Assembly (NCBI RefSeq): GCF_024298765.1 | Contig: NZ_CP101210.1 | Strand: one strand, 5' to 3' | DNA length: 64,000 bases | DNA from: Escherichia coli | GTDB taxonomy: Bacteria; Pseudomonadota; Gammaproteobacteria; Enterobacterales; Enterobacteriaceae | Part shown: piece after piece, positions 1 through 64,000 of the stretch | Layout of the letters: the number at the start of each line of letters is the position of its first letter | How positions within the stretch are numbered: the first letter of the stretch is position 1 | The notes under the pieces: generated by a model | What the model was told of the DNA's origin: nothing | Databases searched by the model: none | The model's input: only the letters and a program-made list of their open reading frames with translations | Made by a program: the position numbers and the translations under genes

Positions 1-788
1 ATAGGCCTGTCTTCTTCATACACAGCTGTTTTACCAACAAGTTCCTTACTGTTAGTACGATTGAAAAGAAGATCGCCTTCTTTAACCAAATATTTATCCT
101 TTTCTTTTACACTGAGATCAAGATATTTTAAATCTGTAAAATCCCACCTACCTTGATATGTTATATTACCCATCCGTAATATAGGATATTCACCAGAATC
201 AATAGAGGCTTTTGCTGAAGTTCCATAATTTACTGAATCAACCAAGTCGCGAATCGTTCCTTTCGGGAAACGATGTATGTTGTTTGCAGGAGTTCCAAAC
301 ATCTCTAGAAACTTAGCCCGCAAAAAATCATCAGCCAGTTTGATGGCTTGTTCGCGTTTTTGGCGTATACCCTCAGCTTTATCGAGAAGATCCACAATTC
401 GTTTCTGCTCTTCAAAAGGTGGTAATTTAATAAATGTATCATAGAGATCGTCTCTATTTAATCCAGGAATACTTGTGGTAATCGTTTTCTTAGTGAGATC
501 AATTCCGCTCAGAATATAAAACAAGTATCGGAGATCTAACTTATTATTATCTTTGATCTCAACGTAATAAGCAGTATCAATGATCCAACCTCCGTCAGGA
601 GCCCAGGTAATAGCACCAACGCTGCCTTTGCGACCAATAATTATCGTGGGATAGCTGCAAAGCGTTTTATCGTGGTTGCCGACAATTCCTGAACTACCAA
701 AAACATGGACACTTCCATTCGATACTCGCTGATCAGCTTTTAATGCTTTTCCGTAGTGAACATTAATAACATCCCCTAACTTCACCAT
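1..788 (-). CDS. hsdS: Type I restriction-modification specificity subunit HsdS (3' end beyond window)
   Basis: Reverse-strand ATG at 788-786, 8 bp downstream of hsdM stop; translation MVKLGDVINVHYGKALK... has TRD/conserved-spacer architecture; reading frame runs off the window start. Confidence 0.7.
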   Translation of the reverse strand, partial: MVKLGDVINVHYGKALKADQRVSNGSVHVFGSSGIVGNHDKTLCSYPTIIIGRKGSVGAITWAPDGGWIIDTAYYVEIKDNNKLDLRYLFYILSGIDLTKKTITTSIPGLNRDDLYDTFIKLPPFEEQKRIVDLLDKAEGIRQKREQAIKLADDFLRAKFLEMFGTPANNIHRFPKGTIRDLVDSVNYGTSAKASIDSGEYPILRMGNITYQGRWDFTDLKYLDLSVKEKDKYLVKEGDLLFNRTNSKELVGKTAVYEEDRP

Positions 789-796
789 CGCCGAAC

Positions 797-2431
797 TCAC
801 AGCATACCCTCCAGCTCATCCAGATCCGCCAGAATTTCTTTTTCCAAATCTTTTAAGCGCTTTAGTATCACCTTCGGATCTTCATATTCCTCCGCCTGAT
901 ACACCACTTCTTTATAACGATTGATAGAGAGATCGTATTTCTGCGCAGCAATATCCGCTTTCGGTACAACAAACGCCGCCTGCGTGCGATCTTTAAAATC
1001 AACGCCAGCATCAATCCCTTCCGGGTACTGCTGTTTAAGCAACGAGGCTAACTTCTCACCCATAAAGTTATCAACCGGTAGCCCGCGTAAAGTACGGTAA
1101 TGCTTCCAGCTTGCCAGCAGATGCGGCAGATCGTTGTCTTTTATCGGGTTGCGCTTATCATCCAGGCTGTAGCCATCATTTTGCAGATCGTAGAACCAGA
1201 CCTCATCCGTTTGACCGCCTTTGGTAAAGATCAGGATCGCCGTCGCCACGCCAGCGTAAGGTTTAAATACACCAGAAGGCAGATTGATCACCGCTTCCAG
1301 TTGGTTATCTTCCACCAGCGTTTTGCGAAGTGACTGGTGCGCCTTGCTGGAGCCAAACAGCACGCCCTGCGGCACGATAGTGGCACTGCGCCCGCCCACT
1401 TTCAGCATTTGCAGAATACGCGCCAGGAACAGCAGTTCGGTTTTTTTGGTTTTCACCATTGCCGACAACGTGGAGTCGATATCTTCCTCGTCCAGTGAAC
1501 CGGTAAAAGGCGGGTTCGCCAGAATCAGATTGAAAGCGTTTTTACTGGCCTGAGGGAAGTTAGTGCTGAAGCTCTGGCTCATGGTGTCCTGATAGTGAAT
1601 ATCCGGCGCTTCCACACCGTGCATAATCAGGTTCATAGCGGCGATACGCAGCATGGTGGTATCAAAATCGTAACCGTGGAACATATTGTTATCTACATGG
1701 TTACGCCACGGTGTCAGCAGATCGCCGGTAAAGATTTTTTGCTCTTCCAGTTCGCCACGTTCGTTGGTGCCAATCTCAGTATGGATGGATTCCAGCGAGC
1801 TGTACTTCTCCAGAAGATATTCATAGCTGGTTGCCAGAAAACCACCGGTGCCACAGGCGGGATCACAAATCGTCTCGCCGCGGGCCGGGTTCGGCTCCAT
1901 CATTTCAACCATCGTGCGGATAATGTGGCGCGGCGTGCGGAACTGACCGTTGATTCCGGCAGTGGTCAGCTTGCTTAACAGGTATTCGTAAAGGTCGCCT
2001 TTGGTGTCGCCACGATCCAGCGGCAGGTTTTTGATCACCTCAACCGCTTTGGTCAGTAATGACGGCTTAACAATCTCCAGACGAGCATCTTTCATAAAGT
2101 TGCCCAGCAGCGTCACCTTCGACGCATCGGCCTGGCCAAGCTGACGAAAATGCTGGAATACGCCATCGCGCACCACTTCCATCATCTCATCCGAGCCAAG
2201 ATTGCTATAGTGACTGAAACGGAACTCCTGCTGTTCTGGCGCAAAACGCGGTTTAAAATCAATTCCCGCGATTTGTTTACGCTTCTCGTCGCGTTGTTCC
2301 TGGGTATCCAGCATCCGGGAATACATCAGATAGGTGATCTGTTCGATTACGGTCAGCGGGTTGGTGATACCACCCACCCAGAAATCTTCCCACAGGCCGT
2401 CGATTTTACTTTTTAAGTCACCAGTGATCAT
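797..2431 (-). CDS. hsdM: Type I restriction-modification DNA methyltransferase subunit HsdM
   Basis: 544-aa ORF with ATG start; N6-adenine methyltransferase motifs ([10 protein letters not shown] AdoMet site, NPPF catalytic motif); gene order hsdR-hsdM-hsdS. Confidence 0.9.
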
Positions 2432-2449
2432 TGTTAGCGTTTATATCCT

Positions 2450-2483
2450 GTTTTAAATACAAAAGCCCCGCTGTCGGGGCTTG
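2450..2483 (-). terminator. Hairpin plus T-run between hsdR stop and hsdM start
   Basis: GCCCCG-CTGT-CGGGGC stem-loop (2465-2480) followed on the minus strand by a U-rich tract; lies in the 63-bp hsdR-hsdM gap. Confidence 0.35.
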
Positions 2484-2494
2484 TCATGTGCGTA

Positions 2495-5400
2495 TTATAC
2501 CGTCGCTGCGTCGGTCACAACACCCAGCTCTTCGACTATCTTTTGCAGGCGGGCGATCTGCTCTATATCCGGGAACACACCGGTAACGCCTTCGTTGTGG
2601 ATATGCGTAAAAGGCTGTTCAAAGAGCTGCCGCATTTCAATGGTGCCGTAATCGCGAATGTGGTTTTTCAGCAATGACAGGAAGCGCAGTTGTTGGCTGG
2701 TCAGACTGTTATCAGCGGCGAACTGAGCAAAGCGCACTTCCACCGCGTCGCTGTCCATCCCGATGATGGTACGCAAAAGTTTATCCAGGCTGGCAGTTGC
2801 CTGCGGATAGAACTCTTTCAGTGCCCGGATATCAACGTTGGGGTTCTGGATCAGCACCAGCTTCGCCAGCTCATCCAGCTCGTTTTGCGTGACTGGCTCA
2901 CCGTTGCGGATTTTCTTCAGCACCGGATTTTGCTGGAACAGCGGCTCCAACGCTCCCTGAACCTGCTGGCGATAGAGTTTGAAATCAATCGAGCGGATAT
3001 TAGTTTTGCGGGTCTCTGTCTGGATCAGGTTCGCATCTTCGGTAATATCTACCTGTATCGAACCAAATTTTGGCGTCGCGTCTTTTTCCATCAGGTGCAT
3101 GATGCCGCGCAGATGAATGCGGATATCTTCCAGCTCTTCCAGGCTGGCCTGCTTCCACCAGCCTAAATCACGAAGCTGATTGATCCGCGGTCCTTGCTGT
3201 TGGACCTGCGCCAAATGCGGCGGCAGGCGCTCCACTTTTTCGACGATGACCGGCCAGAGCACATCCAGCTCTTCCGGGTTGGTATAACGGGCAGTTTGCG
3301 CCGCCAGAATATCCATATCAAAGCGCATAGCGTCGCTTTGCCCGCGCACGTCCAGCCACTGCATCAGCGGGGCCAGGACAGATAGCAAATCCTGCTGTGT
3401 TTTCGGGGAAAGCTGGCGCAGCACTTTTTCATCGCTGTACTGCGCTTTTTGATGCCACTTTTCCTGGACGGCAATCGACTTTTCATCCAGTGCATTGATT
3501 TGCTCGCGTAGCTGGTGAGCAACTAAATCCACCGCCTGTTTGTCGAATTTACGTTGCGCAGCGGCCCCCAGCATAACCCACGCTTCGAAGCGTTTTTGTG
3601 CAAGCGATTTTGTCGCTGTGACTTCGGCCTCTTCGGTATGCAGTTCGTGATACTCAAAATTGCCCCAGTGATCGAAAATGCGGAATTTCTGTTTATCCAG
3701 AGGTTTGCCGTTATCGTCGTAACCGTACAACCCCGGACAGAGGCGCGTACCACGGCCAATCATCTGCCAGAACTTCACTTTTGATTTGACCGGTTTGGCA
3801 AAGACCAGATTCACAATTTCCGGGACATCAATACCGGTATCGAGCATGTCAACGGAGATAGCGATGGTCAGCTCTTTGTTGGTGCTTTCATCCAGCCCTT
3901 TAAAATCATCAATCAGTTGCTCGGCGCGGGGATCGTAATTGTCGATGACCTGGCAGAAGCGCCCGGCAAACTGCGGGTACATATCGTCGAATAATTCATT
4001 CAACAGCAGCGCGTGTTTGTGGTTACGGGCGAAAATGATGGTTTTACCTGGCAACTGGCCGTCCCGATCTTTCAGGCCATTTTCCATCAGGTTACGCAGG
4101 ATATAGCGGTTGGTGTCTTTGTTGTAGATCGCCTCATCCAGCGCCTTGCCATCAAACTCCAGCGTATTGGGATCTATGCCTTGTTCTTCCAGCTCGCGGA
4201 TTTGTGCGTCGCTTAATTTCTCCCGTTTGATGCCTTCGCGCAGGAATTCTGTGGTGTGCGTGACAACCTCATAGGGAACCAGATTGTTATCGGCGATGGC
4301 ATCTTCCAGGCTGTAGTTGGCGGTAGGAATACGTCCTTCACAACCAAACAGGCCGAAAGTGGTTTTACTCACCATGTCAATCGGCGTGGCCGTCAGGCCA
4401 ATCTGGAGGGCATCAAAATACTTAAACAGATCGCCGTAAACGTTGTAGATAGAGCGATGGGATTCATCGGCGATGATCAAATCGAAATAACCAACATCGA
4501 AATGGTCCATGATTTTCATCATACCAGGATAGGTGGCGATGTAGATCCTAGCATTCTGCCTGTCTGCTTTTTTCGATTTCCCGACCACATACAGCGGCTC
4601 ATTGGTGAATTGATTAAAGGCATTCGCCGCCTGTTTACGTAGTTCCTTGCGGTCGCAAAGAAACAGGACGCGTTTTACCCAGCGGGCATCAATCATCAGT
4701 TTGCTTAGCGCTATTGCCACGCGGGTTTTGCCTGTACCCGTAGCCTGAACAATTAGCGATTGCCGGTATTTGTTGGTAAACCGCTCGCTGACACGGGCAA
4801 TGGTTTCAAGCTGGTACAAACGTCCGGCAACGGCCTTACCTTCGTTATCTTTTACGTGCGGCACACTGTTCAGCGGAAGACGGGTTTCACGCTGTTGAAT
4901 AAGATATTGCAGGCTTTCCTTGCTGTAGAAGCCAAACACCCGACGCGGGGGATAACCATGAGTTTTATGGTCATCCCACAGCCAGATATCATAGCCGTTG
5001 GTGTAGAAGATGATCGGACGCTGGCCGTATTCTTTTTCCAGCCAGTCTGCATACAGCCGGGCCTGAATTCGTCCTTGCTCGGCATTGACGCTGGTTTTTT
5101 TTGCTTCCACCACCGCCAGCGGTTTGTGTGCCTCATCCCACAAGACATAGTCCGCATAACCGTCTCCGGTCGCGGTAGGTTGTTCTTTAACGGGATGTTC
5201 CTGCGTAACCTGATCGGTATTTTTAAGGCCTTCGCCTACATTCCAGTCAGCAGCAAGCAGGCGAGAGTCAATCAGGCGACGGCGGGTTTCCGCTTCATCA
5301 ATAGAGAGAATATCGGCAACATGCTGGTTACGCGCTCTGGCTTCATTCAGGCGTTGAGTGAGGTGTTCGGCCTTTTCCTGTTCTTGCTGTAGTGCGCGTT

Positions 5401-5911
5401 GCAGCGCCAGTTCGCGCTCACGGCTTTCATCCTGAGCCCTGATTGCATCTTCCAGACGTTTTTCATCTGCACGACCTGAAGATTGTGTTAATGGAGGGAG
5501 TGTAAATTTGGGGCAGTCATCAACATTACCGTGGGCGTAGCGAACATACAGCCAAATTCCCAACAAATACGCTTCTTTGAGCAGCCAGTAAGTATCTTTA
5601 GCTTTGATACGTCCGCCGTGCGCGGCACGGTTGCCATGGATACGCAGCGCATCCATTTTCATGATGATGGCTTCCGGCATCATGCTGGTAAAGACATCAG
5701 CATTCATTAAATCGTAAAGATTAGCCTTAATACCTTCCGGCAACCGCTCCTGACGATACAACCAGCGCACCATCAATTCGGTGTAGTTGCGCAGCTTGAC
5801 CAGACAGCTTTCCGGATCGGAGTGAACATAGCGTTCCGCCATACACGCGAGTTCAGCCAGTTCCGGCCACTGGCTGCGCAACATTTCAAAATTGAGAGAC
5901 TGCTCCATCAA
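2495..5911 (-). CDS. hsdR: Type I restriction enzyme endonuclease/helicase subunit HsdR
   Basis: 1138-aa ORF; N-terminus MMEQSLNFEML resembles EcoKI-type HsdR; PD-(D/E)xK-like segment (DYVLWDE...VVEAKK), Walker A QATGTGKT and DESH helicase motifs. First codon in track is TTG; ATG is the second codon (5908). Confidence 0.9.
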   Translation of the reverse strand: MMEQSLNFEMLRSQWPELAELACMAERYVHSDPESCLVKLRNYTELMVRWLYRQERLPEGIKANLYDLMNADVFTSMMPEAIIMKMDALRIHGNRAAHGGRIKAKDTYWLLKEAYLLGIWLYVRYAHGNVDDCPKFTLPPLTQSSGRADEKRLEDAIRAQDESRERELALQRALQQEQEKAEHLTQRLNEARARNQHVADILSIDEAETRRRLIDSRLLAADWNVGEGLKNTDQVTQEHPVKEQPTATGDGYADYVLWDEAHKPLAVVEAKKTSVNAEQGRIQARLYADWLEKEYGQRPIIFYTNGYDIWLWDDHKTHGYPPRRVFGFYSKESLQYLIQQRETRLPLNSVPHVKDNEGKAVAGRLYQLETIARVSERFTNKYRQSLIVQATGTGKTRVAIALSKLMIDARWVKRVLFLCDRKELRKQAANAFNQFTNEPLYVVGKSKKADRQNARIYIATYPGMMKIMDHFDVGYFDLIIADESHRSIYNVYGDLFKYFDALQIGLTATPIDMVSKTTFGLFGCEGRIPTANYSLEDAIADNNLVPYEVVTHTTEFLREGIKREKLSDAQIRELEEQGIDPNTLEFDGKALDEAIYNKDTNRYILRNLMENGLKDRDGQLPGKTIIFARNHKHALLLNELFDDMYPQFAGRFCQVIDNYDPRAEQLIDDFKGLDESTNKELTIAISVDMLDTGIDVPEIVNLVFAKPVKSKVKFWQMIGRGTRLCPGLYGYDDNGKPLDKQKFRIFDHWGNFEYHELHTEEAEVTATKSLAQKRFEAWVMLGAAAQRKFDKQAVDLVAHQLREQINALDEKSIAVQEKWHQKAQYSDEKVLRQLSPKTQQDLLSVLAPLMQWLDVRGQSDAMRFDMDILAAQTARYTNPEELDVLWPVIVEKVERLPPHLAQVQQQGPRINQLRDLGWWKQASLEELEDIRIHLRGIMHLMEKDATPKFGSIQVDITEDANLIQTETRKTNIRSIDFKLYRQQVQGALEPLFQQNPVLKKIRNGEPVTQNELDELAKLVLIQNPNVDIRALKEFYPQATASLDKLLRTIIGMDSDAVEVRFAQFAADNSLTSQQLRFLSLLKNHIRDYGTIEMRQLFEQPFTHIHNEGVTGVFPDIEQIARLQKIVEELGVVTDAATV

Positions 5912-6004
5912 TCATCGCCTTATGTCGTGGATACAACAGCATTTCTGGAAAGAATATCACACTAATTTGGCCGACGAAGTGAGCCGGAAAGGGCGGAATT
6001 ACCA

Positions 6005-6337
6005 TTAATTCTCATATTTAAAGTCGATGTTTATTTTGAGTGTTTCAATATTCACAGTGACTTCGCAACCATGCCAGAATGGCTTTTCTTGTGATTTAAA
6101 GTTATCCACAAACAAATTTCTTAGTTCCACCAAAAGATCTAAAAGTCTTTCACTGGCATCTGCGGTTTCAGTGATCCAATGTTGATTGCCCTGTTTATCT
6201 ACATAGTCATAAGTAAACTCACCACAGTCGCTTTCCGGTTCTAACTTTGCACACAGAATGATTTTGACTGCATCACTAGGAGTGATCGATAGCAACACCG
6301 AACCAATGTCATTATAAATATCCTGATCAGAACGCAT
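6005..6337 (-). CDS. Putative CdiI-type immunity protein for the adjacent CdiA-CT nuclease
   Basis: 110-aa ORF whose ATG (6337-6335) overlaps the TAA stop of the toxin ORF (TAATG coupling); small acidic protein, AT-rich; position typical of cdiI. Confidence 0.55.
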   Translation of the reverse strand: MRSDQDIYNDIGSVLLSITPSDAVKIILCAKLEPESDCGEFTYDYVDKQGNQHWITETADASERLLDLLVELRNLFVDNFKSQEKPFWHGCEVTVNIETLKINIDFKYEN

Positions 6338-9300
6338 TATTTACCTCCGGGTGCATTGTTAAATACTTTTTCAATCGGGCGACCTCCATCTATCGAATAT
6401 ACTACTTTAAATTTAGCAGGTCTGACACTATCCCCAATATACGATGGCTGAATGTTGACCTTAACCTCTTTTCCTTCACCCAATGCTTTTGCCCAAGTAT
6501 TTTCCATCTGCTTCCAGGCTCCTTTGTTCAGATTTCCATCCATTGGAACAAGGTTCAATTTTTCACCAGGACCATTAAAAATACTGGCTATTAAATGACC
6601 ACCCTCATCTCCATCAAGGCCACACTTACCTGCTTTACATTGTTGATAGCCATTTCTATCCTTTACATTAGGACTAAGAGTTGCTTCAACCTGGCTTGGC
6701 CTTGCCTGAGCATCAGTTTTATAAATTTTATCACCATCTACATGATAAACTTTATTCGGCTGTGGGTTATTTAGCTCTTTGCTCCAGTTCCCTTTACCAC
6801 CTGAGTCTAGCATCAGCTTTTCAAGTGACTCCGCACTGATTTTCTGACCTGTCTGTTTTTCAACAGCCATTAGAGCCTTCAACTCTGACAACTCGCTGGC
6901 AGACATTTTACCAACCGCCGCTACTGTCAGGCCCGCTGGAAGAGCATCGCCAGCGACCATTTCCGCAACCCAGATACTAACTTCATTTGCACACAGCACA
7001 GTATTCGCACCACAGGCACTGACTGCTGCCTGGGCGGCTGCAATTGCTTCCGGAGTCAGAGCAATCACTACCCCACCTGTAGCCCCCCCAACAAGCGCTG
7101 CTGCAATCGCTTTGTTTACAGCCTCACCGCGTTTACATTCAGCCCCGCCAGGGTTAGTCGAGCAGGACGCAATATCTTTGCCATGCTCCTGCACGAACTT
7201 GGTCTGAGTGTCTTCATTACCACCCAGCAGGTTATTCTCAACAACATTCTTCCCAGCAGCAGCTCCGGTAGCCACACCCGCAGTATTCCCACCTGCAACA
7301 CCACCCGCCATACCTGCTGAGATACTCGCCAGCGTACTTAGCGTCTGCTTCTGGTCCTCGGTCAGCTTCGACAGGTCTTTCTCATCCGGATATAAAACCT
7401 TCGCGATTGCACCTGCGATAAGTTCACCGCTCACCGCACCGACTGAACCTGCTGCGGCATTATTTCCCTGAAGAGCCGCAGTCACACCGCCGAGAATGGC
7501 ATGAGCAATGGCTTTCGCTGCATCGTTATCATTAATTCCAGCATTGTGCCCTATGAAGTTTGCCAGTTCCGGTGCAGAAGCTCCGGCCAGAGCACCCGCT
7601 AAATTCCCCCCAGCCAGTCCCTGAAGCGCGGCTGTCGCGGCCTGGATACCCCGCTGCATATCGCTACCGGTACCATACTTTTCCTGTTCCTTTTTGTATT
7701 CCGGCGTATCACGCAGTTTTGCCAGATATGCCTGCCGCTGTTCTTCCGTCGTATCCGCCGGAACAGGCCCATATTTATCCTGCGCAGCCTTCAACGCATT
7801 CAGTTCACCCTGCGTCCGCGCGATATCCGCCACCTGACTGCCTATGTCACTGATAAGCCCCACTGTCTGCAGACGCCTCTGCTCTTTCTCCTTGTCAAAT
7901 ATCGGGCTGATACTGTCGTTGGCGTGTTCCGGGTCACGGCTCAGGTTCGCCAGATTCTGCTTCTGATTGTCCCTGTCCCGGATGGTGATAGTGCCTTCTG
8001 CCACTGCGGCCTGAGTCGTTCCTTCCGCATGTCCGCTGTGACCTCCGGCGGATATCATGCCACCCGGCATGTTACCCTGAAATTTATCCCCGAAGCTGCC
8101 ACCACCGCTCAGACTGATTCCACTGTGACTGACTTTATAATCCGCTTCGTTGTGAAGGTCACTGAACCCCAGCGTTCCGGTATCCAGGTGGTTTTTATCC
8201 GGTGTGGCAGTGGAGGCAATCACCGCACCATCCAGTTGGGTATGTTTACCCACTGTGATGTCGAAGCCGCCGTCACCGGCAAACATTCCGGTTTGTTCAG
8301 CAACGGAGTCAAAGCGGCTCTTCATCTTATCCCGGGAGGCAGCGATGTAACCTGAGCCGGTCATGGAGCCAAAGGTAAAACTGCCGCCGGCAGCCACGCT
8401 GGTCTGTTTACTGTCGTACTTACTGGTGTCCTGCTGGCTGCTTATCAGCAGGTCGTGGCCCACATCGGCGATAATCCTGTTGCCGTTGACCTGAGCACCG
8501 TTCAGTACCGTATCCCGACCACTGTTGATGGTGACGGTTTTACCGCTGTCTATTGTGGTTTCAGTCCACTCAGTACCGTTACCTTTCTCGCTGCCTTTTG
8601 CCGCATTAACGCTGGCAAAGACACTGATACCGGCACCGTTACCACCGGCACCGATACTGACACCCACGCCACCGCCACTGCTGCTGTTCCTGCCCGTTGT
8701 TTTTTGTGTGTTTGCCGCGCCACTCAACAGAACATCATTCGCAGCATCCAGGTTTGTGTTACCACCGGCCTTAAGCTGGCTTCCGGCAATCACAATATCT
8801 CCGCGGTTATCGCCCCTGTTTTTACCGGTTGCGACAACAGACAGATTATTCCCGGCATTCAGCGTACTGCCGGATACTGTGTCACTTTCAGAATGTTGTT
8901 GTGATTTCGATTTCTGGGTGGTGAGCGACAGGCTGACTCCCATCGCATTCGGGTCACCGGTTGCGGAGGCCATTGCCGCAGCCTGTCCGGCCTGCACACC
9001 AGACAGCGCTGTCTTTGTAGCCTGCAGGGTTTTCAGACGGCTGTCACTGCTCTCCTTCGTCTCCTGTGCACTGGTGACCGCATTATTGATGGCACTGCCC
9101 ACTGTGCCGGAAAGGGCAACCGTCAGCCCGCTTTTCTTCTGCTCAAATTTTTCGTCCACAGTACGACGGTCATGCCCCGGGTCAACCACCACACTGTCAC
9201 CGGTAATGCTGATATCCCGGTTCGCAATCACATCCGAACCGCTGATATGAGCCTGTTTGCCCGCGGTAATACTGACATTACCGGCAGTGGAGCCGATGGT

Positions 9301-9801
9301 ACTGGCACTCTGACTCTGCGTTGTCCCGGCCTCGCGGCGGTCGTGCGTTGTCTTACTGCTGCCAATGGTGAAGCCAATACCGCCGGTACCCATCAGACCG
9401 GATTTCTTCGTTTCCTTAAAGCGCCAGGACGTATCTGTACTGGTGGCAGCAAGAACATCAACATGGTTACCCGCCGCCAGTGACACATCCCGGTCAGCCA
9501 CCACATCCGAACCCTCTACCGTCAGGTTATCACCGGCGTTAACGGTCACGCGGTTCCCCGACAGCAGGGAGCCTGCTTCACGGGAGGCACTGTTCTCACT
9601 GATGGTGTGGGTGGTTTTCTTACTGAGAAAACCTCCGCTTTTTTTCTTCGTTTCCAGATAGTGATAGTCACTTTCTGTCGCCGTGGTCAGGGCGACATCA
9701 CGACCGGCATTCACACTGATATTGCCGGTTGCGGTAACGGATGACGCAACAGCGGTGATACGCATACTGAAGAGCATTCCGTATAAAGATTCAGCTGGCA
9801 A
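6337..9801 (-). CDS. cdiA: 5'-truncated CdiA (contact-dependent inhibition toxin) fragment: FHA-repeat region, pretoxin-VENN, C-terminal nuclease toxin domain
   Basis: Gly/Ser/Thr-rich filamentous-haemagglutinin-type repeats; [16 protein letters not shown]...AGKNVVENN pretoxin-VENN motif (VENN codons at 7231-7242); 297-aa CT with GHLIAS...[14 protein letters not shown] resembling the Serratia nuclease / Endonuclease_NS active-site region. No signal peptide or TPS domain; frame opens at a stop with TTG as first codon, no cdiB nearby. Confidence 0.8.
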
Positions 9802-10032
9802 AACTTTATCAGTCCATAAAAATCAACGGAAGCGCAGATGGTTCACACGTCCATTACCAACTGATTGTTGTCACAACCGGTAACACAAAGTACTGAACGA
9901 CTGTTTTTAACAGCGGTGTTGCGTCATCCACCACCGTGAAACAACGCTGTGCAGGGAATCGTCCGCATCCCCATAACGGTCAAACATCGTGGCGTTGACA
10001 GAATGACCGACGAAAAGCCAGAAAGCGCTGAT

Positions 10033-10581
10033 TCACTGAGCTGTAATCAATGTACAGCGCTGTACCGGACGATGGGTAATGGCGGTCACAACCGGTAACC
10101 CCAGAGACAATGCGACTGTTTTTAACGCAACATACTGACCGGATGTATCACCCCGGGCAACCCGAAAACACCTTTCCACCCGGCATTGTCCGCCAGCACT
10201 TATCACCTGCCAGCTATGTTGCAGTAAATCCACCACTTGCGAACATTGTTCATCAACTGTGACACAGGCTCGCGGGTGACAAATACTCGTCTGGCTGAGC
10301 AGCAACAGGCATCGAATTGTTGCTCCTCCATGTTGTTCCCGCAACCAGCGTAATACCACCGACGATGATGGACTGGCAGTGTGATTGCTCTCAGTAATAC
10401 GTTCATGCAGTTGTCGATAAAAGGAAGTACAGAATGCATGAATCTGTTGCCCGTTGATATTTCCTTCTGCCGAATGGAGTGTGAAGTAAAATGCCAGCAA
10501 ATGCGGCCAGTGGTCCACCGCCTGCTGAACAAAACGCCGGATGTCTCCCGGCTCTGAAATTAAGGCTTCGGTTATTTGCAC
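10033..10581 (-). CDS. Hypothetical protein (possible remnant at the cdiA truncation junction)
   Basis: 182-aa ORF with overlapping alternative frame; no recognisable motifs; low coding confidence. Confidence 0.2.
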   Translation of the reverse strand: MQITEALISEPGDIRRFVQQAVDHWPHLLAFYFTLHSAEGNINGQQIHAFCTSFYRQLHERITESNHTASPSSSVVLRWLREQHGGATIRCLLLLSQTSICHPRACVTVDEQCSQVVDLLQHSWQVISAGGQCRVERCFRVARGDTSGQYVALKTVALSLGLPVVTAITHRPVQRCTLITAQ

Positions 10582-11026
10582 GAAATGTTCCTTTTCAAAC
10601 CCTGTTGGATTTTGTCAAGACGGTACAGACACAGTAAAGCGCGCATCAACACCTGAAAGGTACGATACAAACACAAGTTACAAACAATAAGAACGGAAGG
10701 ACAATTAATCAGTGAGGAATAATAACTAAATTAACCAAAAGAATGTTACTGACAATACCACCAATACTTAAATAGCAATATATTAATTAATGTAAGAACA
10801 GATGCCCGGTAAGACATATACACAATACATCCACAAACACACTCTTTTCATTAAATAAATCACCTGATTAAACCATGAAAGTGTGATGTAAGTCAAAATT
10901 ACTGACACAATCAATTGATAATGATTATCTCTATCATTATCGTGAAATTCGAGAATGAAAGGAGAAGTAGTCATTATAAGTCTTTTATAAATCGTCATCA
11001 TCATAGTAAAGTAGAACACTTTTTAT

Positions 11027-11485
11027 ATGAGTTACTATATGAAAATATACTGGACAAGAAAAAACATTCCTGAACTTTCAGCACTTCCACCTTCATTAAG
11101 AAAGAAAAATTTTACTGACGCATATAATGCTGCATCTTCCCATATCGAATACTGGATAGGTGCTGGCGTCTCATTTATCTCGATGATGATTTTATTCAAA
11201 GTATATGACTTTCTTTTACCCGCCCAAGATACTTTCCCGGGTGATATCATAAGAAGTTTATGTGTTGTGTGTCCATCCATATTAATCTGGTTTCAGTTTT
11301 CGGTATATGTCATGAGGAAATATTACAGACATATTCTGGAACGAGGTAAGGAAACCGAAACCATTTCAGAAAGGTTGATACGTGAGGCTGATACACGAGA
11401 ATATGAATTATGGCGTCCGGCCCATCGCTTTTTCTCCATTATTCTATTAGTTTGCATTCATTCACTGATAACAACTATAAAATAA
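11027..11485 (+). CDS. Hypothetical small membrane protein (microcin-locus accessory)
   Basis: 152-aa ORF with ATG start, two or more hydrophobic segments; AT-rich, adjacent to the CPBP gene and microcin genes. Confidence 0.4.
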   Translation: MSYYMKIYWTRKNIPELSALPPSLRKKNFTDAYNAASSHIEYWIGAGVSFISMMILFKVYDFLLPAQDTFPGDIIRSLCVVCPSILIWFQFSVYVMRKYYRHILERGKETETISERLIREADTREYELWRPAHRFFSIILLVCIHSLITTIK

Positions 11486-11584
11486 AAGTTATGGCTGTTC
11501 TGATACAGGAAAATAAACGTTCATTCTATGGTTACCTCTTCCTGTTATATAAAAGAATTTTAAACAACAAGTAAGGGAATATAA

Positions 11585-12271
11585 ATGGAAATAACAAAAA
11601 ATAAAAATGCAACTATAAAAAAACAGTCATCAGCCGGCTGCTTTTCAATGTTTACTTTATCATTTTCCATTACCTTTATTCCTGCATTTCTTACAAACAG
11701 GCAGGAACTTATATCCAGGGGGCTTCTTGTTCCAGCATTATTTCTTGCTGAATTTCTAATTCTTGTTCCACTGTATTTTATTTTCTTCCGAAAAAGAGAA
11801 GGATTAGGAAGAGGTTCTTTTCGACTGGATGTTTTTTTTACTCTTTTCTCTTTAATAATGATTATTCAGTTATTTGTCCCTTATCTGCTGGCAGTGAGGA
11901 AAACGGAAGAATGGATGATCTCGCAAATGTCTTTTTCCGGGGCCATTTTATGGATTAATATATTTTCTTCCGTACTTCTTGTTCCTGTATATGAAGAGAT
12001 TGTATTTCGAGGGTGTCTTTTTAACTCTTTTAAATTCTGGTTTAATGACAATATTTACATCTCTGCTATTGTAACATCAGTCATATTTTCTGCATTACAT
12101 CTACAATATACTGACTTTCGTACATTTTTGATGCTCTTTCTGATATCGTTAGTTCTTATCAGTGCAAAAATAAAGTCGAATGGCCTGTTAATGCCCATAT
12201 TACTTCACATGGCGATGAATGCAGTCATAACAGGAATACAATATACGTTACAATATCACATAACAGTCTGA
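11585..12271 (+). CDS. CPBP-family (CAAX protease / Abi) intramembrane metalloprotease-like protein, putative bacteriocin self-immunity
   Basis: 228-aa polytopic membrane protein with family motifs EEIVFRG, FSALHL and LLHMAMN; ATG preceded by AAGGGAA Shine-Dalgarno. Confidence 0.75.
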   Translation: MEITKNKNATIKKQSSAGCFSMFTLSFSITFIPAFLTNRQELISRGLLVPALFLAEFLILVPLYFIFFRKREGLGRGSFRLDVFFTLFSLIMIIQLFVPYLLAVRKTEEWMISQMSFSGAILWINIFSSVLLVPVYEEIVFRGCLFNSFKFWFNDNIYISAIVTSVIFSALHLQYTDFRTFLMLFLISLVLISAKIKSNGLLMPILLHMAMNAVITGIQYTLQYHITV

Positions 12272-12695
12272 AATTGTTATTATGAGATATCTATAACACC
12301 TGAAGTTGGAAAAAGAAGCAAATAATTCCTTATAAGGAATCGTTTACTAATATATTTAGATGATCTCATATTTGTTTATGATATACATCTGATTAAGATA
12401 TAATGGATTATAAATTACTCAAAGGTGAACAAATATCTTCGCCTTTTCTCGTAGAAAGAGACTTGAAACTTATAATACATCTATATAAACGTGATTTAAA
12501 TCACGATTTGCAGTAAAAGCAATTGGTATAATTCATTGGTATTACTATTATTTCATCTATTGCACGAACTATTTTACAACAATAAAAAAGATATACAAAC
12601 AGCAAGAAGTAAAAATATTCGGATAAATAAAAATTTTTGCTACCTTGGTTTCTATAGTCTTTATTTCTAAGTTTTTCATAAGCACTCAAAGACTC

Positions 12696-12881
12696 ATGTA
12701 TAGGGACGGTTTAATAATGAAACTATTTTTTTATTTCTCGTTGTTCTTTATAATACAACTTATAAATTCAGACTTAGACACATTAACCCTTTATCTTTTC
12801 ATAAAGAAAATAATTCTTTCGTTACTTGCGAGTGTACTGTTTTTATTTGTTTTATCTTTCTTTAATAAAAAGAGGAAATAA
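12696..12881 (+). CDS. Putative microcin immunity protein (small hydrophobic membrane peptide)
   Basis: Hydrophobic ORF ending 1 nt before the microcin-like ATG; the track starts it at a TTG (12645); in-frame ATGs at 12696 and 12717; resembles MchI/McmI-class immunity peptides in size and position. Confidence 0.5.
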   Translation: MYRDGLIMKLFFYFSLFFIIQLINSDLDTLTLYLFIKKIILSLLASVLFLFVLSFFNKKRK

Positions 12882-12882
12882 C

Positions 12883-13206
12883 ATGAGAAATATAACAACC
12901 GATGAACTTGCTTTAATACATGGTGCAGGATTAGATAAAGATGCATCCGTTGCAATAGGTACTGCGGCTGGTGGTTTTTTAGGTAAAGCAACAAAAATCC
13001 CTGGTGCGGATATAGCAGGAAGTGCAATTGGAGGATATATTGGAGGAGTTATTGCTGATGGTTCAAATAGGACAATAACAATACCATCAAACGGTATTAA
13101 CTATAATCCGGGTATAGGACTTGGAAGTTTTAATCCAAACTACAATGGAGGTTTATTAAACTCAGGATTTAACTCATCAACATCCTCTTCTAGTAGTGGA
13201 AGTTGA
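12883..13206 (+). CDS. Class IIb (siderophore-type) microcin-like precursor, not assignable to a named microcin
   Basis: 107-aa ORF; leader MRNITTDELALIHGA|G of double-glycine type; Gly/Ala/Ile-rich core; C-terminal Ser-rich tail SSTSSSSSGS as in salmochelin-modified microcins; AAGAGG Shine-Dalgarno overlaps the upstream stop; convergent on mchF. Confidence 0.7.
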   Translation: MRNITTDELALIHGAGLDKDASVAIGTAAGGFLGKATKIPGADIAGSAIGGYIGGVIADGSNRTITIPSNGINYNPGIGLGSFNPNYNGGLLNSGFNSSTSSSSSGS

Positions 13207-13215
13207 TTAATTTCT

Positions 13216-13253
13216 AAAGCAGCATAGCTTATTATGCAGCAATGCTGCTTTTA
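13216..13253 (+). terminator. Rho-independent terminator after the microcin-like gene
   Basis: AAGCAGCAT...ATGCTGCTT inverted repeat followed by TTTT, 10 bp after the stop. Confidence 0.45.
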
Positions 13254-13266
13254 GTGATATATTATC

Positions 13267-15369
13267 CTAATTTGTAATTCTAAAAATCCGATCAACTGTT
13301 CTTAAAGTTGTCTCTCTATGTGCAATAATCACCCGGGTGATATTCATCTTTTTTATAGCAGCATTCACGAAACGTTCACTTTCTGTATCAAGAGAACTTG
13401 TAGCCTCATCCATAAATAATATTCCAGGTTTCCGGTATAAAGCTCGGGCAATGAATATACGCTGTTTTTGACCGCCGGAAAGACCTTCCCCCAGTTCACC
13501 TATTAACGTTTCATACCCCATTGGCATTTTCATTATCACATCATGAATATGACTTGCTCTGGCACATTCTGTCATCCATTCGTCGTCTGTTTCTTCTGCA
13601 AACCCACAGATATTTTCACGAATTGATCCTGAAAATAGCCGGTCGTCCTGCATAACACAGGCTATCATACGGTGATAATTATTTATTCCAAGTTGACGTA
13701 TATCCGTGCCATTAACCAGTACTTTTCCACTATCTGGTTCAAACAGTCCACATAATACTTTCATTAATGTGGTTTTTCCGGCACCGGAGGCACCAGTTAT
13801 AGCCACACTTTCTCCCGGAGCCACAGACAAATTCAGACCACTGAATACCTGTGCTGACTGGCTGTCATACCGGTAGCTTAAATCAGTGGTTTCCAGTGAA
13901 ACCGGGCTCATGTCAGCAACGATTTCAATTTCCGGTTTCTTTTCTTCCTTTTCATGTAGTGCAATATCTGCAATGCGCTCATTATGCAGACTCATTATTC
14001 TCAGTTGAAGAAGAAAACTGGTCAGCGAAGCAACCCGATCCGAAAACTGCCCACGAAAAGAACCAAATGCCACAAACATCCCTATTGTCATCTGATTATC
14101 GATCACAAGGCTTGCACCCAGCCATAAAATCGCCACCTGATCACAGGCGGCAACAAAAGTATTTATCCCCCCGAAGAGCAAATCCATCCTGGTTAACTTA
14201 ATACCTGAATTGATCGCATCTATTTTCAGGTTAAGCCAGTGTGTTCCCCGAATCCCAGCCATACCCTGGATTTTTACCGTGGCAATACCATACAGGCTTT
14301 CCATAAAATAGGAGCTGGCCCGGGCCCCCCTGACAAGAGTTTCTTCCGATATTTGCCGGTAATAGCCGTATGTCACCAGACGAATAAGAACGTAAACCAT
14401 GGTAAAACCGAGCACTATCCAGGTAAGATATCCTCCATATAACAGCATCATCACAAAAACACCCACAACCATAATACTGTCCATGATTGCCCCAACAACA
14501 CAGGTGGTAAAGGTGGCCCTCAAAGTGTCAAGGGAGCCAAAACGCGACTGGATATCACCTAATTTACGGCGTTCAAAAAACGCCAGCGGCAGTCTGAGAA
14601 GATGGTTAAACAGACCCGACTGCCACTGTATATTGATGAGCGTGCTCATAACCAGTGAGGACCATGCACGCAGCATACTCACCGCGGCCCTGAGCAATAT
14701 AAAGAACATCAGGCCAGCAGAAATAAGCGTCAGCAGCCCTCTGTCCCCCGCCGGAATCGCATGATCCATAACCAGCTGAGTTCCCACCGGCATTACCAGA
14801 TTGATTGCTTCAATTACAACTGACAGACAGAAAATTTTCGCCAGTGTTCTTTTAATACCGTAAATACTGTTAATCAGTGAACGGAGACTTATGCGGGTCT
14901 GCTGGGTTTCCGCCAGGAATTCACTTCCGGGCCAGACCTCAAGTGCAATGCCCGTAAAATACCGGCTCATTTCCTCCCGACCGAGATATCTTCTGCCTCT
15001 GGCCGGATCATGCAGTACATAACGGTTACGCTTTACGCTGACCAGCACGACGAAGTGACTGAAATCCCAGTGGAGAATACACGGCATTTTGAGGGCACCA
15101 AGTTCATCCAGCTCCAGTGAAAGAGCCCGGGTGACCATCCCCAGCTGCTCCGCTATTCCATTGATTCCTGCAAGGTTTGCTCCACGGGCCGAGAGATTAA
15201 ACTTCCGGCGAAGAGATATCAGGTCAATATTCTTACCAAAATGACCGCATATCATTGCCAGGCAGGCCAGTCCACATTCAGCGGTCTCCGTCTGATGAAT
15301 AACCGGAACACGACGTCGCCAGCGCATATCAAGCTGATTTATAATTTGTCTGAAATTCCCGTTAGTCAT
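13267..15369 (-). CDS. mchF: Microcin ABC exporter with N-terminal C39 peptidase domain (CvaB/MchF family)
   Basis: C39 peptidase motif [15 protein letters not shown], six TM segments, Walker [13 protein letters not shown] signature LSGGQKQR. Track start 15387 is GTG; ATG at 15369 gives [10 protein letters not shown]. Confidence 0.9.
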
Positions 15370-16636
15370 TGAGCGGTCCTGTTGCACTGTGTTTCATGTC
15401 ATAGAAAGGAGAAAGCATCCACTGGTAAATACGCCTTTTTTCCAGAAATAGTGTACTTTCGGCTTTCATTCCATTTTCCAGAGGGAGGTATTTTTCGTCA
15501 TATCTGATAATCTGCTTTTCAGGCATCGCAATGACTTTATACCAGGGAACAGAGTCGCCCGGCGTATTCTGTGGTGCTCCCTTATAGGTCAACATTTCCT
15601 GTGTTGACGCAGGAGTCCTGGATATAGTTTTAACCGTAGCAGAGAACTGCCCAAATTTTTCTGCCGGAAAGGCTTCATAACGAATATTCACTTTGTCACC
15701 AGCCGAAATATAAGGAACAGCATCATTCGGGACCCAGAGAATAAGATAATAGTTTTCAATGTTCTCAGGAATAACCTGCAGAAGGCTGTCTCCGGTATTG
15801 ACCATTTGCCCGACAGTGACACTCAAGGAGTCAACTTTCCCGTCAGTCAACGCCCGGATAATGATTTCGCCCTCCACATCAGTGTTAACCAGTTCTTTCT
15901 GTAACTCATACCGTTGCAGTTCCATCTGGTAGATACGGTTATCAAAATCTGCAGCCTGAGTCTGAATCTGACTCTCCAGAGTGGTTATCTGCAGGGCATT
16001 CTGTTCGTTCTGTCCGCTCAGGCTGAGAAGATTGTTTTGTTGCTGATAATATAATGCCACCTGGTTAGTTAACTGATCTTTATTAATCAGCCCTTTTGCC
16101 TGATAGTTTCTGTAATTCTCCATATTGTTTTTCATTATTTTTATCCCTTCCTCTGCACGCTGTATAATATCTGATGAGCGACGAAACGCATCTGTGTATT
16201 GCAGGCGTTGTTTTTCCAGGGTATCTAGCGTTATTTTTTTACTTTCTTCCAGACGGGAAATAATGTTGTCCACACGAACCAACTGGTTTTCTATATCCCG
16301 ACGATGATTATCAGTGACAATACCACTACGTGTACTTTTACTGATGTCAATCAGATAAACAGGATCCCCTTTTTTTATCAACTGTCCTTCATGAACAAAC
16401 TGCCTGACAACAAATCCCTGTACACCTGAATATATATTGACAGCTCTTGGCCAGGTTGTGACCTCACCACTGACATTAACACGGCGGCTATAGGTACCAA
16501 CAATAATGAACATCAGAAATGCCGTAATAAACACTATGCTTCCCAGCATGATTAACCATAGTGGTATTCCGGGAAGTAATATTGCCCGTCCCTGCCACTT
16601 CATTTTTCTGTTTTCTAAAGCATCCTGACGAAACAA
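15362..16636 (-). CDS. mchE: Microcin secretion membrane-fusion protein (CvaA/MchE, HlyD family)
   Basis: 424-aa [30 protein letters not shown]..., single N-terminal TM plus coiled-coil; overlaps mchF start by 8 bp; first codon is TTG. Confidence 0.9.
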
Positions 16637-16788
16637 AATAGCTCCTCTTACTCACACTTTTCCTGTAATACCTTCACTGGTTAACCGAAATGCTATAATC
16701 AAAGCCAGAAAATATAGAGTCCTGTTAAAATAGTATCAGCGATGCATTTACCCCGTAATTTACAATTATCTCTGTATCTTCAGAGGTA

Positions 16789-17241
16789 CTACGTTTTATG
16801 CAGCCGCTCAGGGATGTATGTCACAATTTTCTTTCGCCTGCTTAACCATCGTACTTCTCCTTCTCCCCATGGCTGAAGCTGTATGAGATAGTCAATAACT
16901 TTTCGACCAAAGCCTGGTTTACAACAGAAATCCAGAATCCAAATCCTTCCATCTTCATTCCATTCAGACGGATGCAACCTGAATTCTGGATCCCTGAGCA
17001 GGCGCGCTTCTGTATCAGCCTCAAGATATGCCCAGGTAATATACGCCAGTGGAAAACCTCGTGAATCAAACAGGAATTTAATCTGATTATGCTGTATCGC
17101 ATATTCAGTCCAGTATTGAATGGTTAACACCGGATACAGACTGTAATTACGATTGTAGAGCATACAACTGACCGCAAAACCGATCTGTTCATAAACAGTC
17201 CATTCATCTTTTCCTCTGATGTTTTCCCTTATATAAGACAT
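16789..17241 (-). CDS. mchD: Microcin maturation protein MchD (MceI-like, HlyC-type acyltransferase family)
   Basis: 150-aa ORF with ATG start directly downstream of mchC; HlyC/toxin-activating acyltransferase-like sequence. Confidence 0.75.
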   Translation of the reverse strand: MSYIRENIRGKDEWTVYEQIGFAVSCMLYNRNYSLYPVLTIQYWTEYAIQHNQIKFLFDSRGFPLAYITWAYLEADTEARLLRDPEFRLHPSEWNEDGRIWILDFCCKPGFGRKVIDYLIQLQPWGEGEVRWLSRRKKIVTYIPERLHKT

Positions 17242-17266
17242 GATTACTATTTCCCTTATATATTTT

Positions 17267-18817
17267 TTACACTGTGTTTCTTATCGGTTCAAGATATCCA
17301 AATGCATCTCTGGAAAACTTAAGCATAAAATTTTTCATATCAGAAATTGCTTCTTGTAAAAAAAGGGGATCATCGCCATGATTATCCAGCAGGATGGCAA
17401 TTTTTTCGCACATATTCTCTTTCCTCAGCTCTTCCCTGGGTTGCAGCCTTTTCATGGTATGATGTTCAATTTCTTTCAGGAGTAATGAGGCATTTATCTG
17501 ACGTCTGGTACTGCCTTGCGTCAGCCAGTGGATGGCCTGGGAAAAACACTGTTGTGCAACGGTGAAATAAACATCATTCTTGATGCTACTATTCAGTGCC
17601 TGCTTTTGATTATGCCTATGATGGATTAGCGTCACAACCAACTTTTGCAATGGTGAACCATCCTGATTGACAATATCTTGGGCATGTGATTTCTCGCAGT
17701 ATTGATTGAGTAATGCAACAAAACTGTTAACCAGTTCTTTCAATATATCAGGTATCTCTTTTTGTGTTATAAATTCTCCAGGAATACCCAACAGTTCTAG
17801 ATAACAGTAATAACATGCTTCATGAAAAGTTTTCTGAAATATCTCCTCAACCTTCAAACGGGCTGCAAGAGTGAAGTCAGGGTCAAACATATATTTTCCG
17901 ATATACAAGCAGAGATCAGACAGCCCTTGCATAAGTACCATCGGTTCTTTTGCCAGTTCAGCTAATCTTAGTTTATACCCAAAATCAGCTGGGGAATCTC
18001 CCGGAAACAGACAACTGAGTCCGCTAAAATCCATTAATCTGCCATCCATTGCAATATTAGAAGGAGAAGTTGTCAATCTCAGGAAACGTGTTCGACAAAA
18101 TGCCATTTGCCAGGCCTCACGACGTGCCAGTTCACATAACCCCTCAATGCAATAAATCCGGGGATCAGTTCGTGCTTCAGCATCAATTTCTTCCGGTGGT
18201 ACAGGTAGATATCCTGGCAGCTTGTGGATCACAGATCTAACCCGACAGGCATCGTGAATTAACAGACTGGAATACTCCGGTTTTACTTGGAAGTAAGGTG
18301 CCCGTTCAAAATGCGCCGGACGAACAACAGGCTCACGTACCAACAGGGCTCTTCGTGATTTCCTACCGGAGCGCTCAAATGCCTTTTCAGTATAGAGATC
18401 TGTAAGTAAAACCGCCCGAACCCGCACAGCACTATAAGGTAATATTTGAGCCAGTACTTCTCCCCACAAAGCCTCATATATTGCATGAACAGCGCCGAGT
18501 GCACCATTAGAATGACGTTCGTCAGTACCTTCGCCAACCAACGGATTACTTCCTATTCCTTTAACCTGGTAGTTACCATCAAACCCACAACGTGCACCAC
18601 CTCCATTACGCTGAATACCACTGCCACCATAGCGCTCTGCATGGAACACTTTGGCAGAAGCTGTACTGCCAGGATCGATAATATAACTGCAGGCATTTTG
18701 CAGCTCGTCTGGATTTCTGACATCCTCTGCACACCAGATTAATGAGGCCTTGATCTGCCTGGCAGTGAAAGGCACCAGGTTTTCATTCAGTTCAGAAAGT
18801 GAACACTGATGACTCAT
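17267..18817 (-). CDS. mchC: Microcin maturation protein MchC (MceJ-like)
   Basis: 516-aa ORF with ATG start, immediately downstream of mchB in the mchIBCDEF order. Confidence 0.8.
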   Translation of the reverse strand: MSHQCSLSELNENLVPFTARQIKASLIWCAEDVRNPDELQNACSYIIDPGSTASAKVFHAERYGGSGIQRNGGGARCGFDGNYQVKGIGSNPLVGEGTDERHSNGALGAVHAIYEALWGEVLAQILPYSAVRVRAVLLTDLYTEKAFERSGRKSRRALLVREPVVRPAHFERAPYFQVKPEYSSLLIHDACRVRSVIHKLPGYLPVPPEEIDAEARTDPRIYCIEGLCELARREAWQMAFCRTRFLRLTTSPSNIAMDGRLMDFSGLSCLFPGDSPADFGYKLRLAELAKEPMVLMQGLSDLCLYIGKYMFDPDFTLAARLKVEEIFQKTFHEACYYCYLELLGIPGEFITQKEIPDILKELVNSFVALLNQYCEKSHAQDIVNQDGSPLQKLVVTLIHHRHNQKQALNSSIKNDVYFTVAQQCFSQAIHWLTQGSTRRQINASLLLKEIEHHTMKRLQPREELRKENMCEKIAILLDNHGDDPLFLQEAISDMKNFMLKFSRDAFGYLEPIRNTV

Positions 18818-19088
18818 CTGGCAGTATTCTCCGTTTCAATTTTCATAAAAGAGTGTTCATAAAAGAGCAAGTAAGTGTCCTGACAGCTTCTTCCTTATTA
18901 CAGTAAAACTCTATTAATTACACATAAATTAAAAAATTATTTATCAACGACTGTAAATCATATCTTCATCAGTAAAGTGTTGAACATAAAAACACACTTA
19001 TAAATGGATCTTCTATCTGTTTTAAACAAAAAGGATATATTTTACAGGTACTACCGAAAAAGTGCCTGTAAAATAAATAAAAATATAA

Positions 19089-19316
19089 TTAGCTACCGCC
19101 ACCAGCAGAAGAACTGGCACTACCACTTCCCACGGTCGAGCCAATTGCTGTTGTCAAACCGGCAGATACGGCTCCAACTACAACCCCAAGTGGACCACCA
19201 GGTATTCCGGCGAGAGCTCCAACAATAGCTGCAGCACCTGCAGCATTAGCTGAAGTCGCTGGCGCACCTCCCGCCCCGGAAATATATCTTAACTGTGATT
19301 CTGTTATTTCTGGCAT
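19089..19316 (-). CDS. mchB: Microcin H47 precursor
   Basis: 75-aa ORF MPEITESQLRYISGAGGAPATSANAAGAAAIVGALAGIPGG...GSGSASSSAGGGS: double-glycine leader, Ala/Gly-rich core and Ser-rich tail matching MccH47 as I recall it (recalled residue 2 is R, here P). Confidence 0.9.
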   Translation of the reverse strand: MPEITESQLRYISGAGGAPATSANAAGAAAIVGALAGIPGGPLGVVVGAVSAGLTTAIGSTVGSGSASSSAGGGS

Positions 19317-19343
19317 ATAAACTGCATATAAACTCCATCATAT

Positions 19344-19553
19344 TTAACTTCCGTTTTTCCAGTCTGACCAGACCAGAATCCTTCGAATCCCATGAATCAG
19401 CTCAATAAAACCAAGAAATATTATAAAGCTTAGAAAAACGTCAACATAAGAATTCCCTTCGCCAACAATCCGAAGGGATGAAAGTGAAACCAATAAGATA
19501 GTAATAGGTAAACTGAATATAGCCGTCAATTGGGACAGTTTTTTATAACTCAT
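19344..19553 (-). CDS. mchI: Microcin H47 immunity protein
   Basis: 69-aa hydrophobic two-TM peptide immediately upstream of mchB; ATG start. Confidence 0.85.
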   Translation of the reverse strand: MSYKKLSQLTAIFSLPITILLVSLSSLRIVGEGNSYVDVFLSFIIFLGFIELIHGIRRILVWSDWKNGS

Positions 19554-19964
19554 TAATCCCTACCTGTTGCTTTATTTTCATTATGAAAAGTTACCAAATC
19601 TTAGCACCTCAGTCAGGAGAGTCAGGTCATCGATAAAGAATATTCCAGTAGAGTGGCGCTCATGATCAAAGATAACAGCAAAGTTGATGACAGTGCTGAC
19701 CGACTGTCATTTACAGAAACCCTGTTTGTAGCAAATTCCATCTTACCTGACCTCACCCAGACAAAGACAAAAGAGAATGATTGTTATTTACTTTTCAAAA
19801 AAAGTGTCATATTGTCCATATAAAGTCAAGAGGTATTTTACGTTATGTCACTGATGCAATTGTTAGTCAGGATCTCATGGTTGTCGCTCATGTATAACCT
19901 GAGACTTGAACGCACACTAATAGCGCTGACGGTCATACATCGGGAAATGTGAGGAGGCATAAGA

Positions 19965-20210
19965 ATGAATTGTGATAATAATCACAGAAATGAAGAATTC
20001 ATTGTTACCTTTGATAAAGGCAACAAGCAAGACAATTCAAGACGAAAACACGATAATTTTCCTATAGAGGTAGAATCCTCCGTAGAGCAGGAGACACACT
20101 GTATCACAAATAATAAGTCAGCTTCCGGTATAGTAACACATGACTATGATGCCGATTATATTTGTGGTTGTGGTGAAATTATGTGTCCTGGTTGCGGTCA
20201 TGACCTATAA
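19965..20210 (+). CDS. mchS4: Small Cys-rich protein, mchS4-like
   Basis: 81-aa ORF with strong GAGGAGG Shine-Dalgarno 8 nt upstream; C-terminal CGCGEIMCPGCGH cluster; position matches mchS4 in the H47 locus order as I recall it. Confidence 0.5.
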   Translation: MNCDNNHRNEEFIVTFDKGNKQDNSRRKHDNFPIEVESSVEQETHCITNNKSASGIVTHDYDADYICGCGEIMCPGCGHDL

Positions 20211-20365
20211 CAAACATTTTTGCAAACTGATACCTGATCAGGTACAAGCCTGTTGATTATTATGCTGAATATTTCATGTTATAAAACCATCGATATAAAC
20301 ATTAACAAGAAAAAACATATATTGTTTATCTGAACATTTATCGATGGAAAACCAAAGGGGAAAGT

Positions 20366-20800
20366 ATGTATCTTACGAAAAAGATTATAATAAGTATGAT
20401 GTTTATATTACCATCTGCTGCATTTTCATCAGATCCACCTCCCCTTCAACAATCGTTAGAAAAAACAACCTATTTTTCTATAGGTATGAATGGGTTTATA
20501 GGCTATCAGAGCGAAGGGGAAAAATTATACACACACATTCTTACATTAGATAATCCCGAAGAGATATTTAAAAATATAATAGAAAATAGAAAGTCAACTA
20601 AGGAGTCTAAAATTTATGCTGCTTGTGGGCTATATTATTTAAACGTAGAAAATATAGAGTCATTGTTTAATGAAAATGATAAACAAGAATATATGTCTGT
20701 CTTAAGAGGGGATATTTTAACAAAAATAAAACTGAATGATATTCTGAATTCTGTGATAATAAATGGTTGCAACACCAAATTAATATCTGAACATAAATGA
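20366..20800 (+). CDS. mchS3: Signal-peptide protein upstream of the I47-like microcin gene (candidate mchS3)
   Basis: 144-aa ORF with N-terminal signal peptide MYLTKKIIISMMFILPSAAFS; AAAGGGG Shine-Dalgarno; sits where an immunity gene would be expected. Confidence 0.5.
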   Translation: MYLTKKIIISMMFILPSAAFSSDPPPLQQSLEKTTYFSIGMNGFIGYQSEGEKLYTHILTLDNPEEIFKNIIENRKSTKESKIYAACGLYYLNVENIESLFNENDKQEYMSVLRGDILTKIKLNDILNSVIINGCNTKLISEHK

Positions 20801-20816
20801 GCAGGAGGTTTTTAAA

Positions 20817-21053
20817 ATGAGAGAAATATCAGATCACATGCTTGATTTCGTGAAAGGAGGGATGAATCTTAATGGATTACCTAGTTCTACTAATGTAATA
20901 GATCTACGAGGAAAAGATATGGGAACATATATTGATGCTAATGGAACATGCTGGGCTCCGGGTACTCCATCCATCATCATGTATCCGGGGGGAAGTGGAC
21001 CTTCTTATAGTATGAGTAGTTCCACATCCAGCGTAAACAGCGGCACATCATAA
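20817..21053 (+). CDS. mchS2: Microcin I47-like precursor
   Basis: 78-aa ORF MREISDHMLDFVKGG|MNLNGLPSSTNVIDLRGKDMGTYIDANGTCWAPGTPSIIMYPGGSGPSYSMSSSTSSVNSGTS: double-glycine leader, Ser-rich tail; closely resembles MccI47 as recalled; GCAGGAGG Shine-Dalgarno. Confidence 0.75.
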   Translation: MREISDHMLDFVKGGMNLNGLPSSTNVIDLRGKDMGTYIDANGTCWAPGTPSIIMYPGGSGPSYSMSSSTSSVNSGTS

Positions 21054-21085
21054 ATACCCTCCGGCATGGCCGGAGGGTATTTATG
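21054..21085 (+). terminator. Rho-independent terminator after mchS2
   Basis: Perfect 11-bp stem TACCCTCCGGC/GCCGGAGGGTA with 3-nt loop, then T-rich tract, starting 1 nt after the stop. Confidence 0.5.
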
Positions 21086-21337
21086 ATGTGCCTGTAAGAC
21101 TCTACTTCTGTCGTCTCTTTACAAAGGCATATGATCTGTCATTTTGTACCAGACATCTTAACGAGAGCCTTTTCATATATTACTTACATACGTGAAATCT
21201 ACAGTATAAAGCAAAAATTTTATTAAACCTGTTTTATATTTATCATCAATACAACAGATTTAATTCCGGAAAGTCACTCATCATCCCTTGAATGAACGTC
21301 ATTTGATGTATTATTCTTACACTTGGATTAATTTAAG

Positions 21338-22612
21338 ATGATACCTATGAAAAACTATCTTTTCCAGACTCCCGAAGATATTTGTGTACAGTTAAAAAAA
21401 ATGACACATCCTGTCACAATAAGAACAACAGATATTGCTAATTTCTGGCACTATCTTGAGTCAGCAACACTTCCAGTGATCACAAAAAGCACCACTACAG
21501 AAAATCGGGAGGTTACATTTCTGTGGCGCTCAGAGAAAGCACTGCAAGGCGTATATCTTCGCCTGAATCGTGTTACAGATAAAAAAGACGTCAAAAAAGG
21601 ACTAATGACTCATATCCCTTCGACAGATATCTGGATGCTGACACTGGTGTTACCAGCTTCATATCGGGGCTCATACTCATTTATAGAAATTCCCACAGAT
21701 ATGACACAAAAAGACATATTTCAACTAGGAAGTCGCTTCTCTCCATTACCCGGTAAATCTGATCCATTTAACAAAACAGCAGAAATAAATATACGAGGAT
21801 TCGGAGAATCAGTCCTTTCTCTTGATATGGCTCCTGAACAAAAGGAATGGGATGATACTTCCCATAAATGTACAGGTATTCTTTCAATATTACATTCCTT
21901 TGTTGCAGGATATCAACGCCGGATTCGTTTATATTTCCCCCTGAATCCAACATCAGTACCTCTTGGATTACTTGTGTTACCTGATGCTGAAACATGGTTT
22001 GACCGGATAGATATTACCCGGGCATTAGATATGGCCATCACCACTGGTCGTATCACGCCAATGGCAATTATGGGGATAGACAATATTAATGAATCTGATC
22101 GTATGAATATACTGGGAGGCAATAAAGAACTCATCTTTGATATAGCGGAAAATCTGATACCCCAGTTATACAGAGACTATCCGGATATCGTATGGGCTGG
22201 TCGCTCTAATACTGTACTGGCCGGGCAGAGCCTCGGTGGAGTGACAGCACTGATGGCAGCTATATATGCGTCGACAACATTTGGTACAATCATTAGTCAC
22301 TCACCTTCAATGTGGTGGAACCCTGACCAGGGCAGCCCGATCTTGTTTACTGAGAATAATACCTCCTGGGTAAGTGAGCAGATACTTTCAGCGCCTCCGA
22401 AAGATGTAAATATCCGACTTGGAGTCGGTTCTTTAGAAGGTACAACCGTCTCACATGTTCAGCGATTGCATCATTCGTTAATCGCAGCTGGTTTGGAAAG
22501 TAACCTCACTGTCTATACCGGTGGTCACGATTATGCTTGGTGGCGCGGAGCAATTATTGATGAATTAGCAAATTATAATTGCAGGAAGGTATCAAATAAT
22601 AACTCTGTGTAA
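21338..22612 (+). CDS. mchS1: Enterobactin/salmochelin esterase homologue (IroD/Fes-like)
   Basis: 424-aa ORF with serine-hydrolase motif GQSLGG; position between mchS2 and mchA in the H47 locus. Confidence 0.8.
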   Translation: MIPMKNYLFQTPEDICVQLKKMTHPVTIRTTDIANFWHYLESATLPVITKSTTTENREVTFLWRSEKALQGVYLRLNRVTDKKDVKKGLMTHIPSTDIWMLTLVLPASYRGSYSFIEIPTDMTQKDIFQLGSRFSPLPGKSDPFNKTAEINIRGFGESVLSLDMAPEQKEWDDTSHKCTGILSILHSFVAGYQRRIRLYFPLNPTSVPLGLLVLPDAETWFDRIDITRALDMAITTGRITPMAIMGIDNINESDRMNILGGNKELIFDIAENLIPQLYRDYPDIVWAGRSNTVLAGQSLGGVTALMAAIYASTTFGTIISHSPSMWWNPDQGSPILFTENNTSWVSEQILSAPPKDVNIRLGVGSLEGTTVSHVQRLHHSLIAAGLESNLTVYTGGHDYAWWRGAIIDELANYNCRKVSNNNSV

Positions 22613-22753
22613 AATATCGTTTTATCGTCCGATAACTCTTTCTGCAATATTATTATGGGAGACTGTCTCATTTATTTAGTGATGTCCTTCATTTATGTGA
22701 TGAAGGACATTATATTACTCATAACATTTCTCGTTGAAAATTTCAGCAATACG

Positions 22754-23878
22754 CTACAATTGTTTCCCGTTGTTTTTTAATTTTCTCATCAAAACCTCTG
22801 CGATCTCTGCAGGAGTGGGTTGTTCAGCCATTTCAGCGGCTACCTGATCTGAACAGAAGCGTAGTGAATCATCATAAAGCAGGCGATTTACCAAATCACT
22901 GGTCAGTCCATGCTTGTCCGGAATAATCCCACACCCACGCTTCGCAACAATTTCTGCATTAACAGAGCGATCTGCACCTTCTCCAAACACAATCTGTGGT
23001 ATTCCACTATACAGCGCTGTCAGGGTATTACCTGCGCCACCGTGATGAATAAATCCATCAGCTCCATTAAGGAATACACCCATAGGTATCCAGTCAACCA
23101 GACGTACATTTGATGGTAGTTTTCGTAATCCAGTACGAGCATTTATTGCAAGTTGCAAAATGATATCAGCATCAACTTCATTTGCTGAATCCATAACCCA
23201 TGAAATCAGCTCCAGACCATCAACCATTGGTTTTACAGTGCCAAGGCTGATGAGTAAACGTTTCCGATCAGAATCCCTGTCCCACCATGTTTCCTTTACA
23301 GCACCTCCGTTATAAGGAATATATCGCATTGAGATAATCGGTTCTTCAGCATTTTTAAGAATGCTCATACTTGGGGGAGCAACATCAATCCATGCTAAAT
23401 CACATAGTGGACCGCTGACTCCATGCCGCCTGTAAGCATTGCTTAAAGAACGGTTTAACATCTGAATATGGGCAGATGTATGCGCGAATCCAACAGCCAG
23501 CATCACTGAAGAAATTCTATATTTAGCAGCAACCAATGGGCCTGCCGGACCAAGCGGGGGATAGACTATTAAATCTGGCCTCCATTTTCCTGCAAAATCG
23601 ATGAGGTTATCTGCCATTTCATCGCTAAAAAAAGAGAAATGACCAATAATATTACTTTTTTTCCTCAACTCTTCCTGATGACGATATCCAGCCTCTGAAT
23701 CTAAACTTGGAGCTGCATCAAAAACAACCAGTCCAGCTTCTGCTGCTTTATTCGCGAATTTGCCAGCGCTACTAATTACTACATCATGTCCGATTACACG
23801 AAAGGCCTGAGCCAGAGAAATCAATGGGTATAACAAACCGTACAGCGGAGGGCCAATAAAAAGAATACGTTTTCGCAT
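22754..23878 (-). CDS. mchA: Enterobactin C-glycosyltransferase homologue (IroB-like)
   Basis: 374-aa GT-B glycosyltransferase-like ORF (MRKRILFIGPPLYGLLYP..., C-terminal HHGGAGNT nucleotide-sugar motif). Confidence 0.85.
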   Translation of the reverse strand: MRKRILFIGPPLYGLLYPLISLAQAFRVIGHDVVISSAGKFANKAAEAGLVVFDAAPSLDSEAGYRHQEELRKKSNIIGHFSFFSDEMADNLIDFAGKWRPDLIVYPPLGPAGPLVAAKYRISSVMLAVGFAHTSAHIQMLNRSLSNAYRRHGVSGPLCDLAWIDVAPPSMSILKNAEEPIISMRYIPYNGGAVKETWWDRDSDRKRLLISLGTVKPMVDGLELISWVMDSANEVDADIILQLAINARTGLRKLPSNVRLVDWIPMGVFLNGADGFIHHGGAGNTLTALYSGIPQIVFGEGADRSVNAEIVAKRGCGIIPDKHGLTSDLVNRLLYDDSLRFCSDQVAAEMAEQPTPAEIAEVLMRKLKNNGKQL

Positions 23879-24554
23879 TAAAAAAGTCCGTCTTCTGCTT
23901 ACCTGTTTATTTTTCTATCGCTAAGAAAACATAATTAATATTATTTTTATGTGAGCTTATGCACAAAAATAACAAAGTATCTTATCTTCTGGTAGAGATA
24001 CAGGATACAGTTTGTAGGAGCTTTCTTTTTTTGAACAATGATTTGCAGGACAGTTATGCCAACCTAGCAGAATCAGTATCACAACAATAAATGACAGATC
24101 ATACCTGAAATTTGAATTAACAGGCATCATGAATGTCAATAGTCTAAGCGGTTACTACTTACATCGCTTGCATAAATACTAAACACTGACTAGAAAAGTA
24201 TTGGATAACCCCGTCACTAAAAGTAACACTTCGGTTATTTGCTCGGAATGTATCAACGCCAAGATTGTTAGCCGTTACGCCTTATATCACTGGCGCTGAC
24301 AAATGTTTCTTTTCTAATTTACTGAACCGGCGCAGACTTACAGAAAAACACTCCGGCACCGGTGTAATGCCAGTTATAAACAATGTGAATGGAATGACGA
24401 ATCAGTCAGGAAAGAGCTACAATCTGCTGGCTGACCGGAGAGGGTCAGCAGGAAGATGAACGGTAATGTCGCCAGCACCAGGGGCAGGGCCGGGTTCCAC
24501 AATACCAGCGCCGGCATTTTGCACATTGCCAGCGTACCGGCATCACAACACGTT

Positions 24555-24791
24555 TCATGCAGCTGCTCCTCGTGATTCCTCAATTCGCTGCTGCATCCAC
24601 TGCTCCACTTCACTTTTGTACCAGCGGCTGCTGCGGCCCAGCTTGATGGGTTTCGGGAAATGGCCTTCACTGATCAGCTTGTAAAACCATTTATCTGTCA
24701 TACCGGTGAAACTGGTGATGTAGTTCATGTCGATCAGGGGATCGTCGGCACGCAGCAACACGCAGTCGTGGCCTGTCATTGAGGTCAACAT
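24555..24791 (-). CDS. alpA: AlpA-family phage/island transcriptional regulator
   Basis: 78-aa ORF with the AlpA-type HTH signature ...ISEGHFPKPIKLGRSSRWYKSEVEQW. Confidence 0.75.
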   Translation of the reverse strand: MLTSMTGHDCVLLRADDPLIDMNYITSFTGMTDKWFYKLISEGHFPKPIKLGRSSRWYKSEVEQWMQQRIEESRGAAA

Positions 24792-24859
24792 GGTCAGAAT
24801 ATCCTCTGTGAGATTTATGAAGGTTGTGCGAATGCGGGGAAAGGTGCTGAGCCGTATTC

Positions 24860-25567
24860 TCAGAACGGTCCTGCAGATCCGGGATAGCCGGGATTACCGG
24901 CGAGGCAACGGGCTTCCGGATCGCACACACCACGACGATCGCGGGCGAAATCACTGAACGCCCAGATCAAATCTTTGAGGATGTCTTCGCAGTCCGGTGA
25001 ACGACTGTCCAGCACCACATCCCGGGTTATCTGTTTCTGGTACGGTGCCGCTTCCCCCGGTGACGCGAAGCCCAGTACGTTGCTCCAGGCATCCAGAATC
25101 AGCCGGTCCAGTTCGGGGCCGTCGAAATACTCCTGTCTGACGCACAGCACCACGTGGTATTCCGGCTTTTCCGGATGACGGGTCAGGAGCCAGCAAAGGT
25201 CGCGTCCGGGTTTCGCATTCATCAGCGCACTGACGGTTTCGATAAAATCCATACCAAACCAGGTCTGTCTGCTGTTGAAGGCGTTGTCATGTTCCCACGG
25301 CAGACGAAGCAGGATCCGCCGTATCCGTGAGCCGGACTGCTCACGCAGCGCACGCTCAAGGACGCCGATGACTTTGTTCTGATAAGATGGCCAGAAGGGT
25401 GCCAGGCTATAGTCGAAATAAGGAATAGCATTCATAAGATATGTTCCGTTATGCGCAGCCCACAATGCGTCCTGCCCGTGAATGAGCTGACGTGTTATGG
25501 CTTGCGGATGAGATTGATGGAATAAGTGAAGAACTGAAGCAGAACGGGAAGATAAGGGACAGAACAC
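24860..25567 (-). CDS. Inovirus Gp2-family (YfjJ/YagK-like) protein, paralogue 1; start uncertain
   Basis: Similarity to the two other paralogues in the window; track start is GTG, first in-frame ATG is at 25435 (MNAIPYFDYS...). Confidence 0.55.
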   Translation of the reverse strand: MFCPLSSRSASVLHLFHQSHPQAITRQLIHGQDALWAAHNGTYLMNAIPYFDYSLAPFWPSYQNKVIGVLERALREQSGSRIRRILLRLPWEHDNAFNSRQTWFGMDFIETVSALMNAKPGRDLCWLLTRHPEKPEYHVVLCVRQEYFDGPELDRLILDAWSNVLGFASPGEAAPYQKQITRDVVLDSRSPDCEDILKDLIWAFSDFARDRRGVCDPEARCLAGNPGYPGSAGPF

Positions 25568-25681
25568 CGGATTCAGGTTCAGGATGAATGATCTCCGTTG
25601 ACTTCAGTTCACATCATTAATCAATGCGGTAAGTTTTTACCGACGGAGTGTTTCCAGGAGCGGAGGCTCAGGCCTTAAGCT

Positions 25682-26248
25682 TCAGAAGTGAGGCTTACGA
25701 GGACGCCCTGCAGCAGGACGTTCAGGAACTTCATTGCAGCCGTAGGCACACAGCCCGTCTTTTTGTTCTTCTTTCGCCAGATAATGCAGGGCACCGCGAA
25801 TATTATCGATGCTTTCAGGATCGTTGTGGCGCACAGGAATGTTGATGTTGTATGCATAATGCGGCTGATATGTACAGCGGTGCGCCGAACCACAGTTATA
25901 CGTAATTGCCTGCCAGCATTCCGCTATCCGCTCCGCAAAGGGATATATTTTTTTAACCCTCTGACGATCGATCCAGAAAACGACATGCGCATGAAAACCA
26001 TGATCAGCCGTCCATTCAATCACCCAGAAGAAACCAACGATATTTTCAAATTGTTCCACCTGCTCCAGCAGCATACGCAACTGTAATTCAAGCCAGCGAT
26101 GATCAGGTTGTAAGAAATCGGGCGTATCTTTCCTGTAGAAGAAATCCATCCGTAAGGCCCGCAGGCAGGAATAGCGTGCCATCATTTGATTGATGTGATT
26201 GTCAAGTAAAGCGGTAAAAAACCAGTTTGGTGTGTAAGATTTAGGCAT
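25682..26248 (-). CDS. Inovirus Gp2-family (YfjJ/YagK-like) protein, paralogue 2
   Basis: 188-aa ORF with family-typical core (...GFFWVIEWTADHGFHAHVVFW...); tandem with paralogue 1 downstream of alpA. Confidence 0.6.
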   Translation of the reverse strand: MPKSYTPNWFFTALLDNHINQMMARYSCLRALRMDFFYRKDTPDFLQPDHRWLELQLRMLLEQVEQFENIVGFFWVIEWTADHGFHAHVVFWIDRQRVKKIYPFAERIAECWQAITYNCGSAHRCTYQPHYAYNINIPVRHNDPESIDNIRGALHYLAKEEQKDGLCAYGCNEVPERPAAGRPRKPHF

Positions 26249-27665
26249 GTTGATGACTCCTGAAAGTTAATGATGTTTTAAGCTCTGTGAGCGAATTAAT
26301 GCTTTCGCTCATAATCAGATCTAAAACGGTAATAACTTACAGATGGTATTTATCAGGCATGCTGTAACAGAATGGATACGACGGATTATTAACGACACAC
26401 AGCGTTGTGCTGAAGGGTATGAGTTATCTGATGGCATTGTCTATAGAGATGAGATAAACGAGGTGCGAAGAAAATACAGATTCAATACAACACAGTGAAA
26501 TACAGAAAAATACGAACTGTAATCCCGCTGCCAGGCGGTTAGGAAACATATTACAACTATAAGCTCATGATTTGTAAATTTGCTCTCAGTGAGTCTGAAA
26601 AAACGTTTATAAGGTCACCACAATAAACTCACACGCGCTTATTCAATCTGTTTTCCAGGATATGAACGTTAACGACACACGATAGCATAAGACAACATAC
26701 AATGGATGAATAATTTTCACCCAGTACCTTAAACAATACAACCGGCAACAAATATAATCAGAAATTCACTCTGTTAATTCTGTTGTTTATCCTGCGCTGT
26801 TAAACATGACGGAATCATGGATACCTTATCAAAGAGTAAACATTCAGTTAATCTGTGATGACAGAGAAATTGTTTCCAACCAGAATAGTTAAAACACTTC
26901 AGATAAACAATCATTGTTAAGCAAATACAGTTCATGATGGATAAGATTAAAATCAATTGCTGTTTCACTGAAAATGAGAACAGATGGATATCAGCAATAG
27001 CGTAGTAGAGAATAACTTATCCGAACATCATATGAGTTACAGTAATTATGATTGAGGGGGATGGAGTGGATACGATAACAAGAGTAAATAAAGACAGAGT
27101 AAAAGTAAAGGGCAAGTGTAATAATAGTAATAAACCTAAATTAAAATTATCCATGTTTGATGTAAAAATAATAATATACTGACAACCATGAAGGTAAGAA
27201 AAAGAGAGTGCAGGTATCAGGAAGATCTCAGGATATGAAGATTCCCACAGCACAGATTTAAAATTAGTCGAATATAATAAATTTAAAAACCTTAATTAAA
27301 ATGTAATCTCATCCATGGTTAACATGCTCCTGAAAAGGAAAGTTACAAATACCGTATGCTACCAACTAATTACAACAATGATATATGTACATTCAGTAAG
27401 AATACAGATAAAATATTAATACCAACTTCCAGTATCAAGATCGTATCGCGAACTTCAGATGCGCTATGAGGCAGTTCAATTTTTAACTTTCGTTTTCCTC
27501 TTCCTCCCTGGCTTCATATGCATAAGCGACTTGAAAGACCCGATGATAGTTACAATTTCAGGTTGTGGCATGACGATCAATTTGTAACTGAAACAATGAA
27601 CGGTAACGCTGCCATATAAACATCAAAATGCGAGCATTACAGCGACATTGAACCGATTAGATGTA

Positions 27666-28421
27666 TCACTCATAATCAGAACAAGATGATGTATCCTGAG
27701 ATATAAGAAAATCATCAAGAGAACCTCCGGCTTTTATTGCTTCTGCAATAACATTAGGCCGACGACCTTGTCCACTCCAGTACATTGTTTGACCGTTATA
27801 CTCATATCTGTATTTATGCCCTCCTGACACACTTTTTCTGCCTGCCTGTAATTTTTTGCCAAATTCACGTTCGTCGATCATGGTAATGATATAGCGACGC
27901 ATTTCACCCATTCTGAGCTCAATGGCGTCCATCCCAATGAGCTCACCGGTCTTTACCAGACGGTAGTGCTTTGGCCGGTGGGGTTTGGCGGTTCGCTTTT
28001 TGACAAGCAGAGCCTTACCCCGCGAGCTCAGACGTACTGGTACCATCCGCATTTTATCGTGTGCGGTGGCGATCATTCTGCCGATGGTGGAAACACTCGG
28101 GCAGGTCAGATGGCGCTGTGCGCACCAGGGCTTCAGGCGAACAAAAATCTGCTCTTTACCGAGGTTTGGCAGCTCTGTCCTGAGGCGTCGAATCTCTTTC
28201 AGCACATCGGGATGCCAGTGCTTTTTTCGTCGCACCAGAGGTGCCTTACTGTGCGGGATTAGCCCCTCAGGTCCTCCCTTGTTCAGTAACTGACGCCACC
28301 AGTAAAGCGTGCGGCAGGACACGCCAAAGGCTTCAGAAGCCGCAGAAATACCGTGTTTATCCCAGAAGTGCAGAGCCTTCATTCTCATTGTTGCTATATC
28401 AGCCATCACTGAAAGCCTCAA
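27666..28421 (-). mobile_element. IS transposase remnant (IS3/IS481-like N-terminal HTH, truncated catalytic core)
   Basis: N-terminal MKALHFWDKHGISAASEAFGVSCRTLYWWRQLL typical of IS transposase HTH; DDE core begins then is lost to an unrelated C-terminus; track start is TTG, ATG at 28406; no inverted repeats identified. Confidence 0.5.
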
Positions 28422-28899
28422 CGCATAATCGGCCGTTTAGGATAGCCAACCATCAGATGCTGCATTTGCATAGTGCAATCTCCCCTTACTTATCCGGAGG
28501 CAATTGCAATATCTCTGTGAACTTACACACAGGTATAATCAATAAGGGCGTACGGAGATTGCCCGTTATTGCTGCAGGATCGGCAGACTGGTTCCCGTCC
28601 TTGCGCATATAACTGTACAACCACAGAGAAAAGCATCAATGCACGCTTTATGTTGCGTCAGGGCAGCGAACGACTCCTTTTGTTGACGACACATATCACC
28701 TTCTGTACTGCCAATTATGGCATTCAGCGTCTCCCCGAGTTTTAAGCTCCTGCTCTTACGAACCAGCGACAAGCAATAAATAACTATGGCAATGAATCTA
28801 ATAACAGCATAAATATGAGACTCATCGATACTCATCGTGATTAGTATAATCGGGGCAGAATTATATTCACTGTCTGATTTATTATTGAGTTAAATATAA

Positions 28900-29352
28900 T
28901 TAAAGTGTTCTCAAAAGTCTGGCTGGATTACCGGCATACACGCCTTTTACCAGCACGGGCTTTGTAACCACACTACCAGCACCAATCACTGCTCCACTGC
29001 AAATTTCTGTGGTTAAAATGGTCGCTCCGCTACCCACTGTTACAGTGTTACCTAATACGATGCGTATCCAGCTTTCTGCAGAGGCATCGGGACCACCACA
29101 CTTAAAAAGATCATTAGCAAAAGTTACGCCATGACCGATGAAACAGCCATCACCTAAAATGACGTTCTCACAGATGAAACTGTGGGACTGAATTCGGCTC
29201 CGGTTGCCAATGATACATCCCTTCTGTATTTCCACAAAGGGACCGATAAAAACATCATCCCCCAGTTCACATTCATAGAGGTTTACTGGCATGACGACTT
29301 TCACATTTTCACCAAATTTCACATCACGAATGCGGCTGTCAATAACGTTCAT
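28900..29352 (-). CDS. Hexapeptide-repeat (left-handed beta-helix) acetyltransferase
   Basis: 150-aa ORF with repeated [LIV]G-x4 hexapeptide pattern (IGNRSRIQSHSFICENVILGDGCFIGHGVTF...); ATG start. Confidence 0.75.
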   Translation of the reverse strand: MNVIDSRIRDVKFGENVKVVMPVNLYECELGDDVFIGPFVEIQKGCIIGNRSRIQSHSFICENVILGDGCFIGHGVTFANDLFKCGGPDASAESWIRIVLGNTVTVGSGATILTTEICSGAVIGAGSVVTKPVLVKGVYAGNPARLLRTL

Positions 29353-29861
29353 ATCCGTTGTATCCTCCCTCAGGATGATTCTTATCAGAACATTTCACCT
29401 GTCAGAATATTCCCGGTAATGTGATACAAGAGCCAGTCTCACCGGGTACCATGTGTTATTGCTCGTATCCTTTTGCCCGTTACGAGTGTACAACCGGTTT
29501 TATATTTTGCAATCCAGGCCTGTTACACCAGAGCATCCTCTCACTGCCCCCTCACTGGTCAATCCGGGATTCAAAGTCATCCTCCAGCACTAAACCCCAT
29601 ACCAGTCCTGAACCTTCCCTCGCCAGCAGCCAGACTCCTACTGTTCACCACAATCCTCTTCCGTGAATGGCCGTAAGTGCGCAGCACCAAAATAAATCGG
29701 TACTTCCGATGACAGACAGTGAAAGCGTCAGAGAAATATGAACATGAGAATGGAAGCAGATACATGACTTCAGGACGACTTTTTCAGAAAACGAGCTAAG
29801 GGCGTCAGCCAACGACCTTACCGTGGTATACGCTCAGGCGCCGGATGCCGTTTTACCCGGT

Positions 29862-30593
29862 TCACCTGCCATCCAGCAAACGCCCCGGCCCACGACTGCA
29901 ACCATAATTACGTTGCCCGGAACCGTCATGCTGCTTCGTCTCATATTTCACGAGATAACTGGCTCTGTTCCGGGCTTTCTGCATCGCTTCCACATCACCA
30001 CGCTTGATCCAGAGAACAGCGGCTTCACCAGACTTTTTGTCTGAAGCCTTCCAGGTATCAGAACATCCACCCGACAAAGGCGTGTCATCGGAAGAAGGGC
30101 GAACATCAGACGATGCTGGTTTACGGGAAGGCGTCCACCTGGAAAAATGGACCAGGCCATCGCCTTGCCAGGGCTCAAGATGCAGGGCGCTGCACCATGC
30201 CTCCTGGATCATCGTCGCCAGCGAAGACGGTTCGCTGAAATCCCCGAGCGAGCACCAGGTATCTTTGTTGAGCAGTAATATCACGTGATAATGTTTCCTG
30301 CCATACATCTTGCCGAACTCCCGGCACCAGAAATAACCCAGGCTGGTTGCATGCACACGCTGATTGGCACATCTTTTTTTCCGCTGGTAAGCCTGAATTT
30401 TGGCTTTCAGGGATGCAAAAAAACGAGAAATCACCGCTGAATCCGGATCGGGATCCATGATGGTGACAGGCATATACTCAGGGAAACGTAAATCCACCCG
30501 GATTAACGAGACGGCACGGTGCTGCGCCAGGGCACTGTCGAGAAGGCTGTCAAAACGGGATAACCAGTAAGCATTGTGTATTGGTTGATTCAT
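29862..30593 (-). CDS. Inovirus Gp2-family (YfjJ/YagK-like) protein, paralogue 3
   Basis: 243-aa ORF, ATG start, conserved HYHVILLLNKD segment; conserved leader motif immediately upstream (30601-30648). Confidence 0.7.
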   Translation of the reverse strand: MNQPIHNAYWLSRFDSLLDSALAQHRAVSLIRVDLRFPEYMPVTIMDPDPDSAVISRFFASLKAKIQAYQRKKRCANQRVHATSLGYFWCREFGKMYGRKHYHVILLLNKDTWCSLGDFSEPSSLATMIQEAWCSALHLEPWQGDGLVHFSRWTPSRKPASSDVRPSSDDTPLSGGCSDTWKASDKKSGEAAVLWIKRGDVEAMQKARNRASYLVKYETKQHDGSGQRNYGCSRGPGRLLDGR

Positions 30594-30984
30594 GATGAGA
30601 GATCTCCGTTGATTTGGATTGACTTCACATCATTAATCAACGCAGTAAAACTTTACGGCATCCGACATTGAGCAATACTACAACTCTCTGATTAAGAGTG
30701 ATTGAAACGGAACAAACCATCCCGGAACGAAAAGATAATCCTGCACACAGCAGCAAAATACGCAACAACAGCATGAATGGATTTAAAAACGACATGGACG
30801 ACGAGAAAAGTCTGAAGGGAAAAGGAGCCACAGAACATTCGAACAAAACACCAGAAATGCAACCAGAACGCTTCCTGGCAATGCAAATCAACAACAACGC
30901 CAAAACCTACAACTTAATCACACAACTCAATCACGGATGCGAATGACACGCTTAAAACCTGTTTACAGATAACGCCGTAACACG

Positions 30985-31026
30985 ATCATCACCATCACCA
31001 TCACCATCACCATCACCATCACCATC
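30985..31026. repeat. Hexanucleotide simple-sequence repeat (ACCATC)x6 with flanking ATC
   Basis: Read directly: gatcatc(accatc)6ag; no start codon in the poly-His frame (a TAA lies immediately upstream). Confidence 0.85.
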
Positions 31027-31461
31027 AGAATCGATTTTCTCATCCCGAAAATGTTACGTTTCACTACGCACCATAAAAACGATTAACCATCGATAACGTA
31101 AATCTCATCTGAATCAAAACACCAAAACCGTTCATCACACTTTCGCAATGCAAGAAGAAACCTCATGACAAAAAGAATGACCTTACACGGAAAAGAAAAA
31201 CGTCAGGAATCGTTAATGCCTCAATCTGATTGTTATCAAAACATCCAGAAAGTCGTTTAACAGAATCGTCGTAAGCACATCGAAAAGAACGTCAGATTAC
31301 TTCAGGAAAGTTCGGGTTGATTTAGCGTAAAGATACTTTTCTCAAGCTAACGTCGAAACTCGAAATCTCAGGAAAGGTTAAACGTAACATCAGTAAAATC
31401 GAATAGCAGATTGATTGCTTAAACAGAAAGGTTTTACAGCAGCATTAAACTGATTTAGTTA

Positions 31462-31497
31462 ACGTAAAGATTTACTAAACGTAAAGATTTACTAAAC
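31462..31497. repeat. Tandem duplication of a 17-bp unit (cgtaaagatttactaaa)
   Basis: Read directly in the ORF-poor segment; about 100 bp downstream are three spaced copies of acgtgtat(a) (near 31572, 31606, 31636). Confidence 0.7.
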
Positions 31498-32593
31498 TGG
31501 ATGTGTATCAGATCAAACAATGTGTACAGCAATGCTTAATGAAAATACTTGTAGAATTGTTTATGAGAAAGCGTGTATAACACTTACTGAAATGCTTAGT
31601 TAAATACGTGTATGTTTGGTAAAACACTTAAGTAAAATACGTGTATAGTACCATTCCCGACATTCTCAACATCTTCAGACATCCATGCAGACTGAGTGTT
31701 GATTTCAGTTTTTCACGGCCAGCATGGATCTTTACTGTTTAAAAAACATACAGATTTACTCTGAAATTATTTACCCAGGCCTCCCTGAAAAGACCATCCG
31801 GAGCATCCCGTTCGTCAGCTTCCATGTTGTCTTTTACCCCGGAAAGTGATCGCATTTTCCAGCCAGAATGACAGCCATACTGATTATGACGTCTCTCCGG
31901 CCCCTTCACATATAACATTCATGTCAGTCATTTCTTACTGCCTCACTCACCGGAATTCTCCATGCCGGATGAAGCAATTGTTCTGAACTGAGCAGAAGCA
32001 TAACAGCACACAAGGAAACGACTGTGCTATAGATCCTGGAATCAGGATCTTAATGTCAGGAAAACAATGACGACCGGGGATAACCAACAACAACCTGAGT
32101 ACAGAAGAAAGCTTTCCCGCGCACGCCATCATCTTATGTAAGAGGATATGATGCCACCCCCACCTCAGAAGAACCGTCTCCGGGAGAACTTCACTGCATC
32201 CAAAATCCTTTTGCTGAGTTCTCATTCCCCATCATGGCAGCTACAGACATGCCCTGACAGAGCGTATGCGCATTGAGAGAAATAACCATAAATGATGAGA
32301 AGACACTCTATATAACGACAGCATGTTGAGGCATCAAAAATATTCATATAAATATTTTAAGAAAATTTTTTATTGCAAACTACAGGAAATAACATGATGT
32401 CAATATAATTTTTTAAAAAACGTGATATTAATCACATTGTAATTTTCTGTGTTTTTATGTAAATCAGAGAAAAGAGTCCATGAACGTTATTGCATTTTTT
32501 CTGATGTATGGATAAAAGGGGATTCAGGCGAAATTTACTGACAGAGGTGATAAGAGGGGGGTTAAAGAGTTCTATAGAGTTGGTTGTGCATTT

Positions 32594-33463
32594 ATGCCCA
32601 GGGAGTTCATGTCTGTGCATTCACCAGATGAATCTGATCATGTTTTTAGTCGGATGGAATATGAATATTACCGACATAACGATAAATCACCTTCTGTTAA
32701 TGCTGATAATGCAGGCAGAGACGTTGTTCCGGAGTGGGTGCAAAAAGACCCTGTAGCCGCATTCTGGGTATGGATGTTTATATATCATGTTCCTGACAGT
32801 ATTGTCCGACTCTCAGGTGAGCAATATGCAGATTACGGAATTTCCTGTCTGTATGCCAGACTGTTTGCCACAGAAGCAGCTCCAGCTAATCATCAGGCAA
32901 GGATTCGTGTGACGAGAAAATGGCTACAGGAGCTTATAAGGCTAACCGGGACAGAAAATGTATCTGACTTCTTGTATGTCGTTCATTTTTTATGGTCATA
33001 TGCTGAAAAAGTGAACCCCATGACATGGCTTGGTTCCCGGCGGATACATATCAAATGGGCATGGGCGTATCTGCAAAAACATTGCACTGACGAAGAACGT
33101 CACTGTCCTGATATTTCAGAATTTAAAGCTTCAGGGGAGTCACGTCTGTTCATAATAGCTTATGTGCGCCGTGTCTTCATGAAAATCTATTCTGTCGGTA
33201 CTGAACCTCAAAAGTTAAAAGAATTAGTTTATCAGCAGAATGATTTTCTCAGGCGCATGAAGTGCTCATACCAGAAAATGTTCCGGTATGAGAAAACCGA
33301 TTCCCGGGTACAGATAAGTGCCCTGATTTCTCCGGAAGCCAGGAATGCACTCCGGAAAATGGCAAAAAAGAATAATCTGACGCAGGCTGAAATCCTGGAT
33401 AAACTCATCTTATCAGCTGATCGTCTGTTTATGCAGAAAACAGCAGGGGATTATTCCCGTTAA
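32594..33463 (+). CDS. Uncharacterised protein with C-terminal ribbon-helix-helix-like segment
   Basis: 289-aa ORF with ATG start; C-terminal VQISALISPEARNALRKMAKKNNLTQAEILDKLIL fits a beta-strand/helix/helix (CopG/Arc-like) pattern; no other family recognised. Confidence 0.5.
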   Translation: MPREFMSVHSPDESDHVFSRMEYEYYRHNDKSPSVNADNAGRDVVPEWVQKDPVAAFWVWMFIYHVPDSIVRLSGEQYADYGISCLYARLFATEAAPANHQARIRVTRKWLQELIRLTGTENVSDFLYVVHFLWSYAEKVNPMTWLGSRRIHIKWAWAYLQKHCTDEERHCPDISEFKASGESRLFIIAYVRRVFMKIYSVGTEPQKLKELVYQQNDFLRRMKCSYQKMFRYEKTDSRVQISALISPEARNALRKMAKKNNLTQAEILDKLILSADRLFMQKTAGDYSR

Positions 33464-34449
33464 TGAGTTCCACCAGAACCGTTTTTCTTTTTGCTGCTGT
33501 TTTTGCGTTTATGCTGTTCGTACCTTTCTTTTGACGTACAAAGGAATCTTCCATAAACATTGCGGATATATGAGTTGATATACTCCAGCATTCTCTCTTT
33601 TCGTGATTTCCCTTTTTCCTTCGAATCTTCACTTTGAACATTAATGTCCATCAGTTCTTTTATAAACTTATCCAGATTTTCCATGTCATAAAGCAGCATG
33701 AAAAACATCACATTTCCCAGTGATTCCAGTAACTGAGATTCAACCCAGTCCCCATATTTTCTGAAACTTAGCCCTGTTAAAAACTGTTCAAACATTACCC
33801 CTGATACAAAAAGAGATTTTAATCCCAGTCGCTTATATTCCTGGTAAAAAAGTTCAAACGTCGGGGATTCTGAACGGCAAATAAACGAAGACAGCGCCCA
33901 TGGATCAAAATCTGTAACACGCCTCCCCTCCCACACTTCCTGCCGTGTCAGCGGCGGTTCAGCAAACCAGGCGTCCAGCTCAGCCGAATCGCTGTCCCTG
34001 CTCAAAACCTTATACAAACTGCCCGTGAACGGTTGAGGCGGATTTTTGGTTGCTTCATCTTCTGATTGTCTGGATTGTCTGGATTGTCTGGATTGTCTGG
34101 ATTGTCTGAATCCGTCCACTTTTCTCCGGATATTACGCGGGATCAGCATAAAAGGCGGGACATTAAGTGATAAACGTTTACCCGTCATGCGATACCATTG
34201 CCCCACCTCAACCTTAATCCGTGTATCTGACTTTAGCTCAAGTGCCATTATGTTAAGCAGGTACAGATAACGCACCGTATAACAGTCAAAATGTTTCTCC
34301 GGATCAAACGGCTCTGACCGTTCTCTGCACACGAGTCCGCTGCGCTTCAGTATTCGCTGGGTATCTTTCCAGGCCTTACACTGAAGAATGGTGGTAACTC
34401 TGGCCTTATTAGCAATCTCACGCAGCGCATCACTTTGTTGTGCCGTCAT
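33460..34449 (-). CDS. Uncharacterised protein with internal (RQS)5 repeat
   Basis: 329-aa ORF, ATG start preceded by GGGAGGTGAG Shine-Dalgarno; contains an in-frame 9-bp tandem repeat (34062-34106); stop overlaps the stop of the convergent 32594 gene (TTAA). Confidence 0.55.
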   Translation of the reverse strand: MTAQQSDALREIANKARVTTILQCKAWKDTQRILKRSGLVCRERSEPFDPEKHFDCYTVRYLYLLNIMALELKSDTRIKVEVGQWYRMTGKRLSLNVPPFMLIPRNIRRKVDGFRQSRQSRQSRQSRQSEDEATKNPPQPFTGSLYKVLSRDSDSAELDAWFAEPPLTRQEVWEGRRVTDFDPWALSSFICRSESPTFELFYQEYKRLGLKSLFVSGVMFEQFLTGLSFRKYGDWVESQLLESLGNVMFFMLLYDMENLDKFIKELMDINVQSEDSKEKGKSRKERMLEYINSYIRNVYGRFLCTSKERYEQHKRKNSSKKKNGSGGTH

Positions 34450-34554
34450 CTCACCTCCCGCACTCTGTCACTCCAGATTTTTTCACGTCCATATTACCTG
34501 AATGATAAGCCGGATTAGTGTGATCCGGTTCAGCGAAATCAACAGGATAACGGT

Positions 34555-35439
34555 ATGTCATTCAGCCATTCTTCCCTCTCCGCACAAGTGAAATCACATC
34601 TGACGTTTCTTCCTGAAGAAATTCGCCAGAAAATCCTTGAACATCTCCACAGTGTTATTCATTACGAGCCCGTGATTGGCATTATGGGTAAATCCGGAAC
34701 AGGCAAAAGCAGTCTGTGTAATGCCATTTTTCAGTCCCGTATCTGCGCCACACATCCTCTGAACGGCTGCACCCGCCAGGCTCATCGTCTTACCCTGCAG
34801 TTCGGTGAACGCAGAATGACGCTGGTCGATCTGCCCGGCATTGGTGAAACACCGCAGCATGATCAGGAATACCGGACACTTTATCGTCAGCTGCTACCGG
34901 AACTGGATCTGATTATCTGGATCCTGCGGGCTGATGAACGTGCGTATGCTGCTGATATTGCCATGCATCAGTTTTTACTGAATGAAGGCGCAGATCCCTC
35001 GCGTTTTCTGTTTGTTCTCAGCCATGCCGATCGCGTGTTTCCTGCTGAAGAATGGAATGCCACAGAAAAATGCCCGTCCCGTCAGCAGTCGCTCTCACTG
35101 GCGACGGTGACAGCCCGGGTGGCAACCCTGTTCCCTTCATCATTTCCGGTACTCTCCGTTGCTGCACCTGTCGGCTGGAACCTTCCGGCGTTTGTGTCGC
35201 TGATGATCCACGCACTGCCACCACAGGCAACCAGCGCGGTGTATTCACATATCCGGGGAGAAAACCGCTCTGAACAGGCCCGGAAACACGCACAACAGAC
35301 TTTTGGTGAAACCATCGGGAAAAGTTTTGACGACGCCGTTGCCCGTTTCAGTTTTCCGGCCTGGATGTTACAGCTTCTGCGCAAAACCCGGGACCGCATT
35401 ATCCACCTGCTGGTCACACTGTGGGATCACCTGTTCTGA
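34555..35439 (+). CDS. YeeP/YkfA/YfjP-family GTPase
   Basis: 294-aa ORF with P-loop GKSGTGKSSLCNAIF and DLPGIGE (G3) motifs; position typical of CP4-44/CP4-57-like elements. Confidence 0.8.
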   Translation: MSFSHSSLSAQVKSHLTFLPEEIRQKILEHLHSVIHYEPVIGIMGKSGTGKSSLCNAIFQSRICATHPLNGCTRQAHRLTLQFGERRMTLVDLPGIGETPQHDQEYRTLYRQLLPELDLIIWILRADERAYAADIAMHQFLLNEGADPSRFLFVLSHADRVFPAEEWNATEKCPSRQQSLSLATVTARVATLFPSSFPVLSVAAPVGWNLPAFVSLMIHALPPQATSAVYSHIRGENRSEQARKHAQQTFGETIGKSFDDAVARFSFPAWMLQLLRKTRDRIIHLLVTLWDHLF

Positions 35440-35557
35440 ACGCCCCGGAGTCCCCCGTGGCAACCGTATACCTTTACACGACAACGGATTACGGTAACCA
35501 CTGCCGTATACCGTCTGTCATTATCAATAACACGCTCTTTAATTTCAGAGGTCAGTC

Positions 35558-36235
35558 ATGAATACCAGAATTCTTTTTCCCCTGCTGTTCACTGTGGCAT
35601 CATTCTCCGCCTCCGCCGGCAACTGGGCTGTCAAAAACGGCTGGTGTCAGACCATGACGGAAGATGGTCAGGCGCTGGTAATGCTGAAAAATGGCACGAT
35701 TGGTATTACCGGCCTGATGCAGGGATGCCCGAATGGTGTACAGACGCTCCTGGGCAGCCGTATCAGTATTAACGGTAACCTGATCCCCACATCACAAATG
35801 TGTAATCAGCAGACGGGATTCAGGGCTGTTGAGGTGGAAATCGGACAGGCGCCGGAAATGGTCAAAAAAGCCGTTCACTCCATAGCAGAGCGTGATGTGT
35901 CCGTTTTACAGGCATTTGGTGTACGAATGGAATTCACCCGCGGTGATATGCTGAAGGTCTGTCCGAAATTTGTCACATCACTTGCCGGTTTTTCCCCGAA
36001 ACAGACGACCACTATTAATAAAGATTCCGTCCTGCAGGCTGCCCGGCAGGCATACGCCCGGGAATATGACGAGGAAACAACAGAAACCGCTGATTTTGGC
36101 TCTTACGAAGTAAAAGGCAATAAGGTTGAGTTTGAAGTATTCAATCCTGAAGACCGTGCGTACGACAAAGTGACCGTCACGGTTGGTGCTGACGGTAATG
36201 CCACCGGCGCCAGCGTTGAATTTATCGGAAAATAG
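35558..36235 (+). CDS. Secreted/periplasmic hypothetical protein
   Basis: 225-aa ORF with cleavable signal peptide [20 protein letters not shown]; ATG start. Confidence 0.6.
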
Positions 36236-36240
36236 CCGGT

Positions 36241-36474
36241 ATGTCGGACTGCCACCCTGTTTTATTGCCCGAAGGCCCTTTCTCACGCGAACAGGCGGTT
36301 GCCGTCACAACAGCTTACCGCAATGTGCTTATTGAGGATGACCAGGGAACGCATTTCCGGCTGGTTATCCGCAATGCCGAAGGGCAGCTACGCTGGCGGT
36401 GCTGGAATTTTGAACCTGATGCCGGAAAACAGCTAAATTCGTATCTCGCCAGTGAGGGAATTCTCAGGCAATAA
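36241..36474 (+). CDS. DUF905-like small protein (YkfF/YpjJ-like)
   Basis: 77-aa ORF; [55 protein letters not shown] resembles the YkfF family as recalled. Confidence 0.5.
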
Positions 36475-36563
36475 ACGTCTTCATTTCATCCATCAGGCCG
36501 CGTCTTCTCCGGGAGACGCGGCCTTTTCGTTTATACCGCTAATTCATTCATAAGGAGCAAAGT

Positions 36564-37382
36564 ATGCAATTAGCCAGTCGTTTTGGTCATGTAAATCAGA
36601 TCCGTCGGGAGCGCCCACTGACACGCGAAGAACTGATGTACCACGTCCCGAGTATTTTTGGAGAAGACCGGCACACCTCCCGCAGTGAACGGTATGCGTA
36701 CATTCCCACCATCACCGTCCTGGAAAATCTGCAGCGGGAAGGCTTTCAGCCGTTCTTCGCCTGCCAGACCCGTGTGCGCGACCAGAGCCGCCGGGAATAT
36801 ACCAAACATATGCTGCGTCTGCGGCGGGCCGGACAGATAACTGGTCAGCATGTGCCTGAAATTATTCTGCTCAACTCCCATGACGGTTCATCCAGCTACC
36901 AGATGTTACCCGGATATTTTCGTGCCATTTGTACCAATGGACTGGTCTGCGGTCAGTCTCTGGGAGAATTGCGTGTTCCACACCGGGGAAATGTGGTGGA
37001 GAAAGTTATTGAAGGGGCTTACGAGGTGGTGGGCGTGTTTGACCGGATAGAGGAGAAGCGTGATGCCATGCAGTCGCTGGTCCTGCCGCCACCGGCACGC
37101 CAGGCGCTGGCACAGGCGGCACTGACTTACCGTTATGGTGACGAACATCACCCCGTCACCACCGCCGACATTCTGACGCCACGACGCCGGGAGGATTACG
37201 GTAAGGACCTGTGGAGTACTTATCAGACCATCCAGGAGAATATGCTGAAAGGCGGAATTTCCGGTCGCAGTGCCAGAGGAAAACGTATCCACACCCGTGC
37301 CATTCACAGCATCGACACCGACATTAAGCTCAATCGCGCATTGTGGGTGATGGCAGAAACGCTACTGGAGAGCCTGCGCTGA
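36564..37382 (+). CDS. DUF932-like protein (YfjQ/YafZ-like)
   Basis: 272-aa ORF in the conserved position upstream of the anti-restriction/radC genes; family assignment from memory. Confidence 0.55.
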   Translation: MQLASRFGHVNQIRRERPLTREELMYHVPSIFGEDRHTSRSERYAYIPTITVLENLQREGFQPFFACQTRVRDQSRREYTKHMLRLRRAGQITGQHVPEIILLNSHDGSSSYQMLPGYFRAICTNGLVCGQSLGELRVPHRGNVVEKVIEGAYEVVGVFDRIEEKRDAMQSLVLPPPARQALAQAALTYRYGDEHHPVTTADILTPRRREDYGKDLWSTYQTIQENMLKGGISGRSARGKRIHTRAIHSIDTDIKLNRALWVMAETLLESLR

Positions 37383-37647
37383 TGCAATCTGTCCCTGAAG
37401 GCGTGATTCAGGCACCAGAATCACCCGACGCCCCGGAGAACTCAGTCTGTGCAGACTGAGTACAGGCAATGGCATCTTCTGGCCATCCGTCTGTGACCGG
37501 AACGGTTACGCGTACGGCTGTCCGGAATTTCAGCCGAATATCATTCATCCCTGATATTGCCGGGTCTCACGGTCAGTGATGAACGTGATGTTGTCAGCCC
37601 CCGGCCTTTATTTCCTCTCATTTATACACATTGTAAGGATTTCACTC

Positions 37648-38127
37648 ATGAAAATCGTTTCTCAGAACACAACTGCTCTTTCTTCAGCCACAGCACCAGG
37701 GAATAACCAGCCCCAACTGGTTGCTACTCCCGTCCCTGATGAACAACGTATCAGCTTCTGGCCGCAGCATTTTGGCCTCATTCCACAGTGGGTGACCCTG
37801 GAGCCCCGTGTCTTCGGCTGGATGGACCGTCTGTGCGAAGACTACTGCGGGGGCATCTGGAATCTGTACACCCTGAACAACGGCGGGGCATTTATGGCCC
37901 CCGAACCGGATGATGATGATGACGAAACATGGGTACTGTTCAATGCCATGAACGGTAACCGCGCTGAAATGAGCCCGGAAGCCGCCGGCATTGCCGCCTG
38001 TCTGATGGCGTACAGCCATCACGCCTGTCGTACAGAGAATTATGCCATGACGGTTCATTATTACCGGCTGCGGGATTATGCCCTGCAGCATCCGGAATGC
38101 AGCGCCATTATGCGCATCATCGACTGA
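37648..38127 (+). CDS. KlcA/ArdB-type anti-restriction protein (YfjX/YafX-like)
   Basis: ATG at 37648 preceded by TAAGGAT Shine-Dalgarno (track ORF starts upstream at 37576); family-like FWPQHFGLIPQW segment. Confidence 0.7.
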   Translation: MKIVSQNTTALSSATAPGNNQPQLVATPVPDEQRISFWPQHFGLIPQWVTLEPRVFGWMDRLCEDYCGGIWNLYTLNNGGAFMAPEPDDDDDETWVLFNAMNGNRAEMSPEAAGIAACLMAYSHHACRTENYAMTVHYYRLRDYALQHPECSAIMRIID

Positions 38128-38619
38128 ATGGAGGCAGGGACAATGCAGCAGCTTTCCTTTCTGCCCGGAGAGATGACACCCGGCGAGCGCAGCCTCATTC
38201 AGCGGGCCCTGAAAGCCCTGGACCGCCATCTTCATGAACCCGGCGTGGCCTTCACCTCCACGCATGCGGCACGGGAATGGCTGATTCTGAACATGGCGGG
38301 ACTGGAGCGTGAAGAATTCCGGGTGCTGTATCTGAATAACCAGAATCAGCTGATTACCGGTGAAACCCTCTTCACTGGCACCATCAACCGCACAGAAGTC
38401 CATCCCCGGGAGGTGATTAAACGCGCCCTGTACCACAATGCCGCTGCCGTGGTGCTGGCGCACAATCACCCGTCCGGTGAAGTCATCCCCAGCAAGGCAG
38501 ACCGCCTTATCACGGAACGTCTGGTACAGGCACTGGGCCTAGTGGATATCCGGGTGCCGGACCATCTGATAGTCGGTGGCAGCCAGGTTTTCTCCTTTGC
38601 CGAACATGGTCTGCTTTAA
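38128..38619 (+). CDS. RadC-like JAB-domain protein (YeeS/YfjY/YkfG family)
   Basis: 163-aa ORF with JAMM-type HNHPSG motif; alternative start at 38143 after a GGAGG Shine-Dalgarno. Confidence 0.85.
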   Translation: MEAGTMQQLSFLPGEMTPGERSLIQRALKALDRHLHEPGVAFTSTHAAREWLILNMAGLEREEFRVLYLNNQNQLITGETLFTGTINRTEVHPREVIKRALYHNAAAVVLAHNHPSGEVIPSKADRLITERLVQALGLVDIRVPDHLIVGGSQVFSFAEHGLL

Positions 38620-38681
38620 CCCGTCACAACCACATCACACCTGTTTTCACTTTTATCTTCTGTCTTCAGAGGTATCCCATT

Positions 38682-38903
38682 ATGAAAATTATCACCCGTG
38701 GTGAAGCCATGAGTATTCACCAACAACATCCGACATCCCGTCTTTTTCCGTTCTGTACCGGTAAATACCGCTGGCACGGCAGTGCTGAGGCGTATACCGG
38801 TCGTGAAGTGCAGGATATTCCCGGTGTGCTGGCTGTATTTGCAGAACGCCGTAAGGACAGTTTTGGCCCGTATGTCCGGCTGATGAGCGTCACCCTGAAC
38901 TGA
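38682..38903 (+). CDS. YeeT-like protein (DUF987)
   Basis: 73-aa ORF in the conserved position between the radC-like gene and the TA module. Confidence 0.6.
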   Translation: MKIITRGEAMSIHQQHPTSRLFPFCTGKYRWHGSAEAYTGREVQDIPGVLAVFAERRKDSFGPYVRLMSVTLN

Positions 38904-38921
38904 ATCAGAAAGGGGATTCTG

Positions 38922-39550
38922 ATGAGCAGCATTATCACCATCACAGTGTATACGCTGGATGAACTTTCCTGCCCGGTACGGGGAAAAGCCCGCGACGGGT
39001 ACCGTCAGCATCATGCTGACAGCAACTGGTATGAAAACGTGTATGAGGACTTCAGGGCGGTCTGTGACATTTTCGGAATTGACCTCCGCCAGCGCGTTTT
39101 CCGGCTCAGCCAGGTTTATGGAAGAGCCGTGCATCTGGTTCAGCGGATGCTGCAGCCAGGGGGACGGAGCCTGTTTTGAAGGACGCTGGCACTGGCAGCC
39201 GGCGACAGCCCGGATAATCCGGAAGTATGCCCCACAGGAGCATGAACTCCATCGTATCGCGGATGCCCTGCAGGCGGTGCAGAAACGTAACTTCTGGCAA
39301 CTGCAGGCTGAAATCCACCACCGGGGACGTTACTGCCATCCGTTATCACTGTTACCCGGAACAGTCCGACTGGTCAGGCTATGACAGCCGATGCGGAAGC
39401 CGCTGTCAGCGAAGCCCTGCGCGACCTGGCCTTCTGGCTGTACCGTCAACTGGAAAACGAGTACGACCAGATGACCTCAGACGCCGCTGTGGATGAGGCC
39501 ATTCTCATCAATGCATACATCTTCACCGAAACCGGTCAGCGCACCGGCTG
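38922..39550 (+). pseudogene. Frameshifted gene remnant between yeeT-like gene and cbeA
   Basis: Coding potential passes through three overlapping frames (38922-39179, 38959-39384, 39383-39550) with no single long ORF. Confidence 0.3.
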
Positions 39551-39600
39551 ACCTGTCATCGTTAAACCATTCTTAACCACTTTTCAGAGAGGATTTTATC

Positions 39601-39969
39601 GTGTCAGACACACTCTCCGGGATAACTCATCCCGACGACAATCACGACCGCCCCTGGTGGGGGCTTCCCTGCACAGTGAGGCCCTGTTTTGGCGCCCGTC
39701 TGGTGCAGGAGGGTAACCGCCTGCATTACCTTGCCGACCGCGCCGACATCAGAGGCCGGTTCAGCGATGCGGATGCATACCATCTGGACCAGGCCTTTCC
39801 GCTGCTGATGAAACAACTGGAACTCATGCTCACCAGCGGTGAACTGAATCCCCGCCATCAGCATACCGTCACGCTGTATGCAAAAGGGCTGACCTGCGAA
39901 GCCGACACCCTCGGCAGTTGTGGTTACGTTTATCTGGCTGTTTATCCGACGCCCGAAACGAAAAAGTAA
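39601..39969 (+). CDS. cbeA: CbeA/YeeU-family antitoxin (type IV TA)
   Basis: 122-aa ORF MSDTLSGITHPDDNHDRPWWGLPCTV...; very close to K-12 YeeU as recalled; GTG start. Paralogues (yafW, yfjZ) exist, so the symbol is by best resemblance. Confidence 0.8.
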   Translation: MSDTLSGITHPDDNHDRPWWGLPCTVRPCFGARLVQEGNRLHYLADRADIRGRFSDADAYHLDQAFPLLMKQLELMLTSGELNPRHQHTVTLYAKGLTCEADTLGSCGYVYLAVYPTPETKK

Positions 39970-40059
39970 ACCACCGGAATAACCTTCTGCTCCGGCCAGG
40001 TGTTTTCACCACGCCACTCTCCCCATAATTTAATCTCTCATATCAGGAAAATCTTCAGT

Positions 40060-40470
40060 ATGAAATTATTACCCGACACACATGTACGGGAGGCATCGTG
40101 CTGCCCGTCTCCCGTCACCATCTGGCAGACACTGCTCATCCGTCTGCTGGACCAGCACTATGGCCTCACACTGAATGACACACCGTTCGCTGATGAACGT
40201 GTGATTGAGCAGCATATTGAGGCCGGCATTTCACTGTGCGATGCGGTGAACTTTCTCGTTGAAAAATACGCACTGGTACGTACCGACCAGCCGGGATTCA
40301 GCGCAGGAGCCCCGTCGCAGTTAATCAACAGCATCGATATTCTCCGGGCCCGCCGGGCAACAGGCCTGATGACACGTAATAACTACAGAATGGTAAATAA
40401 CATTACCCTGGGTAGCATCCGGGGGCGAAACGATGAAACTTTCCCTGACGCTGGAAGCCGACAGCATTAA
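40060..40470 (+). CDS. cbtA: CbtA/YeeV-family toxin (type IV TA), C-terminus divergent
   Basis: ATG at 40060 gives [11 protein letters not shown]...[62 protein letters not shown] matching YeeV-family; last ~20 residues differ from the K-12 sequence I recall. Confidence 0.8.
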
Positions 40471-40855
40471 CGTGCAGGCACTGAACATGGGGCGCATTGT
40501 CGTTGACATTGATGGTGTAAATCTCGCTGAACTGATTAACAAGGTCGCTGAATACGGTTATTCACTCCGCGTGGTGGATGAACGTGACGCTACCGAAACA
40601 CCGGCGACTTCTGCCAGCTCTCATCAGTTGCCGGAAGACAATACAGTGATACAGAGCGTGATGCCATTAACCACTGAAACAGCGCTGGATATCCTCATTG
40701 CGTGGCTGCAGGACAATATCGACTGCGGGTCCGGAATTATTTTCGACAACGATGAGGATAAAACGGATTCGGCAGCACTGCTGCCCTGTATTGAACAGGC
40801 CAGGGAGGATATCCGTACCCTGCACCAACTGCAACTTCTGCACCAGAACCGGTGA
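40433..40855 (+). CDS. Hypothetical protein downstream of cbtA (YeeW position)
   Basis: 140-aa acidic ORF, ATG start, overlaps cbtA 3' end by 38 bp. Confidence 0.4.
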
Positions 40856-40939
40856 ATCTCACTCACCAGACTTCATTCTCCTGACGCCAGCCTGAACAGA
40901 GCTGGCGTTTTCGTTTATAAACAGAAAGGAAACCCCATA

Positions 40940-41725
40940 ATGTCATATATCACAATCCCCCACCCGAACGCGGTCAACGGACATACAGCCGTTATCTGTT
41001 CCACAAGTATCAGACACATCCTGGCTGTACGAAAGAGTACACTGCTGCAAATCGACACGCTTATCCGGCAACTGACAGAAATCTCAGCACTGACGGAAAG
41101 TATTGGCGGTAAAGCCGCCCCGGACTGGGCGATGAAACAGAATTTTCGCTGTGGTTGCTGGCTGATGGAGAAACCAGAAACAGCAATGAAAGCCATTACC
41201 CGGAATCTTGACCGCGAAATCTGGCGTAACCTGATGCAGCGTTCCGGGATGCTTTCCTTAATGGATGCACAGGCACGTGATACATGGTACAGGTCACTGG
41301 AATATGATAATTTTCCGGAAATCAGTGAAGCGAACATTCTGAGCACATTTGAACAACTGCACCAGAATAAGGATGAAGTGTTTGAGCGGGGGGTGATCAA
41401 CCTCTTCAAAGGGCTGAGCTGGGATTACAAAACCAACTCACCCTGTAAATTTGGCAGTAAAATTATCGTCAACAATCTGGTGAGGTGGGACCAGTGGGGA
41501 TTTCATCTTATCAGTGGAATGCAGGCAGATCGCCTGGCTGACCTGGAAAGAATGTTGCATCTGCTCAGCGGTAAACCGATCCCCGACAACCGGGGAATAT
41601 CACCATTAATCTGGATGACCACATACAGTCCGTTCAGGGTAAAGGACGCTATGAAGATGAGATGTTCATCATTAAATACTTTAAGAAGGGAGCTGCACAC
41701 ATCACTTTCAAAAGGCTGGAGCTGA
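40940..41725 (+). CDS. Hypothetical island-end protein (DUF4942-like, tentative)
   Basis: 261-aa ORF with ATG start; last gene before the att remnant. Confidence 0.45.
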   Translation: MSYITIPHPNAVNGHTAVICSTSIRHILAVRKSTLLQIDTLIRQLTEISALTESIGGKAAPDWAMKQNFRCGCWLMEKPETAMKAITRNLDREIWRNLMQRSGMLSLMDAQARDTWYRSLEYDNFPEISEANILSTFEQLHQNKDEVFERGVINLFKGLSWDYKTNSPCKFGSKIIVNNLVRWDQWGFHLISGMQADRLADLERMLHLLSGKPIPDNRGISPLIWMTTYSPFRVKDAMKMRCSSLNTLRRELHTSLSKGWS

Positions 41726-41891
41726 TTGACAGAATTAACGATATAATAGCCAGGCACTTTCCTTCTGTGCTCTCAGCCTGACCCCGAGTTTGATTCCCTT
41801 TCGATATCAAAAGGGACTGCGGGTACAAAAGAGGGTACATCTTTCACCAAACCAAACAAAATAAACCAATATCAACATGATAGAAGCATTC

Positions 41892-41913
41892 TTCGATTCC
41901 GAGTCCGGCACCA
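41892..41913 (+). repeat. 3'-terminal fragment of tRNA-Phe (att-site remnant); not an intact tRNA gene
   Basis: TTCGATTCCGAGTCCGGCACCA matches the T-arm/acceptor 3' end of E. coli tRNA-Phe with one G fewer than I recall; upstream sequence is not tRNA-like. Confidence 0.6.
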
Positions 41914-41924
41914 AATTCATATAA

Positions 41925-41952
41925 ACGGACCTCCACGGAGGTCCGTTTTTCG
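41925..41952 (+). terminator. Rho-independent terminator (native pheU downstream terminator)
   Basis: 10-bp perfect stem ACGGACCTCC/GGAGGTCCGT with 2-nt loop, then TTTTT. Confidence 0.55.
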
Positions 41953-42529
41953 TTTCAGGACGCCACGATTTAAGCGTCCTGCCGCCAAATCAATTCTACC
42001 GAACTCAACCAGATTCTCCCCACATCACCAGCAATTTACGGGCATATTCCAATTCGGGAAAATTTGTTTCTGAGCTATAGCGCTGACTGACGTGAAATGT
42101 CGTGCGGCCCCGTGATGCTGTTGAACGTCAAATGACGTCATCAGGAGCGTAACGCACCCATAAAGCACAACATCGGGCAGAACGCCAACTGATGAGATTT
42201 TCTGAATAAGAACAAAGAGAAATGTATCAGTCCGTTTGCTCATGCAAAGACTAACAATCCATTAAAATAGTAAGCGCTCCGGACAATTTTTCATGGATTA
42301 TTTTCTGAACATTTTTCTTTGGCAAAGATGATGAATTTTGATGGTAAGGAAAATTACTTCTGGTTCTCAGTAAAATCCTTTCGTAATACTATGTAATCAA
42401 GAAGTTTATGGCGGGTAAAAATAACGTCCTACATTCACCAATAATATGTAAATAAACCCATCTATAGATGGAAAAAATAGGTTATGGCAATTATCATTGC
42501 ATCATTCCCTTTTCGAATGAGTTTCTATT

Positions 42530-44068
42530 ATGCAACAACCTGTAGTTCGCGTTGGCGAATGGCTTGTTACTCCGTCCATAAACCAAATTAGCCGCAATGG
42601 GCGTCAACTTACCCTTGAGCCGAGATTAATCGATCTTCTGGTTTTCTTTGCTCAACACAGTGGCGAAGTACTTAGCAGGGATGAACTTATCGATAATGTC
42701 TGGAAGAGAAGTATTGTCACCAATCACGTTGTGACGCAGAGTATCTCAGAACTACGTAAGTCATTAAAAGATAATGATGAAGATAGTCCTGTCTATATCG
42801 CTACTGTACCAAAGCGCGGCTATAAATTAATGGTGCCGGTTATCTGGTACAGCGAAGAAGAGGGAGAGGAAATAATGCTATCTTCGCCTCCCCCTATACC
42901 AGAGGCGGTTCCTGCCACAGATTCTCCCTCCCACAGTCTTAACATTCAAAACACCACAACGCCACCTGAACAATCCCCAGTTAAAAGCAAACGATTCACT
43001 ACCTTTTGGGTATGGTTTTTTTTCCTGTTGTCGTTAGGTATCTGTGTCGCACTGGTAGCGTTTTCAAGTCTTGAAACACGTCTTCCTATGAGTAAATCGC
43101 GCATTTTGCTCAATCCACGCGATATTGACATTAATATGGTTAATAAGAGTTGTAACAGCTGGAGTTCTCCGTATCAGCTCTCTTACGCGATAGGCGTGGG
43201 TGATTTGGTGGCGACATCACTTAACACCTTCTCCACCTTTATGGTGCATGACAAAATCAACTACAACATTGATGAACCGAGCAGTTCCGGTAAAACATTA
43301 TCTATTGCGTTTGTTAATCAGCGCCAATACCGTGCTCAACAATGCTTTATGTCGGTAAAATTGGTAGACAATGCAGATGGTTCAACCATGCTGGATAAAC
43401 GTTATGTCATCACTAACGGTAATCAGCTGGCGATTCAAAATGATTTGCTCCAGAGTTTATCAAAAGCGTTAAACCAACCGTGGCCACAACGAATGCAGGA
43501 GATGCTCCAGCAAATTTTGCCGCATCGTGGTGCGTTATTAACTAATTTTTATCAGGCACATGATTATTTACTGCATGGTGATGATAAATCATTGGATCGT
43601 GCCAGTGAATTATTAGGTGAGATTGTTCAATCATCCCCAGAATTTACCTACGCGAGAGCAGAAAAAGCATTAGTTGATATCGTGCGCCATTCTCAACATC
43701 CTTTAGACGAAAAACAATTAGCAGCACTGAACACAGAAATAGATAACATTGTTACACTACCGGAATTGAACAACTTGTCCATTATATATCAAATAAAAGC
43801 GGTCAGTGCCCTGGTAAAAGGTAAAACAGATGAGTCTTATCAGGCGATAAATACTGGCATTGATCTTGAAATGTCCTGGCTAAATTATGTGTTGCTTGGC
43901 AAGGTTTATGAAATGAAGGGGATGAACCGGGAAGCAGCTGATGCATATCTCACCGCCTTTAATTTACGCCCAGGGGCAAACACCCTTTACTGGATTGAAA
44001 ATGGTATATTCCAGACTTCTGTTCCTTATGTTGTACCTTATCTCGACAAATTTCTCGCTTCAGAATAA
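42530..44068 (+). CDS. cadC: CadC, membrane-integrated transcriptional activator of cadBA
   Basis: 512-aa ORF MQQPVVRVGEWLVTPSINQISRNGRQLTLEPRLIDLL... with N-terminal winged-helix DNA-binding region, single TM and periplasmic sensor. Confidence 0.95.
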   Translation: MQQPVVRVGEWLVTPSINQISRNGRQLTLEPRLIDLLVFFAQHSGEVLSRDELIDNVWKRSIVTNHVVTQSISELRKSLKDNDEDSPVYIATVPKRGYKLMVPVIWYSEEEGEEIMLSSPPPIPEAVPATDSPSHSLNIQNTTTPPEQSPVKSKRFTTFWVWFFFLLSLGICVALVAFSSLETRLPMSKSRILLNPRDIDINMVNKSCNSWSSPYQLSYAIGVGDLVATSLNTFSTFMVHDKINYNIDEPSSSGKTLSIAFVNQRQYRAQQCFMSVKLVDNADGSTMLDKRYVITNGNQLAIQNDLLQSLSKALNQPWPQRMQEMLQQILPHRGALLTNFYQAHDYLLHGDDKSLDRASELLGEIVQSSPEFTYARAEKALVDIVRHSQHPLDEKQLAALNTEIDNIVTLPELNNLSIIYQIKAVSALVKGKTDESYQAINTGIDLEMSWLNYVLLGKVYEMKGMNREAADAYLTAFNLRPGANTLYWIENGIFQTSVPYVVPYLDKFLASE

Positions 44069-44433
44069 GTAACTCCCGGATTGATTCATGCTCGGGAATA
44101 TTTGTTGTTGAGTTTTTGTATGTTCCCGTTGGTATAATATGTTGCGGCAATTTATTTGCCGCATGATTTTTATTACATAAATTTAACCAGAAGATGTCAC
44201 ATAACACATTGTAAATATTGAATGTTTATCTTTTCATGATATCAACTTGCGATCCTGATGTGTTAATAAAAAACCTCAAGTTCTCACTTACAGAAACTTT
44301 TGTGTTATTTCACCTAATCTTTAGGATTAATCCTTTTTTCGTGAGTAATCTTAGCGCCAGTTTGGTCTGGTCAGGAAATAGTTATACATCATGACCCGGA
44401 CTCCAAATTCAAAAATGAAATTAGGAGAAGAGC
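44069..44433 (+). promoter_or_regulatory. cadBA promoter/CadC-binding region
   Basis: AT-rich 365-bp intergenic region between cadC and cadB; by established knowledge carries Pcad with CadC and H-NS sites. Individual sites not mapped here. Confidence 0.4.
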
Positions 44434-45768
44434 ATGAGTTCTGCCAAGAAGATCGGGCTATTTGCCTGTACCGGTGTTGTTGCCGGTAATATGATGGGGA
44501 GCGGTATTGCATTATTACCTGCGAACCTAGCAAGTATCGGTGGTATTGCTATCTGGGGTTGGATTATCTCTATTATTGGTGCAATGTCGCTGGCATATGT
44601 ATATGCCCGACTGGCAACAAAAAACCCGCAACAAGGTGGCCCAATTGCGTATGCCGGAGAAATTTCTCCTGCATTTGGTTTTCAGACAGGTGTTCTTTAT
44701 TACCATGCTAACTGGATTGGTAACCTGGCAATTGGTATTACCGCTGTATCTTATCTTTCCACCTTCTTCCCAGTATTAAATGATCCTGTTCCGGCGGGTA
44801 TCGCCTGTATTGCTATCGTCTGGGTATTTACCTTTGTAAATATGCTCGGCGGTACCTGGGTAAGCCGTTTAACCACTATTGGTCTGGTGCTGGTTCTTAT
44901 TCCTGTGGTGATGACTGCTATTGTTGGCTGGCATTGGTTTGATGCAGCAACTTATGCAGCTAACTGGAATACTGCGGATACCACTGATGGTCATGCGATC
45001 ATTAAAAGTATTCTGCTCTGCCTGTGGGCCTTCGTGGGTGTTGAATCCGCAGCAGTAAGTACTGGTATGGTTAAAAACCCGAAACGTACCGTTCCGCTGG
45101 CAACCATGCTGGGTACTGGTTTAGCAGGTATTGTTTATATCGCTGCGACTCAGGTGCTTTCCGGTATGTATCCGTCTTCTGTAATGGCAGCTTCCGGTGC
45201 TCCGTTTGCAATCAGTGCTTCAACTATCCTCGGTAACTGGGCTGCGCCGCTGGTTTCTGCATTCACCGCCTTTGCGTGCCTGACTTCTCTGGGCTCCTGG
45301 ATGATGTTGGTAGGCCAGGCAGGTGTACGTGCCGCTAACGACGGTAACTTCCCGAAAGTTTATGGTGAAGTCGACAGCAACGGTATTCCGAAAAAAGGTC
45401 TGCTGCTGGCTGCAGTGAAAATGACTGCCCTGATGATCCTCATCACTCTGATGAACTCTGCCGGTGGTAAAGCATCTGACCTGTTCGGTGAACTGACCGG
45501 TATCGCAGTACTGCTGACTATGCTGCCGTACTTCTACTCTTGCGTTGACCTGATTCGTTTTGAAGGCGTTAACATCCGCAACTTTGTCAGCCTGATCTGC
45601 TCTGTACTGGGTTGCGTGTTCTGCTTCATCGCGCTGATGGGCGCAAGCTCCTTCGAGCTGGCAGGTACCTTCATCGTCAGCCTGATTATCCTGATGTTCT
45701 ACGCTCGCAAAATGCACGAGCGCCAGAGCCACTCAATGGATAACCACACAGCGTCTAACGCACATTAA
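44434..45768 (+). CDS. cadB: Lysine/cadaverine antiporter
   Basis: 444-aa polytopic APC-family permease directly upstream of cadA. Confidence 0.95.
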   Translation: MSSAKKIGLFACTGVVAGNMMGSGIALLPANLASIGGIAIWGWIISIIGAMSLAYVYARLATKNPQQGGPIAYAGEISPAFGFQTGVLYYHANWIGNLAIGITAVSYLSTFFPVLNDPVPAGIACIAIVWVFTFVNMLGGTWVSRLTTIGLVLVLIPVVMTAIVGWHWFDAATYAANWNTADTTDGHAIIKSILLCLWAFVGVESAAVSTGMVKNPKRTVPLATMLGTGLAGIVYIAATQVLSGMYPSSVMAASGAPFAISASTILGNWAAPLVSAFTAFACLTSLGSWMMLVGQAGVRAANDGNFPKVYGEVDSNGIPKKGLLLAAVKMTALMILITLMNSAGGKASDLFGELTGIAVLLTMLPYFYSCVDLIRFEGVNIRNFVSLICSVLGCVFCFIALMGASSFELAGTFIVSLIILMFYARKMHERQSHSMDNHTASNAH

Positions 45769-45847
45769 TTAAAAGTATTTTCCGAGGCTCCTCCTTTCAT
45801 TTTGTCCCATGTGTTGGGAGGGGCCTTTTTTACCTGGAGATATGACT

Positions 45848-47995
45848 ATGAACGTTATTGCAATATTGAATCACATGGGGGTTTATTTTAAAGAAGAACC
45901 CATCCGTGAACTTCATCGCGCGCTTGAACGTCTGAACTTCCAGATTGTTTACCCGAACGACCGTGACGACTTATTAAAACTGATCGAAAACAATGCGCGT
46001 CTGTGCGGCGTTATTTTTGACTGGGATAAATATAATCTCGAGCTGTGCGAAGAAATTAGCAAAATGAACGAGAACCTGCCGTTGTACGCGTTCGCTAATA
46101 CGTATTCCACTCTCGATGTAAGCCTGAACGACCTGCGTTTACAGATTAGCTTCTTTGAATATGCGCTGGGTGCTGCTGATGATATTGCTAACAAGATCAA
46201 GCAGACCACTGACGAATATATCAACACTATTCTGCCTCCGCTGACCAAAGCACTGTTTAAATATGTTCGTGAAGGTAAATATACTTTCTGTACTCCTGGT
46301 CACATGGGCGGTACTGCATTCCAGAAAAGCCCGGTAGGTAGCCTGTTCTATGATTTCTTTGGTCCGAACACCATGAAATCTGATATTTCCATTTCAGTAT
46401 CTGAACTGGGTTCTCTGCTGGATCACAGTGGTCCACACAAAGAAGCAGAACAGTATATCGCTCGCGTCTTTAACGCAGACCGCAGCTACATGGTGACCAA
46501 CGGTACTTCCACTGCGAACAAAATTGTTGGTATGTACTCTGCTCCGGCAGGCAGCACCATTCTGATTGACCGTAACTGCCACAAATCGCTGACCCACCTG
46601 ATGATGATGAGCGATGTTACGCCAATCTATTTCCGCCCGACCCGTAACGCTTACGGTATTCTTGGTGGTATCCCACAGAGTGAATTCCAGCACGCTACCA
46701 TTGCTAAGCGCGTGAAAGAAACACCAAACGCAACCTGGCCGGTACATGCTGTAATTACCAACTCTACCTATGATGGTCTGCTGTACAACACCGACTTCAT
46801 CAAGAAAACACTGGATGTGAAATCCATCCACTTTGACTCCGCGTGGGTGCCTTACACCAACTTCTCACCGATTTACGAAGGTAAATGCGGTATGAGCGGT
46901 GGCCGTGTAGAAGGGAAAGTGATTTACGAAACCCAGTCTACTCACAAACTGCTGGCGGCGTTCTCTCAGGCTTCCATGATCCACGTTAAAGGTGACGTAA
47001 ACGAAGAAACCTTTAACGAAGCCTACATGATGCACACCACCACTTCTCCGCACTACGGTATCGTGGCGTCCACTGAAACCGCTGCGGCGATGATGAAAGG
47101 CAATGCAGGTAAGCGTCTGATCAACGGTTCCATTGAACGTGCGATCAAATTCCGTAAAGAGATCAAACGTCTGAGAACGGAATCTGATGGCTGGTTCTTT
47201 GATGTATGGCAGCCGGATCATATCGATACGACTGAATGCTGGCCGCTGCGTTCTGACAGCACCTGGCACGGCTTCAAAAACATCGATAACGAGCACATGT
47301 ATCTTGACCCGATCAAAGTCACCCTGCTGACTCCGGGGATGGAAAAAGACGGCACCATGAGCGACTTCGGTATTCCGGCCAGCATCGTGGCGAAATACCT
47401 CGACGAACATGGCATCGTTGTTGAGAAAACCGGTCCGTATAACCTGCTGTTCCTGTTCAGCATCGGTATCGATAAGACCAAAGCACTGAGCCTGCTGCGT
47501 GCTCTGACTGACTTCAAACGTGCGTTCGATCTGAACCTGCGTGTGAAAAACATGCTGCCGTCTCTGTATCGTGAAGATCCTGAATTCTATGAAAACATGC
47601 GTATTCAGGAACTGGCTCAGAATATCCACAAACTGATTGTTCACCACAATCTGCCGGATCTGATGTATCGCGCATTTGAAGTTCTGCCGACGATGGTAAT
47701 GACTCCGTATGCTGCGTTCCAGAAAGAGCTGCACGGTATGACCGAAGAAGTTTACCTCGACGAAATGGTAGGTCGTATTAACGCCAATATGATCCTTCCG
47801 TATCCGCCGGGAGTTCCTCTGGTAATGCCGGGTGAAATGATCACCGAAGAAAGCCGTCCGGTTCTGGAGTTCCTGCAGATGCTGTGTGAAATCGGCGCTC
47901 ACTATCCGGGCTTTGAAACCGATATTCACGGTGCATACCGTCAGGCTGATGGCCGCTATACCGTTAAGGTATTGAAAGAAGAAAGCAAAAAATAA
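45848..47995 (+). CDS. cadA: Inducible lysine decarboxylase
   Basis: ATG at 45848 gives MNVIAILNHMGVYFKEEPIRELHRALERLNFQIVYPN..., 715 aa; track ORF begins 13 codons upstream. Confidence 0.95.
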   Translation: MNVIAILNHMGVYFKEEPIRELHRALERLNFQIVYPNDRDDLLKLIENNARLCGVIFDWDKYNLELCEEISKMNENLPLYAFANTYSTLDVSLNDLRLQISFFEYALGAADDIANKIKQTTDEYINTILPPLTKALFKYVREGKYTFCTPGHMGGTAFQKSPVGSLFYDFFGPNTMKSDISISVSELGSLLDHSGPHKEAEQYIARVFNADRSYMVTNGTSTANKIVGMYSAPAGSTILIDRNCHKSLTHLMMMSDVTPIYFRPTRNAYGILGGIPQSEFQHATIAKRVKETPNATWPVHAVITNSTYDGLLYNTDFIKKTLDVKSIHFDSAWVPYTNFSPIYEGKCGMSGGRVEGKVIYETQSTHKLLAAFSQASMIHVKGDVNEETFNEAYMMHTTTSPHYGIVASTETAAAMMKGNAGKRLINGSIERAIKFRKEIKRLRTESDGWFFDVWQPDHIDTTECWPLRSDSTWHGFKNIDNEHMYLDPIKVTLLTPGMEKDGTMSDFGIPASIVAKYLDEHGIVVEKTGPYNLLFLFSIGIDKTKALSLLRALTDFKRAFDLNLRVKNMLPSLYREDPEFYENMRIQELAQNIHKLIVHHNLPDLMYRAFEVLPTMVMTPYAAFQKELHGMTEEVYLDEMVGRINANMILPYPPGVPLVMPGEMITEESRPVLEFLQMLCEIGAHYPGFETDIHGAYRQADGRYTVKVLKEESKK

Positions 47996-48006
47996 TTAGC
48001 TCGTAC

Positions 48007-48037
48007 AAGGGAAGTGGCTTGCCACTTCCCTTTTTTG
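48007..48037 (+). terminator. Rho-independent terminator after cadA
   Basis: AAGGGAAGTGGC-TTG-CCACTTCCCTT stem-loop followed by TTTTTT, about 12 bp after the stop. Confidence 0.55.
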
Positions 48038-48053
48038 CTCATAAGGAGAACAC

Positions 48054-49511
48054 ATGAAAACACCCTCACAGCCGCGCGCGATATACTATATCGTGGCGAT
48101 CCAAATCTGGGAGTACTTCAGTTTTTACGGCATGCGTGCCTTACTCATTCTCTATCTCACCCATCAGCTTGGTTTTGATGATAACCATGCCATCAGCCTG
48201 TTCAGCGCATATGCTTCTCTGGTTTACGTTACCCCTATTCTCGGCGGCTGGCTTGCCGACCGCCTGCTCGGCAACCGCACTGCAGTGATTGCCGGCGCGC
48301 TGTTAATGACCCTTGGCCATGTGGTGCTGGGCATTGATACAAATTCAACCTTTAGCCTGTATCTGGCGCTGGCAATCATTATTTGTGGCTACGGTTTATT
48401 CAAATCAAACATCAGCTGTTTGCTTGGCGAGCTCTACGACGAGAACGATCATCGACGTGATGGCGGTTTTTCGCTGCTATATGCTGCGGGCAATATCGGT
48501 TCTATCGCCGCGCCCATCGCCTGCGGCCTGGCTGCTCAGTGGTATGGATGGCATGTTGGCTTTGCCCTTGCGGGAGGCGGCATGTTTATCGGTTTGTTGA
48601 TTTTCTTAAGTGGTCATCGTCATTTCCAGTCCACGCGTAGTATGGATAAAAAAGCGCTCACTAGCGTCAAATTTGCCTTACCAGTATGGAGCTGGTTAGT
48701 GGTGATGCTCTGTTTAGCCCCAGTATTTTTTACCCTGCTGCTGGAGAACGACTGGTCCGGATATTTGCTGGCGATCGTTTGCCTCATTGCAGCACAAATC
48801 ATTGCCCGCATGATGATCAAATTCCCCGAACACCGCCGTGCTCTTTGGCAAATTGTATTGTTGATGTTTGTCGGGACGTTGTTCTGGGTACTGGCACAAC
48901 AGGGCGGCAGTACCATCAGCTTGTTTATCGATCGCTTTGTGAATCGTCAGGCATTCAATATTGAAGTACCTACAGCACTATTCCAGTCGGTGAATGCTAT
49001 TGCGGTGATGCTCGCTGGGGTTGTTCTGGCCTGGCTGGCGTCGCCAGAAAGCCGCGGCAATTCAGCATTGCGCGTCTGGCTGAAGTTTGCCTTTGGCCTA
49101 CTGCTGATGGCTTGTGGCTTTATGTTGCTGGCATTTGATGCCCGACATGCAGCGGCTGGCGGTCAAGCGTCAATGGGCGTGATGATATCCGGGCTGGCGC
49201 TAATGGGCTTTGCTGAACTCTTTATTGACCCGGTGGCGATTGCGCAAATCACGCGTCTGAAAATGTCTGGCGTATTAACCGGTATTTATATGCTGGCAAC
49301 AGGCGCGGTCGCCAACTGGCTGGCAGGCGTCGTGGCACAGCAGACGACAGAGTCGCAAATTAGCGGTATGGCAATTGCCGCTTACCAGCGATTCTTTTCT
49401 CAGATGGGAGAGTGGACGTTGGCTTGTGTCGCGATCATCGTGGTATTGGCCTTTGCTACCCGTTTTCTGTTTAGCACGCCGACGAATATGATACAGGAGA
49501 GCAACGATTAA
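48054..49511 (+). CDS. dtpC: Dipeptide/tripeptide:H+ symporter (POT family), DtpC/YjdL
   Basis: 485-aa polytopic POT-family transporter in the cadA-lysU interval. Confidence 0.9.
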
Positions 49512-49747
49512 CTGTCGTAAAAACAATTGGTTATGAATAAATTAACTTTCAGTTTATCACACTAGCAAATCGAGATTAATAAGTCATTTAAACCATTTTT
49601 ATGGTTATTTATTAGTGATATCAACTTGAGGTAAGCGTTAGTTTCGATAAGATAAACTGAGTTATTAATAGTCGAGGCAGATAATACAGTGTACCGATCT
49701 GTCTCTTTATCTACGCTAAATTGAAAGCTGGATTTAGAGGAACCAAA

Positions 49748-51265
49748 ATGTCTGAACGAGAAACACGGGGAGCCAATGAGGCTATTGATTTTAACGATGA
49801 ACTGAGAAATCGCCGCGAAAAACTGGCGGCACTACGTCAGCAAGGTGTGGCGTTTCCCAATGATTTTCGCCGCGACCATACCTCTGACCAGTTGCACGAA
49901 GAGTTTGATGCGAAGGATAACCAGGAACTGGAATCCTTAAACATTGAAGTCTCGGTTGCTGGCCGAATGATGACCCGTCGTATTATGGGGAAAGCCTCCT
50001 TTGTAACGTTGCAGGATGTCGGTGGCCGTATTCAACTGTACGTTGCAAGAGATAGCCTGCCAGAAGGTGTTTATAACGATCAGTTTAAAAAATGGGATCT
50101 GGGTGACATTATCGGTGCCCGCGGTACGCTGTTTAAGACGCAAACGGGTGAGCTTTCCATTCACTGTACTGAGCTGCGCCTGCTGACTAAAGCACTACGT
50201 CCTTTACCAGATAAATTCCATGGTCTGCAGGATCAGGAAGTCCGTTATCGTCAACGTTATCTGGACCTCATCGCTAACGATAAATCCCGTCAAACGTTTG
50301 TTGTCCGTTCAAAAATTCTGGCCGCTATCCGTCAGTTCATGGTCGCTCGCGGCTTTATGGAAGTAGAAACCCCGATGATGCAGGTAATTCCAGGTGGAGC
50401 ATCTGCTCGCCCGTTTATTACCCATCATAACGCTCTGGATTTAGATATGTACCTGCGTATCGCGCCGGAGCTATATCTGAAACGTCTGGTTGTAGGTGGT
50501 TTTGAACGGGTATTCGAAATCAACCGTAACTTCCGTAATGAAGGTATTTCTGTTCGTCATAATCCTGAGTTCACGATGATGGAACTCTACATGGCGTATG
50601 CGGATTACCACGATTTGATTGAACTGACGGAATCACTGTTCCGCACTCTGGCACAAGAGGTACTGGGTACCACTAAAGTCACTTATGGCGAGCATGTGTT
50701 TGATTTCGGCAAACCGTTTGAAAAACTCACCATGCGCGAAGCAATCAAAAAATATCGTCCAGAAACCGATATGGCGGATCTGGATAATTTTGATGCTGCT
50801 AAAGCATTAGCTGAATCTATCGGAATTACGGTAGAGAAAAGCTGGGGGTTGGGACGCATTGTCACGGAGATCTTTGATGAAGTGGCAGAAGCACATCTGA
50901 TTCAGCCAACCTTTATCACGGAATATCCGGCAGAAGTGTCACCGCTGGCGCGCCGTAATGATGTTAACCCGGAAATCACCGACCGTTTTGAATTCTTCAT
51001 CGGTGGTCGTGAAATTGGTAATGGTTTTAGCGAATTAAACGACGCAGAAGATCAGGCTGAACGTTTCCAGGAACAGGTTAACGCTAAAGCTGCAGGTGAC
51101 GACGAAGCCATGTTCTATGACGAAGATTACGTAACTGCGCTGGAATATGGTCTGCCGCCAACCGCTGGTCTGGGTATTGGTATCGACCGAATGATTATGC
51201 TGTTTACAAACAGTCATACTATTCGCGACGTTATTCTCTTCCCGGCGATGCGCCCACTGAAATAA
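49748..51265 (+). CDS. lysU: Lysine--tRNA ligase, heat-inducible
   Basis: ATG at 49748 gives [33 protein letters not shown]..., 505 aa, class II aaRS motifs; track start is TTG upstream. Confidence 0.95.
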
Positions 51266-51280
51266 ATTTCACTTTAATGA

Positions 51281-51310
51281 ACGAAGCAGTCAGGCGACTG
51301 CTTCGTTCGT
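51281..51310 (+). terminator. Putative terminator after lysU
   Basis: ACGAAGCAGT-CAGGCG-ACTGCTTCGT stem-loop 15 bp after the stop; weak T-run. Confidence 0.4.
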
Positions 51311-51383
51311 CATTCCGCAAATCCAGTTTTGAGGAGAGACGCTTCGTTTCAAGATAACCAGCGGGTCCACTCAACTACAGCTC

Positions 51384-51557
51384 CTAAAAGAGAGAAAAAA
51401 GTAATGCCACAGGCAGACTCATTGGCCAGGTTATTCCGACCAGAAATGCACTAAGTAAACGAATATGTGTTTTCTCATGTGAGATAAACCAGATAATGAC
51501 AAAGGATATGTTCACACCAATCACATAAAAAATTAATATTTTAGAGAATAGTGCCAT
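51384..51557 (-). CDS. ghoT: GhoT membrane toxin (type V toxin-antitoxin)
   Basis: 57-aa ORF (below the ORF-track cutoff) read on the minus strand: starts MALFSK..., ends ...LPVALLFSLF; immediately downstream of ghoS. Confidence 0.7.
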   Translation of the reverse strand: MALFSKILIFYVIGVNISFVIIWFISHEKTHIRLLSAFLVGITWPMSLPVALLFSLF

Positions 51558-51584
51558 TTTTTATGTTCTTCTTATCCTTCCTGG

Positions 51585-51881
51585 CTACTTGTAAAACTGA
51601 CGGAAATAGTCATCAACTGTCATAATGTTGAGGTCAAAGTCAATATCCGGTAAGTCTAAGCATTTAAGCCTGATTAAATCTTCGATTTCACTTGCGGCTA
51701 ACGATGTCGTTATTGCGAAGGAGTTTTCATTCAGTTGTCGTGGTATCCCATATTCATCAGCCACGATAGAGGAGAAACTCATATCATACATCAATGATCT
51801 TAACCTTAAGAACACTGAGGAATAAGATGATGGATAATCAAAAGAAACAACATAAGTATTGAACTTGTTTTTACCTTCCAT
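51585..51881 (-). CDS. ghoS: GhoS antitoxin (endoribonuclease, type V TA)
   Basis: 98-aa ORF MEGKNKFNTYVVSFDYPSSYSSVFLRLRSLMYDMSF... matching GhoS length and position. Confidence 0.8.
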   Translation of the reverse strand: MEGKNKFNTYVVSFDYPSSYSSVFLRLRSLMYDMSFSSIVADEYGIPRQLNENSFAITTSLAASEIEDLIRLKCLDLPDIDFDLNIMTVDDYFRQFYK

Positions 51882-52107
51882 AATATGACTCCTATCAATA
51901 TTAAACGCTCTGGGGACGCAAAACTTATTAACCCCGATTGATGATTCTCATATAGGAGATATTCTTTTTTTTGCTCAGTAAAGGGGATGACTTGGGACAA
52001 AAAAACGCGCTCTCTGCCCATTCTTTGTGCATCCCCCTACCCTTCAGATGCTCTCCTGCATCACACCGCGGAGAGCATGAAAAATATCGTGACTCTGTAC
52101 TCTCCCA

Positions 52108-52380
52108 TCAACTGCGAATATCATCATACTCCCGCGTTTTATCAAATTCGTGTTTCGCAAATGGGCATAGTGGGATAATTTTTCGTTTTTCCCGACGCAT
52201 TTTTTCCACGACTTTCGCAACCAGCTGTTTACCAATCCCTTGCCCTTTCAGGCTTTCATCGACATCGGTATGTTCGATAATCGCTAAATTCTCTCCGGTC
52301 GGCACAAAGACAATTTCAGCGATTTGCTTGCCCTGTTCGTCATTAATGTAAAATTTATTGTGGCCTTCGCGTATTTCCAT
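52108..52380 (-). CDS. yjdJ: GNAT-family N-acetyltransferase YjdJ
   Basis: 90-aa ORF with acetyl-CoA-binding-like segment [13 protein letters not shown]; conserved position. Confidence 0.75.
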
Positions 52381-52391
52381 TTTACCCTCGC

Positions 52392-52622
52392 TTATTTATG
52401 ACGGTATTTCAGCGCGCCGCTCGGGCACGTATCAATCACTTTAACCACAGTGGCGACGTCGACTTCATCCGGCATGATCCACGGCTTTCGTTTGAGATTA
52501 AATAACTTGCCGTTGCCACGTACGCAATTGCCAGAATGCTGACATATCGCAGTGTTGAAATAGACATCGATCTTTTCGCCGGTATAACAGCGATAACCCC
52601 TGTCCAGTAGCGCCTGATCCAT
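52392..52622 (-). CDS. yjdI: Small Cys-containing protein YjdI
   Basis: 76-aa ORF with Cys residues (CYTGE, CQHSGNC, CPSGAL); conserved position next to yjdJ. Confidence 0.7.
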
Positions 52623-52801
52623 GACCTTCCCTCTCTCATCAGTATGGTTTTCACTATAAGCATAGCCCTGGAATCTTCATACAGCACTGGCAGTTTCCGT
52701 TGCCAGAGTCTCTTCCCCTATATGCCAATCATTCTTACTCCCTTTGAATTACCCGCCTCATCAGAGATAATGCTTAAGAAATTTGTCACACAAGGAAGCT
52801 G

Positions 52802-54433
52802 ATGAGACATTCATTGCCCTACCGCATGTTACGCAAACGTCCGATGAAATTGAGTACCACAGTGATCTTAATGGTCAGCGCGGTACTGTTCTCGGTGCTA
52901 TTGGTGGTGCATCTGATTTACTTCTCGCAAATCAGTGATATGACGCGAGACGGGCTAGCTAACAAGGCACTGGCAGTAGCGCGTACCCTCGCCGACTCGC
53001 CGGAAATCCGTCAGGGCTTGCAGAAAAAACCACAGGAGAGTGGAATCCAGGCCATCGCGGAAGCCGTGCGCAAACGCAACGATCTGCTGTTTATTGTCGT
53101 TACCGATATGCAAAGTCTTCGCTACTCGCATCCTGAAGCCCAGCGTATTGGTCAGCCATTTAAAGGTGATGACATCCTTAAAGCGCTGAATGGCGAAGAA
53201 AATGTCGCTATCAATCGCGGTTTTCTGGCGCAGGCTTTACGCGTATTTACCCCCATCTACGATGAAAATCATAAACAAATTGGCGTGGTGGCGATCGGCC
53301 TTGAGTTAAGTCGCGTGACCCAACAGATCAATGACAGTCGCTGGAGCATCATCTGGTCGGTATTATTTGGCATGCTGGTCGGGCTGATTGGCACCTGCAT
53401 TCTGGTTAAGGTACTGAAAAAAATCCTTTTCGGCCTGGAACCCTACGAAATCTCCACGCTGTTTGAGCAACGCCAGGCTATGTTGCAGTCCATCAAAGAA
53501 GGCGTCGTTGCCGTGGACGATCGCGGTGAAGTCACGCTGATCAACGATGCCGCACAAGAATTGCTGAATTACCGTAAGTCGCAGGACGATGAGAAGCTGT
53601 CGACGCTAAGCCACTCGTGGTCACAGGTGGTAGATGTCTCGGAAGTGTTACGCGACGGTACCCCGCGGCGCGACGAAGAGATTACGATTAAAGACCGGCT
53701 ATTACTGATCAACACCGTTCCGGTGCGCAGTAATGGCGTTATCATCGGTGCCATTTCAACCTTCAGGGACAAAACTGAAGTACGTAAACTGATGCAGCGA
53801 CTCGATGGTCTGGTCAACTATGCTGACGCACTTCGTGAACGATCCCACGAATTTATGAATAAATTGCACGTGATTCTCGGATTATTGCATCTGAAGAGTT
53901 ATAAGCAGTTGGAAGATTACATTCTCAAAACAGCCAATAACTATCAAGAAGAGATTGGCTCTCTGCTGGGTAAGATCAAATCTCCGGTTATCGCTGGTTT
54001 TTTAATCAGTAAGATTAACCGCGCGACCGATTTAGGCCATACGCTGATTTTAAACAGTGAAAGCCAGTTGCCAGACAGCGGCAGTGAAGACCAGGTCGCG
54101 ACGCTGATTACCACGCTGGGAAATCTGATAGAAAACGCGCTGGAGGCATTAGGACCGGAACCCGGTGGCGAAATTAGCGTAACATTGCACTACCGTCACG
54201 GCTGGCTGCACTGTGAAGTTAACGATGATGGACCGGGGATCGCACCCGACAAAATCGATCACATTTTTGACAAAGGTGTCTCGACAAAAGGAAGCGAGCG
54301 AGGCGTCGGTTTAGCACTTGTCAAACAACAGGTAGAAAATCTCGGCGGCAGCATCGCCGTGGAATCGGAACCCGGGATTTTCACACAATTTTTTGTCCAG
54401 ATACCCTGGGACGGGGAGAGGTCGAACAGATGA
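52802..54433 (+). CDS. dcuS: C4-dicarboxylate sensor histidine kinase
   Basis: 543-aa ORF with two TM segments, periplasmic PAS-like sensor, PAS, and HisKA/HATPase regions. Confidence 0.95.
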   Translation: MRHSLPYRMLRKRPMKLSTTVILMVSAVLFSVLLVVHLIYFSQISDMTRDGLANKALAVARTLADSPEIRQGLQKKPQESGIQAIAEAVRKRNDLLFIVVTDMQSLRYSHPEAQRIGQPFKGDDILKALNGEENVAINRGFLAQALRVFTPIYDENHKQIGVVAIGLELSRVTQQINDSRWSIIWSVLFGMLVGLIGTCILVKVLKKILFGLEPYEISTLFEQRQAMLQSIKEGVVAVDDRGEVTLINDAAQELLNYRKSQDDEKLSTLSHSWSQVVDVSEVLRDGTPRRDEEITIKDRLLLINTVPVRSNGVIIGAISTFRDKTEVRKLMQRLDGLVNYADALRERSHEFMNKLHVILGLLHLKSYKQLEDYILKTANNYQEEIGSLLGKIKSPVIAGFLISKINRATDLGHTLILNSESQLPDSGSEDQVATLITTLGNLIENALEALGPEPGGEISVTLHYRHGWLHCEVNDDGPGIAPDKIDHIFDKGVSTKGSERGVGLALVKQQVENLGGSIAVESEPGIFTQFFVQIPWDGERSNR

Positions 54434-55149
54434 TCAATGTATTAATTATCGATGACGACGCAATGGTCGCGGAGCTGAATCGCCGATACGTGGCACAAAT
54501 CCCAGGCTTTCAATGCTGTGGAACGGCTTCGACGCTGGAGAAAGCCAAAGAGATTATCTTCAATAGCGATACGCCTATCGACCTGATATTGCTCGATATC
54601 TATATGCAAAAAGAGAACGGGCTCGATTTACTGCCTGTCCTGCATAACGCGCGTTGCAAAAGTGATGTGATTGTCATCTCCTCCGCAGCCGATGCGGCAA
54701 CCATTAAAGATTCGCTGCATTACGGTGTCGTGGATTACCTGATCAAACCCTTCCAGGCTTCCCGCTTTGAAGAGGCGCTCACCGGCTGGCGGCAAAAGAA
54801 AATGGCGCTGGAAAAACATCAGTATTATGACCAGGCCGAGCTTGATCAGCTAATCCACGGCAGCAGCTCCAACGAGCAGGATCCTCGTCGCTTGCCAAAA
54901 GGCTTAACGCCGCAGACGTTACGCACGCTGTGTCAGTGGATTGACGCGCATCAGGACTATGAGTTTTCAACCGACGAGCTGGCTAACGAGGTTAACATTT
55001 CGCGTGTTTCCTGCCGTAAATACCTCATCTGGCTGGTCAACTGCCACATCTTGTTCACCAGTATCCATTATGGCGTCACGGGGCGTCCGGTTTACCGTTA
55101 CCGTATTCAGGCAGAACACTACTCACTACTGAAACAATATTGCCAATAA
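54430..55149 (+). CDS. dcuR: C4-dicarboxylate response regulator
   Basis: 239-aa ORF with receiver domain (MINVLIIDDD, D-56-like LLDIYM) and C-terminal HTH; start overlaps dcuS stop by 4 bp. Confidence 0.95.
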   Translation: MINVLIIDDDAMVAELNRRYVAQIPGFQCCGTASTLEKAKEIIFNSDTPIDLILLDIYMQKENGLDLLPVLHNARCKSDVIVISSAADAATIKDSLHYGVVDYLIKPFQASRFEEALTGWRQKKMALEKHQYYDQAELDQLIHGSSSNEQDPRRLPKGLTPQTLRTLCQWIDAHQDYEFSTDELANEVNISRVSCRKYLIWLVNCHILFTSIHYGVTGRPVYRYRIQAEHYSLLKQYCQ

Positions 55150-55719
55150 CGGATCGCTGGTTATCTGTAAGTAATAATTATTACTGTAATGCAAAATACC
55201 CCTGGCACAAGTTACATCCTTCATCAGTAAAACTTGTGCCAGATCAAATATAATTATCCCTCCATCATCGCTAAAAATTAATATCTCTTCAGGTGAACGG
55301 TGTTTTTAATTTCAAAACGCTAACAAAAGTTAATTAACTATTATGTCACCCGTATTATGTGTATTTTTACCTACAAATGGGTAGATCAGATTAATCTATA
55401 AACCTAATGATATCTGCCCTGAGAACAAAAAATAGACCGATAAATATCAATAAGATAACAGCAAACAAAACATTAACATCTGCGCAGTACAAACTATAAA
55501 CCCATCGCCAGAGAGTTTTTCTCTCTGAAAAAGCCGCTTATCACAGTGCATAAATTTGCCGCTGCTTTAATCAGCCAATATTCACTGTGAGGTATTTGCT
55601 CAAGCCGGTAACGACCAAACGGATATTTAGTCAGGCTCTGAAAACAGTTCATACAAAACAGAACGTGACTGTGATCTATTCAGCAAAAATTTAAATAGGA
55701 TTATCGCGAGGGTTCACAC

Positions 55720-57060
55720 ATGTTATTTACTATCCAACTTATCATAATACTGATATGTCTGTTTTATGGTGCCAGAAAGGGTGGTATCGCGCTGGGTTTA
55801 TTAGGCGGTATCGGTCTGGTCATTCTGGTCTTCGTCTTCCACCTTCAGCCAGGTAAACCACCGGTTGATGTCATGCTGGTTATCATTGCGGTGGTGGCAG
55901 CATCGGCGACCTTGCAAGCTTCGGGCGGTCTTGATGTCATGCTGCAAATTGCCGAGAAGCTGCTGCGCCGCAACCCGAAATATGTCTCAATTGTCGCGCC
56001 GTTTGTGACCTGTACGCTGACCATTCTTTGCGGTACGGGTCATGTGGTTTACACCATTCTGCCGATCATCTACGACGTCGCCATTAAGAACAACATCCGT
56101 CCGGAACGCCCGATGGCGGCAAGTTCTATCGGTGCACAGATGGGGATTATCGCCAGTCCGGTGTCGGTTGCAGTCGTGTCTCTGGTTGCGATGCTGGGTA
56201 ATGTCACCTTTGATGGTCGCCATCTTGAGTTCCTCGACCTGCTGGCAATCACCATTCCATCGACGTTAATCGGTATCCTGGCGATCGGTATCTTCAGCTG
56301 GTTCCGCGGTAAAGATCTGGATAAAGACGAAGAGTTCCAGAAATTCATCTCCATACCGGAAAACCGTGAGTATGTTTACGGTGATACCGCGACGCTGCTC
56401 GATAAAAAACTGCCGAAAAGCAACTGGCTTGCAATGTGGATCTTCCTCGGGGCAATCGCTGTAGTCGCACTTCTTGGTGCTGATTCGGACCTGCGTCCAT
56501 CCTTCGGTGGCAAACCGCTGTCGATGGTACTGGTTATTCAGATGTTTATGCTGCTGACCGGGGCGCTGATTATTATCCTGACCAAAACCAATCCCGCGTC
56601 TATCTCAAAAAACGAAGTCTTCCGTTCCGGTATGATCGCCATCGTGGCGGTGTACGGTATCGCATGGATGGCTGAAACCATGTTCGGTGCGCATATGTCT
56701 GAAATTCAGGGCGTACTGGGCGAAATGGTGAAAGAGTATCCGTGGGCCTATGCCATTGTTCTGCTGCTGGTTTCCAAGTTTGTAAACTCTCAGGCTGCGG
56801 CGCTGGCGGCGATTGTTCCGGTCGCGCTGGCGATCGGCGTTGATCCGGCATACATCGTGGCTTCAGCACCGGCTTGCTACGGTTATTACATCCTGCCGAC
56901 TTATCCGAGCGATCTGGCAGCGATTCAGTTTGACCGTTCCGGCACCACCCACATCGGTCGCTTCGTCATCAACCACAGCTTTATTCTGCCGGGGTTGATT
57001 GGTGTGAGCGTATCGTGCGTCTTCGGCTGGATCTTCGCCGCGATGTACGGGTTCTTATAA
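55720..57060 (+). CDS. dcuB: Anaerobic C4-dicarboxylate antiporter
   Basis: 446-aa polytopic Dcu-family transporter; 570-bp upstream regulatory region. Confidence 0.95.
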
Positions 57061-57137
57061 ATGCACTTTGCGTGCCGCCCGTGACTACGCGGCACGCCAT
57101 TTTCGAATAACAAATACAGAGTTACAGGCTGGAAGCT

Positions 57138-58784
57138 ATGTCAAACAAACCCTTTATCTACCAGGCACCTTTCCCGATGGGGAAAGACAATACCGAATAC
57201 TATCTACTCACTTCCGATTACGTTAGCGTTGCCGACTTCGACGGCGAAACAATCCTGAAAGTGGAACCAGAAGCCCTGACTCTGCTGGCGCAGCAAGCCT
57301 TTCACGACGCTTCTTTCATGCTCCGCCCGGCACACCAGAAACAGGTCGCGGCTATTCTTCACGATCCAGAAGCCAGCGAAAACGACAAGTACGTGGCGCT
57401 GCAATTCTTAAGAAACTCCGAAATCGCCGCCAAAGGCGTGCTGCCGACCTGCCAGGATACCGGCACCGCGATCATCGTCGGTAAAAAAGGTCAGCGCGTG
57501 TGGACCGGTGGCGGTGATGAAGAAGCGCTGTCGAAAGGCGTCTATAACACCTATATCGAAGATAACCTGCGCTATTCACAGAACGCGCCGCTGGACATGT
57601 ATAAAGAGGTCAACACCGGCACGAACCTGCCTGCACAAATCGACCTGTACGCGGTAGATGGCGATGAGTACAAATTCCTCTGTGTCGCTAAAGGCGGCGG
57701 CTCTGCCAACAAAACGTATCTCTACCAGGAAACCAAAGCCCTGCTGACGCCCGGCAAACTGAAAAACTTCCTCGTCGAGAAAATGCGTACCCTCGGTACG
57801 GCAGCTTGCCCGCCGTACCATATCGCGTTTGTGATTGGCGGTACGTCTGCGGAAACCAACCTGAAAACCGTCAAGTTAGCAAGCGCTCACTATTACGATG
57901 AACTGCCGACGGAAGGGAACGAACATGGTCAGGCGTTCCGCGATGTCCAGCTGGAACAGGAACTGCTGGAAGAGGCCCAGAAACTCGGTCTTGGCGCGCA
58001 GTTTGGCGGTAAATACTTCGCGCACGACATTCGCGTTATCCGTCTGCCACGTCACGGCGCATCCTGCCCGGTAGGCATGGGCGTCTCCTGCTCCGCAGAC
58101 CGTAACATTAAAGCGAAAATCAACCGCGAAGGTATCTGGATCGAAAAACTGGAACACAACCCAGGCCAGTACATTCCACAAGAACTGCGCCAGGCCGGTG
58201 AAGGCGAAGCGGTGAAAGTTGACCTTAACCGCCCGATGAAAGAGATCCTCGCCCAGCTTTCGCAATACCCGGTATCCACCCGTTTGTCGCTCACCGGCAC
58301 CATTATTGTGGGTCGAGATATTGCACACGCCAAGCTGAAAGAGCTGATTGACGCCGGTAAAGAACTGCCGCAGTACATCAAAGATCACCCGATCTACTAC
58401 GCGGGTCCGGCGAAAACGCCTGCCGGTTATCCATCAGGTTCACTTGGCCCAACCACCGCAGGTCGTATGGACTCCTACGTGGATCTGCTGCAATCCCACG
58501 GCGGCAGCATGATCATGCTGGCGAAAGGTAACCGCAGTCAGCAGGTTACCGACGCGTGTCATAAACACGGCGGCTTCTACCTCGGTAGTATCGGCGGTCC
58601 GGCGGCGGTACTGGCGCAGCAGAGCATCAAGCATCTGGAATGCGTCGCTTATCCGGAGCTGGGTATGGAAGCTATCTGGAAAATCGAAGTAGAAGATTTC
58701 CCGGCGTTTATCCTGGTCGATGACAAAGGCAACGACTTCTTCCAGCAAATCGTCAACAAACAGTGCGCGAACTGCACTAAGTAA
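57138..58784 (+). CDS. fumB: Class I fumarate hydratase, anaerobic
   Basis: 548-aa Fe-S fumarase, C-terminal Cys cluster (CHKHGG, CANC); directly downstream of dcuB. Confidence 0.95.
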
Positions 58785-58906
58785 CCTCTTCGGCCCAGCG
58801 CCTGGCAGCATGCTGCCAGGTGATCCCCCTGGGCCACCTCTTTTGCGATTGTAATTTCACGCTTGCTGGTGAATAGTCAGTATTTTCCCTGACTTGCGAA
58901 CGCACC

Positions 58907-59536
58907 ATGACCCGCACACTCAAGCCGTTAATTCTTAACACCGGCGCACTGGCGCTAACGTTAATCCTGATTTATACCGGCATTTCGGCCAATGACAAAC
59001 TCACCTGGCTGATGGAAGTGACACCGGTGATTATTGTCGTGCCGCTACTGCTTGCCACCGCTAAACGTTATCCGTTAACGCCGCTGCTCTATACGCTCAT
59101 TTTCTTTCACGCCATCATCCTGATGGTCGGCGGACAATACACCTACGCGAAAGTCCCCGTTGGTTTTGAGGTGCAGGAATGGCTGGGGTTGAGTCGTAAT
59201 CCGTATGACAAACTGGGGCATTTTTTCCAGGGGCTGGTGCCTGCACTGGTGGCACGAGAGATCCTTGTGCGCGGGATGTACGTTCGCGGACATAAGATGG
59301 TGGCGTTTCTGGTCTGCTGCGTGGCGCTGGCGATAAGCGCGATGTATGAATTAATCGAGTGGTGGGCAGCGCTGGCAATGGGTCAGGGAGCGGATGATTT
59401 TCTCGGCACCCAGGGCGACCAGTGGGACACGCAATCCGATATGTTCTGCGCGCTGCTTGGCGCATTAACGACGGTGATATTCCTCGCTCGCCTTCACTGT
59501 CATCAGTTACGGCGCTATGGCTTGATAACCAGATGA
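58907..59536 (+). CDS. yjdF: Inner-membrane protein YjdF
   Basis: 209-aa polytopic membrane ORF in conserved position. Confidence 0.8.
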   Translation: MTRTLKPLILNTGALALTLILIYTGISANDKLTWLMEVTPVIIVVPLLLATAKRYPLTPLLYTLIFFHAIILMVGGQYTYAKVPVGFEVQEWLGLSRNPYDKLGHFFQGLVPALVAREILVRGMYVRGHKMVAFLVCCVALAISAMYELIEWWAALAMGQGADDFLGTQGDQWDTQSDMFCALLGALTTVIFLARLHCHQLRRYGLITR

Positions 59537-59674
59537 CAACGTGCGCTTTGTTGATGCCGGATGCGGCGTGAATTCCTTATCCGGTCTACAAAATTTGCAA
59601 ATCCAAAGCATTACATTAAGACGTGGCCTGATAAACATATCGCATCAGGCCATTTTCGTTAGCTATTGTCCACG

Positions 59675-61096
59675 TCAGGCTTTCACATCACTCACTGCAC
59701 CGACCGGAATATCAGCATGAACAGGCTCGGGCGGTACTTTGCGATATTTATCCAGAAGATGGATCTGGATCCTGCGCAGCGTGTCACCATTGAGGCGATA
59801 GAAACGGAAGTAGAGAATCAGCGTAACCATGAAGAACAGAGCAGGTAGAGCAATCATAATAAACTGCATACCTAATAGGGCTTGCGTAGACTGTTCAACA
59901 TTCGGTACATAGCCAATCATCCCTAACACAACCGCAATGAAAAAAGCCGCAAAGGCTGAACCGCCCTTCACCACCATAGTCTGCACGGAGTAAGCGATGC
60001 TTTCACAGCGTACGTGCAGTTTATATTCACCGTAATCAACGGTATCTGCCACCATGATGACCTGTAATACCCAGAAAAGCGCCGTTCCCACATTCAGCAA
60101 GATACCCGCAATCACAATGAGGACGACGTTGTGATAGCTCATTAATGCCATTAACAGGAGAACACCACAGCTTAACACCGGAAGAATAGATGCTCCGGCC
60201 CATAAAATGCGTCGGGATAATGATTTAACTAAGCGTGGGAAGAATACTAACGTCACCAGGTTAGCAGCTCCCGCATACGACAGATAATAGGGGAACAGAT
60301 CCGCATCACCGATAACATATGAGAAATAATAGATAGCAAAGCCGGTAATAATATTGCTGGCTACATTATAAGCAAGAGCCATACCCAAGAGGCATGAAAG
60401 CTGATCGTTTTTATAAATAAGCGCAACGATGGCTTTAAGTGTCAGATGGCTTCCTTCAGCAGACGGTTGATTGTCTGACGAAAAGACTTCATGCACATTG
60501 CGCAGAGTGATGATGGTTGAAACAATAAAAAAGGCGATCAGTACCAGAGTGAACATCTGAAAGCCAAATCCCCGATCGCCACCGCCGATATAATTAACAA
60601 ATGGTAGCGTCACACCTGCCGTAACAAAGCCTGCCAGACTGGCAAAAAAACGCGGATAAGGAACCAGTTGTTCGCGCTCACGTTTATCGAGCGTTATGGT
60701 TGGAACCAGCGACCAGAAGGGAATATCCATAATGGTGTAAGTCATGCCCCAGAGGATGTAGGTCACGCAAACAAAGACAATCTGAGTAGTACCTTCAAAC
60801 AGATGCGCACTAAAGAGGAGAAATAAGATTACAGAGTTTGCCAACGTACCGATCAGGATCCAGGGTTTGAACTTACCCCATCGCGATCGCGTAGCATTTA
60901 CAATCCATCCCATAATCGGATCGTTAATAGCATCCCAGATCCTCGCCACCAGAAACAAAGTACCGACCAAACCCACAGACAGCCCGACGACATCGGTGTA
61001 GTAATACATGAGGTACATATACACAATGCCGATCGCAAAATCCTTCCCGAACGCTCCAAATCCATAACTGAGTTTTGTAGTCATTGAAATGCTCAT
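59675..61096 (-). CDS. melB: Melibiose:cation symporter
   Basis: ATG at 61096 gives [35 protein letters not shown]..., 473 aa; track ORF begins 8 codons upstream. Confidence 0.95.
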
Positions 61097-61198
61097 AGGG
61101 TATCGGGTCGCTGTTACCAACGCCCGCCTTCTGTTATTGGTATCGTCAGAGGTGTGCGCCGGAATAAATCCCCCGGCGCAGTAGCGTTTAGTCGCGTT

Positions 61199-62554
61199 TT
61201 AACGGTGCAACCAGCCTGGCAGCCAGTCGCCGTGGGCGGCAATCAGGTCGTCAACAAGAGCATATATTTCATCAATGCCCAGCACGGCGGCAGTATGCGG
61301 GTCCATCATCGCGGCGTGGTAAACACGGTCGCGATTTTCCGTAAGAATGGCTTCAGTCAGCAGCGTCTGTACGTTGATGTTGGTTTGCATCAAGGCGGCC
61401 AGATGCGAAGGTAGCGTACCGACTTTGGTCGGCTGAATGCCATTAGCATCAACCAGACAGGCTACTTCCACGCAACATCCTTGTGGCAGGTTATCAATCA
61501 ATCCATCGTTACGGACGTTGCCGTAAATCACACTCGGCTCGCCAGTCCAGATAGCGTTCATGATTGTGCTGGCATATTCCCGTGACGGTTTAATATCAAT
61601 CCGGGAGGCGTTCTTATACTCCTCCAGCTCTTTATGCCAGTTCGCCAGCTGCTCGACGCAGCGTTTCGGGTACTCATCCAGCGGTACTTTATAACGCTCA
61701 ATCAAATCCTCACGACCTGGCTTAATAAACCACGGCGTGTACTCAGCAAAATGTTCTGACGATTCCGTGACGAAGTAGCCCAGCTTTTTGAACATTTCGT
61801 AGCGCACAATATTCTGGCAGCGAGTATTGCCATGAATATTCGGCTTCGGTGCCTGCCCTGCTTCATAAACCGCCAGCAGTTCCGGGTAGAGATTCACGTA
61901 ACTGCCGTCGGCGGTTTTGCGCTCCAGTTCCAGGTAAAACGCCATATGGTTGATACCTGCGCAACGGTAACGCAGCGTAGCCGGGTCGATATTGAGGTCA
62001 CGCGCCAGCTCTTCCGCCGTTCCCTGCACTGAATGGCACAGCCCTACCTGTTTGATATGCGGATAGCGGGCATACATCGCCCAGGTATTCATCGCCATTG
62101 GGTTAACGTAGTTGAGCATGGTGGCATCGGGGCAGACTTCCGTCATGTCCTCGCAAATTTGCCACAGATGCGGAATGGTACGTAGCGCGCGCATAATACC
62201 GCCCGGCCCCAACGTATCGGCAATGGTTTGTTCCAGACCATGTCGCTTACAGACCTCGAAATCAGTCACCGTGCAAGGTTCATAACCGCCAATCTGAAAT
62301 GCCACCACGACAAAATCAGCATCCTGTAAGGCTTCTTTCTGTTGGGTGTGGCAGGTGATTTTGCCGCTGGCCCCTGCTGAATCCATCAGCTTACGCACCA
62401 CAATGTGCGACTCTTCCAGGCGGGTGGGATCAATGTCCATCAGGGCAATATGCGCCGTTTTCAGCGCCTCGCGATGGAACACATCACCAAGAATATTTTT
62501 AACGAAAATCGTCGAACCAGCGCCGATAAATGTAATTTTGGGTGCAGACATCAT
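61199..62554 (-). CDS. melA: Alpha-galactosidase (NAD/Mn-dependent, GH4)
   Basis: 451-aa ORF MMSAPKITFIGAGSTIFVKNILGDV... with N-terminal Rossmann GxGS motif. Confidence 0.95.
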   Translation of the reverse strand: MMSAPKITFIGAGSTIFVKNILGDVFHREALKTAHIALMDIDPTRLEESHIVVRKLMDSAGASGKITCHTQQKEALQDADFVVVAFQIGGYEPCTVTDFEVCKRHGLEQTIADTLGPGGIMRALRTIPHLWQICEDMTEVCPDATMLNYVNPMAMNTWAMYARYPHIKQVGLCHSVQGTAEELARDLNIDPATLRYRCAGINHMAFYLELERKTADGSYVNLYPELLAVYEAGQAPKPNIHGNTRCQNIVRYEMFKKLGYFVTESSEHFAEYTPWFIKPGREDLIERYKVPLDEYPKRCVEQLANWHKELEEYKNASRIDIKPSREYASTIMNAIWTGEPSVIYGNVRNDGLIDNLPQGCCVEVACLVDANGIQPTKVGTLPSHLAALMQTNINVQTLLTEAILTENRDRVYHAAMMDPHTAAVLGIDEIYALVDDLIAAHGDWLPGWLHR

Positions 62555-62836
62555 GCAGATCTCCTGGCTTGCTTGAATAACTTCATCATGGCAGGCGAAT
62601 CTGCAGAAAACCTCCGTCTTCCAGGTTGAGCATTCCCATAAACTCAGATCCTGCGTGAAGCAGCAGTAAATCTGAGTTTATGGGAATAAGTTACCTGAAA
62701 AGCAGAGTTTTCGGCCTCATGATGCTCGGACGCTCCCCTCGCCGCTGTGGGAAGAGGGTGAAAACCGTGCTCCCACTCGCAGTCATCCTCCCTCACTCCT
62801 GCCATAATTCTGATATTCCAGGAAAGAGAGCCATCC
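62555..62836. promoter_or_regulatory. melR-melAB divergent promoter region (MelR and CRP sites expected)
   Basis: 282-bp divergent intergenic region; assignment by established knowledge of the mel regulon, sites not individually mapped. Confidence 0.4.
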
Positions 62837-63745
62837 ATGAATACAGATACGTTTATGTGCAGCAGCGACGAAAAACAGACCCGCAGCCCGCTGTCGCTGT
62901 ATTCGGAATACCAGCGGATGGAGATTGAGTTTCGCGCACCGCATATCATGCCCACCAGCCACTGGCATGGTCAGGTCGAAGTGAATGTGCCTTTCGATGG
63001 CGATGTGGAATACCTGATCAACAATGAAAAAGTGAATATCAATCAGGGTCATATCACGCTGTTCTGGGCCTGTACACCGCACCAACTAACAGATACCGGA
63101 ACCTGTCAGAGCATGGCGATTTTTAATCTGCCGATGCATCTGTTTCTCTCCTGGCCGCTGGATAAAGACCTGATTAACCACGTTACTCACGGCATGGTGA
63201 TCAAATCACTGGCGACACAGCAACTTAGCCCGTTTGAAGTGCGCCGCTGGCAGCAGGAATTGAACAGTCCGAACGAGCAAATTCGCCAGCTCGCCATTGA
63301 TGAAATTGGCCTGATGCTCAAGCGATTTAGCCTCTCTGGCTGGGAACCGATTCTGGTCAATAAAACCTCGCGCACACACAAAAACAGCGTCTCGCGCCAT
63401 GCGCAATTTTATGTCAGCCAGATGCTGGGCTTTATTGCCGAAAACTATGATCAGGCACTGACCATCAACGATGTGGCTGAGCACGTCAAACTTAACGCCA
63501 ACTATGCAATGGGGATATTCCAGCGGGTCATGCAATTGACGATGAAACAGTACATTACCGCGATGCGCATCAACCACGTTCGCGCGTTACTGAGCGATAC
63601 CGATAAAAGTATTCTCGATATTGCCCTGACGGCAGGCTTTCGTTCGAGTAGCCGTTTTTACAGCACGTTCGGCAAATATGTCGGCATGTCACCGCAACAA
63701 TACCGCAAACTTAGCCAACAGCGCCGCCAGACGTTTCCCGGCTAA
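62837..63745 (+). CDS. melR: Melibiose operon activator (AraC/XylS family)
   Basis: 302-aa ORF with C-terminal AraC-type HTH pair. Confidence 0.9.
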   Translation: MNTDTFMCSSDEKQTRSPLSLYSEYQRMEIEFRAPHIMPTSHWHGQVEVNVPFDGDVEYLINNEKVNINQGHITLFWACTPHQLTDTGTCQSMAIFNLPMHLFLSWPLDKDLINHVTHGMVIKSLATQQLSPFEVRRWQQELNSPNEQIRQLAIDEIGLMLKRFSLSGWEPILVNKTSRTHKNSVSRHAQFYVSQMLGFIAENYDQALTINDVAEHVKLNANYAMGIFQRVMQLTMKQYITAMRINHVRALLSDTDKSILDIALTAGFRSSSRFYSTFGKYVGMSPQQYRKLSQQRRQTFPG

Positions 63746-63942
63746 AGACGATATCAGTATCAGCCAAAAAAATAGTTTAGCCGTCGATAATAAGCAGTGA
63801 AAATAATTTAAAATAATCACATAACATATTGTTTATAAAAACAAATATTTCAAAAATGTTTGTTTTTCACGCGCTTTACAGCCCGAAAAGGCCGGAAGAT
63901 ACTTGCCCGCAACGAAGATTCCTTCATAACCGGGTAAGCAAT

Positions 63943-64000
63943 GATGAAAGTATTAATTGTTGAAAGCGAGTTTCTCCATCAAGACACCTGGGTCGGTAAC
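63943..64000 (+). CDS. adiA: Biodegradative arginine decarboxylase, 5' end only (continues beyond window)
   Basis: Translation MKVLIVESEFLHQDTWVGN matches the AdiA N-terminus; expected neighbour of melR. Confidence 0.6.

Follow-up and report, generated by a model that had tools for sequence, protein, structure and literature searches.

A conserved and repeated upstream element associated with Gp2-family (HUH-fold) genes in CP4-57-like islands of Escherichia coli

In the transposase mRNAs of the insertion sequences IS10 and IS50, translation is blocked by fold-back inhibition, an upstream sequence pairing with the ribosome-binding site and the start codon. Another type of cis-acting sequence is found at the origins used by HUH Rep proteins, which include the Rep-binding element and nick-site hairpin of parvoviruses (AAV), the dso of rolling-circle replicons, and the intergenic origin of f1, located just upstream of gene II. 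In Pseudomonas aeruginosa, the AlpA binding element, or ABE (GGGACG-N5-GGTA), is positioned between mapped -35 and -10 elements (PMC7969949). Islands of Pseudomonas which are integrated at the tmRNA gene have an inovirus Gp2-like gene beside alpA among their conserved core genes (bioRxiv 10.1101/2024.08.29.610337). Genes of the YagK/YfjJ family ("inovirus Gp2 family") belong to the core of genomic islands that are very common in Enterobacterales and Pseudomonas, and alpA is their usual partner; our search of the literature returned no functional study of YagK or YfjJ.

The DNA analysed here, a stretch of 64,000 nt which we refer to as the window, is part of a CP4-57-like genomic island of E. 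coli. In the annotation of strain GPEC1031, one flank carries the microcin H47 genes mchB, mchI, and mchS3, while the other carries the usual block of CP4-57/CP4-44-type islands (YeeP-like GTPase, DUF932, antirestriction protein, RadC, CbeA/CbtA). Chromosomes of extra-intestinal strains from birds and humans match the region around the element described below with 99.9% identity. All genes that matter for this description are on the minus strand. One of these genes (29862-30593) codes for a 243-aa protein of the YagK_YfjJ_C / REP_ORF2-G2P family (Pfam, E 2.5e-35), which has an HUH nickase-type fold. In an alignment of 17 family members, which extends to Providencia, Morganellaceae, Brenneria, and YfjJ/YagK from strain K-12, the HUH histidines are invariant and a Tyr-x-x-Lys-x-x-x-Lys motif is nearly so. 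The 243-aa protein retains both the HUH and the Tyr motif, by which it classifies as an HUH endonuclease. No relative of it was found on viral contigs; two viral loci have relatives of the 191-aa protein introduced below.

The stretch of about 75 bases before this Gp2-like gene is a real and strongly conserved element. A preliminary description had placed a motif at 30601-30648, directly before the start codon of the 243-aa gene, and had reported the same motif at 25590-25632. Both statements were confirmed: the ATG of the Pfam-assigned gene is at 30593, and the two sites were matched to each other by a repeat finder, by alignment, by a shared 17-mer, and by an nhmmer profile. The interval proved to be too narrow, however. 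The full unit at this site (copy 2, type A) covers 30584-30658, and 30601-30648 is merely its middle. The block common to both sites corresponds to 30594-30658 in copy 2 and to ~25576-25649 in copy 1 (type B); copy 2 has, in addition, a 3' inverted-repeat arm which reaches into the CDS, to 30584. The alignment of the two copies shows ~79% identity and one 5-nt indel, because of which the repeat finder paired them in two registers (D5 and D6, with 79% and 77% identity).

The element has four parts: a 16-bp palindrome, termed P1 (CCGTAAAGTTTTACTG), a 17-nt core (TTGATTAATGATGTGAA), the block TCAACGGAGATC with the Shine-Dalgarno sequence, and the ATG. On the gene strand, copy 2 reads CCGTAAAGTTTTACTGCGTTGATTAATGATGTGAAGTCAATCCAAATCAACGGAGATCTCTCATC followed by ATG or, split into parts, CCGTAAAGTTTTACTG-CGT-TGATTAATGATGTGAA-GTCAATCCAAA-TCAACGGAGATC-TCTCATC-ATG. 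P1 (30643-30658) has GTAA-N4-TTAC at its center and is a putative protein-binding site, as judged from its copy number in the window, its likeness to iterons, and a match in Providencia. The invariant core GTTGATTAATGATGTGAA (30624-30641), recognised by the exact 17-mer in common with copy 1, is the 5' arm of an inverted repeat. The TCAACGGAGATC block (30601-30612) contains GGAG, the Shine-Dalgarno sequence of the 243-aa gene at a distance of 10 nt from its ATG, as well as a GATC site, and is found in the loop of the predicted hairpin. The 3' arm TCTCATCATGAATCAAC (30584-30600) covers the ATG (30591-30593) and codons 2-4.

Copy 1 (25576-25649), delimited by alignment and profile, consists of ACTCCGT, P1 in the form CGGTAAAAACTTACCG (25627-25642), the core (25608-25625), TCAACGGAGATC (25590-25601), and a relic start with CTG for ATG. 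In parts, its gene strand reads CGGTAAAAACTTACCG-CAT-TGATTAATGATGTGAA-CTGAAG-TCAACGGAGATC-ATTCATC-CTG. The 17-mer TTGATTAATGATGTGAA and the 12-mer TCAACGGAGATC each have exactly two minus-strand occurrences in the window, namely at these two sites. Shuffled sequences yielded ~0.27 matches for the 17-mer (three mismatches allowed) and ~0.25 for the 12-mer (one allowed), and their sharing is not expected by chance. The nhmmer profile, which was built from nine variants, retrieved exactly the same two sites from the window (E 7e-24 and 2e-19). A degenerate third version (type C, 26260-26342) is present before a 188-aa YagK-like gene (25682-26248; annotation, Pfam) and was recognised by its sequence and an inverted repeat. 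It has the P1-like sequence CTGTAAGTTATTACCG and an inverted TTAATGATGT, which is the sole other copy of that 10-mer in the window.

The view that the motif precedes Gp2-family genes applies to copy 2, which is found at a YagK_YfjJ_C gene, but not in this form to copy 1. Rather than being at the start of an annotated Gp2-type gene, copy 1 is located downstream of the annotated YagK-like gene, 50 nt past the stop codon of this 188-aa gene, and 155 nt ahead of the ATG of a 191-aa gene (24860-25435). Since CTG or TTA stands where copy 2 has ATG, no gene starts at copy 1. The 191-aa "hypothetical protein" did not match any Pfam, NCBIfam, or PHROG family, and its homologues are from E. coli only. 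Profile-profile comparison with the Gp2-family alignment (PF11726 family) resulted in an hhalign probability of 86% (E 4.9e-6, 111 columns); HYH of the family is replaced by EYH, and no catalytic Tyr motif is aligned. For these three reasons, we consider it to be probably a cryptic, remote, and inactive Gp2 paralogue. It is possibly an inactive, regulatory derivative of an HUH protein.

The last gene of the copy 1 unit (24555-24791) codes for an AlpA-family HTH protein (Pfam PF05930, E 2e-10). The order Gp2-type gene, motif B, 191-aa gene, AlpA gene was found in 14 of 14 distinct type-B loci, while the order in other genera (Providencia, Morganellaceae, Brenneria) is Gp2 followed by AlpA. About 1 kb downstream of the AlpA-family gene, a frameshifted pseudogene of the ProQ/FinO family was observed in two loci (L004, 4997-5505; L005, 4960-5474; type B). 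An RNA chaperone gene near a structured leader may be of significance or a coincidence. In strain KE26, motif A, the 243-aa gene, motif B, the 191-aa gene, and the AlpA gene are all within 2 kb. Compared to KE26, the window has ~4 kb inserted between motif B and a hairpin at 29790-29835 (acyltransferase, HTH and H-NS pseudogenes, 188-aa gene), with the breakpoint CTTCC|GCTCC ~20 nt before motif B. This GC-rich hairpin, GGTAAGG(G/T)CG...CGCCCTTA(C/G)C on the minus strand, is just past the stop codon of the 243-aa gene, is kept in KE26, and also occurs in L005 (2925-2955). It is terminator-like but has a poor T-run.

Sequences of the copy 2 type are carried by ~1,870 of 5,426 complete E. coli genomes, all with at least 90% identity, and the 1.7 kb around copy 2 are mostly 80-95% identical among E. 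coli genomes. Seven type-A loci show no variation in the 40 columns 30597-30636; their mean pairwise identity drops to 0.5-0.85 in the upstream sequence and is 0.83-1.0 in the CDS. Types A and B share ~80% identity over ~70 nt with flanks that cannot be aligned, and the proteins of the type A and type B units are only ~18% identical, which is at the limit of detection.

An exact-pattern scan of 100,044 species genomes produced eight matches, of which seven are due to chance (e.g., in Cedecea, in unrelated sequence). The single real match, from an Enterobacteriaceae MAG, is identical to E. coli type A and therefore does not increase the phylogenetic depth. A phage collection had no match to the motif, and a plasmid collection had only five, in records that are E. 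coli plasmids or mis-labelled. The upstream regions of yfjJ and yagK from K-12 could not be aligned to the motif and had no nhmmer match, and the motif was not found upstream of the Gp2 genes from Brenneria, Morganellaceae, and locus L019. The whole motif is restricted to E. coli-like genomes and islands. Within the libraries searched, the element is so far undescribed; it is most likely of a familiar kind. Gp2 upstream regions from Morganellaceae and Providencia (L023/L025, ~2820-2870; L021, ~2760-2840) have short direct repeats of their own (TAATTTATA, twice; TATGTGTTT, three times), so that Gp2-family genes may generally be preceded by repeat arrays, also those that lack the E. coli motif.

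The palindromic part of the element behaves more like a repeated DNA site than like an RNA feature. GTAA-N4-TTAC occurs five times in the window, compared to 0.74 expected occurrences, and none of 100 shuffles reached this number. All five sites are in upstream regions of Gp2 genes. P1 is represented once per Gp2-family gene, upstream of all three (25629, 26329, 30645). The remaining two sites are arranged in tandem with a period of 17 bp (31464-31492), within the 2 kb of non-coding DNA that precede copy 2. They belong to two P1-like iterons, ACGTAAAGATTTACTA (31454-31493, plus strand), 0.85 kb upstream of copy 2, which were detected by the repeat finder and by the pattern count; a related half-site is located at 31317-31334 or, in a narrower delimitation, 31325-31334. 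P1 of copy 2 and the iterons at 31464-31492 are identical at 13 of 16 positions. A single iteron is kept at the equivalent relative place in the type-A loci L005, L017, and L018. None of the type-B variants departs from GTAA and TTAC in the half-sites, but outer C-G pairs have been lost with no compensating change, a pattern more in keeping with a protein site than with an RNA stem.

P1 also occurs outside E. coli. The region between the Gp2 gene and alpA from Providencia contains GTAAAGTTTTACC, with 13 nt identical to P1 of type A, and this P1 is kept despite a protein identity of only ~38%. In L019, GTAAAAATATAC (P1 with one mismatch) is found ~95 nt upstream of alpA, and the distance from P1 to ATGA is 11 nt both there and in E. 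coli. It is the five copies in the window and the recurrence upstream of alpA from Providencia which make P1 look like a DNA operator. The HTH regions of AlpA hardly differ between genera that have P1 and genera that do not, and AlpA as the P1-binding protein is neither supported nor excluded. P1 does not match GGGACG-N5-GGTA, and the published ABE motif is absent from both copies.

The 2 kb between the 243-aa gene and the next called gene (30660-32590) have no convincing gene but dense repeat families, among them three to four ATACACGTATTT(T)ACTTAAG-like units (31575-31646) and a (CATCAC/CATCACCAT)n run (30987-31032). To judge from its sequence, the stretch looks like an origin-like or multi-operator region. 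RefSeq has an 82-aa "hypothetical protein" with a GTG start at 30698-30946, on the plus strand and reading away from the motif. This ORF is probably not a gene because it has no Pfam match and because conservation of the region that it overlaps is only 0.4-0.8. Four tandem 9-bp units GATTGTCTG were observed at 34064-34111, in or beside a 329-aa ORF (33460-34449).

The inverted-repeat arms of copy 2 (30625-30641 and 30584-30600) have a length of 17 nt, are 88% complementary, and enclose the Shine-Dalgarno sequence; the core is complementary to the start-codon region at 15 of 17 positions. An alternative inverted repeat, mutually exclusive with this one, combines 30604-30614 with 30635-30645 and pairs the Shine-Dalgarno sequence itself. 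When folded as RNA, the copy 2 region has an MFE of -24.1 kcal/mol (z -2.9). The predicted energy for opening positions -14 to +6 is 12.6 kcal/mol, compared to 7.3 +/- 1.8 kcal/mol when the upstream part was shuffled (3 of 100 shuffles were as high), and it is 7.5 kcal/mol in the absence of the 5' arm. Natural type-A variants have uncompensated changes within the stem. Copy 1 has a degenerate proximal arm (10 nt, 90%), and a 27-nt inverted copy of the core is found 62-77 nt downstream, inside the 155-nt spacer (25513-25539, minus strand). The pairings are 25513-25530/25608-25625 (18 nt, 72%) and 25531-25539/25602-25610 (9 nt, 100%). L005, the leader of which is very divergent, has its inverted core copy 111 nt downstream, in the same arrangement as copy 1.

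The type-B leaders keep the inverted core copy despite indels of 12 to 37 nt between the arms. RNAalifold, applied to 14 type-B leaders, showed the stems to be kept, with 96.8% of the cells paired and a covariation term of -0.33. Double changes are seen in three pairs, and the score for covariation, 0.096, compares with 0.083 in shuffles (3 of 500 as high), for sequences that are closely related. One stem pair occurs in the states C-G, U-A, and U-G, and most of the G·U-type changes are on the sense strand. Covariation support for a structured RNA leader is weak. The start of the 191-aa gene at copy 1 is not predicted to be occluded (3.2 vs. 3.9 kcal/mol). The type-C leader is strongly structured (z -3.4). 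The possibility that the ACTCCGT segment hides the Shine-Dalgarno sequence of the 191-aa gene was rejected; this pairing is present in the MFE and alifold structures, but ensemble opening energies gave no support.

Several other types of feature were searched for. At gathering score, Rfam had no match in the whole window, and in E-value mode (24000-33000) only chance matches to snoRNAs and sRNAs were returned, none of them at the motif. Sigma-70 promoters were scanned for by consensus (two hexamers, -35 and -10, 16-18 bp apart and matching at 9 or more of the 12 positions, the -10 hexamer having A as its second and T as its sixth base). No such site overlaps with 30594-30660, with 25576-25650, or with the motifs of L005, which applies to consensus promoters; an activator-dependent promoter would escape. 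A scan for intrinsic terminators (GC-rich hairpin followed by a T-run) had no terminator-like site at either copy or at the L005 motifs. Our literature search found no usable TSS maps or RNA-seq data for this locus or for strains carrying the element. A leader peptide or N-terminal extension at copy 1 was rejected: CTG or TTA is found at the position aligned with ATG, and no reading frame is kept in the type-B leaders because their lengths differ by 11, 12, 16, and 37 nt. A resemblance of TTGAT in the core to the nick sites of phiX174 and pC194 (type CTTG|ATA) was rejected, given that the two bases before GAT vary among copies (TTGAT, GTGAT, GCGAT, CTGAT).

Control of gene expression is the most likely role of the element, which recurs before two sister genes. 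We tentatively prefer the explanation, while stopping short of calling it probable, that the motif is a composite proximal cis-control region which is common to Gp2-family (HUH-fold) genes of CP4-57-like E. coli islands and which combines an operator with a start-hiding hairpin. P1, the 16-bp palindrome cGTAAAnnTTTACg, would be the DNA binding site for an island-encoded protein, with the Gp2-family protein itself or an HTH regulator as candidates; related sites are found again as iterons 0.85 kb upstream and before both paralogues. The 17-nt core would act as one arm of the inverted repeat, the other arm of which, in copy 2, would be the start codon with codons 2-4. In a transcript that comes from upstream and contains the core, the hairpin of ~-24 kcal/mol, or the alternative hairpin pairing the Shine-Dalgarno sequence, would hide the translation start, and synthesis of a potentially harmful nickase would be kept low or conditional. 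GGAG and the ATG would represent the third component.

We arrive at this composite reading because 40 nt are invariant across seven type-A loci while flanks and CDS vary, and because the element is ~80% identical between units with proteins that are ~18% identical. The operator part is suggested by the copy number of P1, the tandem sites, the fixed half-sites, and the P1 kept in Providencia and L019. The hairpin part is suggested by the inverted repeat over the ATG, the z-score of the fold (-2.9), the raised opening energy, and the persistent inverted core of type B, and also by the sense-strand G·U-type changes and the structure of type C (z -3.4). Arguments against it are that a sigma-70-like promoter was not detected by the consensus scan, that covariation is weak, that changes in the type-A stem are uncompensated, and that AlpA HTHs are nearly identical with and without P1. 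Also, the start of the 191-aa gene is not occluded, yet TCAACGGAGATC is invariant in copy 1.

Translation control alone leaves unexplained the invariance of TCAACGGAGATC in type B, where no ORF starts, and the presence of an own element variant for each HUH-fold paralogue. We therefore keep open an explanation by HUH recognition, even if we rate it as unlikely: the element would be the recognition and nicking site (ori- or oriT-like) of the HUH-fold Gp2-family protein, with P1 and the iterons as double-stranded binding sites and with an extruded DNA hairpin that is nicked in the loop TCAACGGAGATC or in the core. Such a role would fit an own variant for each of the three paralogues, the iterons upstream, an inverted repeat which is kept while its spacer varies, and a TCAACGGAGATC that is invariant in type B though it is the Shine-Dalgarno sequence of no ORF there. 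It would also fit the position of the element at mosaic breakpoints between genomes and the YfjI/DUF3987 proteins that adjoin the module in K-12, L004, and Providencia. However, the arms of type B are separated by 62-111 nt, which is large for cruciform extrusion, the likeness to CTTG|ATA-type sites fails with the variable bases before GAT, and the 191-aa paralogue beside copy 1 is devoid of catalytic motifs. Moreover, we saw no sign that CP4-57-like islands replicate or get mobilised, and the Gp2 genes of Morganellaceae, Brenneria, and K-12 have no such motif before them. In an extended form, which we hold to be similarly doubtful, the element and the upstream P1-like iterons would be the cognate binding and nicking hairpin of an uncharacterised bacterial HUH family (YagK/YfjJ). 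The islands would then carry origin or transfer sites of the rolling-circle type, one site per paralogue, and the dead 191-aa paralogue would be a site-specific regulator or competitor.

Control might also be exerted at the DNA level only, by a promoter-operator in which P1, as a site for an AlpA-family or other HTH protein, overlaps a weak -35, AATGAT in the core serves as -10, and transcription starts at ~30620; the inverted repeat would only silence read-through RNAs, as in IS10/IS50. We assign a low probability to this arrangement. The consensus scan did not find a promoter there, there is no acceptable -35 at 16-18 bp, P1 is unlike the published ABE (GGGACG-N5-GGTA), and conservation of the AlpA HTHs is just as high where genera lack P1. 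On the other hand, P1 is kept upstream of alpA in three lineages, with the 11-nt spacing to ATGA in common between E. coli and L019, AATGAT has the critical -11A and -7T (as read off the sequence), and the opening energy drops from 12.6 to 7.5 kcal/mol once the 5' arm is removed. In P. aeruginosa, AlpA binds between -35 and -10 (PMC7969949). Finally, the element might be functionless, left by common ancestry of paralogous units or by recent gene conversion between them, and kept for the Shine-Dalgarno sequence and start of copy 2. We consider this very unlikely. It is in line with the occurrence in E. coli-type islands only (one true match among 100,044 species representatives, none in phages, five plasmid records) and with the limited covariation, but conservation is above that of the adjacent CDS and far above that of the flanks. 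Also, the element persists in type B, where no gene starts, chance does not explain the copy number of P1, and Providencia keeps P1 at a protein identity of ~38%.

A conserved cis element offers an experimental handle on these island genes, as it could reveal the P1-binding protein. With it, one can ask directly whether the HUH-fold proteins of this family act as regulators, as replication initiators, or as relaxase-like nickases, and by what means the excision and regulation modules of islands stay silent. Should it turn out to be just an operator with a hairpin that blocks translation, a cryptic island gene would simply have a regulatory region of a routine type.

When compared to the described systems, the locus shares with the Pseudomonas islands the pair of Gp2 and alpA, which is also found in Providencia, Morganellaceae, and Brenneria. 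The proteins are distant, however, and that report covers genes alone, with no upstream cis element (bioRxiv 10.1101/2024.08.29.610337). As with the ABE, a short DNA site is associated with AlpA, which in P. aeruginosa controls the promoters near the site and here is represented by an AlpA-family gene in the copy 1 unit; P1 differs from it by its sequence (GTAA-N4-TTAC) and has no mapped promoter here. With the origins of HUH Rep proteins, the element has in common an adjoining gene for an HUH-fold protein that has the HUH and Tyr motifs; just upstream of this rep-like gene, sites of the binding type are repeated and an inverted repeat has a conserved loop. It differs from them in having no sequence match to known nick sites, a large spacer in type B, and a paralogue at copy 1 that looks catalytically dead; YagK/YfjJ are likened to Rep proteins by fold and motifs, nicking and replication not being known for them. 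Compared to IS10/IS50, the element adds a palindromic repeated DNA site and recurs at copy 1 without a following start codon, and no promoter is mapped here between the arms. What it shares with IS10/IS50 is an upstream arm complementary to the ribosome-binding site and start codon, placed in both cases before a gene for a DNA-cleaving enzyme of a mobile element, here a putative one.

Follow-up and report, generated by a model that had tools for sequence, protein, structure and literature searches.

A fast-diverging pair of unassigned genes beside the GTPase of an Enterobacterales integrative island family, and its possible role as an allele-specific control cassette

The gene pair and its island

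The window analysed here is a stretch of 64,000 nucleotides of Escherichia coli DNA that contains an integrative island with the gene order Gp2/YfjJ, a two-gene cassette, and then GTPase-DUF905-DUF932-KlcA-RadC-DUF987-CbeA/CbtA. Such islands are present in 1868 of 5426 complete E. coli genomes (about one third). A genome often has several of them, and their cargo includes virulence, microcin and defence genes. The copy in the window is partly degraded, with frameshifts in the CbtA and DUF4942 genes and a partial integrase. Here, we describe the cassette, which consists of genes A and B and their upstream DNA. Its constant neighbour is the island GTPase, a 294-aa protein with an MMR_HSR1-type G domain (34555..35439, + strand), whose gene is the first of the downstream operon.

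Gene A lies at 32609..33463 on the + strand and encodes 284 aa, according to the open reading frame call and the PGAP coding sequence in a 100% identical genome; its accession is WP_021527174.1 (E. coli ACN002). An earlier note on this DNA had described a 289-aa product starting at the ATG at 32594 (32594..33463, +). That reading frame exists and the gene is real, but the start was probably placed five to seven codons early, since PGAP and most homologues use 32609 (MSVHSPDE, 284 aa) and some homologues begin at the residue matching the GTG at 32615. We use the 284-aa numbering throughout. Homologues of gene A are found in E. coli and at least eight further genera.

Gene B, here of allele type B1, lies at 33460..34449 on the − strand and encodes 329 aa (WP_021573508.1). 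As the same note had claimed, it has an ATG (34449-34447) and a strong Shine-Dalgarno sequence, GGGAGGTGAG, which is the reverse complement of 34450-34459 just before that ATG. The claimed overlap of the two stop codons is likewise present: they have the TTAA at 33460..33463 in common, which leaves no room for a terminator between the convergent genes. A scan found no terminator-like site between A and B, and the promoter and terminator scan was uninformative. CFT073, MRY15-117 and FDAARGOS_1262 have the identical 4-nt overlap, and the spacing in other genera runs from -26 to +121 nt.

A and B are real genes, because their open reading frames are intact and of similar length in hundreds of genomes from at least five genera and dN/dS is 0.37-0.64 (0.37-0.56 for A, 0.40-0.64 for B). 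It is highly improbable that they are decaying remnants without a present function. The degradation seen elsewhere in the window's island would suit such an origin, as would the relaxed constraint on A and B compared with the GTPase, for which dN/dS is 0.13-0.17 and dS is also lower. Against it stand the intact frames, the dN/dS values below 1, and motifs that are kept down to 20% identity.

Gene A: helical repeats and a ribbon-helix-helix-like segment

In a family-wide hhalign comparison, residues 30-135 of A (32696..33013, +; motif PEWV..AAFWVW) align with residues 136-232 (33014..33304, +; motif MTWL..IKWAWAYLQK .. FLRRMK.SYQK) over 77 columns, with a probability of 93.7% and an E-value of 1.8e-7. 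By this alignment, A contains two tandem Trp-rich helical repeats, an internal duplication.

These are followed by a segment like a ribbon-helix-helix (RHH) domain at residues 233-270, RVQISALISPEARNALRKMAKKNNLTQAEILDKLILSA (33305..33418, +), in which the pattern RVQISALIS-PEARNALRKMAKK-NNLT-QAEILDKLIL can be seen by eye. Such a segment had been proposed on first reading, and it holds at a weak-to-moderate level. It matches NCBIfam RepA (PRK13702; E 3e-4, 20.7 bits against a cut-off of 87), a PHROG Arc-like family (E 5e-3) and CopG (hhalign; E 2.9e-4, probability 41%), and the best member of the A family reaches E 1.4e-3 with Pfam RHH_1 (PF01402), which is sub-threshold. Matches to RHH-type PDB chains have E-values of 0.02-0.6; we take 2kel and MatP 4d8j with assurance to be proteins of this type, and 2k1o and 1x93 are presumably so too. 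IncL/M RepC is also among the weak profile matches, PF10723 (RepB-RCR_reg) is found in precomputed annotation of A homologues, and some A alleles have been named 'replication regulatory RepB family protein' by PGAP. The RHH and MatP matches are many, concordant and weak, and all fall below family thresholds. In the AlphaFold2 (AF2) model, pLDDT reaches 60-70 in the RHH segment only, and the monomer has a helix, not a strand, where the RHH strand is expected.

Repeat 2 together with the RHH segment (~120 residues) aligns with MatP residues 9/12-131, presumably a four-helix bundle plus RHH, in one register by three methods, all of them weak. In this register W-W-YL-K falls on GWKWKYLVKKH, FLxRMK..xxQK on LVNRMKQTIRARRK and RHH on RHH. 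The PDB profile search gives an E-value of 0.088 and hhalign a probability of 35-54%, and the best A member scores 16 bits (E 0.01) with the MatP model NF003471, whose cut-off is 165 bits. With that score and with no alignment to the C-terminal part of MatP, we reject membership of A in the MatP family. The resemblance is weak and appears to concern the DNA-binding domain only. Relative to MatP (PDB 4d8j/3vea), A carries an additional upstream copy of the helical repeat and has no counterpart of what we take to be a C-terminal coiled coil in MatP; a search for a matS-like palindrome found none. MatP is, moreover, a conserved chromosomal gene, whereas A is island-encoded and hypervariable.

The small RHH regulators (CopG/Arc; IncFII CopB/RepA2, PF10723) offer the other comparison. 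The C-terminal 38 residues of A share their strand-helix-turn(N-L-T)-helix pattern, but these regulators are 45-90 aa long and consist of the RHH alone, whereas A has ~230 extra N-terminal residues, and no RepA-type replication initiator adjoins it. From these profile matches we infer that A is a sequence-specific DNA-binding protein.

Gene B: an orphan family with a variable repeat

B represents an orphan all-helical family. It is recognised by the motifs AWxNTQRxLKRSG, VRxLYxL, PxxIRRKVDxF, GSLY, PTFxLFxxExxRLG and LGxxLFFxxLY, forms 66 clusters in E. coli and has only 48 matches among 1.8 billion representative sequences. The internal (RQS)5 noticed earlier corresponds to a perfect in-frame 9-bp tandem array on the − strand at 34064..34108, with 5.0 copies of GATTGTCTG (TRF score 90, 100% matches). 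The array is polymorphic: copy number is 1-6 among alleles (1, 2 or 5 in B protein alleles), and the lengths of near-identical DNA matches (2174, 2183, 2192, 2201, 2210) are spaced in steps of 9 bp. In the AF2 model the array falls within a linker of low confidence (pLDDT 27-29). No DNA-binding domain could be recognised in B, and comparisons found no relationship between proteins A and B, nor between either of them and K-12 YfjH.

That neither protein belongs to a described family, as had been suggested from the DNA letters, is borne out by the searches: A and B gave nothing above threshold in PADLOC, Pfam, NCBIfam, PHROGs, a PDB sequence search or Foldseek. The proposed comparison with defence-system catalogues was made with PADLOC-DB v2 and yielded no match for A, B1, B2, B3, five distant B members or three distant A members. 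The Pfam searches covered the single proteins and every member of the family alignments; for A only the sub-threshold RHH_1 match appeared, and for B nothing, as was also the case for PDB sequence and profile searches with B. The AF2 models, built from shallow alignments, are unusable (pLDDT 45.5 and 39.2), and a Foldseek search with the poor B model found no family but B's own in AFDB50 and no match in the PDB. Our search of the literature on yfjP/yeeP/ykfA and the island gene set found no functional study.

Allele types and the extent of the cassette

Three deeply diverged B alleles can be distinguished. B2 and B3 are only distantly homologous to the B described here and have a fused extra Cys/His N-terminal domain. 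A is found only beside B1 (195 genomes with A1 and 561 with A2, against 741 with B1), and no A-like open reading frame was found near B2 or B3. Between islands, identity is 27% for A and 53% for B, while neighbouring genes are 90-98% identical. Relative to B2/B3 islands, a 2.7-kb block at 31773..34478 is swapped and cannot be aligned, as defined by blastn breakpoints; it contains A and B together with about 840 bp of DNA ahead of A. Compared with A2/B1 islands, blastn gives 31941-33647 as the stretch that cannot be aligned. We take the upstream part of the cassette to be roughly 0.65-0.85 kb. Different types can share a cell: E. coli EC11 has an A2-type island together with a B3 island, and one Serratia genome has two islands whose GTPases are 84% identical and whose A-like proteins are 18% identical.

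This distribution bears on the idea that the two genes are an addiction pair, in which B would be the toxin and A its antitoxin and repressor, of the RHH type. In favour are the frequent use of RHH domains by antitoxins, the tight linkage and co-variation of A and B, and the presence of CbeA/CbtA on the island. Nevertheless, we largely reject a type II toxin-antitoxin pair and give it very little credence: A and B are convergent and not co-transcribed, B2 or B3 occurs in ~1400 genomes without an A-like partner, and 17 loci among the matches listed have an A-like gene but no B, so that each family is found independently of the other. In addition, the two proteins are large, at 284 and 329 aa, with the RHH of A at the C-terminus after 230 residues, and no toxin family was matched.

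Non-coding elements around the cassette

B is transcribed divergently from the GTPase gene, and the 105-bp region between them (34450..34554) could be aligned across five genera. It contains a conserved motif at 34480..34499 (+), TTTTCACGTCCATATTACCT, within which CATATTACCT is invariant in the five genera. This motif is the right edge of the swapped cassette, as homology to B2/B3 islands begins at 34479/34480. It is present in all eight B1-bearing loci and missing from YfjP-type loci. A search of the window for further copies of CATATTACC as a regulon signal gave only one chance match, inside cadB. Next to the motif, the GTPase leader has a stem-loop, CCGGAT-TAGTGTG-ATCCGG (34510..34528, +). 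In a covariation test, 93.8% of its cells were paired and four of the six pairs had compensatory changes; its score was reached by none of 500 shuffles, and slid controls paired at 4-60%. An Rfam scan of 29000-36500 returned one chance-level match only.

On the other side, between Gp2 and the cassette, lies a conserved, non-coding AT-rich region of 1.2 kb with 17-bp direct repeats. It invites an explanation in terms of island maintenance, in which A, as a CopB/RepA2- or MatP-like protein, would bind this iteron-like region beside the gene for the rolling-circle Rep-like Gp2 and govern how the excised island is replicated, segregated or transferred, with B as its partner. The best RHH matches of A, which are to plasmid replication regulators (RepA, IncL/M RepC and PF10723), point this way, as do the MatP-like register and the convergent, overlapping transcription of A and B, which offers antisense control. 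We nonetheless consider this explanation quite doubtful. The repeat region is 74-89% conserved between islands in which A is 27% identical or missing, which makes Gp2, or another conserved protein, a better candidate binder than A. The regulator matches fall well short of their cut-offs (20.7 of the required 87 bits and 16 of 165), and replication of these islands is not documented in the literature that we searched.

Backbone position and the defence hotspot

B1, B2 or B3 adjoins, divergently, 2402 of the 2499 GTPase 5' regions in the 5426 E. coli genomes (96%), made up of 820 places with B1, 1068 with B2 and 514 with B3. The A-B-GTPase triad also occurs in Citrobacter, Serratia, Lelliottia and Hafnia. 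None of 50,697 phage records contains a member of the A or B family, and in 72,556 plasmids they are present only in two island fragments. Membership of the fixed-position backbone of CP4-44/CP4-6/CP4-57-like islands is found for this GTPase lineage only; K-12 CP4-57 and most YfjP-type loci are without A and B.

The same type of interval, from Gp2/YfjJ to the GTPase, holds cargo in other islands. In K-12 CP4-57, the slot upstream of the island GTPase carries AbpAB and RnlAB (the yfjJ-yfjP cargo being AbpAB/YfjKL, YfjM and RnlAB), and YfjP-type loci have defence cargo. Among the matches listed, 17 of 57 YfjP-type loci have an A-like gene that immediately precedes the GTPase gene and points the same way; in the YfjP-type loci examined, A-like genes are absent where defence genes (Septu, Gabija, CBASS, RM and others) occupy the slot. 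In other genera we see PtuA, GajB, a CBASS cyclase with E1-E2, type I and III methyltransferases, TmtA, PDC-S71, PDC-M27C and a ZorA-like protein. In the Shigella SRL pathogenicity island, ORFs 42-45 had 'no similarity', lie directly upstream of the YfjP/YeeP-like orf46 and remained listed as hypothetical in 2020 (PMC6980539); they occupy the corresponding place in a related island.

The earlier note had placed A and B in a variable cargo slot. The slot is indeed a defence hotspot in sister islands, but A and B are not interchangeable cargo, and with the 96% association of B with this GTPase lineage we reject a reading of the pair as pure cargo. The CP4-57 and YfjP-type cargo has no sequence relationship to A or B and is portable between many contexts, whereas A and B do not occur outside this backbone. 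Their behaviour fits a very fast-diverging backbone module and not a mobile defence cassette, on account of the association with the GTPase, the triad in other genera, the absence from phages and the near-absence from plasmids.

An undescribed anti-phage or inter-element exclusion system nevertheless deserves consideration, and we regard it as unlikely but worth keeping in view. B would be the specificity or sensor subunit, evolving fast to recognise phages or rival islands, A its helper in B1 islands, with the Cys/His domain in that place in B2/B3, and the GTPase perhaps the switch or effector. This suggestion draws on the known defence genes packed into the sister-island slot, on their mutual exclusivity with the pair in the slot of the YfjP-type lineage, and on the deep allelic diversity of A and B, with dN/dS of 0.4-0.64 against 0.13-0.17 for the GTPase. 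It draws also on the GTPase C-terminus, of which residues 182-285 match positions 460-549 (of 601) of PADLOC LeoBC, the Eleos component, with an E-value of 2.3e-7. LeoBC and Eleos have been described (PMC4159319 and bioRxiv 10.1101/2022.12.12.520048, respectively). The locus is not an Eleos system, which is a dynamin-like pair of LeoA and LeoBC: the GTPase C-terminus alone matches, A and B do not, and no LeoA-like gene was found in the window's island. Weighing against exclusion in general are the lack of PADLOC matches for A, B1, B2, B3 and distant members, the lack of a recognisable enzymatic or effector domain in either protein, and the confinement of the families to this island backbone, unlike typical defence cassettes. 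The presence of the B family at 96% of the GTPase-lineage loci in E. coli also looks like backbone and not like payload.

A possible allele-specific control module

The explanation that we favour, with rather less than even confidence, is that the cassette serves the island itself as an allele-specific module of transcriptional control, held at a fixed backbone place in this Enterobacterales integrative island family. In its favour are that fixed position and the near-constant presence of a B-family gene, the pairing of A with B1 alone, the RHH likeness of A, the hypervariability of the pair, the A-like genes upstream of the GTPase in YfjP-type islands, and the confinement of both families to these islands. 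A would work together with B1, and in B2 and B3 the fused Cys/His N-terminal domain may take the place of A. The cassette proteins would bind cassette-specific sites and set the expression of the cassette itself and of the operon headed by the neighbouring GTPase gene, with its antirestriction gene, RadC-like gene and CbtA toxin gene. Deep allelic divergence might then keep sister islands in one cell from regulating each other.

Several observations temper this preference for a control module. No operator for the cassette proteins was identified; the one strongly conserved site between B and the GTPase gene does not vary with the cassette allele and so cannot be the allele-specific site. The lack of a recognisable DNA-binding domain in B, the poor AF2 models and the sub-threshold RHH and MatP matches of A weigh in the same direction. 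A-like genes are missing where defence genes fill the slot, which means that the downstream operon can be present without A. An arms-race gene would likewise be expected to diverge fast and to have deep alleles, and this counts against the control-module reading.

Significance

This work defines two uncharacterised protein families, with their motifs and allele types, and it identifies the YfjP-type interval as a rich hotspot for defence and a good place to look for further such genes. If the immunity reading were true, a defence locus would have gone unrecognised in about one in three E. coli genomes. The cassette bears on the conservation of the GTPase-KlcA-RadC-CbtA operon and on island regulation, and, being deeply allelic, confined to the island and adjacent to that operon, it is a testable candidate for a control or identity module.

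Genes A and B

ORF A (32594..33463, plus strand, 289 aa) and ORF B (33460..34449, minus strand, 329 aa) converge beside the island GTPase gene, and their stop codons overlap in a common TTAA at 33460-33463. The earlier note described this arrangement and a five-copy RQS repeat in B, and the sequence bears out both; GGGAGGTGAG directly precedes the B start, and the repeat consists of five exact tandem copies of the 9-bp unit GATTGTCTG, at 34064-34108. RQS copy number is polymorphic (1, 2 or 5 in protein alleles), and length differences among near-identical DNA matches are multiples of 9 bp. The E. coli ACN002 chromosome carries a 100% identical stretch, where PGAP's label for A and B alike is 'hypothetical protein' and its A start corresponds to 32609. 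Since A homologues start at MSVHSPDE or MHSPDE, a length of 282-284 aa is more likely than 289 aa.

Both genes had been taken as real and without a known family, and this assessment holds: intact homologues exist elsewhere, and PADLOC, Pfam and PDB searches assign neither. The remote-homology and PADLOC comparison linked neither protein to a known family or defence system; PADLOC gave no match and Pfam nothing significant for A or B, and the sole NCBIfam and PHROGs matches were weak, between the last 40 residues of A and RepA, RepC and Arc-like ribbon-helix-helix (RHH) models. B had no match in PDB by sequence or profile search. AF2 models of both proteins, built on the first, shallow alignments, were poor (pLDDT 45.5 and 39.2), and Foldseek matches of the B model were restricted to its own family. 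Searched exhaustively with the B-profile HMM, 1.8 billion representative proteins gave 48 hits, including about 17 full-length distant clusters from Citrobacter, Hafnia, Serratia, Lelliottia and one 'Acinetobacter sp.' metagenome-assembled genome. Judged by these profiles, B is an orphan family found mainly in Enterobacterales. Literature searches found no work on either family; the Shigella SRL island has 'no similarity' ORFs at the equivalent position, matched by position alone (PMC6980539).

The A family alignment contains the motif F/W-x-W-I/L...W-x-W-x-Y-L...P..E(R)..AI...D...F-I/L..(R)MK..(A)W/Y in two copies, and hhalign of residues 30-135 against 136-232 (probability 93.7%, E 1.8e-7) indicates an internal duplication. 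The C-terminus, RVQISALIS-PEARNALRKMAKK-NNLT-QAEILDKLIL, is compatible with the RHH fold proposed for it earlier, a proposal supported by weak, concordant profile matches (RepA, RepC, Arc-like and CopG, the last at hhalign E 2.9e-4). Weak PDB matches of A include SvtR (2kel) and MatP (4d8j), both of them RHH-containing proteins. Three routes place the second repeat and RHH of A on MatP residues 9/12-131 in a single register: a PDB search with the A profile (E 0.088), the NCBIfam MatP model against a Hafnia A-family member (E 0.01), and hhalign comparison with three MatP sequences (probability 35-54%, E 2e-5 to 4e-4). We treat this resemblance as a lead, short of membership.

Distribution of the cassette

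The B homologues of CFT073, MRY15-117 and FDAARGOS_1262 each converge with an A homologue, which has 27-28% identity to A in the first two (E 2e-30 and 8e-27, respectively) and 59% in the third; the 4-nt stop overlap and the divergent GTPase gene are present in all three. Citrobacter amalonaticus, Serratia, Lelliottia and Hafnia share the order AlpA/Gp2, A-like, B-like (convergent) and GTPase (divergent), followed by DUF932, Antirestrict, RadC, DUF987 and CbeA/CbtA. Among 5426 complete E. coli genomes, A type 1 occurs in 195, A type 2 (CFT073-like) in 561 and the B1 allele in 741, counts which indicate that A and B travel together. Neither gene was found in 50,697 phage records, and just 2 of 72,556 plasmids carry them; pNDM5_LS003, the one inspected, holds an island fragment.

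The GTPase 5' region (34455-34760) is found at 2499 places in 1868 of the same genomes. In islands lacking B1, homology to the window begins at 34479/34480, and three such islands have a 407-aa or 376-aa 'hypothetical protein' at the B position, divergent from the GTPase (5752-6975, minus strand, in locus L068; 5762-6892, minus strand, in L069 and L070). B2, the 407-aa protein, is distantly homologous to B, with an hhalign probability of 95.3% against the family profile (E 2.3e-8, 181 columns); B3, the 376-aa protein, carries B-family motifs and scores E 2e-13 with the B HMM. B1 lies beside the GTPase 5' region at 820 places, B2 at 1068 and B3 at 514, together 2402 of 2499 (96%). The reading of A and B as portable cargo is rejected, as a B-family gene sits beside 96% of this GTPase lineage in E. 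coli. What the earlier note called variable cargo is instead one form, B1, of a cassette present almost wherever the lineage occurs.

Both B2 and B3 have an N-terminal extension of about 100 residues with a C-x4-C-x16/17-C-x2-H motif. The extension looks like a zinc-binding domain, and nothing in Pfam, NCBIfam, PHROG or PDB matches it. A search at E 1 with filters switched off still detected no A-like ORF near B2 or B3. Measured against the B2 and B3 islands, the exchanged block spans 31773-34478.

Between the window and CFT073, protein identity along the island backbone is 90-98% (Gp2 96, GTPase 98, 225-aa protein 98, DUF905 96, DUF932 90, JAB 97); for A it is 27% and for B 53%. The DNA is unalignable with CFT073 or MRY15-117 over about 31941-33647. 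Values of dN/dS are 0.37-0.56 for A, 0.40-0.64 for B and 0.13-0.17 for the GTPase, and dS is also far higher in A and B than in the GTPase. The two genes look like old alleles swapped by recombination, under weaker constraint or diversifying selection; that they are decaying remnants is hardly credible to us.

Spacer and upstream non-coding region

The 105-bp spacer between B and the GTPase contains CATATTACCT (34490-34499), invariant in five genera, with a hairpin 3' of it (34510-34528). The hairpin covaries across the five genera: pairing holds in 93.8% of cells, compensatory changes occur in 4 of 6 pairs, and none of 500 shuffles reaches the score. The spacer motif is present in 8/8 B1-bearing loci, missing from that position in 56/56 other GTPase-bearing loci (K-12 yfjP and scan loci), and located on the GTPase flank of the cassette boundary, where the sequence is conserved; from this pattern and placement, it belongs to the GTPase promoter or leader and is not allele-specific. 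The Hafnia locus L008 has two CATATTACC copies, 39 nt apart.

Between Gp2 and the cassette lies about 1.2 kb without an annotated gene (30600-31772; 33-39% GC), kept at 74-89% between E. coli islands regardless of cassette. It holds a 17-bp iteron-like direct repeat, GATTTACTAAACGTAAA (x2.7 at 31452-31497, with an extra copy at 31317-31334), other iteron-like pairs at 31525/31585, 31575/31619 and 31598/31631, and a perfect hexanucleotide repeat, (CATCAC) x6.8, at 30987-31027. The region may be an origin or binding-site array. Replication or maintenance control, exerted with Gp2 on this conserved, repeat-rich tract, is a reading of A and B that we find quite improbable.

Related islands and defence genes

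Scanning one genome per species with the GTPase as anchor yielded at least 57 loci, mostly of the YfjP type (sister islands). Among the 57 listed, at least 17 have a full-length A-like gene (284-401 aa) directly upstream of the GTPase in the same orientation, in Yersinia, Hafnia, Kluyvera, Erwinia, Serratia, Providencia, Enterobacter and Cedecea; among the matches listed, none of these 17 has a B gene. A belongs to a broader family tied to the GTPase. A-like identity scarcely tracks GTPase identity (Spearman 0.22), and in two islands of one Serratia genome the GTPases are 84% identical and the A-like proteins 18%. We consider a toxin-antitoxin pair very improbable, given the gene orientation, the size of the proteins and the fact that each family occurs independently of the other.

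Among the loci listed, those lacking A have GTPase-adjacent genes unrelated to it, many of them defence genes: LmuA-like, Septu PtuA, type I methyltransferase, Gabija GajB, ZorA-like, PDC-S71, CBASS cyclase with E1-E2, TmtA, PDC-M27C and type III methyltransferase. These ORFs lie 0.2-5 kb upstream of the GTPase (start ~6001; ~4583 in L034) in L024, L025, L028, L034, L038, L042, L043, L047, L053 and L056. Candidates for new defence genes are several large neighbours without a PADLOC match, in L018 (866 aa), L023 (821 aa), L035 (830 aa) and L039 (1204 aa). K-12 CP4-57 has AbpAB, YfjM and RnlAB at the equivalent interval, and the suspicion of a defence hotspot is upheld for related islands; among A-bearing loci listed, no large ORF lies between Gp2 and A.

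The island GTPase matches PADLOC's LeoBC model over residues 182-285 (E 2.3e-7); LeoBC (PMC4159319) is the dynamin-like protein of the Eleos system (bioRxiv 10.1101/2022.12.12.520048). A defence or exclusion role for A and B, possibly together with this LeoBC-like GTPase, is in our judgement unlikely. The GTPase G domain also resembles Era/Der-type GTPases. In FDAARGOS_1262, an island of the same type has a 'dynamin family protein' and a hypothetical gene upstream of Gp2 (L004 585-3829), which may be Eleos-like cargo.

Island context and interpretation

Upstream of A and B lie microcin H47 genes, IS2, two Gp2/YfjJ-family genes and an acyltransferase; mchB, mchI and mchS3 are at ~17400-20000 (L001 354-2065), upstream of the Gp2 genes in the same island. 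After A and B the run opens with the GTPase (34555-35439) and continues with a 225-aa secreted protein, DUF905, DUF932, an antirestriction protein, a JAB/RadC protein, DUF987, YeeU/CbtA, DUF4942 and an integrase fragment. The 225-aa protein (35558-36235), encoded directly 3' of the GTPase gene, has a signal-peptide-like N-terminus, shares 98% identity with its CFT073 counterpart and 63% with that of Lelliottia, and has no family match in PADLOC or NCBIfam. The CbtA, DUF4942 and antitoxin genes are frameshifted, cadCBA adjoins the element, and the integrase fragment lies beside cadC.

The most economical reading, which we hold tentatively at somewhat under an even chance, is that A and B form an island-specific regulatory or identity module. 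The B core would act with a predicted DNA-binding partner, either A or the Cys/His domain carried by B2/B3; the module would control the operon from which it is divergently encoded, and the divergence of cassette alleles would let sister islands within one cell stay independent. The A/B module is real and well defined, pairing a putative RHH/MatP-like binder, a variant on known kinds of parts, with an orphan family.

Follow-up and report, generated by a model that had tools for sequence, protein, structure and literature searches.

A perfect 9-bp tandem array of variable copy number within a conserved hypothetical gene on a chromosomal island of Escherichia coli

Simple-sequence contingency loci of Haemophilus and Neisseria undergo phase variation by slipped-strand mispairing. 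In-frame polymorphisms of repeat length are also known, such as those of the repeats in domain II of E. coli TolA and of the small basic repeats in Neisseria PilQ. In addition, the variable-number tandem repeat (VNTR) loci of E. coli MLVA (the CVN loci of GECM-10; PMC3877011, PMC3407997) have short perfect units, conserved flanks and strain differences of whole units, and some CVN loci give "no product" in many isolates (PMC3877011).

In this study, we analysed a window of 64,000 nucleotides from E. coli (contig NZ_CP101210.1 of assembly GCF_024298765.1; the window is the whole stretch of DNA, and all positions refer to it). It contains a perfect tandem array of five 9-bp units within a coding sequence. 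The array shares with the MLVA loci the three properties given above, and like the CVN loci that often yield no product, it sits on accessory DNA of a subset of strains. However, its range is narrow (1-6 copies) and one allele is dominant, so its discriminatory power would be low. With the contingency loci it shares presumed slippage on perfect tandem repeats and a higher mutability of longer arrays. However, its unit is a multiple of three and lies within an ORF, so that a change of copy number neither shifts the frame nor turns expression on or off; the ORF is complete in all six alleles, and within groups of isolates with similar names the copy number appears to be stable. As in TolA and PilQ, units of whole codons vary between strains, and a flexible or extended segment is resized while the folded domains stay intact. 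Unlike those repeats, the array is very short and, with units identical at the DNA level, recent in one allele lineage, rather than an ancient feature of the family.

A text search of a literature library found no paper in it with the repeat dimer (16-mer) or the peptide RQSRQSRQS, and single 9-mers matched 1,560 unrelated papers, mostly in primers. The MLVA papers that were read print no repeat sequences, and the array could not be identified with a named MLVA locus (GECM-10: CVN001-CVN017, CCR001). The array is a real VNTR that had apparently not been described before. We propose, with a probability of roughly 0.8, that it is a genuine in-frame VNTR which varies through slippage of whole units, and that the resulting changes of linker length are tolerated and probably near-neutral.

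The features of the locus are as follows:
32594-33463, plus strand: gene for a 289-aa protein with a C-terminal RepA/RepB-like ribbon-helix-helix (RHH) region (weak NCBIfam and PHROG matches), convergent with the host gene.
33460-34449, minus strand: the host gene, coding for a conserved hypothetical protein of 329 aa (RefSeq CDS WP_021573508.1).
34030-34107, minus strand: codons for residues 115-140, the linker that joins F114 to F141 (FTGSLY motif) and has the repeat as its N-terminal part.
34064-34108, minus strand: perfect tandem array of five 9-bp units found by Tandem Repeats Finder, GATTGTCTG on the plus strand and CAGACAATC on the coding strand.
34108-34131, minus strand: codons of the IRRKVDGF motif, residues 107-114, directly N-terminal to the repeat (alignments A1 and A2).
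34555-35439, plus strand: gene for a GTPase of 294 aa with an MMR_HSR1 domain (Pfam), divergent from the host gene and a conserved partner of it.

Tandem Repeats Finder reported the array with a period of 9, 5.0 copies, 100% matches, no indels and a score of 90, the highest of any array in the window. On the plus strand, the sequence reads ...CATCTTCT, then five times GATTGTCTG, then AATCC... All five units of the 45-nt array are identical in this register and a variant unit is absent. The original prediction had correctly placed an array encoding (RQS)5 inside the minus-strand ORF of 329 aa, but its register (34062-34106) was off by 2 nt, and this shift accounts for its description of the array as one CTGATTGTC and four TGGATTGTC. 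The codon register is 34063-34107, with the codons AGA CAA TCC four times and then AGA CAA TCA; these are residues 115-129, and the protein reads F114-(RQS)5-E130. For both strands of 64 kb together, chance alone predicts about 3e-17 perfect 45-nt tracts of period 9, and thus the array is far beyond chance. The array is also covered by a plus-strand ORF of 74 aa, (DCL)n, at 34046-34270, which was rejected because it just reflects the repeat read in a different frame.

Each unit adds one AGA, a codon that E. coli uses rarely. It could be supposed that copy number tunes the speed or yield of translation by attenuation, and 5 of the 11 AGA codons of the gene do fall within the 15 codons of the repeat. 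However, they come at every third codon and are never consecutive, and outside the repeat the gene still has 6 AGA and 3 AGG codons. We consider translational attenuation very improbable.

Perfect tandem arrays of GATTGTCTG, with as many as 12 copies, were also observed in environmental metagenome contigs that are unrelated and differ in their flanks (L034, 6-113; L041 and L045; L033 and L047). This is a convergent occurrence, without homology to the E. coli locus.

To estimate copy number in other strains, a 371-bp query centred on the repeat was compared with 5,426 complete E. coli genomes, and the locus was found in 469 of them; depending on the query, this count ranges from 469 to 741. The census of the 469 records uses BLAST length classes and identity bands, with representative loci rather than every record being read. 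The match lengths were 380, 371, 362, 353 and 344 bp, and the identities equalled the length ratios, that is, there were zero mismatches. The classes were:
6 copies, 380-bp match: 2 records (N21 and N54).
5 copies, 371-bp match: 2 records (ACN002 and XB2).
4 copies, 362-bp match: 9 records (mostly poultry GPEC strains, turkey 64.1 and two human isolates).
3 copies, 353-bp match: 1 record (YP3).
2 copies, 344-bp match: about 178 records (many strains, for example 55989).

The two-copy allele is dominant, and 14 of about 192 complete-genome records with at least two copies depart from it. In the representative loci that were read, arrays of 6, 5, 4, 3, 2 and 1 units lie at the same site; every one of these arrays is perfect, and all length changes are of whole 9-bp units. 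Alleles of 2-6 copies have 0 substitutions in the rest of the gene of ~1 kb, and flanks of about 2.95 kb are the same in six loci that have 4 or 6 copies. Thus, the repeat number is the sole polymorphism of this allele, and change in the array outpaces all point mutation over about 950 bp taken together. The in-frame variation of copy number that the original prediction had suggested is therefore supported: the complete E. coli genomes have 2-6 units between identical flanks, with the ORF preserved in every allele, and the opposite outcome, an identical copy number in all homologous loci, was not obtained. Furthermore, a diverged allele (the MRY15-117 type, about 83% identical) has a single unit in about 194 records, 191 of the 194 being at least 99% identical, which means essentially no length change.

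Copy number was also followed outside the complete genomes. Synthetic alleles were used for an exact-sequence look-up in a collection of about 15 billion proteins, and the same protein backbone was found in public assemblies with 1 copy on 16 contigs, with 2 copies on at least 1000 and with 3 copies on 77. The one-copy form on this backbone indicates that contraction happens besides expansion. Proteins with 4 to 10 copies were missing from the look-up collection, a result uninformative on their frequency, as 4-6 copies exist in RefSeq genomes. In addition, a scan of metagenome contigs for at least three perfect units identified alleles of this locus with 3, 4 or 5 copies, in which the gene outside the array had 0-1 mismatch, and the remaining 38 matches were unrelated loci with the same 9-mer. 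Arrays of more than 6 units were found at this locus neither in the complete E. coli genomes nor in the metagenomes.

Repeats can in general be miscounted, and the differences in copy number might be errors of sequencing or assembly, although nothing specific points to this here. The arrays of 18-54 bp are far below read length, and every state except three copies is present in at least two independent complete assemblies. Moreover, arrays of 3, 4 and 5 copies were seen again in metagenome contigs of independent origin, and the three-copy protein is the one found on 77 contigs. An artefact is thus extremely unlikely.

The combination of short head-to-tail units, a copy number that is polymorphic between strains within conserved flanks, and changes by whole units characterizes the array as a VNTR. 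According to the protein alignments, a single RQS is the ancestral state, and RQSRQS marks a sub-lineage, the sole one that was expanded further. We suggest the following course. The ancestral gene would have had a single 9-bp unit, coding for RQS immediately behind IRRKVDGF, and one allele lineage would have acquired a duplication of this unit. The duplicated unit would then have served as a tandem substrate on which whole units were later gained and lost, most plausibly by replication slippage or unequal exchange between perfect direct repeats. The outcome would be alleles of 1 to 6 units, in which each unit adds three residues to a linker of variable length. The units are identical in DNA, as expected from recent slippage rather than from selection on the protein sequence. 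However, some genomes have two or three paralogous copies of the locus, and such a pattern could also arise from unequal recombination or gene conversion among the copies of the island.

The 4-, 5- and 6-copy states coexist in 13 records of a haplotype with an identical upstream RHH neighbour gene. This suggests that stepwise changes happen within one island haplotype once the array is longer. The locus would in this way exhibit length-dependent slippage, one copy being stable, two copies mostly stable, and four to six copies polymorphic. Meanwhile, groups of isolates with similar names share one allele (Res13-Lact x6, NDM3-6 and GPEC). Since all alleles are in frame, two copies are dominant and similarly named isolates have a common allele, the array looks like a slow VNTR of modest rate and not like a hypermutable contingency locus or a phase-variation switch; nothing indicates contingency-locus rates of 1e-3 or more. 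A phase-variable simple-sequence switch was considered as a candidate and rejected: neither a frameshift nor a change of promoter spacing is available for on/off control, as the array is about 340 bp inside the ORF. The slippage signature read from the repeat in the original prediction thus holds for the length variation, which is modest, whereas slipped-strand mispairing itself is the mechanism that we infer from the pattern. The array is most plausibly an ordinary slipped-strand length polymorphism and no genetic switch. Its significance is modest, and the locus alone opens no new biological question.

The host gene is 100% identical to WP_021573508.1, a "hypothetical protein" of E. coli ACN002 and XB2, and has 44% GC and was horizontally acquired. 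Its annotation is that of an intact CDS in every allele from 1 to 6 copies, with lengths of 933 to 999 bp. The protein has no family match in Pfam, NCBIfam, PHROGs or PADLOC, and no structural relative or known fold was found for it. Its family is small, with 48 representatives at 50% clustering among 1.84 billion proteins, and every named match among the close relatives is annotated as "hypothetical".

Across the family, R108, R109, K110 and F114 are invariant or nearly so (alignments A1 and A2). In the remote homologs (21-29% identity, alignment A2), the pattern P-x-x-IRRK-x-x-F-x-Q is nearly invariant and is followed by a segment without sequence conservation and then by an F-x-GSLY motif. 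This linker has 13-28 residues across the family and 14-29 residues in the alleles of 1-6 copies. Every allele retains the conserved F-R-Q spacing through its first repeat unit, and additional units just extend the linker. Linker length is already variable across the protein family, and changes of copy number would thus be tolerated and probably near-neutral.

An AlphaFold2 model made with the shallow, near-identical alignment A1 had a pLDDT of 45.7 and was discarded. The model made with the remote homologs (alignment A2) had a pLDDT of 84.3 and a pTM of 0.82. In this model, helix 105-126 spans the conserved motif and most of the RQS units. Confidence declines along this stretch (block means 83, 60 and 55), which leads into a coil whose pLDDT drops below 50 at residues 129-135, the lowest in the model. 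The predicted position in the linker and its mere lengthening support tolerance of the variation and its probable near-neutrality. The array length might nevertheless matter, as the array adjoins the most conserved motif and its first units are modelled as an extension of helix 105-126.

Such an effect would be the basis of adaptive tuning, in which copy number sets the spacing or helix length between the IRRKVDGF helix and the C-terminal helical domain and modulates a core protein of the element, with lengths selected by lineage. The repeat does begin immediately after the most conserved motif of the family, and most units are modelled as a continuation of the helix. Furthermore, expanded alleles are found mainly in poultry and extra-intestinal isolates (CSF, blood and uterus), where they persist in several isolates and are not singletons, and the range ends at 6 copies, whose 29-residue linker is near the family maximum of 28 and hints at an upper constraint. 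However, two copies dominate (about 178 of about 192 records), and roughly half of the loci are the diverged single-unit allele. The linkers of the remote homologs are unrelated in sequence and have many lengths, and the DNA identity of the units gives no sign of selection on RQS at the protein level. The host pattern of the expanded alleles could reflect either shared ancestry of one island lineage or selection. We regard adaptive tuning as unlikely. A still more specific proposal is that the repeat is a rheostat of linker length, which alters the presentation of the IRRKVDGF helix to the C-terminal domain or to the GTPase and RHH partners and so changes maintenance or regulation of the island; selection would then favour expanded alleles in avian and extra-intestinal pathogenic E. 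coli lineages. We consider this rheostat quite improbable and retain the near-neutral VNTR as the preferred reading.

A separate observation concerns another part of the same protein. In other alleles of it (P0003 and P0017; columns ~79-90 of alignment A1, near residue 73 of the protein of the window), there is a different small in-frame tandem duplication, …RSDTRPDTRIK… / …RPDTRPDTRIK…, which the allele of the window does not have. The region around residue 73 is thus a second site in the host gene that is prone to short duplications.

The window represents the same chromosomal island as in ACN002, adjoining cadC. The island carries microcin H47 genes and a CP4-like module with genes for a GTPase, DUF905, DUF932, an antirestriction protein, a RadC-like JAB protein, DUF987 and a YeeU/CbtA toxin-antitoxin pair. 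The 3' ends of the RHH gene and the host gene overlap by 4 bp (33460-33463), and the RHH gene is annotated as "replication regulatory RepB family protein" in some genomes. The order, the orientation and the 4-bp 3' overlap are kept around a homolog of 29% identity in metagenome contigs (L013, 4010-6652), where a RepB-RCR_reg-like RHH gene converges on the homolog and a GTPase gene diverges from it; these elements also have WYL, DUF932, RadC and CbeA/CbtA genes. A second remote homolog, on a short contig, keeps the convergent RHH partner without the overlap. The genes for the RHH protein, the orphan 329-aa protein and the GTPase thus form a conserved three-gene cassette (32594-35439), and the host gene is a conserved core gene of CP4-like integrative elements. 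The locus draws attention to this cassette of an RHH protein, a protein of orphan fold and a GTPase in such elements. In addition, residues 182-285 of the GTPase, in its C-terminal part, weakly match the PADLOC model of LeoBC, a dynamin-like component of a defence system (E = 2.3e-7).

Ribbon-helix-helix proteins commonly bind short tandem direct repeats, such as the metboxes of MetJ and the heptads of omega. As a weak RepA/RepB-like RHH signature is present in the neighbour gene, the array might function at the DNA level, with its five 9-bp direct repeats as operator or iteron sites for a DNA-binding protein such as this neighbour. However, the array is intragenic, about 340 bp into the ORF rather than at a promoter, and the 9-mer clusters nowhere else in the 64-kb window, even with one mismatch allowed. 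Moreover, about half of the homologous loci have a single unit and the remote homologs have none, yet the RHH neighbour is kept, and the copy number is not conserved. The array thus has neither the location at a promoter or origin nor the conservation together with a binding protein that such a site should have. We rejected this candidate, and a DNA-level function is highly unlikely.

Several other differences were observed between the window and related islands. The window and ACN002 have scattered position differences, and ACN002 has an IS2 at window position ~23980 (L001, 9185-10413) that is missing from the window, at which the alignment offset shifts by 1336 bp. The window therefore derives from a close relative of ACN002 and not from this strain.

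An unannotated intergenic region some 3 kb away from the 9-bp array contains a second VNTR, at 30987-31027. It is a perfect (CATCAC)n hexamer with 6.8 copies according to Tandem Repeats Finder, and otherwise identical loci have 4.5, 5.5, 6.5 or 7.5 copies. It is missing in 55989, where the sequence differs. The hexamer number differs even at equal 9-bp copy number, between N21 and N54 and between the window and XB2, and thus (CATCAC)n is more mutable than the 9-bp array. If the rheostat reading were true, the module with this more variable array 3 kb away would be a small mutational hotspot on the island. Together, the 9-bp and hexamer arrays could help to sub-type island-bearing E. coli, among them isolates from birds, neonatal meningitis and the bloodstream, though the dominance of a single allele counts against this.

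The hexamer lies in a stretch of about 1.65 kb (30947-32593) which has no annotated gene in ACN002, a low GC content of 38.5% and a strongly A/C-rich plus strand near its start. An Rfam scan of 28000-37000 gave one sub-threshold match to an archaeal snoRNA, which was taken as noise, and no family in 30947-32593. The same stretch also holds a 17-bp tandem repeat, GATTTACTAAACGTAAA, with 2.7 copies at 31452-31497. The whole stretch might serve the island as a regulatory or origin-like region.

Follow-up and report, generated by a model that had tools for sequence, protein, structure and literature searches.

The open reading frame at 37648-38127 of the window, by which we mean the whole 64,000-nucleotide stretch of Escherichia coli DNA that was analysed, very likely encodes a functional ArdB anti-restriction protein that belongs to the backbone of a CP4-like island, and the type I hsd genes of the same island are very likely unrelated cargo. 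On this reading ArdB would probably be able to inhibit the island's Hsd enzyme if over-expressed, and would be unlikely to do so from its native locus. The initial annotation of this DNA had pointed to the joint presence of an anti-restriction gene and a type I restriction system in one acquired region; the observation is correct but ordinary, and the question that it raised about ArdB is largely closed, the answer being already known.

The anti-restriction gene is the following:

37648-38127, plus strand: ardB, encoding a 159-aa anti-restriction protein of the ArdB/KlcA family (PF03230), assigned by Pfam, a PDB match and PGAP

The frame of 159 codons starts with ATG and has TAAGGA just before it, and both the start codon and the ribosome-binding site are kept in eight independent E. 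coli copies. Its product matches Pfam PF03230 'Antirestrict' along all 92 model positions (127.5 bits, cutoff 25; E 2.2e-37), and a phmmer search of the PDB returns 2WJ9 (E 3e-99) and the NMR structure of KlcA, 2KMG (E 2e-20), which bears out the KlcA/ArdB family named at the outset. In ACN002, a near-identical strain, PGAP places an 'antirestriction protein', WP_057109541.1, at just these coordinates; among NCBIfam and PADLOC models, none matched the ArdB or DUF932 proteins of the window. Residues conserved in KlcA136 are retained: R18, E35, R125, E133 and D142 correspond to R34, E52, R142, E150 and D159 of the window protein, and Y49, G51, W54 and S88 to Y66, G68, W71 and S109. Two further positions carry conservative changes, D61 to N78 and D90 to E111, both of which are also found in the active ArdB_CFT. 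In every respect that could be tested the window protein is a member of the ArdB/KlcA family, and its sequence predicts the globular fold of that family, which is not a DNA mimic.

Aligned by BLASTP with the 157 native residues of 2WJ9, the window protein has 145/159 identical positions (91%); over its residues 29-159 the identity is 128/131, and all other differences lie in the first 28 residues. We take 2WJ9 to be the ArdB of E. coli CFT073 (ArdB_CFT), an equation that rests on the common length of 157 aa and on UniRef, where the exact 2WJ9 sequence is named Q8VRA1_ECOLX; in CFT073 no ardB was found at 270-320 kb, the region examined for NP_752219. The window protein and ArdB_CFT both come from E. 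coli islands and share a 90%-identity cluster, which holds 7202 member sequences. They differ in the N-terminal tail, where some 11 substitutions and a 2-residue indel fall within the first 28 residues, and in the core by the substitutions D65/N, A121/T and N131/C, all three being common natural variants in other E. coli copies. YafX (CP4-6) and YfjX (CP4-57) of K-12 belong with the window protein to one chromosomal ArdB clade, yet they are of 152 aa rather than 159 and reside in different islands.

More distant are KlcA of the IncP-1 plasmid pBP136 (2KMG) and the plasmid ArdB proteins of pKM101 and R64, which share the Pfam family and the predicted fold and have anti-restriction activity without anti-modification; among the matches listed, plasmid homologues are 29-39% identical to the window protein. 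Plasmid records with a homologue number at least 5000, and of the best-scoring 5000, 4941 fall below 60% identity and 3868 are on conjugative plasmids. Genes of the klcA/ardB type on plasmids lie in leading or kil regions and are expressed early after transfer. Unlike these, the clade of the window ardB is essentially chromosomal: a 745-bp query made of ardB and its upstream spacer is found in 4458/5426 complete E. coli genomes at 12,549 places (median 3 and at most 14 per genome), with 12,542/12,549 on chromosomes.

What such proteins do has been measured. Serfiotis-Mitsa et al. (PMC2836571) worked with the 157-aa ArdB_CFT (ORF14 of PAI II in E. coli CFT073) and with YafX and YfjX of K-12. 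ArdB_CFT relieved the restriction of lambda 710-fold with EcoKI (type IA), 54-fold with EcoAI (IB), 199-fold with EcoR124I (IC) and 1174-fold with StySBLI (ID), and its anti-modification effect was slight (Table 2, PMC2836571). YafX and YfjX alleviated restriction as ArdB_CFT did and were positive against types IA, IB, IC and ID; at low level, plasmid-borne yafX or yfjX relieved restriction, and with the vector alone restriction was full (PMC2836571). The initial annotation had framed the activity as an open functional question, to be settled by alleviation assays with unmodified lambda and the island Hsd or EcoKI, and the EcoKI assay is already in print for the 91%-identical ArdB_CFT, for YafX and for YfjX (PMC2836571). 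The outcome said to count against the activity, a failure to alleviate restriction by any type I system, is contradicted for the clade of the window ardB by the positive results with types IA-ID. In vitro, EcoKI was not inhibited in the 2010 study, and cleavage by BlihIA is blocked by R64 ArdB (PMC12429846). Inhibition of type I systems by R64 ArdB is reported to be independent of the recognition site, with BREX and type III R-M unaffected (PMC10149784).

The region that carries both loci is a tRNA-associated island. Some 9-10 kb to the left of the window start, ACN002 has the tRNA-Phe gene pheU and an intact integrase of the tyrosine recombinase type, and comparison of pheU with the window sequence marks the other end:

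41894-41933, plus strand: attR-like direct repeat of the pheU tRNA 3' end, 40 nt, right island boundary

The match to the pheU 3' end reads TTCGATTCCGAGTCCGG(G)CACCAAATTCATATAAACGGACC, the window copy being without one G, and cadC, at 42530, adjoins the repeat. With pheU and the integrase on the left and the repeat on the right, hsd and ardB both fall within a single island at pheU, about 52 kb long; their assignment to the same acquired region is therefore sound. CP4-like (P4-type integrase) islands of E. coli are recognised by insertion beside a tRNA gene and by ends formed by an integrase and a repeat of the tRNA 3' end, and this is what we find. KlcA has been noted previously in pheU, pheV and selC islands of E. 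coli (PMC6174562). Identity between the window and ACN002 is 99.8-99.99% over the island and 98.5% over the core flank; ACN002 carries an IS2 at about window position 23963-23968 (1336 bp including the target duplication), which is absent from the window. The idea that the window is ACN002 DNA was rejected on these grounds; it stems from another strain that is closely related. A short integrase remnant is seen at about 42112-42271, to the right of the attR repeat and between the island and cadC, and may be the trace of an older pheU insertion. A scan of the whole window against Rfam returned no family above its gathering score.

The island is mosaic, its GC content in 2-kb windows varying from 0.34 to 0.56, and the stretch between hsd and ardB holds an orphan cdiA-CT with an immunity gene, a microcin H47 cluster, genes of the YagK/YfjJ type and H-NS fragments. 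The cdiA C-terminal fragment (6337-9801, minus strand) has hemagglutinin repeats, PT-VENN and an Endonuclea_NS_2 toxin domain, and its N-terminus is flagged as missing by PGAP. It is followed by a YezG-like immunity gene (6005-6337, minus strand), and the pair directly adjoins hsdR. The microcin H47 cluster, at about 12800-23900 and of low GC (0.34-0.47), includes mchF, a C39 peptidase/ABC exporter (13267-15387), an HlyD-family protein (15362-16636), an acyltransferase, mchB, mchI, mchS3, an esterase-like hydrolase (21338-22612) and a glycosyltransferase (22754-23878).

At the island end distal to the integrase, ardB sits in a conserved block, with the order GTPase, hypothetical, DUF905, DUF932, ArdB, RadC/JAB, DUF987, YeeT, CbeA, CbtA, DUF5983, DUF957 and DUF4942. 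Around ardB its members are:

34555-35439, plus strand: YeeP-like GTPase, the start of the block (Pfam/PGAP)
35558-36235, plus strand: hypothetical protein (Pfam/PGAP)
36241-36474, plus strand: DUF905 protein (Pfam/PGAP)
36564-37382, plus strand: DUF932 protein (YfjQ/YafZ-like), immediately upstream of ardB (PF06067, E 6.8e-49)
38128-38619, plus strand: RadC-like JAB protein (YeeS/YfjY-like), immediately downstream of ardB (PF04002, E 1.4e-43)
38682-41725, plus strand: DUF987, YeeT-like protein, CbeA antitoxin, CbtA toxin, DUF5983, DUF957 and DUF4942 (Pfam, with PGAP pseudogene flags in ACN002)

All 7 of the other copies inspected share the order DUF932-ardB-JAB, and the K-12 yafX and yfjX neighbourhoods are presumably of this same DUF932/ArdB/RadC-like/CbeA-CbtA type. 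A strong hairpin resembling a terminator, with 13 base pairs (9 G-C) and a T run behind it, is found at 36495-36524 on the plus strand, after DUF905 and before DUF932, which points to transcription of DUF932-ardB-radC as a unit of its own, apart from the GTPase-DUF905 genes. The spacer between DUF932 and ardB measures 265 nt, and its RNA fold has a z-score of -2.0, with 8/200 shuffles folding as well. An insert of about 180 bp in this spacer (about 37430-37620) is present and nearly identical in 4/8 E. coli copies and absent in 4/8; the spacer contains a 46-codon minus-strand ORF (37408-37548), and one copy of it has an additional 76 bp.

At the left edge of the window lie the restriction genes:

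2495-5911, minus strand: hsdR, type I restriction subunit, 1138 aa, with an N-terminal DUF4145 (Pfam ResIII, HSDR_N and EcoEI_R_C; PADLOC)
797-2431, minus strand: hsdM, methyltransferase subunit, 544 aa (Pfam N6_Mtase and HsdM_N; PADLOC)
1-~788, minus strand: hsdS, specificity subunit, 5' part (frame open to the window start; PADLOC on the ACN002 copy)

Adjacent R, M and S genes make this a type I R-M locus, in the order R-M-S on the minus strand, with hsdR and hsdM intact; hsdS is cut by the window edge only and is a complete 364-aa gene in ACN002. Pfam domains and full-length PADLOC models (REase_I, 909 bits for HsdR; MTase_I, 639 bits for HsdM; Specificity_I, 372 bits for the ACN002 HsdS) uphold the reading of 1-5911 as hsdRMS. 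The enzyme is related to type IB, with EcoAI/EcoEI closest and an EcoEI_R_C domain, but cannot be filed under IB, as HsdR scores 231 bits against the curated EcoAI-family equivalog NF046051 (cutoff 550) and 334 bits against NF008521 (cutoff 729); it stays below the cutoffs of the curated EcoAI and PRK11448 models. HsdR, whose DUF4145 covers residues 25-112, is unusually long at 1138 aa, and it may represent a type I subfamily whose response to anti-restriction proteins has yet to be described.

The place where hsd/mcr/mrr genes usually lie, between yjiS and yjiA, holds only a penicillin G acylase gene and no hsd in ACN002 (4813465-4816005); as this classical locus is without hsd, the island Hsd may be the main type I system of the strain. 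An AAA ATPase with OLD/Gabija/AbiL-like N-terminal matches comes after hsdS, just left of the window start in ACN002 (L001 43770-44435), where an IS3 has cut it to 221 aa; in strain WCHEC000837 it is of 540 aa and has a 298-aa partner (L004 17167-19685). The type I locus may have a second defence system joined to it here.

Do ArdB and Hsd form a working pair? The initial annotation had implied a special link between them, which the distribution of the two loci speaks against. The 5.5-kb block occurs in 5016/5426 complete E. coli genomes and ardB in 4458, whereas the window hsd is present in 427/5426, usually once per genome; ardB is thus about ten times more widespread, and most of its copies are without an island-borne hsd. 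As the ardB block is in 82-92% of E. coli genomes, its co-occurrence with hsd amounts to no more than chance. In the window a distance of 32 kb separates the two loci, which are on opposite strands and have unrelated cargo of another base composition between them, and we find no operon link, shared strand or conserved spacing. An ETEC strain has a 97%-identical hsd in a selC island that ends in the GTPase-DUF905-DUF932-ArdB-JAB block, 19 kb off; in a third strain, no ardB block was seen within the ±20 kb inspected around hsd. That islands at two separate tRNA genes, pheU and selC, both combine hsd with the ardB block could be read as linkage, yet it is expected if every such island has the block. 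Indeed the block is in every island of this type that was traced to its distal end (pheU, selC), so that any cargo, hsd included, will co-reside with ardB.

It is consequently quite unlikely, in our judgement, that ArdB serves as a safeguard during establishment of the type I system that the island itself carries. About as unlikely is the course of events that would go with it, in which transient ArdB on entry checks the incoming Hsd, as well as resident type I enzymes, until the host chromosome and the island are methylated. If true, ArdB and hsd would together make up self-establishing defence cargo. The block of restriction with little anti-modification by ArdB proteins (PMC2836571) is the property that such a device needs, and the possible standing of the island Hsd as the main type I system of ACN002 would agree with it. 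Against it, type I systems have a restriction-alleviation control of their own during establishment, which is ClpXP-dependent for EcoKI (cited in PMC2836571), the distances of 32 kb here and 19 kb in the selC island and the opposite strands do not favour a pair, and co-residence in two islands apart, nothing specific supports it.

By the preferred reading, ardB is a working backbone gene. That it is instead the silent remnant of a decayed mobile element, with no present function in the island, we consider very unlikely. Some observations do go in this direction. Three genes of the block, YeeT-like (38922-39551), CbtA (40000-40470) and DUF4942 (40940-41725), are frameshifted pseudogenes in the ACN002 annotation, and the PGAP annotation of the ~52-kb island in that strain lists no relaxase, type IV secretion or other conjugation genes. 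A sigma-70 promoter scan of 34300-40600 gave no match upstream of ardB, its sole match being on the other strand, and the total of matches was smaller than in shuffles. Decay of the block is uneven, though, since ardB, RadC/JAB, DUF987 and CbeA are intact beside the three frameshifted genes. The first ~30 codons of ardB are highly variable among eight copies; the median dN/dS in these copies (Nei-Gojobori) is 0.19 for the whole gene and about 0.10 for the core. Strong purifying selection on the core, together with an intact gene next to three frameshifted neighbours, indicates that ardB is kept by selection. Frame, start and ribosome-binding site are intact in 8/8 copies, the exact protein sequence of the window is found on at least 1000 public contigs, and near-identical proteins are active on expression (PMC2836571), none of which fits a relic. 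A primary role against another defence, e.g. CRISPR-Cas, with the anti-type-I effect secondary, could be suggested by the grouping of ArdB, KlcA and the anti-CRISPR AcrIC11 as one family in AntiDefenseFinder (PMC11724313), and is extremely improbable given the strong in vivo activity of near-identical ArdB_CFT against four type I families (PMC2836571), the reported lack of effect of R64 ArdB on BREX or type III R-M (PMC10149784) and the absence of any pointer to CRISPR in the window.

Taken as an ArdB-type anti-restriction protein, the product of this frame would be a standard backbone component of tRNA-integrated E. coli islands with a P4-type integrase. Once expressed, it would be expected to relieve type I restriction, and hardly modification, whatever the recognition sequence, as has been demonstrated for the near-identical ArdB_CFT. 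The hsdRMS genes would be cargo that entered this mosaic pheU island independently as a module, and their neighbourhood to ardB probably a by-product of island assembly rather than a designed pair. Strongly expressed ArdB could inhibit the island's own Hsd, an extrapolation in that HsdR lies below the cutoffs of the curated models; expressed from the island itself, it is unlikely to do so. In K-12, both yafX and yfjX are chromosomal genes, and the strain remains restriction-proficient. Because of this, and because the hosts used in the assays restricted fully with the vector alone, the ArdB of this locus is probably non-inhibiting as it stands.

Islands that combine defence and anti-defence genes have been described in Pseudomonas, where the PAPI/PAGI type carries both, and the published reading is that anti-defence aids entry and that defence then stabilises the association of host and island (PMC12629846). 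The island of the window likewise combines an anti-defence gene with a defence system; it differs in organism and island family and has no annotated transfer machinery.

What, then, does the locus add? Its significance goes little beyond a correct annotation. ArdB/KlcA is reported by AntiDefenseFinder to be the commonest anti-defence gene in Escherichia, with 3132 instances (PMC11724313), an orthologue of the window protein already has a crystal structure and a positive assay, and mixed islands have been described before; for these reasons, little significance attaches to finding ardB and hsd together. The locus gives no special handle on the molecular mechanism of ArdB or on the expression timing of its chromosomal copies. 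The island Hsd, whose HsdR lies below the curated cutoffs, would at most serve as one more substrate on which the breadth of ArdB can be gauged.

Follow-up and report, generated by a model that had tools for sequence, protein, structure and literature searches.

CP4-LIKE MODULES AND AN OPTIONAL GENE

Two cryptic prophage elements of Escherichia coli K-12, CP4-44 (yeeS-yeeT-cbeA-cbtA) and CP4-57 (lfgA-lfgB-ypjJ-yfjZ-ypjF), are among the closest described systems with which the present locus can be compared. They share their backbone order with the window, by which is meant the whole stretch of 64,000 nucleotides of E. coli DNA that was analysed: an antirestriction gene, a RadC/JAB gene, a DUF987 gene, a gene for a CbeA-family antitoxin and a gene for a CbtA-family toxin. 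In neither K-12 element is there a gene between DUF987 and the antitoxin, the gap being 73 bp in CP4-44 and 37 bp in CP4-57. In the window this slot holds a broken coding sequence of ~630 bp, which runs from an ATG at 38922 to an ancestral stop codon at 39549-39551 (Table 1). Upstream is an intact DUF987 gene, preceded in the module by the RadC/JAB and antirestriction genes, and downstream is an intact gene of the CbeA/YeeU family. We regard the sequence as almost certainly a pseudogene without function, derived from a conserved accessory gene for a 214-aa protein that integrative elements carry, and it lies in the position, between the DUF987 and CbeA-family antitoxin genes, that this gene has in E. 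coli islands.

An earlier note on this DNA placed the remnant in the conserved backbone of the island and proposed that TBLASTN with intact homologues from CP4-44 and CP4-57 would locate the frameshifts. Such a search would find nothing. The gene is absent from both elements, and tblastn with the intact protein detects no 214-aa homologue in them, no match scoring below E = 2. This places the pseudogene in an optional insert of the module and not in the part that is conserved in K-12. Across complete E. coli genomes, the flanking module is matched at 13041 places but the gene itself at only 2760, a number that is a lower bound because the 70-nt megablast probe misses divergent alleles. These counts and the absence from K-12 are consistent with dispensability, and we infer both that the gene has lost its function here and that it can be dispensed with.

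Table 1. Coordinates, in the window, of the pseudogene, its parts, its neighbours and other island genes
Feature	Position	Strand	Basis or remarks
Pseudogene of 214-codon accessory gene	38922..39551	+	two deletions relative to the intact allele
Shine-Dalgarno-like AAGGGG, putative ribosome-binding site	38910..38915	+	from reading of the sequence; 6 nt 5' of native ATG
DUF987 (yeeT-like) gene, intact upstream neighbour, 73 aa	38682..38903	+	Pfam PF06174, E 4.7e-39
CbeA/YeeU-family type IV antitoxin gene, intact downstream neighbour, 122 aa	39601..39969	+	Pfam PF06154, E 3.2e-54
Segment 1	38922..39110	+	native start, codons 1-63, phase 0; 100% identity to L73 protein
5-bp deletion junction (AACGG absent)	39110..39111	+	N64 lost, codon of nearly invariant G65 broken, frame shifted
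Premature TGA	39177..39179	+	ends translation from native ATG; predicted product 85 aa (63 native + 22 out-of-frame)
Segment 2	39112..39343	+	ancestral codons 66-142, now phase 1; motifs CIWFSG..SQGDGACFEG and HRIADALQ
10-bp deletion junction (ACAGCATGGA absent)	39343..39344	+	conserved Y-S-M-D lost, including invariant M145; probably the older lesion
Segment 3	39345..39551	+	codons 147-214 and ancestral stop, phase 0 again; 4 residues unseen in 34 intact homologues
CbtA-family toxin gene	40060-40470	+	1-nt deletion (an A) near 40414 relative to L73 allele
Microcin H47 cluster	mchB 19089-19316, mchI 19344-19553, exporter mchF ~13267-15369	-	mapped from ACN002 annotation

ANATOMY OF THE BROKEN GENE

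The lesions were defined against an intact allele from E. coli L73, a 645-nt gene at the same position that encodes WP_045146861.1 (214 aa). When this protein is compared with the window by tblastn, residues 1-63 match at 38922-39110, residues 64-145 at 39106-39351 and residues 147-214 at 39345-39548, in frames 3, 1 and 3 along the window and with a joint E of 3.7e-109; the same protein detects no second copy of the gene in the window. These collinear matches are far beyond chance, and they confirm to the nucleotide the split, coding-like sequence of about 630 bp to which the earlier note had drawn attention. Its description as a sequence spread over three frames does not survive, as the homology comprises three segments in only two frames (phase 0, 1 and 0) and the third-frame ORF at 39227-39496 does not resemble the family. 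The open stretches that overlap one another in 38922-39553 are 38922-39179 (85 aa, phase 0), 38959-39384 (141 aa, phase 1) and 39381-39551 (56 aa, phase 0).

Alignment of the DNA with that of L73 reveals exactly two indels inside the gene, of 5 bp and 10 bp, and both lie outside homopolymers. If the 15 nt are put back, an ORF of 214 codons is recovered whose product is identical to WP_045146861.1 at 201 of its 214 residues (94%). Homology to the 214-aa family thus extends over the full length, both in the tblastn coverage and in the repaired ORF. The window copy sits in the same slot between DUF987 and cbeA as the L73 gene but, without the 5 + 10 nt, cannot encode the full protein: the uninterrupted ORF of ~214 codons is broken by two frameshifting deletions and by the stop at 39177-39179. 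Intact homologues, a disruption that is reproduced in other genomes and a premature stop are together what defines a frameshift pseudogene, and all three are found here.

Because the deletions total 15 nt, the last segment has returned to its original frame, although a ribosome that starts at the native ATG is halted by the TGA at 39177-39179 and cannot reach it. A common frame for the first and last segments, with shifts that cancel, is also what would be seen if the gene were recoded by programme, a +1 and then a -1 shift giving a near-full-length protein in the manner of IS3 transposases, prfB and dnaX. The shift points are, however, deletion junctions relative to homologues that are single ORFs, and no slippery heptamer of the form X XXY YYZ is present at 39105-39116 (CTCAGCCAGGTT) or at 39338-39349 (ATCCGTTATCAC). 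Conserved residues are lost with the deletions. Nor is the arrangement conserved, since the second lesion differs in some alleles and is missing from others, and with three frames such a cancellation is expected by chance one time in three. The locus thus has neither the slippery motif nor the conserved shift of the IS3 transposase, prfB or dnaX type of gene, and the probability that it is recoded is vanishingly small.

The pieces left by the deletions could in principle have acquired lives of their own. The native ATG and the Shine-Dalgarno-like site are preserved, so that translation could still yield the 85-aa fragment, which includes 63 native residues and might retain some activity. At 39381-39551, the 56-aa ORF opens with an ATG that lies inside the ancestral frame and could likewise be translatable in principle. 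The locus would then be remodelled rather than dead, its functional small genes being the N-terminal product of 85 aa, which would hold two of the helices predicted for the ancestral protein, or the 56-aa C-terminal ORF. It speaks for such a reading that, where the 10-bp deletion is the sole lesion, the truncated product of 155 aa is represented by a cluster of 113 sequences. Yet every divergent homologue is one 214-aa ORF, no fragment alone matches any Pfam family, and the prediction for the whole chain is a single compact alpha/beta domain, so that 63 residues of it would probably not adopt their parental structure. The later lesions (-5 and -2) and the non-family substitutions form a pattern of relaxed constraint. 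Functional fragments are therefore very improbable. Nor are the three ORFs independently conserved small genes, the finding that in the view of the earlier note would have overturned its case; they are pieces of a single family of 214-aa ORFs found in Escherichia, Salmonella, Klebsiella, Citrobacter and beyond.

A Pfam scan of the three sub-ORFs, of the third-frame ORF at 39227-39496 and of a 172-aa antisense ORF at 38616-39134 gave no matches, and all of these ORFs are treated as incidental. A scan of 37300-40600 found no sigma-70-like promoters, and terminator-like sites occur there at chance level. Nothing in this interval thus suggests that the fragments are transcribed as units of their own.

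THE DELETIONS IN OTHER GENOMES

Frameshifts are a common artefact of long-read assembly, and one might suspect that the gene is really intact and that both frameshifts are errors of base calling. A sister allele, that of 24A16, does indeed show a 2-bp loss in a GGGGG run. The lesions in the window are of another kind, being losses of 5 bp and 10 bp of complex sequence (AACGG and ACAGCATGGA) and not homopolymer slips; the check for homopolymer error that had been recommended for this interval thus comes out in favour of real deletions, as neither lies in such a run.

The interval 38600-39700 of the window was compared by megablast with 5426 complete E. coli genomes. Three of these, ACN002, XB2 and CH4804, match it over its full length at 100% identity, and in each the identical sequence is flagged by PGAP in RefSeq as a 'frameshifted' pseudogene. 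A 70-nt probe laid over the 5-bp junction is matched in full and at 100% identity in the same three genomes only (3/5426), and a further 1928 records match at 80-95% identity, which is the band of copies that keep the five extra bases. Nissle 1917 is one of the strains whose copy still has the AACGG. A 70-nt probe over the 10-bp junction is matched at >=99% in 115 records, and the ten bases are retained in 1173.

The three strains differ in host, in country and in where the island is sited, and the window comes from none of them. XB2 is from a chicken in China and CH4804 from a human in Sweden; for ACN002, no host or country is recorded. Their copies have both deletions, the neighbouring genes and the island module as in the window and show no difference within the gene, but the window is identical to none of them in its flanks. 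ACN002 has an extra IS2 and 143 mismatches over 26 kb (23963-49917), the majority of them where the island approaches cadC or in the flanking chromosome. CH4804 shows 86 mismatches over 11.5 kb, and XB2 diverges after 41913, its module being in a different chromosomal context. On the cadC side, the divergence between the window and the published relatives that carry the identical gene is ~1%.

Besides the window, three complete assemblies of independent origin, which differ in host and country, thus carry the same lesions, and the 10-bp deletion recurs in ~115 genomes. That the gene is intact and misread is extremely improbable; both deletions recur in four independent sources, which for practical purposes rules out sequencing error. 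The expectation that resequencing might restore a single ORF fares no better, since the window and three assemblies carry identical lesions outside homopolymers. The locus is an ordinary frameshift pseudogene that is already recorded in public annotation. The characterization of it as a frameshifted gene remnant in a decaying island backbone stands, given the abundance of intact homologues, the ORF restored by 15 nt, the PGAP flags and four other degraded genes or remnants.

THE INTACT FAMILY

Among about 5.8 billion proteins searched, 2288 homologues were identified. Those of full length are nearly all of 214 aa and come from Escherichia, Salmonella, Klebsiella and Citrobacter, together with sequences attributed to Afipia and Pseudochelatococcus (alphaproteobacteria). 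Their conserved motifs are CIWFSGF.SQGDGACFEG, HRIADALQ..Q.RNF.QL, HRGRY.H.YSM and YTFTE.G.RFG, and the two deletions in the window strike G65 and the YSM motif. AlphaFold2, given an alignment of 34 sequences, predicts a single alpha/beta domain (mean pLDDT 88.9, pTM 0.82) with confidence along the whole chain.

An intact homologue had no matches in Pfam (2025 copy; E <= 0.01), NCBIfam (E <= 0.1) or PADLOC, and among the PHROGs it matched only phrog_5162, itself without an assigned function. No relative was found among solved structures, either by sequence or by Foldseek against the PDB; Foldseek against the viral structures of BFVD returned uncharacterized phage proteins only, the best at E 7.9e-8. 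Newer annotations name related copies, WP_045146861.1 among them, 'DUF8835 domain-containing', and a literature search under 'DUF8835' found no papers. In three RefSeq records (NZ_CM148325.1, NZ_AP045770.1 and NZ_CP082127.1) the PGAP product string carries a typing error, 'DUF8835 domain-containing pootine'.

Members of the family are accompanied by antirestriction, RadC/JAB and DUF932 or ParB_N proteins and by large helicases. At loci outside the Enterobacteriaceae (L010-L015, on metagenomic and alphaproteobacterial contigs) the gene lies in ICE-like clusters, with no CbeA or CbtA nearby. These clusters encode a ParB_N protein of 709 aa, an AAA_34/Helicase_C_4 helicase of ~1450 aa, an antirestriction protein and a DUF7146-Toprim protein. 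From this conserved gene company, the ancestral protein probably had an accessory role in the establishment of mobile elements or in anti-defence, rather than that of an antitoxin.

THE ANTITOXIN LABEL

The product name given by PGAP is the phrase used in COG2161/COG4118 for antitoxins of the Phd/StbD type. In the literature searched, this phrase was found only as a COG or RelB label of unrelated proteins. The 214-aa protein has in common with Phd/StbD-type antitoxins only the label and a place beside a toxin-antitoxin pair. It is more than twice their size, it has no Phd/YefM or RelB domain, belonging to no Pfam or NCBIfam family, and its 214 aa are to be set against the ~80-90 aa of such proteins. 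Neither the intact homologue nor any fragment matches the CbeA/YeeU type IV antitoxins (PF06154), and in other proteobacteria the family lies in ICE-like clusters without CbeA/CbtA. The 'antitoxin' label of the family is unsupported.

Natural in-frame fusions of the 214-aa protein to CbeA are encoded on several contigs of E. coli, one of them a chromosome of 4.66 Mb; the products have 342-343 aa and match PF06154 (P0003, P0006-P0012, P0014-P0016 and others). In the one fusion whose protein sequence was read (P0008), the stop codon has gone, along with part of the sequence between the two genes.

A functional link to the neighbouring pair could take another form, in which the 214-aa family is an unrecognized partner of CbeA/CbtA and its loss in the window and the change at the CbtA C-terminus are the joint decay of a three-part unit. 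The natural fusions to CbeA that circulate in E. coli count for the partnership, and the occurrence of the family without CbeA/CbtA in the ICE-like clusters of other proteobacteria counts against it. As for joint decay, the lesions are physically linked and their co-occurrence would be expected anyway. This three-part reading is very improbable.

PROPOSED HISTORY OF THE INACTIVATION

Sister alleles allow the order of events to be proposed. The allele of Ch1 has the 10-bp deletion alone; that of 24A16, shared with many avian-pathogenic strains, has the 10-bp deletion plus a 2-bp loss in the G5 run. The reconstructed protein of the window has four residues that are unseen in the 34 intact homologues, all of them downstream of the 10-bp deletion. 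One is T205I, at a position occupied by T in 33 of the 34.

The first hit was probably the 10-bp deletion at 39343|39344, which would have shifted the frame for the C-terminal third. The allele would then have spread to what are now ~115 sequenced complete E. coli genomes, gaining unusual substitutions downstream of the lesion. A later hit in the lineage of the window, the 5-bp deletion at 39110|39111, would have shifted the frame after codon 63. The second hits appear to be independent, -5 in the window lineage and -2 in another. We infer this order, the 10-bp deletion first, C-terminal drift next and the second hits after, solely from how widely each deletion is distributed. The alleles are also mosaic: in the alignment, columns 301-350 of the window resemble L73, and the 3' third is like that of the other pseudogene alleles, which points to recombination among island copies. 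Such mosaic recombination between alleles of the module complicates any simple story of lineages.

Indels that cancel in two alleles (5+10=15 in the window and 2+10=12 in 24A16) raised the question of selection to restore the C-terminus. The shifted stretches hold stop codons in both alleles, so the restored frame is a coincidence and not a rescue.

ISLAND CONTEXT AND WIDER DECAY

The window corresponds to region 4512200-4562117 of ACN002 in reverse orientation, in an island that carries the genes for microcin H47 and ends beside cadC (42530-44068). In ACN002, an IS2 of ~1.3 kb is inserted at the place equivalent to 23963-23968; the window is without it. Apart from IS2, the island is >=99.4% identical in the two, and the mismatches cluster near 25000-25500, at ~41500-42300 (the end of the island) and at 42500-49917 (cadC and the chromosomal flank). 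This suggests the same island in different strain backgrounds.

At the far end of the island (6337-9759 and 1-2431, as mapped from ACN002) there is a hemagglutinin-repeat (CdiA-like) gene without its N-terminus, with a YezG-family immunity gene adjoining it. Genes for a DEAD/DEAH helicase and for the M subunit of a type I restriction-modification system are also present in this region. A search of the whole window with Rfam at gathering thresholds found nothing.

The genes around the pseudogene had been described as intact. This is correct for DUF987 and the cbeA-like gene but not for cbtA, DUF5983, DUF4942 and the integrase, all of which are damaged in the same module, downstream of the pseudogene, so that the suggestion of ongoing decay in the backbone is correct. 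In the cbtA gene, the deletion swaps the last 7 residues for a 19-residue tail, and the ORF comes to overlap the start of the DUF5983 gene. PGAP treats this CbtA-like sequence as 'frameshifted' in ACN002 and CH4804 and as an intact protein of 136 aa (WP_059309235.1) in XB2. As the core is retained (118/125 aa), the predicted toxin may still be active. The DUF5983 gene is truncated, by the PGAP flags on identical or near-identical sequence, and falls within a zone of decay at 40433-42270. The DUF4942 ORF at 40940-41725 encodes 261 aa against ~280 aa for the 843-nt gene annotated as intact in L73, and is called 'frameshifted' by PGAP. Of the integrase, a tyrosine recombinase, there remains a remnant of 160 nt at ~42111-42270, just before cadC, again flagged by PGAP on identical or near-identical sequence.

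The locus thus documents, for a CP4-like island that carries microcin H47 and lies beside cadC, a stepwise erosion in which an older 10-bp deletion would have been followed by a lineage-specific 5-bp deletion. The latter could serve to mark the lineage of the island variant shared by ACN002, XB2, CH4804 and the window strain. The family to which the gene belonged is well conserved, confidently foldable (mean pLDDT 89) and uncharacterized, in integrative elements and in phages alike, and it would be worth studying in a strain with an intact copy.

Follow-up and report, generated by a model that had tools for sequence, protein, structure and literature searches.

The window, a 64,000-nt stretch of one strand of Escherichia coli DNA (contig NZ_CP101210.1), contains the right-hand part of a genomic island, a short remnant of the 3' end of a tRNA-Phe gene, a predicted terminator, pieces of a decayed integrase gene and cadC, in that order (Table 1). 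An earlier sequence-only reading had taken the remnant for the point at which an island inserted at pheU meets the core chromosome. Here the island, the junction and the flanking DNA are considered in turn, with other E. coli genomes for comparison.

Table 1. Features on either side of the tRNA-Phe remnant, in window positions
Feature	Position	Strand	Basis or remark
Right-hand ~42 kb of Phe-tRNA genomic island	1-41891	.	Colinear with ACN002; left end runs off the window
DUF4942 gene (frameshifted), the island's last gene	~40940-41780	+	Pfam PF13708, E=4.8e-46
Non-coding terminal arm, candidate attP-derived arm of attR	41781-41891	+	No homology to the empty site
tRNA-Phe 3' remnant, very probably attR	41892-41913	+	tRNA-Phe alignment; equals the attR published for 16 GI-pheV islands (PMC11537424 Table 1)
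Leader of fossil P4-like island	41914-42027	+	With the remnant, forms a ~137-nt repeat of the ACN002 attL side
Predicted Rho-independent terminator, island-type leader terminator	41923-41953	+	11-bp stem, 4-nt loop, T-run
Fossil integrase, codons 1-11	42077-42109	+	tblastn with the ACN002 integrase
Fossil integrase, codons ~359-420 plus stop; yjdQ of K-12	42111-42270	+	tblastn, E=7e-10
Fossil tail, homologous to DNA just downstream of the live integrase	42271-42387	+	blastn
cadC, first intact core gene right of the junction	42530-44068	+	512-aa ORF; annotated cadC in all matched genomes

Island content

Up to position 41891 the window is colinear with the island of strain ACN002 (NZ_CP007491) at 99.99-100% identity, and the names of the island genes were transferred from the ACN002 record. 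The cargo comprises type I restriction-modification genes, a 3' fragment of cdiA with cdiI, and a microcin H47 cluster. At the right end lies the module usual for CP4-like islands, with genes for a GTPase, DUF932, antirestriction, RadC/JAB, DUF987, YeeU/CbtA, DUF957 and DUF4942 proteins. The microcin H47 cluster (13267-19553, minus strand) consists of mchI, mchB, mchF, a gene for an HlyD-family exporter and mchS3, and the region of lowest GC content in the window (31-38%, about 10-14 kb) holds this cluster.

Of cdiA (~6005-9759, minus strand), the window has a 3' fragment only, about 3.4 kb long, after which comes an immunity gene of the YezG family. In CH4804 and some 15 further genomes, the cdiA site contains roughly 9.4 kb more, with full cdiA and cdiB, and the match to window positions 1-25000 spans 26.3 kb in ACN002 versus 34.4 kb in CH4804. 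The fragment and its immunity gene look like an orphan toxin-tip/immunity module left behind by a deletion that ACN002 has as well. Two smaller differences from ACN002 lie further along. ACN002 has an IS2 insertion at window positions 23963-23968 that is absent from the window, and the alignment blocks overlap there by 6 nt, which is probably the target-site duplication of IS2. At 25025-25275, 19 substitutions relative to ACN002 fall within 250 nt of an island that is otherwise almost identical; they lie in a hypothetical gene whose protein accession is also different in FDAARGOS_1287, and the cluster of substitutions has the look of a divergent allele or of a short tract of recombination.

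In the 100%-identical ACN002 copy of the right end, the gene at 38921-39550, the CbtA-family toxin gene (40059-40435) and the DUF4942 gene are frameshifted, and DUF5983 is truncated; the annotation of TUM9803 likewise gives DUF4942 as a frameshifted pseudogene. The frameshifted module (38921-41780) suggests that this end of the island is decaying. The terminal arm beyond it precedes the remnant at eight occupied Phe-tRNA sites, with a conservation of 88-100%.

The same island in other strains

In ACN002, the island continues for about 9 kb to the left of window position 1 and is then bounded by a P4-type integrase gene, an intact tRNA-Phe gene and dicD. The integrase is a protein of 420 aa with the domains Arm-DNA-bind_3 (PF13356), Phage_int_M (PF22022) and Phage_integrase (PF00589). 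XB2 carries a copy of this island at pheV, beside yqgA, and the integrase protein is again WP_001218753.1. The right end of the XB2 copy is identical up to a 23-nt remnant and is followed by unrelated DNA, so the island proper ends at the remnant. FDAARGOS_1287 has the same cargo near nanC-nanM, in an orientation opposite to cad, and the cargo therefore lies at pheU, at pheV or near nanC-nanM, depending on the strain. At an identity of at least 99%, this right end occurs in 3 of 5426 complete E. coli genomes, those of ACN002, XB2 and CH4804.

CH4804 has a 49-nt tRNA-Phe remnant and an SPI-7-type ICE (ParA, DnaB-PI, ParB) ahead of the integrase, and not an intact tRNA. This 49-nt fragment (locus L018, 6126-6203) is annotated as a 78-nt tRNA-Ser, although ARAGORN detects no tRNA at that place; the annotation seems to be an error for an attR of the ICE in a three-tier tandem array. 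Together with the copy of the same island at pheV in XB2, this arrangement raises the question of what stands at the far end of the island in the present strain. The remnant might be an attR whose partner end abuts the tRNA remnant of another element, as in CH4804, or lies in pheV flanks after an inversion between pheU and pheV. We regard this as rather unlikely, given that ACN002, which has the cdiA truncation seen in the window, has its integrase adjoining intact pheU and dicD. An other end that is not a plain, intact pheU would in any event leave the identity of the remnant unchanged.

The junction at pheU

At 41892-41913 the window reads TTCGATTCCGAGTCCGGCACCA. In alignment with pheU of K-12 and of D10, this is TTCGATTCCGAGTCCGG-CACCA, the 3'-terminal 23 nt of tRNA-Phe minus one G of a GGG run. 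The 22-mer has one copy in the window versus none expected (100 shuffles). Even with as many as 3 mismatches allowed, a search of the window with the complete 25-nt end of tRNA-Phe gave 0 matches because the remnant differs by an indel. ARAGORN found 0 tRNA genes over the 64-kb window and Rfam gave 0 matches at gathering score, and the 22 nt of tRNA do not form a complete cloverleaf. The earlier statement that about 22 nt of tRNA-Phe, and no intact tRNA, are present is therefore borne out, as is that of a terminator just beyond. In the hairpin (41923-41948), a stem of 11 pairs, 6 of them G-C, closes a 4-nt loop; TTCGTTT comes next, and the centroid energy is -18.4 kcal/mol. With its G+C-rich hairpin and T-run, this structure is predicted to be an intrinsic terminator.

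The distance from the CCA of the remnant to the ATG of cadC (42530) is 616 nt, where 615 bp had been given, and the spacing in K-12 is identical (3' end of pheU at 4362551, cadC start at 4361934). Alignment to the pheU-cadC region of K-12, proposed earlier as a means of locating the crossover, places the beginning of homology exactly at the first T of the remnant, from where it continues into cadC.

Strains D10 and 2014C-3338 have the corresponding empty site, in the order dicD, intact pheU, yjdQ' and cadC, and the flank in the window is 100% identical to both. The match to D10 starts at exactly 41892 and runs over 3,639 nt with 0 mismatches and 1 gap, the missing G; to the left of 41892, direct comparison found no homology to the D10 empty site. 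The DNA from the window start to the remnant, which matches the ACN002 island, is absent from D10 and 2014C-3338, in keeping with the earlier assignment of this whole stretch to the island. Relative to ACN002, the window has 4 differences in 26701-41891 and then 87 in 41906-47117, the first of which is the G of the remnant. This step in SNP density at the remnant indicates that island and flank differ in history and that the switch falls inside the att core.

Several features of a tRNA-integrated island are present here. Related strains have a precisely matching empty site, the distal boundary carries a direct repeat of the target tRNA's 3' end (the 22-nt remnant), and the island has a history distinct from that of the flanking core, seen in the step in differences from ACN002 and in the same island at pheV in XB2. 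The proximal boundary, an intact tRNA with a P4-type integrase, is outside the window and is present in ACN002 and, at pheV, in XB2. The D10 breakpoint at 41892, the colinearity with ACN002 and the SNP-density step all agree with the earlier view that this is the direct-repeat side of such an element. Junctions of the type DUF4942-remnant-cadC occur in 977 of 5426 complete E. coli genomes; the combination of this island with the flank in the window occurs in 0 complete E. coli genomes of the collection, in which the best match over 41000-43000 has 98.8% identity.

Could the remnant instead be a native pheU that has lost its 5' part, in a strain without pheU at this place? The lack of an intact tRNA in the window is what such a deletion would leave. 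The same 22/23-nt end point recurs, however, with diverse islands at pheU as well as at pheV, the known att core is where the breakpoint falls, and ACN002 has an intact pheU as well as a remnant around the same island. On the recurrence of an identical end point and the presence of both copies in ACN002, we reject a 5'-deleted pheU as very improbable.

A further alternative concerns how the island arrived. A large fragment brought in by conjugation or transduction could have replaced or joined an existing pheU locus by homologous recombination, with the right-hand crossover in the tRNA end or in a 137-nt stretch of homology, described below, between the attL-type leader and the flank. That repeat, at 97% identity, would permit RecA-dependent recombination. 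The cargo is also mosaic, lying at pheU, pheV and near nanC-nanM in different strains. Occupied pheU sites commonly have a 22-nt remnant, and so does the window; the form in ACN002 and XB2 is the 23-nt one. Against such an entry, the window equals ACN002 up to 41905 and, apart from the G, equals D10 from 41892, so the crossover lies within about 14-22 nt, inside the att core. This is the region that an integrase cuts, and it is very short for RecA. We therefore consider entry by homologous recombination a poor candidate, with a small chance of being correct.

The exact breakpoint, the empty site and the colinearity with an island bounded by pheU and an integrase were each observed directly. 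From the sequence comparisons, we conclude with high confidence that the remnant is an attR, in other words the direct repeat at the distal end of an island, some 50 kb or larger, in the pheU locus.

The missing G

The G-deleted, 22-nt form of the remnant was found at 7 of 8 sampled occupied pheU sites. It is the commonest GI-pheV attR and the attR of 16 GI-pheV islands (PMC11537424 Table 1). ACN002 (at pheU) and XB2 (at pheV), which carry the same island at 100% identity, have a 23-nt remnant with GGG, versus the 22-nt remnant of the window (G run at 41906). The 22/23-nt polymorphism may stem from separate insertions that differed in their crossover point or in repair, such as bulge repair, or it may stem from slippage. 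The missing G could also derive from the attP of the island, an origin that the 23-nt form on the ACN002 and XB2 copies fits poorly.

A single mismatch between the repeats can reduce excision by orders of magnitude (PMC11537424, discussion). Judged from sequence, the G-deleted attR and the frameshifted right-end genes suggest that the island is largely immobilised.

A fossil island in the flank

The DNA to the right of the remnant resembles the opposite, integrase-bearing end of the island. Window positions 41892-42027 align with the attL of ACN002 over 137 nt at an identity of 97.1%, the differences being 3 mismatches and 1 gap (blastn). The repeat shared with the integrase end is therefore longer than 22 nt, at about 137 nt and 97%. 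An identical AAATTCATATAAACGGACCTCCACGGAGGTCCGTTTTT terminator, with its leader, follows the intact tRNA at the integrase end of the island both in ACN002, at pheU, and in XB2, at pheV, and the terminator at an empty pheV, that of K-12, differs from this island-type terminator. The terminator, being present at the attL of both pheU and pheV and absent from the empty pheV, therefore travels with P4-type Phe-tRNA islands and is of island-type origin.

Beyond the leader lie the pieces of an integrase gene. The first eleven codons read IALTDVKCRAA, compared with MALTDAKIRAA in the live protein, the ATG having mutated to ATA. The second piece, of codons ~359-420, is frameshifted and has an internal stop. 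The two pieces, which are all that is found of an integrase in the yjdQ region, lie in different frames, and the gene is internally deleted for codons ~12-358. With blastn, 42103-42387 matches ACN002 from about codon 355 of the integrase gene to 117 nt past its stop, at 70.7% over 317 nt (E=4e-42). In K-12 the second piece is annotated as the pseudogene yjdQ (b4654), and other E. coli genomes have it as a pseudogene named [quoted passage not shown]. A search for yjdQ in the literature collection used found no papers.

At a coverage of at least 80%, 5219 of 5426 complete E. coli genomes contain the fossil block. When one genome per species was scanned for an exact match to 31 nt spanning the deletion junction of the integrase, one short MAG contig matched, although exact matching is too strict for dating the fossil. 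About 140 nt (42388-42529) separate the end of detectable fossil homology from the start codon of cadC, with a promoter-like site at 42469-42497.

A simpler origin of the terminator and yjdQ, arrival with the island as its own right end, was rejected on two grounds: the copy at pheV ends at the remnant and has unrelated DNA after it, and empty pheU sites already have both.

By its sequence, the flank is the integrase-proximal stub of an older, decayed P4-like island that is fixed in nearly all E. coli. The pheU locus is therefore a tandem array of live island, attR, fossil island and cadC. The earlier description of an island/core junction with a native terminator accordingly needs to be divided: the junction is at pheU, as it said, but the terminator is of island type and the flank is a fossil element. 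With a terminator of that origin, the junction is one between an island and a species-fixed fossil, not between an island and the primordial core.

Discussion

The remnant is the canonical attR of an island of the intP4 class at a Phe-tRNA gene, a kind of site that is already known and whose sequence has been published for pheV islands. The attR is identical to that of GI-pheV/GI-pheU islands with intP4, such as PAI V of strain 536 and GI-pheV of APEC O1, H10407 and 55989 (PMC11537424). The likeness extends to the P4-type integrase beside tRNA-Phe, here seen in relatives, and to a conserved right-end module (antirestriction, RadC, YeeU/CbtA, DUF4942) with mosaic, variable cargo. Two points set the present island apart from GI-pheV: it is at pheU, and its attR abuts the leader of a fossil island, not unrelated chromosomal DNA. 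With respect to the wider class, the combination of microcin H47, truncated cdiA/cdiI and type I restriction-modification genes with this right end at an identity of at least 99% is confined to 3 of 5426 genomes. What our analysis adds is the exact breakpoint relative to a lineage-matched empty site, the assignment of terminator and leader to the fossil, and an effective repeat of about 137 nt.

Tandem accretion at tRNA genes, in which the tRNA that one element has rebuilt becomes the target of the next, has a parallel in SPI-7-type/ICEEc2-like ICEs with islands, which likewise have the order island, remnant, island; here the second member is a fossil. CH4804 has a three-tier version, with ICE, 49-nt remnant, this island, remnant and fossil. 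Unlike other tandem arrays, the one in the window has a downstream member of about 470 nt that is fixed species-wide. Part of that member already has a name, in that window positions 42111-42270 correspond, in locus and in sequence class, to yjdQ (b4654) of K-12. The fossil goes well beyond the annotated yjdQ, however, extending from 41914 to about 42387 and taking in the terminator, the leader, codons 1-11 and some 117 nt after the stop.

The arrangement most probably arose by a scheme familiar from the P4 family. The circular island would carry an attP made up of the terminal arm, a 22/23-nt core, the terminator-bearing leader and the integrase gene. A tyrosine integrase of P4/CP4 type would recombine this attP with the 3' end of pheU, acting as attB. 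The proximal junction would thereby rebuild an intact tRNA, and the distal junction would keep the duplicated 3' end alone, G-deleted and not a gene. That the integrase made the joint, and that events took this order, is what we infer from established P4-family behavior, the integrase itself being seen in relatives.

The length of the repeat invites a further suggestion, which we put forward tentatively as it is more probably wrong than right. The homology of ~137 nt at 97% that incoming Phe-tRNA islands have with pheU beyond the tRNA, and do not have with pheV, could make pheU a site at which islands enter, exit or are swapped by RecA without an integrase, and the 22- and 23-nt remnants could then record different crossover or repair events in independent insertions.

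For annotation, the remnant provides an anchor that puts the island's right-hand limit at 41891/41892, and all DNA to its left is therefore horizontally acquired cargo, with toxin-antitoxin genes alongside the microcin, cdiA/cdiI and restriction-modification genes. Boundaries drawn by comparison with K-12 separate what varies from what is fixed, and do not separate foreign from ancestral DNA, because the flank itself is the stub of an older island. Recombination at pheU has available a direct repeat that exceeds the tRNA fragment severalfold in length, and part of the region upstream of cadC in E. coli may be island-derived. Were pheU followed by this fossil leader in every E. coli, its terminator would be island-derived DNA throughout the species, and so perhaps would some of the DNA upstream of cadC.
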